A program made the translations under genes and the position numbers. The notes beneath the pieces were generated by a model, which saw nothing but the letters and a program-made list of their open reading frames with translations, ran no database searches and was not told the DNA's origin. This document shows positions 1 through 64,000 of a stretch of DNA of 64,000 bases, one piece after another. The first letter of the stretch is position 1. Every line of letters starts with the position of its first letter. The stretch covers positions 119,357,741 through 119,421,740 of the forward strand of contig CM041465.1 in assembly GCA_023213395.1 (NCBI GenBank), in the 5' to 3' direction. The DNA comes from Cycas panzhihuaensis (lineage: Eukaryota > Plantae > Cycadophyta).

Positions 1-3000
1 GACTTGGACAAGTGCCATGGTTTAAATCGAAGCCCCTTGTCAGAGAAAGACTTTCCAGTGAACCTATTTTTTAACCTTATCAAGGGATGATAGAGGAATT
101 AGGTAGATGTTAAATAGGATTTTTGTTTGAAGAATTATAAGTTTATTCTTAAAGACATTATGAGTATTTTTTAAACTAGTCAAATCCCAAACCTATTATT
201 CCCTTTAACTTGAAATGGTAGAGAGGCTAGAATTGGAATTTTTCTAAAGAATTTGTGACATAGTCCACCTCCCATATATAAATTTCTTTTACCCTCTCTT
301 GAACTTATCAACATCAAAGAATAACATTTAATTAATTATGTTAAGGATCATATAGAGCAATAAATTAATGTTGTAGTTCTTAATTTAAAAGTGGATTAAA
401 TATGACAGTTAAGTAGATAAGTTATAGTAGTTCAACCTCTCTTACAATGATTTGTATTTATATGCTATAATGATTTACGTATTAGGACCATTTAATAACA
501 ATATAATGTGAGATTTTTCTCAAGCATTCTTCTAAATGTGTGCATTCTAACTTTCATAAAATTTTAATATCAAAGTATCAACATTATGGTATTCTAATAT
601 TAGAGTTTGAGTCAAACTAAGACATTTCCATGCTTGGAGCTCAAGATGGCACTTCTTAAAACCAAGACTAATGAGAAGCATGCCTAGTGAAGATTCTTGA
701 AACCCTTATTAATATGATAAGAAGTTACCATGAATATGTGGAGGTATCCCAAAACAAAGAAATTAAAAAGAATGTAGAAACCCAACAAGAGAGCCATGAG
801 ATTTTAAATTATTAAAAGCCATTATTCTCCATCAGGAGTTTAATAGTGTTTAACTCAACAAAGAAGACTCATGTTAGGTCAAATAGAGCTAAGTAGTACT
901 AGCATAAGTGAGTTGAATGGCATGTGGGGAAGGACTATAGAAGAATGTCATACCAATGCATTGAAGCAATTATTGCATACACAAGGAAAGGTAAAGAAAA
1001 AAGGGCTTGGTGAGGTAAGCTCAAGAGAAAATACACATAATGTATCATGGGAGCTTGGTGTGTATATCTTCATTAATCATTCATTTTACAATATTTTTGA
1101 GCTTTCAAGAGGCAAATTTACTAAAGTTTCAATTATTTGACATTGAGAATGAGTACAAGATTAATGGTTTTGGAAACTATTTAATGGATATTGCTTCTTA
1201 ATAAATTCTAGTAAGTCTCATTTTAATTTTGTCGTATAATGGTCTCCATATGATAATTAATGAGAAGATGGGCTAAAATTCATTATTTTCTTTGAGTTAA
1301 AGGTATCTAAGAAAGGCAAATCAAGAAAATTAGCATTTGAATGAATTGTCTTAAAGATTTCTCAACTTTATATAGCCTATTGCACTAAATTGAGTTAAAT
1401 TTTATATTTAGAATGTTATAGAAGGTGGTGTGGTAAAAATAACCTTTTATTACTTATTGTAAGAATGTGTAGAAATGTTAGTCTAGAAAAATTTTGTATG
1501 TCTGTTTTGGTGTATTCTACTCAAAAGTACTATAAGGGAAGCTAATTTAGTTAGATTTTTAATAGGCTAAGCTTAACAAGGAGGAAGAAGGAAATTGAAC
1601 CCCATACTATAATGTAGTTATTTAATTAGGGTGGATTGTTGATAATTTCAAAAATAATTAGACCTTATAGCTATATTAATTGTGTTTCTTCCAAGGTTTG
1701 AGAAGCAATGTGGATACTAATTTTTCCATGTTGTCATTCAAGCTATGATGATCCTAATTTTCTATGTTTTTGGCCTTTAAGAGCCTTTTGGAAACTCCAT
1801 GTCTACTAGTTATGTTATTGTCAATTGCATAAATTATGTTGATAGTGATATGCATCCTTTTTTTTTGGAGTGTGAGGTAAGCTCACTCAATTAGGAGCAT
1901 GTTATGATTAATGTACATGTTGTATTAAATTTTCATGTGATGTTTATAGAAAGAGGAGCAAACTACCAATCCCTTGTCACAAAGAGTCCCCCTCCATCAA
2001 CTTATGAATGTGATTTTGCATTTAGCTATAGTTTTCGTTAATAAGGGTTATCATCCTCCTAAAACTTGTAAATCCTTGATGATGCTATAGTGGTGTTTGA
2101 CAAGATTATGGTCCATACTAATGTGAATGATAATCCAATAATATTAAAAATGGTTAAAAGTTACATTAGCACAAAATTTACTAGATAGCTTGGAAATATA
2201 AATAGTTAAAGAATAGATTATGTGAGAAGGCAGCAATGATGAGAAGAACAAGAGGGACATTCAAAATTATCTAGCAAGAAGATAATGAGAAGTGAAGACT
2301 AGTGGATTTATTCTAGATAATATTTCATCTAAAGTTCAAATTTTTTTAAGTTCTATTGACTAATGCTGAAGTAAATTGATGTTTTGGTAGTTGAACATGT
2401 ATTTTTTAATAACCTTACAGTCATTGAGGGTTCTATAAACCTCATACTTATGGCTTGATGATTGTATAATGTTTCTTGTTTCAATGATAGGTCAAAGTCT
2501 TATTTGTTAACCTGTAAATATGAAAAAGTTGGAAAAGCTTTCCACAAATATGGAAGCACTAAGAAAATGCCTATCATAGAGGTGGAAGAAGTAAAAACAA
2601 ATATCTTTTAGAAGGGAAAAAAGTTATATAAGTTGAAAATAAATTCAATTCAACTGTAGAATTTATAGTACAATGACTATGAGAAAGGTATGAATCTATA
2701 TATAATATTTTTGTGTAATGAATGTTGACCAAAGGATGTTATAAATATTTTTACCAAAATAAAGCTCTAATATATGATGCAAAGGAACTTAGTCATCTTC
2801 TTAATGACTAGTTATTAATTATAAGCCTAGACAACTAATTTCTCCTATTTTGTCACCTAGGGTATTGTATTATAGGTTTGATTACAAATTGGTTAAAGAC
2901 AATGAAGCATAACTTTCCAAAGTACCTCTTGCACAATAACTCTTTAGTAGATCAAAGAGTATAAGGTAATGCTTTAGAACATCCAACTTTAGTATAAAAG

Positions 3001-3329
3001 AGTAAACAAAATGTAGAAATGAACATACATTCGAATACCAAATAGGCACCAAAATATACAATATCAGGATCTCTTGATATTATTTCAATATAATAGATCA
3101 TATACATTTCTTGGGCCTTAAATAGGTAATGATGGCCACTTTACATAAAATTTTATTAAAGGGAGAAGTGGCTTGTAATCCTATTGGTGGGCTAAATGGC
3201 CTAAGCATAAAATATTAACCATCACTAATCATTTGGTTGCTTGATCACATGTGTTAACAATCACTCTCCATAATTAACAAGCAATTATGTAATAGGTCCT
3301 CTCCCCTTAGATGTTGAGTCCATGAAGTG

Positions 3330-6300
3330 ATGAAGATAGAAATATTGATTGACAAACTTTATTAATTCCCAGGTTGCCTCCTCTAGATCATAATTGACCC
3401 ACTATACCAAATACTCAAAGATGGTCTAATTATGTAGATGAAGTTATCTTCTAGCTAAGATTTGATATGGAGGGACCCTAAGAACCTATTATTCATCTAG
3501 AATAAGTAGGGTAGTCTAGGGAACAACCTTTTTTTGAAGATACTTTTTTAAATAAGGGACATAAAAAGCATTGTGTATTTTGATATTAGTTAGAAGTTTA
3601 AAGGTAGAAGCAACTAGTCTAATTCTTTCAAGAACTTTATCAGGGTTATACTAGTGAGGGCTAACCTTATGATTTTTATTATTATGAAGGGATTAATGCT
3701 TGTACAGTTAAAGTCTAAGGAATACCATGTCACCTATTATAAACTCTTGGTTAGAACAATGGCAATTGGCTAATTTGATTTTAGGTTAAAGCTAGGTTCT
3801 ACTTAAGGGTATGTAAGATTTGATCTATATCTTCTAATTTTTGTTAAACAATGGTTGTTTAGAGGTTAGTTGATAGGGTGTGATGGGAAGGTGGGGGGTA
3901 ACTATATAAAGCCATAAAAAAAGACATTCTAATAGAAAAGTTATGGGAGAAGTTATACGAGTACTCAGTAAGTGTAAGCTAGGATGATAGTTTGCTCTAA
4001 TTTTTTAAGGCAAAGTAGTGGAGATATGTTTCTAAAGTTTTATTGAGAACCTTAAATTTCCTATTAGTTTGAGGATGATTAGACAAGCCCATGTTAAATA
4101 AGATCCCTGTGGCATGAAATTTTTTTTACCAGAATGAGCTAGTAAATTTAGGATCTCAATCATATAGAATTATTAAAGGGAATCCATGAAAGCAAAAGAT
4201 AGATTAAATATATGTGTTGGTAAGGCAAATAACCTTATAAGAGGTATGTATCAGTAGAAACTAAGTGTGCTTTGTTATCCTATTAATGATGACCCAAATG
4301 GAGTCAAACCCAATAGATAATTAAAGGCATGTGATAAAGTCCATAGTAATGTCTTATCATTTTTTGTGGAGAATATATAAGGGTTGAAGCAACCCTAATC
4401 GATCCCTTATATCGATTTTATTTTATTACCATATAAGGCATTATGTTACAAATGTAAGGATTATCATATTCATACATAGCCAATAAAACTTAGAGTGAAT
4501 AGGTCAACACATTTTATCAAAACTTAAGTGGCTTTAATAGAGGAGTAGTGGTATTTGGATAAGATTTGGGAAATAAAAAGGGAAGTAGGATGAACAAAAA
4601 TATGATTTTTATACATCAAGAGGCCATTTTGAAAATACTAGTCCTTTTGGATGAGGAGTTTTGCTGGCCATTGGACACAATCTAGTTTAGACTAGTTAGC
4701 AGTTAGCAAGTCTATAATCCATATGGGTTTAGGTTAGGAGATTGCCTAAATCGCAGGCTCAAGGGATAGGCATGAGAAGGCATTATCAACAACATTGTCC
4801 TTCCCCTTTTTATACATTATAGTAAATTCAAATGCCTATAGGCAATTAAGCCACTTAGCATATTCCTTTGATAGGACTAGTTAATCAAGGAGAGTCTAAA
4901 GGCTCTAATGATTTATAAGAATAGTGGATGTCGACCTAAAGAGATATTGTCACCACTTGTTGACTACATGTAGGATGGCCTTCATCTCCTTTTGGTACAT
5001 AGATAAATAATATTTATGGTCCTTTAGCTTATGGATTTTGAAGGTAATCATATGGAAGTTTTATATAAGTATGGGTCTTAATTTAAATCCTGAGGTGTCA
5101 CACTCTAATTAGAATGGTAAAGGGAAATTCAAAGTGGCAAGAATTAGGGTTGAGGTCATAATGGCTTTAAGGTGATTGAATACATCCTCAAAAACTAAGG
5201 ACCATTAAAAGGATTTTTTAGGGAGCAAATTGGTTAGCAGGCCAACAATAGAGGTATAATTATAGATGAACCATTGGTAAAACCCCTTAAGACTGAGGAA
5301 AGCATAAATGTATATTAAGTTTTTTAGTGTAGACCATGCCATAATAATGGATATTTTGTTTAGGTCAACTCAAACACCCTTTATTAAGATGAAATGCCCT
5401 AGGTGTTGTAACTCTGTCTTACTAAATTTACACTTCGATAGCTTGGTATAGATTTTTTATTGAGCAAGTATTTAGAGAACTTTTTCCAAATGCTCAAGAT
5501 TTAGAGGTAGGCAAAAGTTATAGATAAGTATATCATTAAAAATAACAATTATAGATTTACATAGGTATAGGATAAATATCCAATTCATGAGAGATTGAAA
5601 AGTTGTAGGGGCATTATAAAGACTAAAAATAATAACTTGGAACTCAAAGTGGATATGATATCTATAAAATATTATTTTATGGCAATCTTTAGGGGCAATA
5701 AGTATTTCATAATAGCTTGATTGAAGGCCAAGTTTAGAAAATATAATTACACCATAAATTTCATCAAGCATATCATCAATCCTAGGTGTTGGGAATTTAT
5801 TTTTAATTACAATCTTATTAAGTTCCCTATAGCCTATACATAAGCAAAAGGAACCATCTTTTTTCTAAACTAGAACAATTAGAGTTACACAAGGACTCTT
5901 ATTAGGTTGTATAACTCCCATGTCCATAAGTTTAGTGGGTATCCTTTTAATCCCATTCTTTTGAAAATACAAGTTCCAATATGGTCTTAAGCTAATTACA
6001 TCATTAAGGTATTTAAGCTCAATTGAGTGGTAAAATCTGTGATTTAGGGGAGTGGTGGTAGGGATGGGTGTAAAGATAGATTGGTATTTGGTGATTAGAT
6101 TTTAGATATCAAAATTGGTTGTGCCATGCACTTCAATATTATTGATATAAACTATATAATATACATTGTTATTTAAATGTCATCATATTCTACTAAGAGA
6201 AATAAGCTTGTTAAAGGGATTTTATATCCCATAGAGTTTATGTATTTGCCTATGATTATCTTTAAATAATATGAATAGTTTATTTATAAAATGATTTATG

Positions 6301-6545
6301 TTATGTGTACCTAGTATTTGGAGCCATTAAACTCTAAGATGGTGTCGAACCCACCTAAAGATAAGGTATAAATATCTGAGGTTAGAGTGTATGAGCTCAT
6401 TTGAATTTGTAGGTTCTTTATTGTACCTGCACAATGGAGGAAAGATAACTAGGTAGGGGATAAGTAAATCCAACTTTGGATATGATATATAAATTAAGTT
6501 ATTGAAACAAGGATATATCAATAAAGTTTAGTATCATACCATTAT
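3330..6545 (-). pseudogene. Gypsy pol remnant of A (PR end, RT, RNase H, integrase, chromodomain)
   Basis: ORF 5472-5771 has RT motifs (FSKLGLQSSYYEI, NAPTTFQSLMN, IVIFNDILIY). Minus-strand EYLV*WVNYDLEEATWE near 3370-3420 is a chromodomain. Many stops. Confidence 0.85.
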
Positions 6546-6551
6546 TGATTA

Positions 6552-6879
6552 TATAAGAATTTGAAATTTCACTCTAATACCATATTAGAATATTTTCATT
6601 ATCACAATAGAAGCATATTAAAGATGTATAATATAATAAATATATTATAAATATATATACACAAATCATGTATTGTAAGATTAATGCATAAAGTAATAAC
6701 ATGAAATATAAAGTATAAACATAACAAAACATCAATGAGCATGTACCATAAAAGAGAAAATGGATTTATATATAGAAAACCTAATGTGAAAAAATCACAA
6801 GAAGAGGTTAGAGTTAGGAGCTCCTCTTTATGATATTAAATGATTACATCTCAAATCAATGATATTTCTTAACTAGTAT

Positions 6880-6933
<54 letters not shown>

Positions 6934-9900
6934 TGACATCTCACCAATAGCCTATAATATTTCTTGAGCCTTTTCATCATCCAATAGGATGTGTATATGA
7001 ATAATTGTATGTATCACCTTTTTCAATACATTTAATAAGTGAAATTTTATAGGGGTCCATAATAGTACATTAAATATTAGATATGTGATAATATCACATG
7101 TTCTAACACTTATTTTAACACTCCCCCTTAATGTTTAATGTCTTCAATTCTTCAAATCTCCAAGTCTTTATCCTTAGTTTTTTTTATTTTCATATTTTTC
7201 TTGTATGTTAAAATCTATAAACTTGTAACTTATATCAATCTATATTAATCTTAATTAAGTTTTATCACCTATAATATGTAATCTAGCAATATCATGCTTA
7301 TTTCGTGTAAATAATTAATATATAACTAAATATAGTAAATTGTAATCATCAGTGACTAACTATGATCATCCACATATAAAATACCTATAAACTAATTATT
7401 AATCAATAAATCACAATTTTATAACTTCCACTTGTCATATTTATATGAAGTTTTCTCTTCAATAACTTCATATCTTCACTTATAAAGCTATGATTAATTA
7501 CCAACACTATCAATATATCATCTTAACAATCTTCCAAATAAAATAGTTATTAATGTCCATGTAAAATAACAACCATCTACTATAATATATGGGTGACCAA
7601 CTATTGTAATTCATAGTTCTCTAGGATGTGTTTCTTATGCATAGTTCATTAACAAACATAAATAACACTATCTATTAGGCAAAATATTATTATAATATTA
7701 GTATAAAATCTCTTACCTTTTATATATGAAAATAATAACACAATGTATATATTGTATAAAAGTAATTTCATTCATCTTGCCTCTTGCATAGGAGCAAATA
7801 ACTTGTGTGCTACATTCATCCACACTTCTATACACATGTTTTATAGTTTTCTTTTAACAATCAATAAATAACTCATTAACATCAATTAATAAATTGAAGA
7901 TACTAAATCTAAAAATAAGGTGTACCACTTGATAAAGTTAACTATAATAAAGTAATATAAATAGTGTATTCCCATGCCTCTTCCCATACATGATAAGTTA
8001 AATTTTCTACTAACAAACATATATCATATATCAGTTGGATAATCTCAATAATTGAATCAGTATGTCAAGTAATTAATATATAAGACTTCTTCTCTATGTC
8101 TTATAAATAAGTAAAAAATATTAATATCAACTTTTTAACATTAACTGCAAATAAGCTAGGCCCTTTATTAATATGAAATAGGTTGTGTCATCATTCATTA
8201 TGTGTGTAACAAACTAGGTGATCATTGCATTTGACTAATGTTATACACCCATTAAATCAAATATAATAAATACCAAAGGGAATTTTCATCATGTCTAACA
8301 TATATAGGATACCCACACTAATTTTCACATTAATATATCCCATAACTCGAATTTTTTATCAGTTTTGAGTCTTGAACTATTATTAATAAACCTTCATTAT
8401 ATCATTTTTAAATGAAAATTATTTTTTCTTTCATTTACTATCATCAATATCATCATCATATACTCAAGCACCTTTAAAAATATCAAAAAATGCCAAAATA
8501 GATTTTAAACTATTTAAAAAATGTATCTTTTATGAAATTAAAATTATTTTACTCAACTTTACCTATTAAAATCCCTATCACTTAATCTTTAAAATATGTC
8601 TTACAACCACTCATTTTGATCATCTGAAAATTCTCTTTCCAATGTAATTGATGACTCAAAAAATAAATACTCTATTGAAAAGTTACGCTAAAAATATAAT
8701 TAATATGTCAAGAAAAAATATACATTACTTCAGAAATATTGATTAACCCATTTTGGAATGGGTTGTTGTTTACATTAGTTCCCCCTCCTAACCAATTACT
8801 AATGGCTTAGGGGCTTACTAGTAAACTTCATAAAAAAATTTAAATTTGATTAAATATATCAACATCATGTATGCTTAATAACACATACATTTTTATTTTA
8901 CTACATATCAACTAATATAAGCATATTATCTATTTTATATTATTAACGGATACTAAGTCTTCATAACAATCTATTGATTTTATTGTTGTTAATTATGAGA
9001 TTAAGCGAAATGGCTAGTTTCATAGATTCTCAATCACTTCTATAGGAGGCTAGCCTATATTGGTGAATACAACTGGCAATAGTTCTTCTCATTACATCTG
9101 GTAGACTCCTTTAACACCTACATGCTTCTAGAATACTAGTGCTTATATGCTTAAAATAAATGTCCATAATAAATTTAATAAATAGCATATCATTAGTTTA
9201 TTATATTCAATATTTATATGTGACTTCATCATTATTTATATATGTCTTCAATCGACTTCATCTTGCCTTAAGATCTTGGTCATAAGCCACTTGCATAATT
9301 GGCATCATCAAGTTTTTAACTCATCAAAACATACCTCAAATTGGTTCTTATACTAACTTGTATTAGCTCAATTGGTTTATAACTTGTCTCCACAAGATCT
9401 TTCACAACATGGCTCTAATATTATGTAAGAATTTAGAATTTCACTTTAATAGCTTATTGGAATGTAGTCATAATATGTAGTAAAAATATATCAAAAATGT
9501 ATAATATAACAAATAGATCATAAGGATATATATACATAATTTATATATTATAAGATTAATATATAAAGTAATAACATAAAATATAAAGTATAAACATAAT
9601 AAAATATCAATGAGCATGCACCTAAGAGAGACAACAAATCTATACATAGAAACCTAATGTGAAAACCCATGGGAGAAGGTTAATATTAGGAGCTCCTCTT
9701 TATGATATCAAATGATTATATCTCGAAGTCAACAACCTTTCTTAAATTCTCAAGCAGGGTATATGCATAGTTATAAAATATGTCACTTCATAAATAGCTT
9801 ATAATATCTCTTAGCCTTTTCATCATCTAATAGGATATGTATATGAATAATTATATATGCCATATCTCTCAATACTTTTGGTAAGTGGGATTTTATATGG

Positions 9901-9966
9901 GTCTATAATAATACATTAGACATTAGATACGTGATGATATCACATGTTTCAATACTTATTCTAATA
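6552..9966 (-). mobile_element. Element B: internally deleted, degenerate Ty1/Copia
   Basis: LTRs 6552-7120 and 9424-9966. PPT 7121-7130. PBS remnant 9411-9423. TSD GATTA/GTTTA. RT/RH remnants ~7200-8200. Confidence 0.8.
6882..6931 (+). repeat. (AG)25 microsatellite in the left LTR of B
   Basis: Perfect AG run, absent from the partner LTR. Confidence 0.95.
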
Positions 9967-10859
9967 GTTTAAGAGAGTGATAAGTATTCATCTAAGTATT
10001 CCTTTAACCCAAATAAATTATGAACATAACATAGAAGAGACAACGCAGGAATAGATCTTCAAGTGGTATCTCATCAACATCTTAGTTAGGCTCATCATGG
10101 TTAGTATTAGATTCATCTTCTAAATCAACATCAATAGTAAATGCTATTCTTTTTGCTTTACATACTCTACTATAAACAAGGATCTATTTCTCTAAGAATT
10201 TCATACAGAGACCAAATTTCATCCTTCTATTTATTCCATCAAGAGGAGCAAGGACTAAATTTGAAGAAGGTGTAATTATGGATTATTGTTACTAGTTGAA
10301 CTCTCATGAATGTGGTCATTATTCTACAAATTATAGGTGTAAAGAATAGGTATCATGTACAATATTAACAGGAACTAAAAACTCAGTATACATAGTGATT
10401 AAATGATATTACATAGGTACACGTTATTGACAGGTAGAAACCCCTTCTGGGGAAGAAAAAATACCTCTTAAAAATAATTTTATTGATTAAAACCTTTACA
10501 TATCTATGACAATTAGACCTGAACATGAAAACTACCTACATACCAAATAAAAAATAAAACCAGCCTTAAAATAGGCTTAATACAACCTGGCAACGTCCTC
10601 TAGATAGTGTCCTAGATTCTAAGAAGAGCTTTTTAAGGAGTAAGAGGTTCGTTGAAAAGGGCAGTTGCTCATTTCAATGAACTTACATGATTAACAATTA
10701 TTAAATATTAATTTTATAAAATTGACTTTAGTAACTTATATTAACATGTGACATAAAGCTAATATTAATATTTCTAGCATTCCCCTTTAATGTTAGCTTT
10801 TATATAATAGAAGATAAAGAAGGTCTTCATCATGTTGATCCCCCTTTGATAGAGACTTC

Positions 10860-13800
10860 TTTTATCTTTAATAAATCTTGTAGGTTTAAAAACTTGACTT
10901 CAGTCAATGATTTGGTAAGGATATCAACAATCTATAGATTTATGGGACAATACGATAAATGAATAATATTATCAATAATAAGATTACAAATTAAATGTTG
11001 ATGTAATTCTATATGTTTAGTTCTAGAATAAATAACTGGATTGGTAGAAATAGTAATAGCACCTTGATTATCGACTTTAAGTTCTATAGAAGAGTTAGGA
11101 AATAGACCAATTTCATTTAAAATAGATTTGATCCACAGTGCTTCTTTACTTACTTCAACAAGTACTCGATGTTCAGCTTCTGTAGTTGATAATGCTAGAG
11201 CTTGCATTTTTTTAGTAGACCAAGTAATAGGTAAGGAATCTAGGAAAAAAACATAACCAGCTGTTGATTTTCGATCATTGCAGTCTATTTCCCAATCTAA
11301 ATTAGTATATCTTATTAATGTTAGAGGATTATTATAAAAGTTATAGGTTAGGTCATAAAAAATAGTATTTTGTAGATATCTAAGAATACATTTAGCAACC
11401 TTCCAGTGTGATTCATGTGGTTTTTGCATATATCGCAAACATAGAGAAACAGCATAAGATATACCAGGTCGAGTATGTGTTAGATAAATTAGGCTGCTAA
11501 TAAGCTGCCTATATAATATTGGATCATAAAGTGGTGTAGAATAATCAGTAGATAACTTAACTCTTGATTATAAGGGATTAGAAGTAAGTTTAACATTTTC
11601 CATGTTAAACCTTTTGATTAAGTCTATAATGTATTTTGGTTGAGATATAGTTATTTTTTAATCATATTAGTAAATTTATAATCCAAGAAAATAGTGCAAA
11701 AGACCTAAGTCGGTCATTTCAAATTTATTCATCAAGATTTATTTTAGTTAATGAATATTATTAGTAAAAGATCCTATAATAATAATATCATCAACATATA
11801 GAATTAATATGGTAATATTCTTATCTTCACATCTAAAATAGAGATTTAGATCACTAATACATTTAATGTATCCATTTTGAGTAAGATAATCATCTACTTT
11901 TTTGTACCAAGCTCAAGGAGCTTGTTTCAACATGTAAATTAATTTCTTTAGTTTATAGACTAAGTTAGAATTGTCAATAAAGGCAAGAGGTTGAGTTATA
12001 TAAATTTTTTCTTTGAGATCATCATTTAAAAAAGCATTCTTAACATCTATTTAATAGATTTTTTAACCAAATTTGGCTGTTAGAGTAATAACAGTTTTAA
12101 TAGTATTCATTTTTGTAATAGGTGCAAAGGTTTCATTATAATTGATACCATCAATTTGTGAGAAACCTTTTACAACTAAGCAAGCTTTATATTTTTCAAC
12201 AACTCCTAATGAATTAAATTTAGTTCAATAAACTCATTTACAATTAACTAGATTCTTTCCTAGCAGTAAAGTAACAAGATCCCAAGTTGAATTATTTTTT
12301 TAAGCATCTATTTCAACTTGCATGGTATGCTGCTATATGGGATTGCTACTAGCTTGTTTAAATGTTTTAGGATCATCATTTTCCATTATTTTGGCCATTA
12401 GTGCATAATTAGTTTGTAATTTTTGAGAACATATTTTCCTGGTATTTAAAGGATTGCCTACGTCAGATCCAACATCAGAAAGAGTTTTTTTTGCCCATAC
12501 AGGTTATTTGTTTATGACAGTTTCTGTAGTCATAGGTTAATAAGAAGAACTAAATTAAGATGAAGGATCTATTACAATTAGTTCAGATAGAGTCCTGTTC
12601 TAGACTTGTGTGGATAAGGATTTTATCATTTCAGAGTTAGTTTTTTTTTTTTGAGAGGTTAACCAAATAAGTATTAGTTAACAAATTCTCAATTGGGAGT
12701 TCTATGTAAGTAGAATTTGATGTAGATTCTTCTTCATCAAATATTACATCATTTAAGATCGAGATCTTATGCGTGATTGGATCTAGAAGTCTATAAGCTT
12801 TACTTTCTTCACTGTATCCAACAAAGATGCAATTTTTACTTTTAGGATCTAGTTTCTTATATTTTTCTTTGGGAATGTATCCCCGCATAATACTTCCAAA
12901 GATTCTAAGATGTTTAACTGAAGGCTTATGACCAAACCATTTATGTTCTTGCCTAACATTCTTTAAGGTCTTACCAAGTAGATGATTTATGAGATAGTTA
13001 GAGCAAACAATTACTTCTGCCCATAACTTTATATCAAGATTCTTTGCATGTAGCATGCATCGAGTTATTTCGACTAGAGTACAGTTTTTATATTTAGTAA
13101 CACCATTTTGTTGTGGAGTATAAGCAATGGAATGTTGAAATTAAATTCTATATTTCTTACAAAAGGAAGTAAACTTTCCACTTAGGTATTCTTTAGTATT
13201 GTCAGATCTAAAAATTTTAATTTTTGAGTTTGATTGATTTTTGATAAGTGTTTTGAATTTAGTAAAGATGTCAAATACTTAATTACAAGTCTTGAGTATA
13301 TACACTCAATGTTTTCTCAAAAAATCATCAGTAAATATGACAAGATAATGATTGCCAGAGTATAAAGTTATATGGAATGGTCCACATATATCAGAGTGAA
13401 AAAGTTCAAGTGGAAATTTCACTCTAAATTGGGTTTAATGTGGAAAGGGATCCATGTGTTGCTTACCTATTACACAGGCTTCGTAGATACCATAGACAGT
13501 ATTTAGAAGTGGAAGACCATGAACCATATCATGTCTTTTTAGATAGTGAAGTTTTCCATAGCTAGTATGGCCAAAGTGTGCATACCATAATTTATTGACT
13601 GGGTCAGATTTATCTATAAAGGTATTAAAGAACTTTGTTTTAGTATTTTGTAAACTAGTTAAGCTATAGAGACATGTTTTATGATCAACGGGTCCAGAGG
13701 CAATAGATTTGAATTTATCTTTTTAGAATTTGACAAGAAGATCTTTCTAACAGATTTGGTAAATAGAAAGAATATTTGGTAACAAACCAGCCACGTAGAA

Positions 13801-14783
13801 TATGTCCTTGATTGAACCATCTTTCAGAGTGACATCACCTGATCCTTTTTCTTTGAGTTAAGATTCACTCCCAAAAGAAATCTCTTCTTTAGAGTTAGTA
13901 TCAAATTGATAAGTAGATAAATTCTCCTAGTGTCATGTCATATGATAGGAAGCACCAGAGTCAAGAATCCATTGCAGTGATATACTAGATAGAGCAATGA
14001 AGGAAGAGATGGAAGTAGTTAAAGAATGATTATGTGATTGGGGTCAGGTTTAAATTCCCTTAGAATCTTTCCAAGCTTTTGAAGCTATTCTATTTCTATA
14101 GACATCAATGGTATGGCCTTTTTTGTGGCAATAAGCACAATTGATGTTCTGTAAAGGATTTATAGTGTTCTGATTTGGAATGAATTATTTAGAGGTATTC
14201 TGGTATCTTGGTGGTCCAAAATACTTAATATTATTTTGAGAAGTAGATGGTGGACCTCTGTGAGGTTTCTAAAACTTACGACTACTATTGTAATTATTTT
14301 GATATTTATTTTTATGTTGAGGTTTCAATTTTAAAAAGAAAGCCTGAGAAGGATCCTTTAATTTTCTAGTTTGAATCAACATTGTTTGGTATTCTATAAG
14401 TTGATTTGTCAACTGAATGAAGGTTATTAGTGGATTGCCAGCTTATTTTCTAGTAGTCTTAAAGAGATTAAAATGCTTTAGAAGTTTATTTATTGCTAAC
14501 CGAATGAGTGTATTGTCATCTTTGGCATGTATGACTTTTTCTTCTTTATCACCTACTTTTACTATAGATTTAATACAATTCCCTAGTTCTTTGTTAATAA
14601 GTTAAATTTTGGATAAGAAATCTTCAACTTTAGAAAAGTCATCATACTTGAAGTCATATAGTTGTTGTTCTATGACAGCTAATTATTGTGCATCAACCTT
14701 GTCATATTTCTCCTTAAGGATTTTCCAGATGGTGGCAAGATCATCTGTATCAGAAAATTGCTGACTAATGTCAGGTAAAAGAG
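10860..14783 (-). pseudogene. Copia C gag-pol remnant (gag C-terminal part, PR, INT, RT, RNase H)
   Basis: ORF 10932-11438 is RNase H (WSTKKMQALALSTTEAEH, DNQGAI, RTKHIE). ORF 12637-13056 is the integrase C-terminal region (KLDPKSKNCIFVGYSEESKAYRL). WILDSGAS protease motif near 13950-13975. The gag N-terminus lies at ~19565-19780, beyond insertion D. Confidence 0.9.
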
Positions 14784-16429
14784 TGTTGAGATTTTAACAT
14801 GGAGAACATTCAACCATAAGAACAATATCAACATCCAGAGAATCACACAATATAATCAGAATATATTACCATACAAAAAGCACCAAGGACTCAAGGTGAG
14901 CCTTGATGATGTGATATCTTTATATACTACCTCAACCACCTTTATATACCAAAGAGGTGGGAGACTATTCAACACAAGTAATGCATGTGGGACAAATACC
15001 TTTGTCCCCACCAATAGCATTACACCACTAACTTGACCAATACATTTATATCCTTTTACATAGTATTATAATTACCTTTTGACCCTAAGACTTAGGACTA
15101 TCACTTATCATTCTAGGACCCACACACATTAAACATTATTTCTAACACCTCCCCTTAATGTTTAATGTTTGAACAAATGACAATTTGACATACATTGACA
15201 CTTGACATGAATTTGAGACTATAGTCATTAAAGACAACATGACAAGACTGACATGACTACCAATGACTCTAATGTACTTTATCTTCTTTGAATCTCCACC
15301 GTCTTGATCTTGGAAAGATCTTGAACACCATGTCTTGGGCATGGTCTTGGTCTTCAACCTTGTAGTGTCCTTTGAATTGATGATCCTCGGGCTTTGCCTC
15401 TTTCAACTTCACACATAGTTGAGAATCCAAGTAGTGAAACATGGATAATTCAGAATGATCCTGCATATCTTCAAGATGTCTTTCAAACATGTCTTCTATC
15501 ACTGCTTCCTTCTCCCCGCTCAAGATGTGAGTGACCATGAGACATTAGCAATATCATTATTATCCAAGTGCAACAATGAGTTGTCAATTGTTAAGGCACC
15601 ATTATCCTCCCCTGAATCAATGGGCTTATTGAGACGAGTTCCTGCAAGTTGTGTGATACACCCTATTTTCTTTGTGTCACTCAAGAAGTTCCATGAACTA
15701 AGTACAATGAGAATCTCCATGATACTCACATGCATATGCTTCCTGATTATGGATATACATACATGGATCATTATTTCAATCTGATTGACTTTCATCATCA
15801 GGTAACCTATCCAGAAGGAAATTTGATTTCGATAAGTAAGATCCTGGTGACATGAAATCCTCCTTATGTTCCTCTGAAAGCAACTTCCTAGTGCCGCTCT
15901 AGGATATGTTATAATTTTGATCTTCTCAAAGATGAGAGTGGAAAATGTAATCGAGTTGAGGGAGATCATGAATATTTTCCAATATATGCCACCATCGTAT
16001 GACTGTCACCATTTGAATTCTTCCTATCAACTTTTCAACGCAAACTAGGATAACATTATCCATACCTTTTATTAGGCAACTCATGTCTCCGTGAACTCCA
16101 TTCGAGGATTGATGCCTGAAATTTTCAGCGTCCAGAGCTAGTTCCTTTATGAGACTTACGATTTTGTCACGCTGCTTTTCCTTCTTTTCTTTCCTCTTCA
16201 ACTTCTTCCTTTGATTCTTTGCCCTCTTGATTCTCTGCTGCTGCATTTCTTCGTGTCCTTTTCATACACTTCCAAGAGTTTCCAAGCATCCTCACCGAGT
16301 CCATATTCAGAGAGCCCGGATAATGAAGTGATAGGAAGATGGGAGGTCATCCTTATCAATGGTCGCAAGTATCACGTCGACAACAATTGCTCTTCCTTTT
16401 GAAGGTTTCCTCCCTTCTTCATGAGCCGC

Positions 16430-16510
16430 TTTTCCCCCATGGATGCTTCCCAAAGTTTCTTGACTATAAATAGACTTTCCATCTTGATTTTCCAAAATGA
16501 AAATTAGTTC
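16430..16510 (-). pseudogene. Copia gag N-terminal remnant inside D
   Basis: Reads TNF/SFWKIKMESLFIVKKLWEASMGEK, matching the Copia gag N-terminal pattern NF.LWK.KM...L....LW. Confidence 0.6.
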
Positions 16511-17078
16511 AGGTATTTGGGTAGAGAAAGCAAAGATCTGATAGCCAATATTCATTTCTATCAGGCACAAAGGTGATAATGTTACTTAACTCCATAGTCT
16601 ACTTCAATTTGAGAAACAAATCGACAAGGAAATATTGGAACCGAGTGCTAGAAAAATGCTCACGCCGCACAACAATCCTTATAACAGTCCAGGTTCCTTC
16701 AAATTTTCGTGGCTGCTATCTTCAGATTTGAGGTGTCTTTCTTTTCTGCTCTTTGTTGCCAGTTTACTCAGGTTCTACTGTTAACCTTATCACAAGGTAT
16801 GAATGTTGCTGCTGAGCCAACGAATCGCGGTGCGCAATGTTCTCCTACTTCATGTGTATACCTGCAAAAAAAGGGAGTTTCCTGCCAAGACTGCTAAGGC
16901 TGTTGCTCTTCCAGCCAGCTGCCAGGACTTGTTCCTCTTTCAACTTCATTAACCAACTGGAATGACAATGATCCCGAACTTTGTGTGAAGCTTTCTTGTG
17001 GTGCAACTTGTCAATACCTGGAATCATTGTTTCTGCACACAATATGAGTTCCTCCAAATGCTTTGCTAGTAGACTCGC

Positions 17079-17365
17079 CCAACATAGAAGGCATTATGCC
17101 TCAAACCTGCCTCGAAATAGACCCATGAGGAACATAAATCTTGCCTTGTCAATAAATGTGTATAAAACAATAGATCATTTGCTTGTGGTCCTCTATTAAA
17201 GTCTAGAGTCGCTCCCCATTCATCACCGTCCTGAGCGTTGAATATCCCGCACTCCCGACTCAACAAATCCCTAGCACACGGTTTTAATTGCACTAAATTG
17301 ATGGGATCCACATCAAATCCTAGAAGCTGCAAAGTAAATATAGCATATTTGTTTCCAATATATCC
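17079..17365 (-). pseudogene. SOS4: Captured pyridoxal kinase (SOS4/PdxK-like) fragments
   Basis: GYIGNKYAIFTLQLLGFDVDPINLVQ (17285-17365), ..QANDLLFYTHLLT (17148-17209) and GKIYVP..SML (17079-17147). These are colinear with plant pyridoxal kinase [27 protein letters not shown]...EANDLLFYTHVLTG...EGKLYVP. Confidence 0.9.
17216..17269 (-). pseudogene. Possible CYP86-clan P450 fragment inserted in the PdxK piece
   Basis: DLLSRECGIFNAQDGDEW resembles the CYP86/94/704 motif DLLGxGIFNxDGxxW. Only 18 codons. Confidence 0.45.
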
Positions 17366-17995
17366 CACGCAGTGATGTCAAGCCCGCCTCGCAAATTCCA
17401 ATCTCTACAAATAATGCATTCAACTATCTTTTGGCCTATACTTAGCTCGGATCCATTTACTTCCTATCGCAGTTCGACTGACACCTCATAGTCTCTACAT
17501 GATGGCTCTGCGCTACGTGCTTTGATGACTCAGCTGCGGAGGTCTCTTCTCACGCCCTTGTCATGAGCTCGCCTTTAATCATCCATACTCGAATGTCCTT
17601 TGCTCATGGTCAGCGAAAAACTTTGACAAAATATTCCACTGTGGCAAGATGCAGACTATTCTATGGCTATGCAGGAGGTTTCGTCATCATATCTCGCACA
17701 TGCAACGAAGAATATCTTACTCTTTTGACAGTTCTCACTAGTGACAAAATCAAAGTCATAGGCGCATATCTACATTCCCTTTGCGGTTGAAACTATCATA
17801 GCTTTCAATAGGACCACCAATCTTATCCAATCGTTATTTGGGGTTAGGACCAAAATTGTTTACAGGGATCGTGCGTTGGAGTGGAGAAATGGATGTTGCT
17901 AAGGCACCAATCAGAGCACAACCTGAATTTCAACCTCAATGATGAGATGCCCAAACCACATCCGCGAGAGCGCTCGTATTTATTTCCTTCACAAC

Positions 17996-18225
17996 AGGTG
18001 TCGCTTCAAAGCAATTGATATATTTACTAGCCAGAAGCTTGAGGATATAGTTCCTTTTTCCACAACTGTGACGTTCCTGAAGTCACACATACTGATTATC
18101 AACTGATTGATGTTACAGAGAATGGTTTTGTGAGTCTTCTTACGGATAGACAGGTGATTGTTAACCTGCGCCACCAAACAGAGACAAGCACTACTTGTGG
18201 CCAACTCAACAGCTGAGTGTCATGC
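17996..18225 (+). pseudogene. eIF5A: Captured eIF5A mRNA fragment, antisense to D
   Basis: CRFKAIDIFTSQKLEDIVPF/HNCDVPEVTHTDYQLIDVTENGFVSLLTD (17999-18147, one frameshift) matches plant eIF5A [49 protein letters not shown]. A degenerate LR..T..ALL..SVM continuation runs to ~18225. No introns. Confidence 0.92.
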
Positions 18226-18422
18226 AGAGACTTAGCCACACAGCCGTCTCACAGTTACGCAGAGAAGGGCATACATAAATCAGCAGAACATTAACAGGAG
18301 GACTTGTTAAATCACCCAAGCGCTGGAACCAGGAGAGGGTTACGCCTTTTTCACAGACGGACTCCTCCTAGTAGATGAACAAATTTACACATAGGGCAGC
18401 ACAAGGCAAATCTCAGATTGTG

Positions 18423-18540
18423 CAACTTCGCTTCATTACTCATGCAAAATGTCAAGGCAGTCATGCAAACAAATGCAATGTTGGGTGGGATCAAACTACA
18501 AAGCTTGGCGATGGGGAATCCACTAGTAGTTAACGCATAA
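18423..18540 (+). pseudogene. Possible serine carboxypeptidase-like fragment
   Basis: QL/ASLLMQN...IKLQSLAMGNPLV resembles the SCPL pattern PQLA.LL..N...IKLK.IA.GNPLL. Confidence 0.4.
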
Positions 18541-21081
18541 TCTAGAGGCTTTTACCAGAATATTTTCTGTATGGAAATTATGATACATAGACTCAATGTT
18601 CTTTCTCCTTAATCATCAACCAGTTGGTCTGCAGAGACTGCTTTCTTTGTCTTATTCTTGTGCTCAGAAACAAGACCCTGGTGCCCAAACAAAATCTTCA
18701 ATTATCTCCTTTTTTGCAGTCGGCTTCTTCTTCTCCTTTTTTCTAATGACAATTCTTTCTCGGAATTTCTTGTCATGGTGGTTTTTGACAGAGGAAACGA
18801 GGTTTGCATAACCTTTAATTTCCGCCAACCAAATCTCCAATATTTCCAAACTCTAACAAGATTTGTAAGGACATAGTTTTACTTTCACCAAACAGAGTTC
18901 AATAGCCAACGATTCAGATTTATTCGTATGTCAACTAATTTCTTCATAGAGTAAACCTTAACACATGGCTACTCCTCATAACAAGGTAAAGGAGTGACAT
19001 TACGGTGAACTTCCGCCAGCATCGATCCTTGGCACACTTCTTATCAACAATGGCCTAGAAACTTTTCTTCCAAATCGATCTTCAATCAGGCACCATCTTA
19101 ATGGAGCCACCTTCTTGCTTGAATGCTTTGTTCTTCACTGGACTTCTCCTCTATCAATCTTCAGACTTGCAACAGGATGGCCCGCTCTGATACCATGTTG
19201 AGATTTTAACATGGAGAACATTCAACCATAAGAACAATATCAACATCCAGAGAATCACACAATATAATCAGAATATATTACCATACAAAAAGCACCAAGG
19301 ACTCAAGGTGAGCCTTGATGATGTGATGTCTTTACATACTACCTCAACCACCTTTATATACCAAAGAGGTGGGAGACTATTCAACACAAGTAATGCATGT
19401 GGGACAAATACCTTTGTCCCCACCAATAGCATTACACCACTAACTTGACCAATACATTTACATCCTTTTACATAGTATTATAATTACCTTTTGACCCTAA
19501 GACTTAGGACTATCACTTATCATTCTAGGACCCACACACATTAAACATTATTTCTAACAAAGAGATGATAGGATGGTACCTAGGGCTACATCACAATTCA
19601 TCATATAGACCATATAGTTTTCTAATTTTTCATCTTTGGGTTTTGTAAATTCACCTGTAATATATTGCCATATCTTTTTTTATTTAAGCTGATGGGATAT
19701 TTGATTTTTCCAGTTGGCATAATTTGAGTCATTAAAACTATAATTGGTATACAGGGGGTTGAACTTAGCATGAATTCCATTATGGATACAAAATAATAAT
19801 TAAATATCCTCTTGAAAGAGGTTTTGTCAAGTTTAGAGATCCTCTCGAAAGAGGTTTGACAAGTTTTACTATAGGTGAATTAATGGGTCACAAAACTTAT
19901 TGATAACCAATGAACATTAAAGGTATCCTTTAACTTTTCATTGATAATCAACAGAAATATTTTAAAAATTATGACATAATAATGAAAGGAATTGGAAATC
20001 ATTATTATTTATTTAGTTTGTTTGGATACCCTTCCCTTAGAATAAAATATTCCCCTTTGTAAAAAAAAATATTATTATTCCCCTTGTTACTTTAAGTAGC
20101 TTAATGAAAAGAATGATTAGTGTTAAAGAGGTTTTATAGTAAAAACTTGATCAATTACAAACTATAAATGAAAGAGTTTATATGTTGATTAGGTGACTAA
20201 AAATGCTCTAAAAACAACAATTTACATAATAAGACTAGTGAAGGGTGTTATACAGATAATTACCCTTTAGTTATCTTTTTGAAAAATAAAATAAAAATTA
20301 TGTTTGAGTGTTTTAAATTAAGTGAATAAAGAAAGAAATTAAAAAAAGATTTAAATGATTAAATGAGGGGGTATATATATTGAGTTGTATTATCAAATGG
20401 GGGGTAAGCCCATTAAAAAAATGTGTTTTAATTAATTAGATCACTTTAAATGCTACATCATTTAAAGATTGGGTATTAATAAGGAAAAATATGGGGGTTT
20501 TAATTAAAACTTAAAAAATAAGGGAATTTGATTAATTAAGGAATATCAAATAAAGGAGGGGTTTTGAATTATTGATTAACGCATTATGTTGAATATAATA
20601 AGGGGTTAATTATTTAATTAAAGTTAAATGTAATAAGGGGGTTTGATTTATTTTGAATTAAATAAAAAAAAAATTGGGGGAGGGAATATGACGGACCTGA
20701 ATAAAGTATTAATAAAATAAAATTATTCTGACATTTACAAAAATATTAAGATGTTCTTAATTTTATTTTGGGGTCCAAGGGGAGGAGGAAACCCTACCTG
20801 GTTCGAGGTGATTAAGGTGGCAGTGTTGGATTTCAATATGCATTCTTCAACTCAGTGGAGGTAGCGATGAGGAATTACAATCTACATTCTTCATCTATGT
20901 GTGGTCTTCCTCTCTAGCTTTTGAGGTAGCGATGGCATAGGCAAGTCTGATTAGTAGGAAGTAGATAGAGGCATCAGCTACTAAGGTGGGGATGGAATAG
21001 GTGGGTCTAATAAGTCATGCTTTTTCTTCTGGTTTTTATGAGTTTGGAGGCCTGGTTTTAGAATCTTTTTCTTGCAGGTTG

Positions 21082-21510
21082 ATGGCAACGAACAACTGCT
21101 ACAACTCCAAGAGAAGTTTGTTATATTATAGTTGTAAAACTCATCAACCTTCAGAAATCTCCCAGCGTGGCTATTATTGATGTAAGGGATGAAGAGAGGA
21201 GCTATGATGGGTATATAACAGGTTCCTTTTACTATGATAGCAATACATTCAAGATCAAATCCTAGAGCTTCTTCAAAATATGAAGGGCAAAGATACCCTT
21301 GTCTTTCACTATGCCTTGAGCAAGGTTCATAAACCATCATGTACTTGCATGCTTGTATAAGCTTTGTCAAAACATGATTATGTTGAAACATCAAATATTC
21401 AGAAAATTCTTGTTCTTGAGAGAGGCTTTAATGAATGGCAAGCTACAGGATGGCCTGTTTATCAATGCATGGAGATTATTTGCAAAGGTTCCAAGATAGT
21501 TATGACGTAA
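21082..21510 (+). pseudogene. CDC25: Full-length intronless copy of plant CDC25-like dual-specificity phosphatase / arsenate reductase ACR2 (rhodanese fold)
   Basis: MATNNCYNSKRSLLY/..[122 protein letters not shown]. This is colinear end to end with Arath;CDC25 (IAIIDVRDEERNYDGHIAGS..KDTLVFHCALSQVRGP..ILERGFNGW..GKPVCRC). Two frameshifts and one stop. Missed by the ORF track. Confidence 0.95.
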
Positions 21511-23846
21511 CTTACACCCAAGGATTTGAATTTCATTCTGAAATTTGAACTTGGGACGTCATTTTGTTATCTGTCAGTAACAGTAATCTTATTTGTAGGC
21601 TATTGCCAGTGAGCTATGGTTGGAAATGGGAGATTCCTGCATGACTTATCTTAATGCTATCTATCAAAAACAAAGTCAAGCCAAGACTATTGATGTTTAA
21701 GATATTGATGGTTATAGTACTCTACAATCCACTTACATCTTCAATGTAAACTAGAAGAGGCAATGGAAGGCTCTAATACCATGTAAAGAATAGTTATCAT
21801 GTACAATGTAAATAGGAACTAGAAACTCAGCATACATACTGATTAAATGATATTGCATAGGTACACGTTATTGGCAGGTGGAAAACCCCTTCTGGGGAAG
21901 AAAAAACACCTCTTAAAAGTAATTTTATTGACCGAAACCTTTACATATCTATGATAATTAGACCTGAACATGAAAACATCGTACATACCAGACAAAAAAT
22001 AAAACCATCCTTAAAACAGGCTTAGGACAACCTGACAGCCTTCTAGATTCTACGAGGAGTTTTTTAAGGAGTAAGAGGTTTGTTGAAAAGGGAAGTTGCT
22101 CATTTTAATGAACTTACATGATTAACAATTATTAAATATTAATTTTATAAAACTGACTTTAGTAACTTACATTAACATGTGACATAAAGCTAACATTAAT
22201 ATTTCTAACAATAGGTACTACTACTAACTACAATCCCATCAAATGTTAGATTTACAATCTATTGAAAATTCTACTTCTATTACCTTAATCATGGTGATGG
22301 CATCTCTTAGAGTTGGAAGGGTAAGTGTCTTTAAGAACATTTGAATGTACTCCTTTAGTCCTGATGTATATACTTTAATTAGTGTTGGGTAGTTGAACTA
22401 TTAGGAAACTTTGTTAAAGAGTTCCTAAAACTCTTCTATGTATGTTTCAACTATCATAGTTTACTTTAGTTGAGTAAGTTAGCTAAAGAATGATTTATTT
22501 CAAGTACCATCATATTATTCAAAGAAATTCTTATAAAAGATGGCCCATGTATGAACAAAATTTTCTTTCTATTACCAATGAAATTAATGGTGGACCTTAC
22601 TTTCTAAGTGGATAGAAGTAAAGGTTAACTACTTATCAGGGTCCATAGGGTTGAGGGTGAAGTATGATTTAAGTTTAGTTATCTAGCTTCTAACCAAGTC
22701 CCTATTGAGATTGAAATCAAATATAGGTGTATTGATCTTGTGGTTCCATGGGTTTTGCCTTAGCATTAGCAATGTAGGTACTAATAGAGGTGATCTACCT
22801 GTCAAGTTTAAGGGATAAAATGTATTGACCATAACTATTAAAATTTTAGTCAACTCTGTGGTGACATATGCCATCTATGTTGTGAAATTATTAGTCATGG
22901 ATGTGAGGTTATTGTTGAGATTGATAATGTCTTTAAATAAATCATCTTTTATTTGTATTATATTAGTTTAAATAAGTGACTTGTGCTTCTATTGCTTAGA
23001 TATTTTTAGTTTATATAGGGCCATTGTACTTGTATCTACTACTACTGTGAATCATTATAAAGAAGAAGGGAATGTAGGGAAGAGGGGTTAACAAGTAAAG
23101 AAAGGGTCACTAAGAAAAGGAATGAGAAAGGAAGAATAGGATCCAAGAGGTGGAACTAATGTAAAACGATGGGAGGTAGAGGTGATTATAGCATATTAAC
23201 CTCCTAGGTACATATATGTAGATGGGATGAGAACTAGGTAACAATCCCACTCAGTTCATCACAATAAGCATGATGAGCTCATCAAAAAAATATAGGTGAG
23301 ATTATATCTGATTTTTGGGCATGTAGGGTACACTTTCCATTTTTTATTAAAAAAATATTTGAGATTAACTTAACCCAAAATAATCAATGTAACATATTGT
23401 TTAAAATAAGATGTATAAATGACTAAGTGAAATTTTTGGCTTGATACTCTTTTTTTTCAATCTTGAGTCTACTAGTGCAAGTTTCATTTAAATTAAACAA
23501 GTATTTCTTAAAGTGACCTTATAGACTAGGTGGTGGCCTTTCCATTTTTTTCTTTTTTATTATTTTGTAAGAGTGCAAACTCTGGACTGAAAAATTAGGT
23601 ATGGGGATCAAAAATTGAACTAAAGTTTTGGGCAAAAATCCTTCAAATATTCTATTATCTTTGTAATATAGGTTAGAGTTGTCATGTTATTGTGTCTGTA
23701 ATATAGGTTGTTATTGTCATTATATTAGTATTATAATTTTAGTATTCTTTTATAATTCATAGGTAGATGGTTGTTTTAATTCTTTTTGAACATTCAATGA
23801 TCTTAGTAGATTACGTTATTTAATAAGAAATAATAGAGATGAGCAG

Positions 23847-26800
23847 TGTAATAGCAAAACTTAAAATAATATGAAGAGAAAATAACTAATAAATCTAAGC
23901 ACATCATCAAGGAATAACCAAAGATTCAAATCAAAGCATAGACTACTTTATTAATATGAGCAACATCTAAAGAATTATAAGAGAAACCCCCAACTTTCTT
24001 CTCATCCATTGATCCAAACCTTTTACATGTGTTGTTATAGAAGTATATAGATATAATTTTATAAGATACCACCTTGTGGTATTACAATATAATGGGCATA
24101 AATCATGGGCTAAGAAAAGACCTGCATAAGACATCTAAAGGGGCTCGAGTGTAATGCTTATATGTATGTAACACTTGTAAAGTGTTCAACATGTCTAAAA
24201 ATCTTCTACTCATTAAATACTTTGTAAGAAATATATATACACAACTATTAAATGCCAAAACCACAAACACACATTGCTTCTCCATACCATTTAAACCTTT
24301 TTGTACTAATAACCTTTACCTTCTACAAATCCACCTTATTAGAATCAATGATTTATATTATAAAATGGAATTGCACGTTGATATACTTTGACTAAGCATT
24401 AAATGTGGGGTTCTTTGCTAGATAGATTACACTTTGACTATCACAATATGTCCTTATAGGCTCTAGCTTAAAGCTAACATCTATGTGTAATCTATGTAAC
24501 CAAATTGCTTCTTTGCATATATGAGTAACTACCATATACTCTACTTGTATGCTTGAATGTATAACAACTTATTGTCTCTTACTCATCTAGTTGGTTATGT
24601 CACTACAAAGGATAAATACATACCTACTTGTAGATCTTCTACTGTTAAGATCTCTCTCCTAATCAACATCAACAAAACATTTTAGATCTACTATTCTACT
24701 CTATATGGGAACTCCTTAGTAATAAATTTTATAGTTTGATATGTCTCATAAATACCTAAAAATCCTTTTCATATCAACCTAATGCTCACTACCTAGGTTT
24801 GACATGTATTTGCTAATAACTCTCATTGTATGGATAATGTTTGGTTAAGTGTTGACCATTATATATATCAGACTTCCAACTACATTTACATATAAGACAA
24901 AGGCCATGGCCTTAACACCTTGTTGAGTCTTTGAGCATTGTTCAACTAATAATTTAAAACTAATAGGGAAAGGAATATTTATTTGACTACAATCTTGTAT
25001 TTTGAAATGATATAGTATCATCTCAATGTATCATCTTTGGTTGAGCCAAATATTAATATTGTTCCTCTCTTTTAATTTTAATATCCAAAATAAATATGTA
25101 GTGAGATTCTAATTAGACTTTTACAAGTTGGTTTATCTCTTTACTATTACCTATTAGTATAATATTATCATCATATAAAGCTAAGATAACAAAGTGATCA
25201 TTAACCTATTTAAAATAAATACAAAAATCACCCTTGTTATGCACAAATCTATCTACCAATATGTATGAATTAAATTTTTGGTACCACATTCTTCGTGATT
25301 ATTTTAAGCCATATAATAACTTCTTCAACCTACACACCAAATTTTTCTTATCTATAACTTTAAAACCTTTAAGCTATAAAATATAAATTTCTTCCTCAAG
25401 ACCATCGTGAAGAAAAGTTATCTTCATGCCTATTTAATCCACCTCAAGATAATAGACAACTGCTACAACTAATAGAAATATATTTGAAGCTAATTTTACA
25501 ATAGAAGAAAACACCTCATCAAAATATATTCCCTTTGCTTAGGAATATCCCTTTGCTATCAAATAGCCCTTATGCATTTTTATAATATCATCTACCTAGA
25601 ACTTCTTCTTAAAGATCCATTTATTATCAATATATTTTCTATTATTTGGTAAATTCACCAAATCTTATGTTTTATTCTTGTCTAAGGTCATACTTTTTTT
25701 TCCCATGGCCTTCTCCTAGAGTTGGTTCTCTTTTAACTCCAAAGCCTCTCAAACAATACATGGATCTTCACCTATAATAGTTAAATAAATTAGGAGTGAC
25801 AAAAGTCTTTAAGAATATACCTATTAGGTTATCTTCTCTCACAAATTAATCTCCTTAAGATGGGGGGTTCTTGAGTTTGGGCAACCTCCTTATTTGGTTC
25901 ATTCTCTTCAGTTAACTCATATTCTAATATAAAATCTTTATCTCTTATCTCAAACAGCACCTTCTTAGTGTCTTTCTCATTTGATTCTTCATCCTGCTTT
26001 AGAGACTTGAACTCCTCTCTAAAGATATCATGACTATATACAACTTTATCTGATTCAAGGTTATAAAGCTTATACCCTTTTACTTCATCACTATAATTAA
26101 TGAAAATAGACTTTTTTGCTTTGAAATCAAGCTTCGCCCTCTATAGGTTAGGAATATATACAAAAGCTTTACAACCAAATACTCTAAAGCAACCAAGAGA
26201 TTATTTATTATCAAACCATACTTCTTTAAGCCTTTTATTCACTAAAGTGATTATTAGTGATCTATTTGTCAGGTAGCTTCAAATCTTATAGCCTCAACCT
26301 ATAGTTTATTCTCTAAACTAATAGCACTAAGCATACTCCACAATCTCTCCAATAAGGTCTTACTCATCCTTTTAGCAACTCTATTCTATTGTGGCATATA
26401 AGGAGTTGTCTTCTACCTTACTATTCTATATTACTTATAAAATTGCTCAAATTTATTTAAATAAAACTTACTTCCATTGTCAATTCTCAACACCTTGATC
26501 CTTTTATCAATCTAATTTTTAACCAAGGCCTTAAATTTCTTAAATTTACTGAAAACCTTAGTCTTTTACCTTAAAAAGTACAACCATATCTTTCTCAAGA
26601 AATCATAAATAAATAAGATAAAATACTTAGATCCACCTAAAGAAGGTACATCAATTAATCTAAAAACATCATTGTACACTTACTACATAATTCCCTTCAC
26701 TCTCTTTGAACTAAAAGGAAAACATATATGATTCTATTTGCCATAAATATAATGTTTGCAAAAATTGAAATCAAAGTAGTTATTAATCCTAGAGATATCT

Positions 26801-28261
26801 TTAGCCATATCTTTTGAGAGTAAATCATAGAGGTATTTTTCTCTAATATGGCCCAATTCTTGGATGCCATAGTATAGTTTTATTGATTAATAATACCTAG
26901 GTTTTGCTTGTATTATTATTATATTCTATAACAACCAAACTGTAACTATTAGTAGTCAATGTCTAATGTCAAGCTTATACAACATTCTAAATCAAACCCT
27001 CTTTGCTAATACCAACACTCGTTGAACCATTCCATAATTATCTTTATTAAAAGTCACTTTGATTCCTACATCACATAATTATCTGATAGACAACAAGATC
27101 ATAGCTAAACAAGGGATATCACTTATATTTGAGATAGTTTTAACCCTTCCATTCCTAAACCAAACCTTTATCCGTTCATAACTCATAATTTTATATTAGC
27201 AATAGTCTCTAAGGAATGCTTTACCTCCATTAATACTTTCATATTTATAGAACTTATTCTTATAGGGAGTAACATAAAGCAAGGCTCTAAAGTTAATTAA
27301 CCAAGACTCAACAATTGACATCTTACTTGATGTAGTCAAATAAGCATTACCATTAATTTCATTGAAGGCCTTTGTTACCATGGAAGAATCAACTTTAGGT
27401 GACTTTCTCTTATCAACCTTGGCTCTACATTGGTTCTTAAAATAGCTAGCCTTCCCACATCTATAGAATACCATTAGACCTCTACCTAAAGATTTAAGTT
27501 TTTCTCTACATTCTGATCATCTATACTTGGGCCTTTTTTGGTCATGATATAATACATGACCTCTCACTACTAATGCCTCTTTTGTATCATCTTTAGAATA
27601 TTTTCATCTTTTCTCCTCTGATAACAACATAACACTGACTTTTTCAAACTTTAGGGTGGTAGTAAATGCATTACTTATTGTCATTACAAGGTTGTCTTAG
27701 GAATCAAGAAGTGAACATAATAGGCTAATACATTTGTTTTCTTCATATATTATTAACCTAACTAAAATAAGAAGGCTCACTATAGTGTTAAATATAGTAA
27801 GATGATTTACAACTACATCTCTATTACTCATCTTGAGTGAATATAACTTCTTTTGAAGAAATAATCTATTAACCAAGGACTTTGTCTCATACAAAAACTT
27901 TAACTTGTTCCAAAAAACTTTGGCCATAGACTCTGAGAAAATATTTAATAATACTATATCTAAAAGGCATAATCTTTTGAAACTAACTGCCTTCCCATTA
28001 AGCTTATTTTTATCTTTATTAGACATATTTACAGGCTTTGTTTTTACTACAATAATATATTAATCCCTCTTGACAAGAATATCTTTAATCTTTAACTTCC
28101 ATAGCTTAAAGTTCTAGCCATTAAATTTTTATAATTTCCATCCTTATAGTGCTTACCATGATCTCCACATACAAATTCACTACACAAAGCTCCCACTCAA
28201 GGGGTTCGGGTGTAACACCTATACTGATATAACACTTGTAAAGTATTTAATATATCTAATA
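23847..28261 (-). mobile_element. Element E: degenerate Ty1/Copia with deleted PBS and a truncated 5' LTR
   Basis: ORFs 27697-28026 (gag UBN2-like, KSLVNRLFLQKKLYSLKM) and 27196-27474 (zinc knuckle and protease). INT/RT/RH remnants 24300-26900. The LTR tail 24137-24200 is repeated at 28198-28261. The left boundary is approximate and no TSD was found. Confidence 0.75.
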
Positions 28262-28313
28262 TTATCTTACAGAAATATAGTAGTCTCAGATTATCTTGTA
28301 GAAGTATATTACT

Positions 28314-28456
28314 TGAAGGAGTTAAAACAAGAAGCTTTGATACAAAATAAAGGAATTAAAATAAGAAGCTCTGATACCAAATGAAGGATTTGAAAACAAG
28401 AAGATGCTCTAATACCAAATGAAGGAGTTAAAACAAGAAGATGCTCTAATATTAAA
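28314..28456 (-). repeat. 4 x 34-38 bp tandem repeat TGAAGGAGTTAAAACAAGAAG(AT)GCTCTGATACCAAA
   Basis: Directly visible. Each unit holds the reverse complement of the iMet PBS and the LTR terminal TGAAGGA. Confidence 0.92.
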
Positions 28457-28789
28457 TGAAGGATAAGAAAATATAGAGACAGAGTGGAGCAATGAACAAA
28501 ATGATCAAGCCATTATATTGTATAAGTATAACCAAATATTATATCTAATTCATGTTTAATAGCATGTACAACTTTCCAAATAGAGGTGGTGTCAAAAGGC
28601 ACTAGGGTTTATCACCCTAATAAATATATAGTTGGAGGGAGGACAAAAATCTCCTCAACCTCCAAAATTTAAAATATATTAAAATAATGCTTAACAAAAG
28701 TAACACTTAACCTTACCTTACTTACCTTTATATATATGTACTCACATGTGTAAATGGTAGGAGTTGGGTGATAAACATTAACCCTAACA
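28314..28789 (-). mobile_element. Element G: solo LTR whose U5 end carries four tandem PBS-containing units
   Basis: TG...CA ends. TSD TTACT/TTAGT. Core LTR 28457-28789 plus units at 28314, 28348, 28382 and 28420. Confidence 0.75.
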
Positions 28790-29055
28790 TTAGTCTTAAA
28801 GTATCTTACAAAAGTATAATAATATTTAATATAAATGACAACCTATCAATTCTAATAGAGAATTATTTAATTCTATAGGCCTCTCAATAAACTTCTATGT
28901 TATTACTTACACTTAGTCCAATATCTCAAAGCACTAACTATAAAGGGTGTCTGTATCTATAACCATAAAAGTTATACAAAGGTGTTTTAAAAATGATAGC
29001 TTTATGGTGCTAACCATTAACTAATATATTATAGTAGATATATAATTAATAATTT

Positions 29056-32000
29056 TATTAGAAAATACTAAAAAAATAGACAAGATAGGATTATTTATGT
29101 ATACAATAGTCATAAAATGAATAAGCATATGAGGATAGATTTGATATAAGAAACCCCTTTAGGAAAAAAACTACCGTAAATTTATAATATTATATTTTTA
29201 TAAATATATCATAATATTACAATAAACTTGGATCCTTATTTATAAATCTATAAGTACCTCAAATAATTACATTTGGATTGCATTTGTTAACCTAATATTG
29301 CATAATATTGCCTCATTTACATTAATTAGATAAGTGGATATAATACCACTTTAACATCCCCCCTTAATGTAAATGTGGATTCTAAAAGTATTCCTAGGGA
29401 TTATTCTAACTCTTTATCCTTGTCAATAGATCTCCTTTTAAGGATAACTTCACTAAATCCCAAATTTACATAAACTATGATAATGTAATATTTGGTAAGA
29501 GCTTAGTAAATACATCCTCAAGTTGATCTTTACTTAGACAAAACTCAACCTACACCTTCCCTTATCTGATATTCTCTTGAATATAATGGTGCTTTGCCTT
29601 ATATGTATGTGATTCTTTGGAAATTACTCCAATAGTCCTTGTAATAATATAGCTTCTCTCGCACCAGCACCTAGTCCATGGTACTTAGCCCTTTTCCTTT
29701 ACTAAACTAAGAAGTTGAGCCACTTTAGCCATGTAGATCTTCTCTTCAAGTCTCTATAAAGGAATGTTGACTTAATATTCATACATTGTGACTCCCAACT
29801 ATATGTAGCTACCAAAGTAAGGATTGATCAGAATAATGACATTTTAGAGACTAGTACAAATGTCTCTTCACGGTTGATTCCTTCTTTCTATTTGAAACCC
29901 TATGCATTAAGTCTTATAAACTTACAACTAACTAAGTTCTTTCTTCAAAGATAAAGGAAACAAATTCCATATATCATTCTTCCTCTATTATAACTCTTTA
30001 TTACGAATCTCCTCTTGCTCAAATTATTGGTATCTATCACAAGTTTGACTAGCATGCTAATCCTTATTCTCTATCTATCCTTTAGATCTTCAACTATCAC
30101 ATCAAAGTCCTTAATAGTCCTCCTAGCCCCCAATGGAACATGGGTCATAAATTGTACCTCTTCTTGCAAGGACTTCTCATCATCACTCTCACTAGTTCCT
30201 AGTTCCATCTCAAACATAATATTAAGCACATAGACCTCTATACCTATTAAACCACAACTCAAAAAAGGATGAAATAGAGCATAAAACCTATTTTCAAATG
30301 ACCACTTAACATGATCTATCATTAACTTATCTAATTTGATATCCAGATTAATCACAATGTTATTCCCCCTATAAATCACATAATCTATAAGCTTTGTTTT
30401 AATCATAAACTCCATATAAATATTCTTCAAACTCTTGTGATCCAAGCTGTTGTGATCTTTATTTAAGATGTGTGCAATCAATATACCTAAATAATCAATG
30501 GAAGATTTTTGACTAGTTTAACATACTTCAAGGGTAATATCTTAAGCAACCTTAGAAGAGGCCCCATTAAATAACTAATGTAATAACTTCTACCCAAAGA
30601 CATAGGAGGTAGAAACTTACCATGTACCAAACACCTCTACATCTCCATCACAGTACCATTCTTTCATCTACAACACAATCTTATGTGGGGTACACATAAC
30701 AAACAACTCTTGTTTAATACCATGATTAAGGCAAAACTGATTTTAGGATGGTCGTGCCATACACCTTTCCATTATCACTTTATTTTCAATATAAACAAAC
30801 TAACTTTCCTACATCATACTTATCCAGATATGTATTAATGTTGAACCAACATCTGATAGGCTATATACCCCATCCTACTATCTATTTAACCACCCAAAGT
30901 ATAACAATCCACTAAGAACTGATAACCACTTATATAAATAGGCTAATAGATTGTAATTCTGAACCACTTTACCTCACACATCTAATGTAAAAAGTCACTG
31001 ATATGAATTGAATAAAACACCACTTTATAATAAATCAATCACACCTTTAGTAGTAAATTACAATGATCAAAACCACACCATTTGCTCAGCCTACAATTTA
31101 TTATATCCATAAAACATACATTTTTATTAATTAATGAGCATACACTAGCATTGATATCTTGCCCATTAGTCACCACTAATATGCCTTCTAATCGATCAAT
31201 GAAAGTCCACTGACATTGATATCACATATAATAGTCACCAACAGAGTGTCCAAAAGTGCTCACTTTACCATCAAATCAATGCCTTACTCACATTTCATAT
31301 CACCAAAATCAAATAATCCCTAAAATAATTCATCTGCCTCATACATTGTACAATGTAAATTTACCATAATACGCCCACTTGAACTTTTTGAAAAATCCCT
31401 TCATTGAATACTAGACAATATAAAAAAAGGAAGACACATATGTATTACCACTTGAAATAAGCCATCACTTAAATATTTCAAAGGCAAAACAAATACCCCA
31501 ACTTTATTCAAAGTCCCATATATCAAATAAAAGGTGATTAATCAAAGGGTAGTTATTATGTAAAGGGTAATGACTTAATATAGGTGATTCATCCTTAATG
31601 ATTGGCGATCAAATATCTCATACATTCACTAATATCATTTAACTTTTATAACATAATATCAAACGAAATTGATAATTAAATCAATGTATTAAAAAGGTGA
31701 TGAATTATATATTGATAGGCAATCAATATACATTAATTAATACAGCCATTAAATAAACCTTTGATTTGTGGTGACTCATATCAATGATTAAATATTCCAC
31801 CAAATTGAATCAATGTGAGTAAAATATATATCACAGTATCAACATTTGATTAAATATATTAGTAATCAATATATATAAAGGTGATACGTGAATAAAAATA
31901 ATGGGCAATAAATATTTAAGAGAATACCTTTTTTTTCTACTGTAAATACATTCATGGAAATCGTGTATTATATCTCTCATGGTAAACCTGCAAAATACCT

Positions 32001-33320
32001 GACTCAACAACTCTACAATTACTATGGTGATCTGTGATCTATACATTTCACAAGCTCTGATCTCAGGTTTCGGTAGTTGTGACCAGTGATCTGTACTCTT
32101 TCCATTTCACTGAAACCATCACCTGTGGCTATGTGATATGATGAATAGAGTGACATGATTTTACATCTTAACAACTCTATCTCCATGCATGATTATATGC
32201 TACATTGGTATCACCTTCTTCTACATAACATAAATTAGAATCTATTATTTCACACAATCATAATAGACTTCCATGGTAGCATCTAACTAGTTAGGACTTC
32301 AAACGTTATTTATGCATCTTAATATCTTTATTGCTATGCCATTATCCTATTGCAAATACTCAATGAATCCAACTACAATTTTAATAGACCATGTGCTCTC
32401 CTTTCATCCTCTACAGCATCGACTATCACTACATATCAATAGAAATCTGTAGCTATCTCCTTCAAAGTCTAGTGAGCAACCTCTCCACCTAACTCGTAGT
32501 TGGCTATGATTCATCTCTAAGATATTCAATTATGATCTCCTTTACCAGTAATAATGCTCTCATTCCACCAGTGACTATTCTCCTTAATTCAACCGCAAAC
32601 TCAATGGTAACCCAAATGAATAGATTTGGCACCTTCTACGAGTTTAAAATAGACATCAATAGCTTGCAACTAAGTAACCAGGGGTTGCAATTTCTAAAAC
32701 AGAGGGCACTAGCCTATGCTTTATACTCAAATACCTACATGAATTAAAATATCCTCTTCCACTTCTTTGCATACCTCTAAAAATAAATAAATCCCTATAA
32801 AATAGATAATAGAAGGTACTGAATATGTGCATGATCATTGTATTACCATGTCTGCTTTTTTTACTGTCGGATAAGTTGATCCTTCAAAGTTGAGCTAGCA
32901 TTATCTAGCAACCAATAATCTGAACAATTTGCCCAACATCCACCTACTTATGTATGACTATCTACTTTGATACATTGTTAGAAAACACTAAACATACAAA
33001 CAGGATAGGATCATATATGTATATAGATAGATAAATAGATAGATAGATATATATATATAATAGACATAAAATGAACAAGTACATGGGGATAAATTTGCCA
33101 TGGAAAACCCTTAAAAAAAAAAATCACATAATTATAATATTATATTTTACAAATCTATCATAATGTTACAATGGACTTAGATCCTTATTTATAGATCTAT
33201 AAGTACCTTAAATAATTACGTTTAGATTATATCCATCGACATAATATTACATCATAGTTATTCATATAATATCACCTTATTTACATTAGTTAGCTAAGTG
33301 GATATAATACCACTCTAACA
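29056..33320 (-). mobile_element. Element F: deletion-derivative Ty1/Copia
   Basis: LTRs 29056-29356 and 32976-33320. Perfect TSD AATTT. PPT 29357-29366. PBS remnant ~32964-32975. Short RH, RT (IKSTFLYRDL..KIYM) and INT remnants at 29460-30790. Confidence 0.85.
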
Positions 33321-35388
33321 AATTTTTCTACAATTAGGTAAGCTAAGGGAACCTACAAGGGTCCTTTGATATACATAAAGGTATGTAGAGGCTAACTTCT
33401 AAAGCTAAGTTATGTCTAAGGCCTATCTAAATAATGTTATATGCTTTACTTCATGTATGAACATATACCCATGTATACCTGGCTAGAAATGATAGATCCC
33501 TATGATTTTTAAAGAACCCTAGTATAGGGTCTCTATCTTATTGCTAAGGGAAGGGGAGGGAGGGCTTATTATAGAATTTTAGAGACAAAATAAAAATTGA
33601 ACCAGAAAATAGAAATTAATACAAGGGATAGGATATGTAAGGTTTCACTATGGAAAAAACAAAAAAATATCTTTCTATTGCTCTTACTTCCTCTTTGAAC
33701 TTAACTTAGTTTTATAATTAATCTACAACTCAACTCTAATACCACTTAGAGCATAACTTTTTTTAGTATTCCTTGATACAATAGTAATTTAGTAGATTAA
33801 AGGGCATAAGATAATGATCTAGAGCATCTAACTTTAGCACAAAAGAATGAATAGAATGTATGAACACAAATTTAAATACCAAATAGGAACCAAAATGCGT
33901 AATAGCATGATCTCTTGATATTATTTTAATATAATGAACCATGTATATTTCTTGGGCCTTAAATAGGCATTGATGGATGCTTTACATAAAATCTTATTGG
34001 AGGAAGAAGTAGCTTATAATCCTATTAGTAGACTCAATGATCTATATATAAAACTTAATGGCTAGCACTAACCATCGGGTTACTTAATCACATTTGCTAA
34101 TAGTCACTCCCCATAATTAACAAATAGTTATGTAATAAATAAAATAGAATGAAAGATAAATTAAAATTAAAAAACTAGAGGTAACTTAATTTCATAACTA
34201 TTAGTGACATGCAACTTAAAACCCTAATGTTTATAACATAGTAATAATTATAATTGAGATTGTGGCAATTATGATTCTACCTAACTTAATATTTCCCTCT
34301 ATAGTAAACCCAAGATTAAGGGTTATATGTGTGTTATTATGTGACCTCACTACCTTTGAGTTTTTATTATGAAACCGTTAATGCAGTTATTTTTACAATG
34401 ATAAGTAGGTGTAAACAAATTGGTAAAATGCCTATTCAAAGGTTACAACTAATTGTTGCAATATTGTACTTAATTATTTACATATCACTAGTTAAGTACA
34501 ATTTGTTGTTGAATGTCAAACCTTTTGGTATTGGTTTAGCCTACTCCCAAGATATACACTAACAAGCGTAGACATGAAAGTTTGACAAGTAACTTCAAAG
34601 ATCTTAATAAGTATTAATGAAGCTTGTATGTGAAGGGATTTCCCAGTAAATTAAGAGATAGAAAGGCTAGTTTCCCATTTATTATAGTAAATGATTATAC
34701 CTCTATACAGATATCAATAACAATCTCAAAAATGAAGCATAAATAAAAGTAAGCCAAATGACACAGTTTGATTAATAATACATTAAAAAGATAAAGGTTA
34801 ATTTTCTCCATTAAAGCATTGAAGTGATACAAAATATTTGATCTAATAAAATTAAACATTATAAGGGGAATGTCAAAAAATAATATGTAATTATATTAAG
34901 GGCCATAAGGAGTATTAAATTAATATTATTACTCCTAATAAAAAAAATAGATTAGATAGATTAATTAAATGGGTTAATTATGGTAGTTCAACCTCTCACA
35001 TTTAATTTATATGCTAAAATGTTATACACATTGATCTCATTAAATAATAATATAATTTGAGGTTTTCTTTTTTAATATTATTTTGCATGTATGTATCTTA
35101 ACTTTCTAACATTTTGATATCAAAGTGCTAAATAGTAAAAAGGATGAATAAGATGTAGAATACCCAAGCTTATGACTCTATTTAGGAGAAAAGATTCCAA
35201 AGGCTATGGGATGTTCTACTAAAAACAAAATCAAAAAAAACAAAAGGGAATTACCTATTATCTTAATGCATAATGGTCTTACTATTGAATCGTGGCTTAC
35301 TAAACGCTACAACATCGATACTCTTGAATCTTTTCTATATAGATTTCAGTAGTGTTCCCTAGTTAAGAGTGCTTAGTTGTGAGTTGAT

Positions 35389-38300
35389 TGTTGGAATAAT
35401 GCCCATATTAGGATGATTACCCACCTTGGGGAGATTACCCCTGTTAGGGTAATAACCCAAATCGTGAGAGATATCTTAACAACACTTTGACAAGCGTTTA
35501 TCAATGCTAGGTAGTGGTGGACCTTGAGAGGTGTGCCAAATCCCCTAAATCTCACCTATATCTTCAGGAGGGTCCAAAGACCTTGGTGTTCATTAACACC
35601 ACCATCCTCATATATTATTGGTCATCTCTTCTTGCTTGAATTTCATTCCTCTTCTTTGTTCTTTTGTCCTCATATTCCATCATTTGGTATTAGAGTAGCA
35701 TTGGTCTAAGCACATTTACATTTATTTGCATAAGAATTTATCTACATGTTTGCCTGGCTAACACATAGGATGATTCCATCTATTATATTTACTTGCAATA
35801 GTGGCATCTACTTTCATTGGTACATATCATTATCAATTGTGTATATGTTATAGTTGCTTAACTAACTTTTATTTTGAAATCCTCTCTTAAGTTTGTCTAT
35901 TTAACTATACTACATAATCAACCAACCCATTTGCTATTTATCCTGTGCATGTGATCTACATCTTCTCTCAATTTGTATACATTAAGAACCAAGTTAGGTG
36001 TGAAGTTTTGCATATAGGTTGTGGTTTGTTAGTTGAGAGTTATTATAGTAATATGTTAATTTGTTATTAGATTGAGTTAGATCTTATCATATCTACTTCC
36101 ACAATCTTGACTCCCATATAGTCTATACTTCTACAATCTTTCTCAATTGTTCTACTCATTTGTTTGCATGTATATGTGCCTAATGCATAAATTGAATTTA
36201 TCTATTATATTTGCCTACAAATAGTCATATTTATTGGTATTTTAGAATCCCCCCAAACAAAATCCTATTAGCATATTGTTTACGTTTCTCTATCATCTCT
36301 TTGGAAGGTTTATGCTACATTAATCTAGTCTCTGAGTGCGTAAACTTTATTTCTATCTTGTTGTTTACCTCATATTAATCTAGTGCTCATATTTGCAAAC
36401 CTTATTTCTTCCCTACCATGTGAGCATGTCCATTTAGTACATATGATCTTAGCCCATCTATCAAGTCATTTACAATTGGTCATCACTTAGAGTACTTGGC
36501 AACAGAAGATATATCTACACATCCATGAATATCTCAAGAGTATGAATATTTTCTTATGAATATTCCTCCTTTGCTTCATCCAAAATAGATTCTACTAATC
36601 CCTAGTCCTCCTCTCTATAATGCAATTTTATTATAAATCCCTTCAATCTCAGTAGATATTATACAATTGATTCTTTGAGAAGCCATTCATAGGAATTGGC
36701 ATCTTCTTTGTCCTTATTAGTGTGAGATAAACTAAGGTTTCAAAGTTGGAATTACCACTCTAGAAAACTTTGAGCTGTCTTAAACCGATAAATTTTGTTT
36801 ATCAGAAAGTGGGATGTTTTCTTGTAATACCAATGATGATTGCTTTCTTACTAGTGATGGTAACATTAGAAAGAATTGCTCATTATGTTTCATCAGATGA
36901 GATAGACACCTTGACTCAACTTTGGAGATGACAATAATAGCCATTCAATATCACACATTTTCTACTCGAAGGAACATCGCTCGATATCATATTATTTATC
37001 TATGATTTGTTGTGTTACTACATTATTTCGAAATTATTTATAAAGCACCTCTTATGGCATATCCTCATACAATATTCACTCATATTTATCCAACATGTTA
37101 TACATTTTTTTTTTTCGTTGGCATAAAATCATATGATCTCTTTTTTTTAATATGTACTCCTTCCTTTCTTCACACATTACATATCATAATTTATTTATAT
37201 TTGTTCTATAATAGGTGGCTACGTATATTTATATCTAGCAACTATATAATAATGTTGTCAATACACTCTATCAAAACTATCCATTTACTAGCACTAGTGG
37301 ATCACATCTATGTGTTTAGTTAAAGAGTCTATTATTTTCACCCTTATTTTTTATTAGGCAACTTTGACATGTTTATTTAATCAACGATTATTATCTCATA
37401 CTGTGTGAAGCATTCATATGTGCAATTAATATCAATACATGAACATTTATTGGCCAAATAATTTATACTATGTGCTTCTTTTATTGAAGTATTCAACATT
37501 TTTTTTAGTTCTATTATCCCATAGACCTCTTTATCTTATAGCCTACGAGTCATATTTAGCAAGTAAGTGACCAAAATTTTAGTTTTTTAAAAGGGGCTAT
37601 TCTACTTTTTAAGGGAGCTATCTTAAATTAACACAATTTTTCTACTTGATCAAGGATATCCGATTCCAATAGAGCCTATTTTTAGATTTTCTAGCTCCAA
37701 AACATTCTACATTTCCACCCAAATAAAATGAATGGTTATATGATTATGTTAGGTCTGCATTTAACAACTCTTTTAATGATTGAAAGTTGATGAAAATTCT
37801 CTTTATACTTTGTGCTAAAGGGCTCTTTATTCCTTTTGATCTCCTTGTACTTTTGAAAGTATAACTTGGTTATAAAAAGTTAAAATTAAGTGTCGTTTAA
37901 AGTGTTAAGTTTGTATTTTGATCCTCTATTAAATGAATACTTTTTTAAGTACTTTTAAAATCATTTAATATAATATTTGTATGGTCAAAATTAATGTTAG
38001 TTTATGGGCTTCATATAAGTTGACCCTTAAATAAATCTAACAAAACATTAGCTTATAATCACCATTGATACAAAAATTTTTCTTTATAGGAGGTTAAGTC
38101 CTAATTAGGACACTTGTGCATGTCCTAAAGTTAAAGGATGATAAGTTTTACTTGTATTTTTCGAATGCCTTTATTACATTGTTTAAGTGTATTTTAGTAT
38201 TTCATTCAAGAAATTTATTTTTTAAAAACATTTTATTTTAAGGTAATTTCTTTAACATGGCCTCAAGCATAAGTAATGTAATGGTGCTAATTTTTTATGG

Positions 38301-41300
38301 TACTAAATTTTTAAATTGGAATCAAAGAATGAAACCTATCTTTATGTCAAAATATATATGGGACTTGATTAAAATAGGTTATAGAGCACTTAATGTTAAT
38401 GCTACTAAAGATTAAAATAAGATCTATAAGGAGAATGAAAAGTGAGATAATAAAGCCTTGGCATTCATCTCTTGTGCATTGCAAGATCATATTTTTCTAA
38501 GGGTTAGTGAGGCAACTACATCAAAGGAGACATGAGACACTTTGAAGACCACCTACAAAAAAGTTACTACATCAAAACTTTAAACATTAAGGAGTAAATT
38601 TAAAAATTATAGGATGAACAATAATAAAAAAGTAAATGACTTCATAACTAAAATATAAGTCCTAATCAACCAAATGAAGGCCCTAAGTAAAGTCATTAAT
38701 GAACAAAAGGTGGTAGAGAAGATCTTAAGATGTGCTAATGATATTAAAAGATTTGAAATAATTGTAATAAGTATTGAGGTCTCCAAAGACCTAACTATCC
38801 TTAAAATTAAACAACTAAGTGTAATGTGACTTTTTATTAAAGAGAAAAGGGAGATAATAAATTTCTAGAATATGCATTTGCCACTAAGGCCAAGATTAGG
38901 CCTATCTTTCAAAGCCAAAGTTCTAAGGGAAGAAGATAATCTTCTAAAGGAAGATGTCTAAACCTTAGAAATCAAAATTAATTTCATAAAAGACAAGGTC
39001 AAGTTTATCAAGGGCTAGGACAATATCATCAAGTTCAAGGTCATTTTTATCAAGGTCAAAATCAATTTTAAGATCAAGAATAAAGACATTATTTTCTTGA
39101 CCAATTTAATCAAGGTTAAGGACAAAATTTTAGACCTCAAGAAAGAGGTAAAAGATAAAGTCTAATAGGTAAGAATCAAGGATAGAGAGAAAGAAGTTTA
39201 AGAGGAAGAGGAATAATGCAATATTCCTATTGCCATAAAAGTGGATACTTAGAAATAAATTATTTTATAAAAAGGTCCAACATATAAACAGAAACAACTA
39301 ATATAGTTGTTGAAGAACAAAAGGAAAAATAAAAGACTTTTTCTATCAAATTTGATAGTAAATGAAAAAATATATAGTTGATATATTAACTTAAGATGCT
39401 CTACCCATATGACACATAGAGAAGAATGGTTCAAGGAGCTCGACAACACTAAAAAGAGTAAAATTATGTTTGAATATAATACCACTCAAGCTATAGTTAT
39501 CAAAGAAAATGTAGCCATATAAACAAACTTGGGAGAAATAAGATGTATTAATGATATGCTCCATATCCCTACATTTAAGAAAAACTTGTTATCAGTGGGA
39601 TAAATAATAGAATAAAAATATAAGATGATATTTTATAATGATGAGTGTACCATTAAAGACAAGTTAAGGAATAAACCAATAGCTATTGAGGGTTAAACAA
39701 CTAGTGATAGATTGTTTAAACTAGTCATTCTCCCAACTAATTTTTATACCTTGAAAATATCAACTAATGTGGATAGTAAAATTTAGCATAAAAAACTTGG
39801 CTATATGAATTATAATAGTTTTGAATTAATGACAAAGATGGAAATAATGATAGGTCCACTTGATATTGAACAAGATAAGGAAATGTGTGAATGGTGTATA
39901 CTAGCCAAACAATAAAAAGAAAGAATTCATAATGATAATTATAAAGCAAATAGGTCTCTTTATCTAGTGTACACAGATCTATATGGACCAATAGATATAC
40001 ATTCACTTGGAAGATCCAAGTATTTCATAACTTTCAATGATAATTTTATAAAGATGACTTAGATTTACTTTCTCAAATACAAGTTAAATACACTCCAATA
40101 TTTTATTGACTTTAAAAACATGATTGAAAGACATATTAGACATAAAATATTGACTCTAAAATTATATAATAGAGGAGAATTTATTTCAAATAAATTAAAG
40201 GATTATTGTAGATATTATAAGATAAGGAAATAGCTTACAAATCTCTAAACATCTCAATAAAATGGAGTTGTATAAAGGAAGAAAGAAATAATTATTGAAA
40301 TGTCTAGAAGTATGCTTAAAGGTAAGTATCTTTGTAATGAATATTAGGCAAAAGGTATACATATAACTATTTATTTATTAAATTAATATACAACTAAATT
40401 AATTAGATGGGTTACACCTGAAGAAACTTAGACAAGTTACAAACCAAATATCAAATACTTAAGAGTTTTTGGTATATAACTTATGCACATATTTCAAAAT
40501 AAAGAAAAATAAAATTGAATAACAAAAATACTAAATGTACATTTATAGGATATAGTAACTCATCAAGATCTTATAAACTATATGATCTAAAAGGTAAAAA
40601 GATTATTATAAGAAGGGATGTCATCTTCAAAGAAGATGAATTCTATCAAGAGGAAGTTATTAAAAAGGATAAAAGCTAAAAATGCTATGATTAAAGTAGA
40701 CTCTATCTCAAATGGTACAAATGTATCTAATTCAAATGAAGTAGGATCGTCTACTTCAATTCAAAGGGTTCCAAAATAGATACAAAGGTCTCATCACCCT
40801 CAAAATATCTTAGTAACTTTGAGAGAAGAAGAACAAGATCTCGAAGGGTAAACGTTGCACTTATGACTCAAGTTATGGGGTCAAATAAGCCTCAAAACTT
40901 TGAAGAGATAAACATGCAAGATGAATAGAAAAATATAATAAAGGAAGAGTACAATGCCTTATTAAAGAATGACACATAGGAGTAATTTGATTTACCACCT
41001 AGAAAGAATGTTATTAGAAAAAAATAAATCTATAACGGTAAGTATAAATGAGATGGATCCGTTAATAAATACAAGGCAAGATTAATTACAAAGTGATATT
41101 CTTAAATTAAAAGCATAGATTATAATAAAACATGTACACATATTGCAAGGTTAGAAATAGTCAGATTAATCATAGCCTTAACTATATAATAAGGTTAGAT
41201 AGTCCATCAAATAGATGTAAAAAGTGTCTTTTTTAATGGCTATATAGATATAGAGATCTATATTTAATAACCTACGGATTTTAAAGTGAAAGAAAAAGAA

Positions 41301-42722
41301 GACAAGGTCTATAAATCAAAAAGGCTTTATATGGACTCAAATAAGCACCTAAAGTATGGTACTCTAGGATTGATAAATATTTTAAGGATAAACAATTCCT
41401 AAGAAGCCAATTAGACCCCAATTTTTATATATAATTGAAAAGAAGCTTAATACTAATTATAAACTTATATGTAGATGACTTAGTATATACTAGAAATCAT
41501 GATTACGTATTCCAAAAGTTTAAGAAAGATATCTGTAAAGAGTTTAAAATATTAGACTTGGGACTTATGTATTATTTCTTAGGTATTGAAGTATAGCAAG
41601 ATGAAATGAAAATATTTGTATCTTAAAAGAAATACACATTGAATATGTTGCACATATTTAATCTAGACAGTTACAAGCCACTTGCAATACTAGTAAATGT
41701 TGGGTTGAAACTATCTAAGTTTGAGGAATATGAATCAGATAATCCTACACTTTATAGGTAGTTAATTGGGAACTTGATTTACTTGACTTGAACTCGACTA
41801 GACATTATGTTTGCAGTTGGTGCAGTTTTTAAGTTTATACATGAGCTTAAGGTAAAACATTGGCAAGCAGCCAAAAGGATTCGTAAGTATCTTAGAGGAA
41901 CTATTGGGTATGGTTTATATTACAGGTCATCAAGAGATTATAGGTTGATTGGTTATATAGAATTAGACTAGGTAGGTTGTATAGATGATAGGAAATCTAC
42001 TTCAAGTTATGCATTCAATTTAGGTTCAATATTAGTAACATGGAGTTCAAAGAAGTAAGTAACAATATCTCTATCTACTGCAAAAGCATACTATAAAGTA
42101 GTTATATCTAGAACTTATGAGATAGTTTAGTTTCAAAGATTACTTCAGGATTTACAAGAAAAAAAGGTTAGTATTATATAGTTGTTTTGTGATAATCAAA
42201 ACACAATTCAAATGACTAGGAATCTAATGTTTCATAGCAAAATAAAATACATTGAAACATAACATCACTTCATCAAAGTGTTGGTACAGTAAGGTGAATT
42301 AGAATTGGTCCAATGCAACATTGAAGATCAACTAGTAGACATTTTTATAAAGGCACTTGGAAAAATAAAGTTTATCAAATTCAAGGATAAACTCAGAGTC
42401 TCTCCAAATGAGCATTATAGGGAAGAAATATTGGAATAATATCCATATTGGGGTAATTACCCACCTTAGAGAAATTACCCACATTAGGGCAATAACTCAA
42501 ATCATGGGAGATATCTTGGTGGTGCTTTGTCAAGCATTTGTCAATGCCAAAGGGTAATGGACCTTTAGAGGTGTGTCAAATCCTCTCAGTCCTGCCTATA
42601 TCTTTAAGGGATCTAAAGACCCTAATGTTCATCAACACCACCATCCTCATAGATTGTTGGTGGTCTCTTTTTTGCTTGCATTTCATTCTTCTTCTTTATT
42701 CTTTTATCCTCTGATTCCATAA
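35389..42722 (+). mobile_element. Element H: full-length decayed Ty1/Copia with a 2.5-kb leader
   Basis: LTRs 35389-35682 and 42429-42722. PBS 35685-35695. PPT ~42417-42428. TSD TTGAT/TTGAC. gag from ~38258, then PR/INT/RT/RH to ~42410. Confidence 0.9.
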
Positions 42723-44228
42723 TTGACCTCCTTAATAGACCTATGCAATTTTCCCCCTTAGGCTAGTGTGCAACATGTTAGGGGAGATAAAAGACACCTC
42801 TTAACCTTTCTTTTTAAGTTAGGACTTGGTTAGAATAAAAGTTATTTATGTTATATAGAAACAAAAATAAAATTATATTTGGTCATTGGTCTCATTCTAG
42901 AGATTTCATCTCTAATATAAAATATGTTCTATTAAGGAGTTGTGTTGTGTAGATCAATGCCCATATAGATAAAGTATATGTGGAACTCTTTCATTTTCTA
43001 GAATTAATTAACCACTAGGAATATGCTCCTTGTTCATTAAGTTATATCTTGTCAAAGTCAAAAGTTATTAATTTATGATAAGCAAGCAAAGAGCATAATG
43101 ATTGTGACCCTCAAAGTGAATCTTAGAAAAGTAAATGAAAATCGTCCTACCCTTCTAATCCATGACATGCAACTTATTATACTATACATCCCAAATTCCT
43201 ATAAGTAGAGGGCCAAACATGAAGCCTCATTATAAGGCCTCCACCTTTTATAATTGGTGACTACCTCATTAAAATAATAAAAATGATAACAATGATGGTT
43301 GGGGTTAGGGATAGGGTTCTAAATAATAGAAGGAACATGTAAATCCATAAATATTTATGCTTTTGAGCCATGTTTTTAGCAACTTTTACTTCTTTATTTA
43401 TTTGTGATTTCAATTATAGTTGTAGTAGTATCATCCATGGGACAATCTTTATCTCCCTTATTTCTTATTATAATTATTTATAGTATTATTTATCAATAGA
43501 AGTTATTAAGTTGAATTAAAACATAAAAAATAAAAAAACATTAGAATTTACTTTCTCTATTGTCTTTTAGATGATTAATAAAAAAATCCCCAATTTTACC
43601 CATAAAATTATGATTCATGGCAATTAGTACATGCCTATTGCAAATAGTTAACACAACAGCCCTCTGTAATATAGTTCTTAGTAGTAAATTTGATTTAATA
43701 AATTAAACACTCACTTTCTCTAGCACAAATACATAATGTATTAGAAAAATGATTGGTTAAAGATAAAAAGTTATTAATTTTATAAATTAAAAATATGGCT
43801 AATTAAATATAAAAATTAATGTGGAAAGTTTAAAATGTTGTTAATTAAATAATAAAGTCTAGATTCACATAATTAAATCCTTTATTGTTTTATTTATATA
43901 TTAAAAGTATGGTTGGTTGAATATGAAAGTGTTATTTTCCCTAATAGATGTTGTTAAGCATAATGTATCATTATATTTTTGTACCCTAAGATTCTTTTTA
44001 TTTATGCCATAGGCTTTATTTTAGCAAATCCTACACGTTTTATACTTTTTACATGTACTTATCATTCTTTTTATATGTATTTGTACTATGCTCCTTCATT
44101 ACATTCATTTAATATAAGTAATTATATTTTAGTGAAGGTATTACATTCACAGTATTTAAAGTGTCCTTAATCTATTGCATGGTATCAAAGCATGGATCAA
44201 TACTTGTGTATTGAAAAAGGGTTAATAC

Positions 44229-47200
44229 TAATAGAAAATATAATTTTAAAAAAAAAGAATTTTGTTTATTTGATTAATGAGAGAGGATAATCTCTCTTAT
44301 ATACAATAAATTTACATAATTAATTTGTACATAAATGGCAAATATCATCTTATGTATCAAGTATTGTCTTAAGATGAAAGAGGGACAATGACACCTAACC
44401 CTCAAGTTACATAAAGAATACTATAGTACAAAGTTTAGGATAAAACATTAATATTCTAACACCCTCCCTTAATATTTTATCATTTATTTTTTATTCCAAG
44501 TAGATCCCTAAAATACTAAAATTTATCTTTTGATAGTGGATTTATGAAGATATCTACAATTTGTTGATCACTGTTGCAATATTATAAATCAATCTCTTTG
44601 TTATAGATATTTTCTTTGATGAACTTCTATGTGTTTGGTCCTTGTATGGAAGACAGAATTTTTAGTGAATTTGATCATAATTTAATTGTTATAATAGATT
44701 GTAGTTACTTTTTCATATTGTTGATTTAAATTATTCAAGAGTTATCTTAACCAAACTACTTCAAAAGTTGCAGTTACTACAACTTTATACTGTACTTTTG
44801 TTAAGGACAGAGCTACTATTGGTTGTTTTTTGCTGCTCCATGATGTTACAGTTATTCCAAGATTGAAGCAATATCCTGATATGAATTTTTATTCATAAGA
44901 CTCTTTAGCCTAGTCAAAGTTAATGAATCTAATTAAGCTTGGTTTATTTACCTTGACATATTATAGTCCAAGATCTAAAGTGCCTTTGATATACCTTAAG
45001 ATTCTCTTAGAAGTATTCCAATGAATGGTTTTTAGATTATGCATGAATCTAGAGATGACTCCAATAGAGAAAGATATGTCTGCTCTGATAGTTAATAAGT
45101 AAATAAGATTTCCAATTAATTATCTAAAGAAAGTTTTATTTACTTCCTAATATTTGTCTTCACTAGCAGTTTGAATACAACCTACTTCCATAGGTATGAC
45201 ACATGCATTACATTCATCCATATTGAACCTTTTTAAAAGATTATTAGCATACTTGGTTTATGAGATAAAGATTCTACTTTCTACTTGTTTAATTCCTATG
45301 CCAAAATAATAGTGAATAGCACCGATGTTAGATGTTTCAAAATTATTTTCCATGTGTTTTGATCTAGCGAATGGTTTCTCGATCATTGCCTGTGATAATT
45401 AAGTCATCTACATATATTGTTATTATAGTGATCAAATCTTTTTATTTCTTTATATAAAGACTTGGATTAACTTCATATCTATTGAAACCACTTTTCTGAA
45501 GATGACGATCCAATTTAACATGTTAGGCTTTAAGTGCTTATTTTAGGCTAAATAATGCCTTTTTAATCTACAGACCAGATGTTCTTCTCCTTTCTTTAAA
45601 TATCTAGGTGGTTGTTCCATATAAACTTTTTCAATGATATTAGAAAGGCATTTTTTACATCTAATTACACAAGTTCCCATCCATATTAGGCTACGAAAGT
45701 TATAATTGTGCAAATAATTATTAACTTTGCCACAAGAGTAAAGTTTCTTCATAGTCGATGCATGTTGTCTAAGCATACCATTTTGCTACAAGTCAAACTT
45801 TATATCTTTTAACACTTCCATCTGGATTTCCTTTTATTTTATATACCCATTTGTAGTCTATAATAAGCTTATCTTTTAGCAGAGAATCTAATTTCCAAGT
45901 GCTATTTTAGTTTATGGATTCCCATTTCTTTGTTTATGACTTCTTGCCATTTTATTTTCTGGCATGCTTCTTTAGAACTTTAAGGTTCTACTAAATAGGC
46001 CAAAGCTTGATGCTTTTAAGATTTTGTTCTATGCTCAAACACATCTCTTTTTTATTCTTCAATTCTTTTTAAATACCACTTAGGTAATCTTTTCTCTAAG
46101 ATATCCTCTTGTCTTTCTTCTTCAAACAATGTTTCTAACTCTTCTATGTCTTCTTGAAAAGTTTATTCTTCTTTGTCTTCCTAAGAAGCTAATTCTTCCT
46201 CAACTAGGCTATTTTTATTGGTAGATTCTACATTTTGCTCTAATATTATGTCTTGTTTATAATAGGTAATATCTTTACTGATTAAGATACTTTTATCAAA
46301 GGTTATATCTCTGGTTACATAGATTTACTTTGTTTTCACATATATGCAGAGATAAGCTTTTAATTTTGAACTATATCCAATCATAATGCATTTAATGTTT
46401 TCATCATTTAATTATGTTCTTTTCTAAGTTGGAATATACATGTAAGTAATGCTTCCAAAGGTTCTTAGATGATTTATATCTGGACTTCTGCCTATTCATG
46501 CTTTCTCTGAAGTAACTTCATCAAGCACCTTTGTGGGATATTTGTTTATTAAATAAACAGTAGTATTAATTGCTTCAAACCAATATATATTTAAGACATC
46601 TTTTCTTTTATCATACATCAAGCCATTTATGTTATAGTTCTATTCAACCTTTTAACTACTCTATTTGACTATGTTGTATATGAAGTAGTGATTTGTCTAT
46701 GAATGCTATGAATTTTATAAAAAATTAAAAATTCATTTAAAACATATTCTCCAGCTCCGTATGTTCTAAACATTTTTATTTTGTACCCATTTTCCAACTC
46801 AACTTAAGCCTTAAATGCTTTAAAGCAATAAAAACCTTCAAGTTTATTAAAGATGAAAAACACCTAAGTTTTTTTAGTAAAGTCATCTATAAAAGTAAAA
46901 AAATACCTAACACAATTTATAAAGTTTAGTGTGATTGGTCCACATATATCACTATGAACTAATTCCAATTTTTCTTTTGATCTCTAATTACTTTCCTACA
47001 ATGACATTTTGTGTTGTTTACCTAACATATAATTTTATAGGAGAAGGAATTTATTATGAAATTAGTAGGCAACCCATTAACCACATCAAGATTTTTTAGC
47101 ATTTTTAATCTATCATCTACAATGTGACCATTGCAAGAATGCCAGATTTCATTATCATTATTCTAAATAACAAAAGTTTTTATAAAAGAAATAATAGGAG

Positions 47201-49462
47201 TGGAAACTAAGTTATAAGGATTGCCAGTTTCCACTCCTTCAGCAATGGTTTTGCCTCATCTTCTCATATCAATAATATAACATTTTTCATCTTCATAAAA
47301 AATTATTTAAAGTTTCTTCTTTCTTAATTGTGATACATAAAAAAGATTTTTCTTCAAACCTAGAACAAATAAAACATTACCAATTTTCTTGATATCCTAC
47401 TTAGTTTAAACTGCTATGGTTCATTTGCCTTTGATCTTCAGAGAATAATCATCACCCAACTCTATAATTTTATCTATCAAATATGGTTGTAGGGTTTTGA
47501 ACCAATCTTCTCTTCCAATCACGTGATTTGAGGCGTTGGAGCCAACGAACCAATCTTCACTATATCGAGTGTATGAGACTAGGGCAGCAACAAACGCAAT
47601 CTCTTCTTCGTCTTCATCTTTGGGTTGTTCTTTACTGTAACTACCTTCAACACACTTACCCTTTGAAATGTTAGCTCTTTTATAGAAATAATTGCTAAAG
47701 AGATATCCATACCTGCTACAATAATAGGAATCCTGACTTTTTATTGTTTTATATTCTATAATAATATGACCAATTCTTCTACAACGATAACATACCTATG
47801 TATCTGATGATCTTCCTCTATTTGATCCTCTAATAAATCTTCCACTATCAGTTCTTATCTCAATTGATCTTCCTTGTGTATCTCTTCCTCATTCACCAAT
47901 CGTGAGCCTTGAAACAAAGGCTTCTTCGACCTTTGTTTCATCTTTGTATCTATAAATTCTCTACTCTTATTAAAGAAGATGACCACATAAGGTATCAAAT
48001 AACATGGTTCTAGCTTGTCCTCTAATAGTAAGAGTGTTTATTAAATTATCAAAAAAAATTAGAAATTTGTTAAGTATTAAGAGAACAATTTCGGTATATG
48101 GTATTGATTCACCTGCAAAGGCCAAATTGTGTTTGATTTCTACTAATTTGGTAAAAAAGTCTATAACTTATTCACCCCCCTATAAGTAAAGCTGATAAAG
48201 TTGTTCTCTCATAGTGATAATATAGGCTTCATTCTTCTAGCTATATACTAAAGTAAGAGCTTTCAAGGCTTCTATTAAGGAAGTGGCTTCACTAATGTGT
48301 TAAGATCGAATCACTTATGCATAGGGTAATTATGGCTAGAGCTTGTTTATCCCTTTCTTCCCAACTAACTATTTTTACAACATCAATAGTTGGTTTCCTT
48401 TCCCGTTTAATAGCAATATCCCATGCATTCTTTGTAATTAAAAGCCCCCTTATTTTAATTTTCTAAACAACATAATTGTGGCCTATTAACTTATCTAATT
48501 CTCCTAAAGAGTAAATTGTGGCCATTTTTTAGTGCTCAAAAAGAAAAAATATAGATTCTGATTTTTGAATGGTTGTGGTAATCCAAATTTATACAACCAT
48601 ACAAATGTATAAAAGAAGTACAATTGTACAGAACCTCAAAATAACCCCCTCAAAATTTTGTCATTGACTTCGTGTACAATGATTTGAAATCAATTTTTGG
48701 AAAGCAATTCTAAATTTGAGAAAAAACACTTGAAGTAAAAAAAACGCAACTTGGGTTTAAATTATATTTTTGCTTATAACTTCAAAAATCCTTTGTGAAA
48801 TCTTGCAATCTTACACTTAATGGAAAGCTTATGACATAAAGAGAAGTTTAAGACCACTTACTCAGTCTGAGACAAAAAAAAGAAAAAAGAAATCTACTGT
48901 AAAAACAAGAAACCTATGCACCTCTTTCTTCACAAATTTTCACTTATCGAGGCTGAATTTATAAATGCTACCTTGAGATAGCAAAATATATTCGAACAGA
49001 CGTTTATGCTGGTAAAATTTCACTTGATCTTGAGCACTCTAATTTTTCTATTTGTACAGGTCCATACGATTCCGTACTATACTGTATACCTTTCTTTAGG
49101 CTTTAAATTTCTTTAAAATTTTATTTTTTTGCTCCTTTCTCAATTTCTTAGGCACATAGACTTGATATTCTAATTTGGCCTCAGTTTGTTTGGCTTCGAT
49201 TTGTCTTCCTATTAGACTTGCTCTAATACCATAATAGAAAACAGAATTAAAGAAAATAAATTTTATTCATTTGATTGATAAGAGAGAGTAATCTCTCTTA
49301 TATACAACAAGTTTATATAATCGATTTGTACATGAATAACAAATGTCATCTTATATAATAAGTGTTATCTTAAGATGAAAGAGGGACAATGACACCTAAC
49401 CCTTAACTTACATAAAGAATACTATAGTACAAAGTTTGGAATAAAACATTAATATTCTAACA
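44229..49462 (-). mobile_element. Element J: full-length decayed Ty1/Copia
   Basis: LTRs 44229-44461 and 49232-49462. PBS 49220-49231. PPT 44462-44470. RT motif VYMEQPP..KKGEEHLVCRLK in ORF 45543-45776. The TSD is only partly conserved. Confidence 0.9.
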
Positions 49463-52286
49463 AACAATTATGTTCCATAAGTAAGTTGAATCATGCCTAT
49501 TTCTTTTTTGACTAGGTCATATGTAGTTCTCATATGAGTTTTGTTGTCAAAAGGCACCAAATCAATTGTTTGTTTATGACCTACTTTATTTTTTAAAAAG
49601 GCTAAATAAAACCCTTTGCTTTCTCTTAACCTTGCGACCTCTAAGTACAAGTTTAAACTCATGTTTACAACCCATTGGTCTAGATTATTGGTTTTCTTCT
49701 TCTTCTTTTCTTTTCTTTTTTTTTTTTAATTATCATCTTTTATGAAATGGTAGCCATTTATTCCCTTCCAAAGCAAGATAAGTTTAACAAAGTTAATTAC
49801 AACACTTTGAGAATTAAAATGAGGAGCATACTAATAGCTTAAAATGCTTAGGAAATAATGAATGGCATTCCTCAAACTCTAGTTGACTTGAATGAGATAA
49901 GAAACATTAAAGAAAAAGACAGAATGGCAATAGCAACAATTACTCTTCAAATTATTGACCACATACTCACTCAAATCTCAAAAGTAAGAACTTCAAATGA
50001 AACATGGGCCATCCTTAAAAAGGATACTCAGGGAACATATTTGAGAAGGAAGAAAATTAAAAAATAAAAAATAGAAATAGAAATCACTCTTGTAACATCT
50101 AAAAATGTTATATCAAATAACTATTACATTGATTCAAAGGCATCCAAGGACATGATGTCATTGAAATACCAGTTTAAAAGCATGGAAGAACATCATGGAG
50201 GCAATATTGTTAAACTAGGAGAACTCCACTTACCTTGCTAAGGGAAAAGGGACCATTCCCTTGAGGATTACAAATAGAGAAATCAAAAAAACAAATGTAT
50301 TTTATGTCTCCAATATAAAAAATTTTGCTTTTAGCCTTCTAAATGACCAAGAAACAATTCAAAATCGAGTTATATTAACAAATACCTAGCTAGGGATAAA
50401 AAGAAAAATCATAAAGTCATTGAAAGAAAAGAGGAAAATGACCTATGTAAGTTCATAGGTTCTCCTACTCTACAAACCTCTATTGCAAGTAAAGGAAATC
50501 CTATATATGAAATCTAACATTTGAAGTATGACCATTTGAATTATCAGAGCCTAATTCAATTGGGAAAATCCAACATGGCAAGTAGATTACCAAACATACA
50601 AGGTAATGGAAGGATATGTAAAGGGTCAATGTTGGCAAAACAACACACGAATAAATTTCCTAAAGCCACTTTAGCCAAAAAATGTGACTCCTAAAAGAGT
50701 CTTTCAACTATGTCCCTAAGAGCTAAGAACAAATTTGAAATCATTTATAATGACCTATGTAACCCCATGAAAATGAGATCTCCCAGAGTAGCAACATTTT
50801 TTATCACCTTCATTGATGACTTGGTCAAATAAACATGGGTCCATTTCATCAAGAATAAATCTTATGCTTTTTCCATATTCAAATAATTCAAAGCTTTGAT
50901 CAAAGCTAAAAGTAGGAAGAAGACCAAAATTCTCAGAATAGACAATGGAGGTCAATTCACCTCCAATGACTTCTTCAAATATTGTAAGTCCCACAAAATC
51001 AAAAGACCACTAACAACCACCTACACCCATCAATCAAATAGAATTACTAAATGAGAAAAATAAAGCTACTACATAAATAGCATAGAGCATGTTAAAAGGA
51101 AAAAGCATATCAACTGGACTCTAGGCTAAGGTTATCAACACTATAGTCTACTTTATCAACAGGAGCCCTATTAAAATTGTTCGATGAAATTTTCCCAAAG
51201 AAGCTTGGACCAATAAAAAACCAAACATCAAACATCTAAAGATACTTAGGAGTATTCCCTTTGTTGATGAAAAGAGCATAAAATATATCTTTATAGGTTA
51301 CAGTGAAAAGTTTAAAGTCTATCGATGTATCAAATTAGCAACAAATGGAGCCATCATAAACAAGGATGTTATATTTGAAGAATATTATATTCTAATTAAA
51401 ATCCGAGTAGCAAAAGAAGAGGAAAACACTCACAAAATTAGTCCTACACTTGCAAAAAATGAAGTTCAAACCAAATCAACAAAAAAAAAAATCTTCCAAA
51501 GATGAAAGTTCCCTCAGCAATAACATTCTAAAAATTATTAAAATCAAATAAGAGTTGCAAAATGGTATCTATCTACCCTTCATGATTCAAGGATAAATCC
51601 ATCGAGCATCAAAGAACGAAGACAAATACAGTCTTAAAACAATGTTGATAAATAAATTGCCCTTAGTTGTGCCTTGAGTATAGACAAGCCTATATCTTTT
51701 GAAGAAACGCAAGACAACAAATATTAGAATGAGGCTATGAATAAAAAAATCTCAACCATCAAAAGAATCAACACGTCAAAACTAAGAGAACTTCCAAAGG
51801 GGAAATAAAGACCAAGGAAAGTTCTTCCCCTATAACAAAATTAATCACGATCCATACTATTATACCTCTAGTTGCTCAATTCAACAAGAAATTTTATTAA
51901 ATGGGCATTAGGAGTGCCTTTGAGAATGGAGATCTTGAAAAGAAAGTGTACATGGACCAACCTACCAAGGTTTATCAGAAAGAGAGAAGAGTATATTGTC
52001 TACAAATTAAAAAGGGCTTTGTATAGTGTAAAATAAGTACCCAAGACACAAGATAACAAGATTGATCGATGTCTTAAAGGGGATGGTTTTCACCTAAGTG
52101 GATCTAACCCAGGTCTTTATATAAAAATTAGAAATGAAGGGATCACCATTATTATAATTGTCTATATAGATGACGTCCTTATCATGATGAATGATAAAGA
52201 GCAACTAAAAGAGAATTTGATGTGAACTTTTAAAATGATAAATTTGGAACTTCTTTACTACTACTTAGAGGTGAAAATAATCAAAG

Positions 52287-52496
52287 TGTTCAGAAACATG
52301 AATTCATACATATATATGTTCCTATCCACAGAATCTTTAACCATTCGCAATAAGCAAATAGATATATACACAAAATACAAATGCACAGTACACAAAATTT
52401 ATATGGAAAACCTTTTCAGAAAAAAACCCACCACAAAAGATTCTTTGGATTATATTGATTACACACCAATTGACATATTGATATACAAGGGTTCTA

Positions 52497-52558
<62 letters not shown>

Positions 52559-55500
52559 TTCTAAGAGGTGTCACCCAACAAAGATTGTGACCCTCTATAT
52601 ATCTCATACATTTTTGCCAATCAGCATTAGTTAAACCACATGAATATTAACTTAGTGGCTTAACAAACACCTGCCACATTAACATCTCCCCTTAATGTGA
52701 ATATGGGAAGCCTGCAATTAGCAACAATTATGTTATCATAAAAGTTAGGACTATCTTGCAGCTTCTTTATCATTGTTGATACATCCCCCTCAAGGATAAC
52801 ATCGATGAGTTCTAATCTGATATGCATCTTTGTGAATCGATCTTCAGTAAATGGCTTGGTAAACACGTCCACAAACAAGAATTCACTCGGATAGTAATCA
52901 ACCTGCAACTTTCCTAACTTAATCTGTTCACAAATGTAATGGTGTTAAATCTCAATATGCATTGTACGCATATGAAATTTTAGATTTTTTGACAAATGAA
53001 TGGTACTTCGATTATCAACGAAGATAATCAGATATCCATTAAAAAGTCCAAGAAACTCAAAGAGACCTTGCAACCATACAACTTCCTTTACACCAGCGTT
53101 GAGTCTCTGATATTTTGCCTCTGTAGAATAGTACCACTATTTTTTGCTTCTTCGACTTCTACAAAACAAATCCATTATCGATACCAAATGTGTATCCAAC
53201 ATTAGACTTCCAGTCATCAAAGTCTTCTCCCCAATGAGCATCCATGTAGCCATGCAACTTTATCTCCTCACCTCGAAAATATTTGAGACCAAGATTGATT
53301 GTCCCCTTTAAGTATTTTAAAACCCACTTCGCTACAACCCAATGTAGCTCCTAAAGATTCTGCATATAACAGGAAATCAATCCAACAACATAGGTGATAT
53401 CTGTCTCATAGGTGATATATGAGTCAAGTAAATCATACTCCCTACCAACTAACAATACTTCATTTCATTTACAAAGGGTTTGACCATATCCTTCTACAAT
53501 ATTGTGCTCTTAATACATGGTGTTAAAACAGGTTTGCAATTCTGCATCCTAAACTTCTCCAGTAAGTTCTTCATATACTATGACTACAATAACACGATTC
53601 GATCATCTATCTACTTGATCTAAATGCCTAAGAAATAGTGAAGTCTCACGAGATCTTTCATGTCAAAAGAAGCTCCCAAATTGAGCTTGACTTCTGTTAT
53701 AGTCTTGCTACAATTTTCTCTAATGATCAAATCATTGACATAAACCAAAAAAACAACTATTGAAGTCCCTCTCCTTTTCACATACAAATTCAGGTTGAGT
53801 TCAGAATTTATGAAACCTTCAACTTTTAACTTAGCATCCATATTTTCATACCAAGCACAAGTTGTTTGTTTCAAGCCATAAATTGATTTTTTTAATTAGC
53901 ATATAAGATGCTCCTAACCTTTCTTAATGAATCCCATAGACTACGATATATATGTCTCCTCCTTTAGATCTCCATTAAGAAATGTGGGCTTGATGTCCAT
54001 CTGGTGTAACTCCTAACTGTAAGCAGCTACTAAGGAAATGATCAATTGGATCATCATCATCTTAGAGACTGGTGTAAATGTCTCATCATAGTTCATTCCT
54101 TCTTTCTATTTGAACCCTTGAGCAACAAACTTGGCCTTGAACTTGTCCACATCTCCATCTGAGAGAAACTTCATCTTATAGACCCACTTGCATGTAACAA
54201 GGTTTTTCATTAGATGGAGTAGAACCAAATTCTATGCATTGTTCTTCATCAATGAACCATAATCTTCATCCATCACAGCTCTCCATCATGAATCTCTTTT
54301 TGCCTCTCCAAATGAATCAGGATCACTGGAGTTGTTGGTGTTTACCAGCAGAGTTTGACTGACATGTTGACTCCTTATTCGTCTTTTATTAGTAAGAGTA
54401 TACATCGCCACACTTGAATCTTTAATATTCTTCCTTTTCTATAATGGTATAGAAGGACCCGTTGTTAGAGGTACTTCTTCTTATGACGACTCCTCACTAT
54501 TACTCAACCCACATGGTCTTGCTTCCTCATGTATTCATACGTATATGTTCCATACATAATAAGCAAATAAATATATATATAATATAGATGCATAGTATGT
54601 AGAATTTACATGGGAAACCCTTTTGAAAAAAATCTACAACAAAAGATCTTTTGGACCGTATTGATTACATACCAATTGATACGTTGAAATACAAGGACTC
54701 TAGGATATCTATATCCTTTCAAGAGGTGTCACTCAATAAGGATTGTGACCCTCTGAATATTTTGCACATTTTTGCTAATCATCATTAGTTAAACCACATG
54801 AATATTAACTTAGTGGCTTAACAAACAACTGCCACATTAACATCCCCCCTTAATATAAATATAGAGAGCTTGAAACATACAACAATTGTGTTATCATGAA
54901 AGTTAAGACTATCTTGCAACTTCTTTATCTTTGTCAATACATCCCCCCCTCAAGGATAATATCGGTAAGTCCTAATCTAGTACACATTTTTATGAATTGA
55001 TCTTCAGTAAATGGATTGATGAATACGCCTACAAGCTAGAATTCACTCAAACAATAGTTGACCTACAACTTCTCTGACTTGATCTATTCATGCTTCATAC
55101 GTACATAAAACTCTAGATTCTTTGATAAAAAAATGATACTCTAATTATCAATGAAGATAATTAAATGTCCATTGGAAACTCCAAGAAACTCTAAGAGACC
55201 TTGCAACTATACAGCTTCATTCACATCAATACTGAATAATTGATATTTTACCTTTGTAGAAGATAACACCATTTTTTGTTGCTTCTTCGACTACCATGAA
55301 ACAAATCCATTACTGACACTAAATATGTATTTAGAAGTAGGCTTTTGATCATCAGTCTCCTCCCCAATCAGCATCTATGTAGCCATGTAACCTTCTCTCT
55401 TTACCTCAATGATATTTGAGACCAAGATTGATTGTCCCTTCTAGGTATTTCAAAATCCACTTCGTTGCAACCCAATATAGCTCTTAAGGATTCTGCATGT

Positions 55501-56977
55501 AGTGGGAAACCAATCCAACAACATAAGCGATATTTGGTCTGATATGAGTCAAGTAAATTAAACTCCTTACTAACTGGTGATACTTCGTTCCATCTACAGA
55601 GGGTTTGGCCATATCCTTCTGCAATCTTGCATCCCTAACACATGGTGTTAAAATAAGTTTGTAATTCTACATCCCTAACTTTTTCAATAAGTTCTTCACG
55701 TACTATAACTGCAATAACATGATTCGATCGTCCATCTACCTGATTTGAATGCTTAAGAAATAGTGAAATCTCTCGAGGTCTATCATGTCAAAAGAAACTC
55801 CCAAATTGGACTTGACTTTTGTTAGTCTTGTCGCAATTTCCTCCAATGATCAAATCATCGACATAAACTACACAAGAAACTCTCATTTTCACATATAAAT
55901 TTAGATTGAGTTCAAAATTTTTGAAACCTCCAGCTTTTAACTTAGCATCTATCTTCTCATACCAAGTACGAGTTGTTTGTTTCAAACCATAGATTGATTT
56001 CTTTAACCGGCATACAAGATGCTCCTCACCTTCCTTAATGAATCCCATAGGGTATGACATATATATCTCCTCCTTTAGATCTCCATTAAGAAATGTAGAC
56101 TTGATGTTCGTCTAGTGTAACTCCCAACCGTAAGTAGTTGCTAAAGAAATTATTAAATGGACCATCGTCATCTTAGATACTGATGCAAATGTCTCCTCAT
56201 AATCAATTCATTCTTTCTATTTGAACCCTTAAACAACAAGCTTAACCTTGTACTTGTCCACCTCTCCATCTGCGTAGAACTTCATCTTGTAGACCCACTT
56301 ACATCCAACAAAGTTCTTCATCAGAGAGAGCAAAACCAAATCCCATGCATCATTCTTTATCAATGAACCATACTCTTTCTCCATCACAGTTCTCCATCAT
56401 GAATCTCCTTTTATCTCTTCAAATGAATTAGGATCACTAAAGTTGTTAGTGTCTACTAGCAAAGTTCAACTCGTATGATGACTCCTTGTTTATCTTTTAT
56501 CAATAAAGGTATGCATCACCACACTAGAATCTTCAATAGTCTTCATTGCCTATAATGGTATAGAAAAGCATGTTACTAGAGGTACTTCTTCTCGCAGCAG
56601 CTCTTCACTATTACTCAACCCACTTGGTCATGCTTCCTCATGTATTCATATGTATATGTTCCTATCTGTAGAATCTTTAACCATACACAACAAGCAAACA
56701 AATATATATACATAATACAAATGCATAGTATACAAGATTTACGTGGGAAACTCTTTTGAAAAAAAAGTCCATCACAAAAAATCTTTTAAATCATATTGAT
56801 TACACACCAATTGAAACATTGAAATGCAATGGCTCTAGGATATATATATCCTTCCAAGAGGTGTCACCCAACAAGGATTGTGACCTTCTAAATATCTCGC
56901 ACATTTTTGCTAATCACTATTAGTTAAACCACATGAACATTAACTTAGTAGCTTTACAAATAAATGCCATGTTAAAA
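52287..56977 (-). mobile_element. Element K: tandem dimer LTR-(RT-RH)-LTR-(RT-RH)-LTR, Copia deletion derivative
   Basis: LTRs 52287-52684, 54528-54842 and 56639-56977. Perfect TSD CAAAG at 52282-52286 and 56978-56982. Two homologous RT/RH interiors, each with a PPT. No PBS, gag or INT core. Confidence 0.9.
52499..52556 (+). repeat. (AT)29 microsatellite in the left LTR of K
   Basis: Perfect AT run. The other two K LTRs have only about 5 units at this site. Confidence 0.95.
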
Positions 56978-57583
56978 CAAAGAAAATGGTAGAATATTCT
57001 TGCCTCAAACCAAGTATGCCAAAGAACTATTATTTAAGTTCAACACAGCAAACTCTAAAAGGTAGATGTAAAATAATCACAAAAGGTCAAGGTCTAGTAG
57101 TAAATGTAACTCTATACAAGAAACTCGTAGACAACTTAATATATCTCACTTTTACCTGCCCAAACAATATGTATGCTCTATGAATTATATCAAGATTCAT
57201 GAACAATTCTCATGAAGCGCATTGAAAAGCAACAAAAAGAGTATTAAAATATATGCAAAAAAAACCTAGAGTTTAGTTTGAAATACATTCAAAAACTAGA
57301 TTTCAAACTTATTGATTACAATTATTCAAATTAGGCAAGAGAAAAGAATGGCCAAAAGACAACTTTAAGTTATTGTTTCAATCTTGATTCAAAAGTAATC
57401 TCTTAGAACAACAAAAAATAATCTTCAATTTTTCTTTCATCAACAAAAACAAAGTACAAAGTAACTATGAAAGCCACCTGTGAATCCATTTGGTTGAAAA
57501 AAATGTTAAAAGATTTGGTATAGATCCAACTTTTTCCCACCATATTTTATTGTGAGAATCAAAGTATAATGAAATTTGTAATA

Positions 57584-60500
57584 TGTTGAAAAAACTAGGT
57601 CCCAATAATCAAAAACTGCCACCAAGATCTAAACTATTTTACAACTAGTTCAAAGAATTGAAACTAAAATTTAATATGCAAGTTCTTAAACTAAAGATAA
57701 TATAATAAATAAATCAAAAACTTAAAGCATCACAAATATACCAAATATAACGTGGTAAAACTCTAGCAGTGTGTTAAGGAAACATCTACACATGAAAGGT
57801 ATCGATCTTTATTATCAAATAATTGAGAAAATATATATAATCTGCAATAGAATGTTTACAGCAACAACAACCAATTGCCTCTACTCAATACAGTACATCC
57901 AATACATCGAATATCAACATAACAAAAAAACACCTTAAATCAGACTATATGAGAGAGTCATATAAGGCACAAATCTTGACCATCAAATCTAGGGTAGTTT
58001 GAATGAACAACCATGATTCTCTTTACAATTTAATATGTTTTACAGTGCTATCGCCCCTAAACACTCTCTTTGAGGAGGGGGGTTCCAGCTTCTCCACACA
58101 TCCCCTAGCCAAAGAATGCTCATGCCCCTCTTGGATCCCCCCACAGAAATTTGAGGAGAAAACTGCACTACTAACCTATCAAAATTTTTGCTTCTAAAAC
58201 ATTGTTGTCACATTATCTAACAATCTCCACCTTAACAATAATTTACCTAATACCTTTCCTGAACCATTCATCACCTTTTCTGCAACCTAAGATAAGTCAA
58301 ACACTATTTGAACTTCTCCAATAGTACTGGTTTTATTAATATATCAACACAATTTTGTTTTGTGTTAACCTTCTCAAGTGCCACTCCACCTGCTTCTACA
58401 ACTTGTCTAACAAAATAGTAATTAAAAATAGTATGCTTTGTTCTACTATGATAAATTAGATTCTTTGCTAAGTAAATGGTACTTTGACTGTCACAATATA
58501 CCTTTACCTTTTCTTGTTTCCTTCCAAGCTCAGTTAATAGACCCTGCAACTAAATTGCTTCCTTATAAGCATGTGTTGTAGTAACATATTTTACTTCTAT
58601 AGTCAATAATATAATTCTACTCTACAATTTTGACATCCAACTAATTGGACCATTTGTAAGAGTAAACACATAACCTGAAGTAGGCCTTCTCTTATCTAAA
58701 TCTCTTGTAAAGTCTAAATCAACATATCTACAAACCTAATTACCTGTGCCACCAAAGGTGATGCAATAGTTACTTGTATCCCTCAAATATCAAAACACCA
58801 ATTTTACTGTTGCCCAATATTTCTTTCCTAGGTTTGTCATAAATCTGTTAACTACACTGACTATATGTGAAATGTCAAGTCTTGTATATACCATGGCATA
58901 CATCAAATTTCTTACTACACTGACATAAGGTACATGAGACATATAATCATTTTCTTCTTCATTACTAGGACTCATACTTAAAAAATGCTTGAAATGGGAA
59001 GCCAACGGGATACTCACTAGTTTCACATTTACCATACCAAATCTAGTTAGCACCTTCTCCACATATTTCTACTGCAATAACCATAGCTTACCATTTTTTC
59101 TGTCTATATGTATCTCCATACTTAAGATTTATTTTGTAGCTCCTAGATCCTTCATATGAAATGTCCTGGCCAATTGAGCCTTTAACTTATTGATTTATGC
59201 CATACTCTTACTTGCAACCAGTATGTAATCAACATATAATGCTAAGATAATGAATAAGCCATTGTTCAAGAATTTAGAGTAAACACAATAATCATACTCA
59301 CTTCTTTTGAAAGTTTGTCTCTCCATGAAGGTATCAAACTTTATGTACCATTGCCTGGGTGATTGCTTCAAGCCATACAATGATTTCTTGAGCCTACAAA
59401 CAAGCATTTTCTTAACATTCTATACAAAACCTTCTAGCTAATCTATATAGATCTCCTCATCTAAATTTTTATGTAAAAAAAATTGTTTTCACATCTAACT
59501 ACTCTAACTCCAAATTAAGGGAAGCTACCAAAGCTGACAAAACCTGAATTGAAATAAGTTTAACAACTAGTGAAAAAATCTTATGAAAATCAATACATGA
59601 TTTCTATGCAAAGCCTTTAGCCACCAGTTTTGTCCTATATTTGTCAACATTTCCATCAACATATGTTTTCTTCTTGAAAACTCACCTATAACCAATAGTC
59701 TTCCTCCCATGTGGAAGTTCTACCAAATCTCACAAATTATTTTTCTTCAATGCACCTATCTCTTCCTACATAGCTCTCTTTCACTTCTCACTATAAATAT
59801 TATCTACCACTTCCTGATAGCATGTAGGCTCACCATCATTAGAAACTAAAGCAATAGAAATAGAAGGGTTGTACATGTTAGGTAAATGATTGACTCTTAT
59901 AGATCTTTTAATAGTTGGTGGAGGAGTGTCTATATACTCTTGTAAATCTGCTACATATTCATCTTCAGAAAGCACTTCATGCATTTATGTTTCCAAAGAT
60001 GGCTAGGTCTAAAGCTTAACCTGTTGATGTTTAGCTTTCTGCTCCTGTTTTACTTCAACTTCTATACTGTATGATTTTAAAAAGGGAGATTCACCAAACA
60101 TAACATCTCTGTTAATAATGATTTTGTGGGCAGTAGGATCCCACAACCTGTATCCCTTTACACCATCTCTATCACCAGAACTAACAAAGATACATCTCTT
60201 AGATTACAGGTCTAACTTTGAACATTGACTTCTAGTAGTCAAGGCATAAGCATCACAACTAAAAATTTTTAAATTTAAATAGTTATATGGATGTCTAATC
60301 CATACCCCTTTAGGAATCTTGCAGTCTATTACAAGTGATGGTGACCTATTTACCAAATAACAAGTTATCTGAACAGTGTTTGCCCATAAGCCCTGCTTCA
60401 CTCTTGTATTACTCAGCATGTTTTTCGCTCTTTCCAAAAGCATCTTATTCATTTGCTTAGCTATGTCATTTTGCTACAGAATATAACTAGTGGTCTTATG

Positions 60501-60794
60501 CCTTTCGATCCCAGCTTCTTTACAATAGTTCTCAAACTCTAAGGAGTTGAACTCACCCCAATTGTCAATTCTTAAACATTTGATTGACCTGTCAATGCTC
60601 TTCTTAACTATAGCCTTGAACTGCTTAAACACACTGAAATTTTCAGATTTCCTTTTCATAAAATAGACCCATACCTTTCTAGAGTAATCATCTATAAATG
60701 TAACAAAATACAATGATCTTCCATAAGATGTTGTAGAGGTTGGTCCCCACACATCTAAATGTATATAATCCAGAACACCTTTACTAGTGTGACT
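57584..60794 (-). mobile_element. Element L: Ty1/Copia 3' part (3' LTR, RH, RT, INT), interrupted by M
   Basis: LTR 57584-58222. PPT ATCTCCACCTT 58223-58233. ORFs with LKKSLYGLKQSPRQW, YCDSQSTIYLAKN and LDYIHLDVWGP..FIDDYSRKVW. Confidence 0.88.
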
Positions 60795-63700
60795 TGAAGG
60801 AATGATGGATCTAGGAGATAAATCACTCACATGCACACAATGGTAATGGAGAATGAAAATGAAGATGAAACAAGATATGAGAGCAAGCTTGGAGATGAGA
60901 ATAAATAAGAACTCCCTCCTTGAAATTTCTCCTTTTATTATTGAGGGTGAATATTCGGGTTAGGATTTTCTCGCCTAATGACATGAACCCGAAATTACAT
61001 CTAAATGTACATAAAGTACATTTCATTAAGAGACTAATGCTAATAATATATCCTAAGGTCGCATAATTAATCTACACAAATGACTTTGATACATTAACCT
61101 CTTTCAATTCCCCTCTTAATGGTGGAAGGTCATTTTCAGAAAATCTATTCTATGAGGTTTTCATTTGAGCCTCATTATTACAATGAAATTCTAAGTGACA
61201 CTTTTGTAGGAAAACCCTCATGGGAAATAAAAACCCACGAACTTTCTAAGATCTATAGCCCCTTTTATAAATCAAAAGGGCTAAGATGGCTCTTTGATGT
61301 AACCTGATAACCAAGTAGCTTAAATATGCAGCTTAATCTGCTAATTCTCCATATATTGTTTGGTCATTTCCTATTCCCTTTTGGGTTTTCACAGGTTCTG
61401 ATTTTCTAAAATAAGTACAACCCTTATCCTTCCATGCCCACATGGGGTTTTCACAAAGATGATAGAGCAAAGACTTACTCTTATTCTTCTGCGCCCACAA
61501 GGGGTTTTCACAAAGATAATAGAGTATGATTATCATATTACCATCTTCTTTGATCAATCGAAGATGGAGGTCCTAAGGCCGAGCTGCGTTCGAAATTGTT
61601 CAAACTTCACCCTTTGCAGCGGTTTAGTGAAGATATCGGCCACTTGATCTGCTGTGGGGCAGTAATCTAATTGAATTGTGCCATCATGAACAAGTTCCCT
61701 AATCCTGTGGACTTTCATACTTATGTATTTGGTACGATCATGAAATACAGGATTTTTTGCCATGCAGATTACTGATTGATTATCCACATGAAGACTCGTA
61801 GGACTTATTTGGGTGATATTCAATGTTTTTAATAATTTCCCCAGCCATATCACCTCTTTACTGATATCAAAAACAGCAATGTATTCAGCTTCGACAGTTG
61901 AATCTGTAACTATCTTTTGCCATCTAGATCTCCATGATATTGGTGTTGTTCCAAGAAACATTACATACCCAAACGTAGATCTTCCTGTATCTTTATCTCC
62001 TATAAAGTCTGAGTATGTATATGCAGAAAGCTTGAAGTCTGAATTAGGTTCATACAACAGACCATATTTACTGGTCGTCTTAAGGTATCTCAATACTCGC
62101 ACTGTTATCTGTCAATGATTCTATGTAGGATTTATCATGTAATGAGCAAGAATACTGACAGAGTATATAATATCTGGCCTTGTATTGGTAGTGTAGATGA
62201 GACTACCTATAAGTTTCCTGTAGAGTGTTGCGTCTGCCTCCCTAGTGTCACCTTCAGCTGAGAGTTTGGTATTAGGATCCATAGGTAACATCACTGGTCG
62301 ATCATCTTCTAACTGAAACTTGGTTAGAAGATCGTTGATGTATTTTTCTTGGGAGAGGAAAATTTTTCCATTCTTTTGTGTTACTTCAATTCCCAAGTAA
62401 TATTTCATCAAACCGAGGTCAGATAATTTGAATGTTTTGCCAAGGTCCTTTTTCAGCTAACTTATTGCCTGTTCACTATTACCTGTTATTAGCATGTCAT
62501 CCACAAAGATTATGAGATAAGTGACTTTATCTTTATGGCGCTTAATAAACAATGTTGCATCAATATCTTGATAGTCACAAACCTAGTATCCAAGTTGCCT
62601 CATCCTTTCAGACAACTTGGCAAACCAAGCGCGAGGGGCTTGTTTAAGGCCATACAAGGATTTTCTGGGCCTGCAAACCTTATGCTCTTGACCTTCGATC
62701 TCATATCCTTCTGGCTGAGCCATGTAAATTTCTTCTTCAAGATCTCCATTGAAAAATATGGTCTTAATATCAAGTTGGCGAATTTTCCAACCCTGTTGAG
62801 CAGCCAAGGTCACAAGAGTTCTAATTGTAGGCCATTTGGTTGTAGGTGCAAAGACTTCAGTGTAGTCGATGCCTTCCCTTGTGTAAATCCTTTAGCTACC
62901 AACCTCGACTTGTGTTTTTCAAGGGTGTCGTCTGATCTATATTTATTTTTAAACACCCATTTATTTTGAACTACCTTTCTGCCAAGTGGTAGATCAACGA
63001 GCTCCCATGTCTGGATTCTTGATAAGAGATTGGTACTCTTCGTTCATGGCGTTTCTCCAAGCTGCATGCTTTACAGCTTCTTGGTACATTAAGTGCTCTT
63101 CATTAAGAGTAAGGTGCAATTCTGTTGATTTAAGCTCAGTATATAATGATTCTTGCATCCTTGCTCTATGTGCACTTCGAGTGCCAATTTTGCCCCTCTC
63201 ATCTGGTTGTATGTCCTTATTGAACTGGCGGGCTTCTTGAGATCCTCGAGTTGGAAATGATGTCCTCATTTTCCCAACTTCTTGGTTCTCATCGTGTTTA
63301 TTAAAATGATTATTTTGTAAGGAGGATGTTGATGTGCCTAAGGAAGATGGTCCTTCTACCATTGTTTTGCCTTTGTCAATTGAAGGTGGAGAGGATGGTT
63401 CTTCTACAATGGCTTTGCCTTTGTCAACTCTGCTATCTTCAAAAGATTGTGTTGGATGTACACTCATTAGTTCAGAGTCACAACTTGTATCCTCCAAGGC
63501 TCTATTGTCAACTTCCAACATTTGGAGTAATTTATGTCTGTCCCCCCCACCAAATTTTAGAATCTGAACATCATACTTGATAACTTTATTATAGCGATGT
63601 GAGGGTACTATGGAGTCTAATTTAAGTAACTAATCCTCTGTCTCCGCAAAAACGACATCTCTGGTAACGATGATTTTTCGTTGTGAAGGTATGAAGACCT

Positions 63701-63848
63701 TATACCCTTTCTTATCCATAGGGTATCCAACAAAAATGCCTTTAAGTGCCCTTGGCTAGAGTTTATTTCTATTTGTATCCAAAATATAGGCATAGCATAT
63801 AGAGCCAAAAATTCTAAAGTAGTGAACAATAGTGGCTTGTCCTGAGTC
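60795..63848 (-). mobile_element. Element M: less-decayed Ty1/Copia 3' part
   Basis: LTR 60795-61106. PPT 61107-61117. RNase H ORF 61554-62102 (STVEAEY, DNQSVI, QVADIFTK). RT ORFs 62121-62813. The INT C-terminal region is cut at ~63848. Confidence 0.9.
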
Positions 63849-64000
63849 TACACTGCTTTCCCAAAATATAATAGTTATAAAAATTCAAATCTGAAAGTTG
63901 CAAGTTAGGAAGTAACTTACGGTTCATCAACACCTTAAGTCATCTCCCACTCATGTGCCCAAGTCTCTGATGCCATAACTGAGCTAGATCTTCTGCAATT
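63849..64000. other. Unassigned sequence interrupting the M integrase, probably the start of a further insertion
   Basis: Integrase similarity stops abruptly and the following 150 bp are non-coding. Confidence 0.4.

Follow-up and report, generated by a model that had tools for sequence, protein, structure and literature searches.

Introduction

How does a copy of a host gene come to lie backwards, and without one of its conserved introns, in the leader of a retrotransposon? This question is raised by a 64-kb stretch of the Cycas panzhihuaensis genome (contig CM041465.1), which we call the window and to which all positions given here refer. The initial annotation of the window described a Copia retrotransposon, element C, that would carry a complete CDC25/ACR2 gene, antisense in its 5' leader, and suggested that a formerly autonomous Copia family had spread a host phosphatase/reductase as cargo. 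The observation has been confirmed in part, i.e., the anatomy holds and the "complete" open coding sequence (CDS) does not. The interpretation fared similarly: a spliced antisense host copy within a TSD-flanked Copia element of autonomous type is supported, and a functional cargo is not.

Plant CDC25/ACR2 is a small rhodanese-type phosphatase, and an arsenate reductase in vitro, that carries an HCX5R motif (PMC4251824). The LTR-mediated retroposition of host mRNA is known in animals (PMC5131818; Tan et al., 2016), a 2026 review has treated the capture of host mRNA by LTR retrotransposons (PMC13317346), and about 400,000 captured gene fragments have been reported per gymnosperm genome (PMC13477047). 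Gene capture by LTR elements is already known and very common in gymnosperm-sized genomes, and the antisense position of the present cargo, apparently from the PBS, is a variant of it. The step of reverse transcription that admits the host RNA has mostly been guessed so far, and a spliced antisense copy that apparently starts at the PBS points to the second (plus-strand) transfer.

Results and Discussion

Element C is an old, single integration unit

Element C is a Ty1/copia LTR retrotransposon of autonomous type, inserted on the minus strand (Table 1). It is one integration unit, since paired LTRs and ATAGG TSDs enclose a pol in Copia order. Both LTRs (429-442 bp) start with TG, end with CA and can be aligned over their entire length, and the Kimura distance of 0.098 between them indicates that the insertion is old. 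Pfam found on the minus strand a gag_pre-integrase domain (13438-13722), an SH3-like domain of the integrase (12640-13140) and RVT_2 (11751-12224), i.e., the integrase precedes RVT_2, which is the Ty1/copia order. The gag gene resumes at 19560, on the far side of a nested insertion, and starts near 19780, with weak Pfam matches to Retrotran_gag_3 and DUF4219. A piece of the RNase H had a single match in the protein search, from Pinus taeda (47%).

The PBS that the initial annotation had placed at 21769-21781 is indeed there. Its sequence, TGGTATTAGAGCC, differs from the canonical Copia PBS by one mismatch, a transition, and is complementary to the 3' end of the initiator tRNA-Met at 12 of its 13 bases. 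The same pattern matches five times in the 64-kb window, where 0.27 matches would be expected by chance. From this PBS to gag the leader measures about 1,990 bp, far above the usual length, and it is here, between the PBS and gag and antisense to the element, that the cargo is found. Being enclosed by matching TSDs and paired LTRs, the cargo is part of the same integration unit.

Table 1. Position and strand of the features that make up element C, its cargo and the element nested in it (positions in the window).
Feature	Positions	Strand	Remarks
TSD ATAGG, left copy	10333-10337	no strand	Identical 5-mer at 22211-22215
3' LTR, element C	10338-10779	minus	442 bp, TG..CA; aligns with 21782-22210, K2P 0.098
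Polypurine tract, element C	10780-10788	minus	AAAGGGGAA; directly adjoins the 3' LTR
Decayed pol and C-terminal part of gag, element C	10935-14783	minus	Copia order; many stop codons
Nested young non-autonomous Copia-type element	14784-19559	minus	4,776 bp; splits gag of element C, not part of it
N-terminal part of gag, element C	19560-19780	minus	Translation carries the gag frame on across the nested insertion
AT-rich part of the leader	19781-20759	minus	GC 0.22-0.31 (composition profile); no Pfam match
GC-richer segment left of the cargo	20760-21094	no strand	Holds the ATG at 21082; fewer distinct contigs than the CDS
CDC25/ACR2-like processed pseudogene	21095-21510	plus	Rhodanese core and terminal TAA (21508-21510); antisense to element C
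Presumed 3' UTR remnant of the captured mRNA	21511-21768	plus	258 bp, ends at the PBS, without a poly(A) tail
PBS, initiator tRNA-Met	21769-21781	minus	TGGTATTAGAGCC; immediately after the LTR end ...TTTACA
5' LTR, element C	21782-22210	minus	429 bp; full-length alignment with the 3' LTR
TSD ATAGG, right copy	22211-22215	no strand	Same 5-mer as the left copy

The cargo derives from a plant CDC25/ACR2 gene

Pieces of 21107-21510 match the Arabidopsis CDC25 protein (PDB 1T3K, At5g03455) with E values of 1e-10 and 9e-9. When full-length gymnosperm proteins were used as tblastn queries, they gave two collinear HSPs without gaps, at 21101-21250 and 21253-21495, that show 63-67% identity (E about 1e-40) and cover residues 30-161 of a 162-residue protein. 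The top match of the cargo among 1.8 billion representative proteins comes from Ginkgo (69%), followed by other plant ACR2/CDC25 proteins. The Pfam Rhodanese model gave 17.9 bits on a 44-aa piece of the cargo, under its cut-off of 22.2. The cargo is like the plant CDC25/ACR2 proteins, such as At5g03455 (1T3K), in having a collinear core of rhodanese type, with 63-69% identity to the gymnosperm homologues, and this homology extends over the entire rhodanese core.

The initial annotation had read here a full-length CDC25/ACR2 coding sequence on the strand opposite to the element. Its place, strand and core agree with the tblastn results and with the comparison with 1T3K, but the reading frame is not open: one nucleotide has been lost, there is an internal TAA, and the ATG is out of frame. 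As far as the sequence can tell, "complete" holds for the conserved core only, and homology is secure only from 21095-21101 onward. The region 21001-21081 was compared with the N-terminal extension of the gymnosperm CDC25 proteins and its score was not above those of shuffled sequences; having no such similarity, it is not claimed here as the 5' end of the gene. A metagenome scan with a conifer-type CDC25 protein found only relatives of 30-35% identity; a plant transcript that includes a UTR was not among them.

Origin from a spliced mRNA and the 3' end of the cargo

The initial annotation had remarked that the cargo runs on without an intron at ALSK|V, and this has been verified: it reads AGC AAG GTT CAT at 21319-21330. 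We placed the intron site by aligning 155 plant proteins to a full-length reference, i.e., from the gene models of other plants. At least 21 plant gene models that are truncated or read through, Ginkgo Gb_07788 among them, part from the family alignment immediately behind ALSQ/K(V), which locates a conserved intron at that point. The absence of this intron from the cargo indicates, indirectly and at this one intron site (ALSQ/K), that the cargo comes from a spliced mRNA. Some contigs from public sequencing runs (see below) end at 21324, and an intron was considered as the cause. This was rejected, since a contig of the same class reaches 21410 and the copies differ at 21329 and 21332; such differences between copies would end contigs and so explain the ends near 21324.

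On the other side of the core, no run of A longer than five and no poly(A) signal occur within 21500-21790, in agreement with the earlier remark that a poly(A) tail is missing. Between 21511 and 21727 the number of contigs and their depth are at the level of the CDS and far under those of the LTR and gag, in keeping with a 3' UTR as part of the cargo. The continuity of contigs with the CDS extends only to 21571, and we presume that the UTR stretches the entire way to the PBS.

The leader to the left of the cargo

According to the composition profile, the leader has a strong G-skew on the plus strand over about 20200-20800, and the stretch 20371-20645 is absent from some contigs. The segment 20760-21094 may be the 5' region of the CDC25 gene or another captured piece; together with 19781-20759, it may also represent further captured pieces or native leader. 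A Pfam search with all reading-frame pieces of at least 28 aa in 19781-21110 found no further host-gene fragments, and Tandem Repeats Finder gave nothing meaningful on the leader. The 64-kb window contains no Rfam match and no second copy of the leader or of the cargo.

The cargo is present in several copies

Contigs from four public sequencing runs (three organisms) were aligned over 19000-22700. Each run has 5-11 distinct contigs over the CDS, of which 2-6 cross the intron site with at least 41 letters on each side, so several intron-free versions exist per genome. One contig of 649 nt spans 20645-21293 at 96.6% identity and is probably the same locus in a relative. Other contigs match 20761-21295 at 82-85% identity, i.e., they are 15-18% diverged, and thus diverged copies have both the left flank and the CDS in common with this copy. 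In addition, all four runs contain a class of contigs that match only from 21104 rightwards and have other sequence to the left, one of which continues to 21410 without an intron. This class reveals a second context of the cargo, which allows for independent captures or a later rearrangement.

Contig depth is not a copy number. Depth and contig counts over the cargo are far under those of the LTR and gag, which shows that the cargo-bearing elements are a minority of the wider family. None of the contigs listed for the four runs bridges the PBS junction; the other copies may have this exact junction as well. The proposed spread of the cargo by its Copia family is borne out in so far as it is multi-copy in the four runs, which fits a subfamily cargo better than a private later retrocopy. 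The cargo is thus not a one-off and has most likely spread with a Copia subfamily.

How the cargo may have been captured

We lean towards the view that a progenitor Ty1/copia element acquired the cargo during reverse transcription, by copying a spliced CDC25/ACR2 mRNA of the host, and that the copy came to lie antisense and apparently directly 3' of the PBS. The capture would have taken place before element C inserted at this site, and by strong-stop priming, as follows. The plus-strand strong-stop DNA, which has the PBS sequence at its 3' end, would anneal by a short match within the 3' UTR of a host mRNA. It would then be extended along this co-packaged mRNA toward the 5' end of the message, and the extended strand would return, within the leader, to the minus-strand DNA of the element. 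The resulting cargo-bearing element would then retrotranspose. The copy in the window is an old insertion that the nested element later interrupted and that has decayed.

Strong-stop priming would account for four features of the cargo at once: it lies antisense, it joins the PBS, and it lacks both the intron and a poly(A) tail. Template switching in the course of minus-strand synthesis leads to cargo in the sense orientation. A review of plant LTR elements likewise describes transduced genes as usually lying in sense (PMC7264820), so ordinary minus-strand template switching does not explain an antisense cargo. Read-through transduction was also considered and rejected, because the cargo lies inside the LTRs and next to the PBS. 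The geometry of the proposed route gives a testable prediction: just beyond the junction, the 3' UTR of the parental mRNA should agree over a short stretch with the 3' end of the primer tRNA.

A broader version of this proposal, which we put forward tentatively and would not bet on, is that host mRNAs are captured again and again by the Copia elements of this genome via strong-stop priming, which leaves antisense cDNA directly behind the PBS, and that the cargo-bearing elements then amplify, the CDC25/ACR2 cargo being one such product. A second element in the window, with an antisense eIF5A-like piece, has been counted in favour of the capture of the CDC25/ACR2 cargo during reverse transcription. 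If the route held genome-wide, it would be a defined addition to the capture mechanisms, and it would be explained why such cargo is mostly backwards and hence seldom translated from transcripts of the element's promoter.

An acquisition at the DNA level, in which a CDC25 cDNA or retrocopy entered the leader of an active progenitor, e.g., as filler of a double-strand break, and then spread by retrotransposition, would fit the anatomy and the multi-copy status as well. Neither a poly(A) tail nor a TSD is required of a filler insertion. The orientation and the closeness to the PBS would then be due to chance, and in a leader of this size a junction exactly at the PBS would be a coincidence of about 1 in 100, so we consider this origin unlikely.

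Processed retrocopies are common, and an element as old as C has offered ample time for one of them to land in its leader after the insertion, via the LINE machinery or by repair; the lack, among the contigs listed, of one that proves the PBS junction in another copy agrees with such a one-off later event. The several intron-free variants per genome speak against it, and a later retrocopy of LINE type is made unlikely by the absence of an A-tail, and likewise of a poly(A) signal, and by the left flank that contigs 15-18% diverged have in common together with the CDS. A one-off later event is consequently improbable in our opinion, and we retain strong-stop priming before the insertion of element C as the preferred reading.

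The cargo has decayed without signs of constraint

From its sequence, the cargo is a dead pseudogene and not a working member of the CDC25/ACR2 family. Unlike the plant proteins, it has a destroyed HCX5R loop, a broken frame and one conserved C-terminal cysteine less. The loop reads HYALSKVHK at 21307-21333, exactly as the initial annotation had it, and both catalytic residues of HCX5R, Cys and Arg, have been lost. At 21460 a Tyr replaces the conserved C-terminal Cys. One nucleotide is missing near 21251, causing a frameshift, and a TAA stands in frame at 21358-21360; the cargo thus has neither the HCX5R loop nor an open reading frame. The ATG at 21082 and the core are in different frames, and about 16 additional bases would have to be assumed for this ATG to correspond to the parental start.

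Most of the other contigs have a different letter at 21329 and 21332 in the loop and at 21358 in the internal stop, so these lesions arose in the line of this copy or in a subset of copies. When this copy was compared with the other contigs, 13 of the 14 well-supported differences in the CDS fell at codon positions 1 or 2. This pattern does not hint at constraint and points to a neutral-like decay of this copy. With one frameshift and one stop, the core also has as many lesions as neutral decay since the insertion would be expected to produce. The special bias towards G>A changes that had been read from the loop and from pol is not supported, since the differences between the window and the contigs are near symmetric (G>A 112-129, A>G 100-107, C>T 89-102, and T>C 101-112).

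The cargo shows no sign of function, and there is no visible biological role for this CDC25 copy. That selection has kept it, as an antisense CDC25/ACR2 gene or as a source of antisense RNA or siRNAs against the host gene, is highly improbable: the different letters at the stop and loop positions of most other contigs, and the antisense extra ORFs known in some plant LTR elements (PMC7264820), would speak for it, but in this copy the catalytic Cys and Arg are missing, the frame is broken by a frameshift and a stop, and nearly all the listed changes are at codon positions 1 or 2, the gene is antisense to the element transcript, none of the public runs that hold the stretch is recorded as RNA, and the loss of ACR2 in Arabidopsis has no detectable arsenic phenotype (PMC4251824). 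The functional phosphatase/reductase cargo of the initial annotation, and the siRNAs suggested there, are therefore unsupported.

Comparison with known systems

The cargo resembles those of maize Bs1 and of the captures described in PMC5131818 and PMC13477047, in that an intron-free segment of a host mRNA lies between LTRs and, as in those systems, would be carried along when the element is copied. For systems of the Bs1 type, the proposed cause is template switching inside the particle. As for inheritance with the element, the cargo lies inside a TSD-flanked element and is multi-copy with a common left flank, and no listed contig bridges to the PBS/LTR. Unlike the Bs1-type cargo, which has the same orientation as gag-pol, the present one is on the plus strand and element C on the minus strand. 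In addition, it appears to begin at the PBS, which points to plus-strand and not to minus-strand synthesis as the faulty step.

Antisense reading frames are known from Grande (gene23), RIRE2 and Retand (PMC7264820), and like them the cargo is a coding-like sequence that runs antisense to gag-pol within an LTR element and occurs more than once. The known ORFs, found mostly in Ty3/gypsy elements, are placed after pol and before the 3' LTR and lack a host homologue (PMC7264820), whereas element C is of Copia type, its cargo is placed between the PBS and gag, and the host parent of the cargo is clear. The cargo therefore does not belong with these antisense ORFs. It also resembles a processed pseudogene of LINE type in being a decayed, intron-free copy of a spliced mRNA, but it has no poly(A) tail and is located inside a TSD-flanked LTR element.

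A limited literature search found no description of antisense capture beside the PBS or of strong-stop priming on a host mRNA, and there is no mention of antisense capture beside the PBS in PMC5131818, PMC13477047 and PMC13317346.

A young element nested in gag of element C

The element that splits gag was inserted after element C and is much younger. Its 364-bp LTRs show three differences, and it has a TSD of its own (AAGAG) and its own PBS at 19183-19195. It contains an eIF5A-like piece (Pfam IF5A-like_N, E 1e-4) that is antisense to it and lies about 1.1-1.25 kb from its PBS.

The leader and gag of element C

The leader of element C, an old minus-strand Ty1/copia retrotransposon, contains a very AT-rich stretch (GC 0.22-0.25) whose plus strand has a strong G over C skew (+0.44 to +0.71), meaning that the sense strand of C carries few G there. 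Contigs from two sequencing runs join 20370 to 20646 via four letters, AGGT, indicating that some copies are without the 275-bp leader piece lying between them.

The gag of C holds a young, non-autonomous Copia-type element with a TSD (AAGAG) and LTRs of 364 bp each, which show 3 differences between them. Its primer binding site (PBS) for initiator tRNA-Met is a perfect match, and pol is absent from its interior. It contains an eIF5A-like piece (Pfam IF5A-like_N, E 1e-4) and an ORF whose likeness to the pyridoxal kinase N-terminus was judged by eye.

Features of the window
Feature	Position	Strand
AT-rich leader stretch	20200-20800	
Leader piece absent from some copies	20371-20645	
Nested element	14784-19559	
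PBS of nested element	19183-19195	
eIF5A-like piece	17939-18106	antisense to nested element
ORF in nested element	17066-17368	minus
Insertion-site DNA of C	22224-22700	
Tandem array	52300-57100	
Additional match to array	29744-29911	
Region with backwards PBS and LTR end	44178-44461	
PBS in that region	44180-44191	plus
Region compared with it	49220-49462	
PBS and LTR end of minus-strand element	49224-49462	minus

A CDC25/ACR2 copy elsewhere

P0002, a predicted protein of 142 aa from a public set (source: ERR1711915), is a CDC25/ACR2 sequence whose translation is out of frame past about residue 100, which shows that there is a frameshifted conifer-like copy elsewhere.

Other repeats

The insertion-site DNA of C is itself repetitive: many contigs align to it, their identities range from 80-97%, and the matches contain many internal joints. 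The tandem array comprises about three units of ~2.1 kb each (70-86% identity; start-to-start spacing 2,111-2,206 bp), and a 168-bp part of it has an additional match in the window.

At 44 kb, a 239-bp stretch beginning 31 bases on from a PBS shares 86% identity with the PBS and LTR end of a minus-strand element. Thus, a backwards PBS and LTR end lies close behind the PBS of another element, an arrangement that could be due to nesting or to an aberrant reverse-transcription product.
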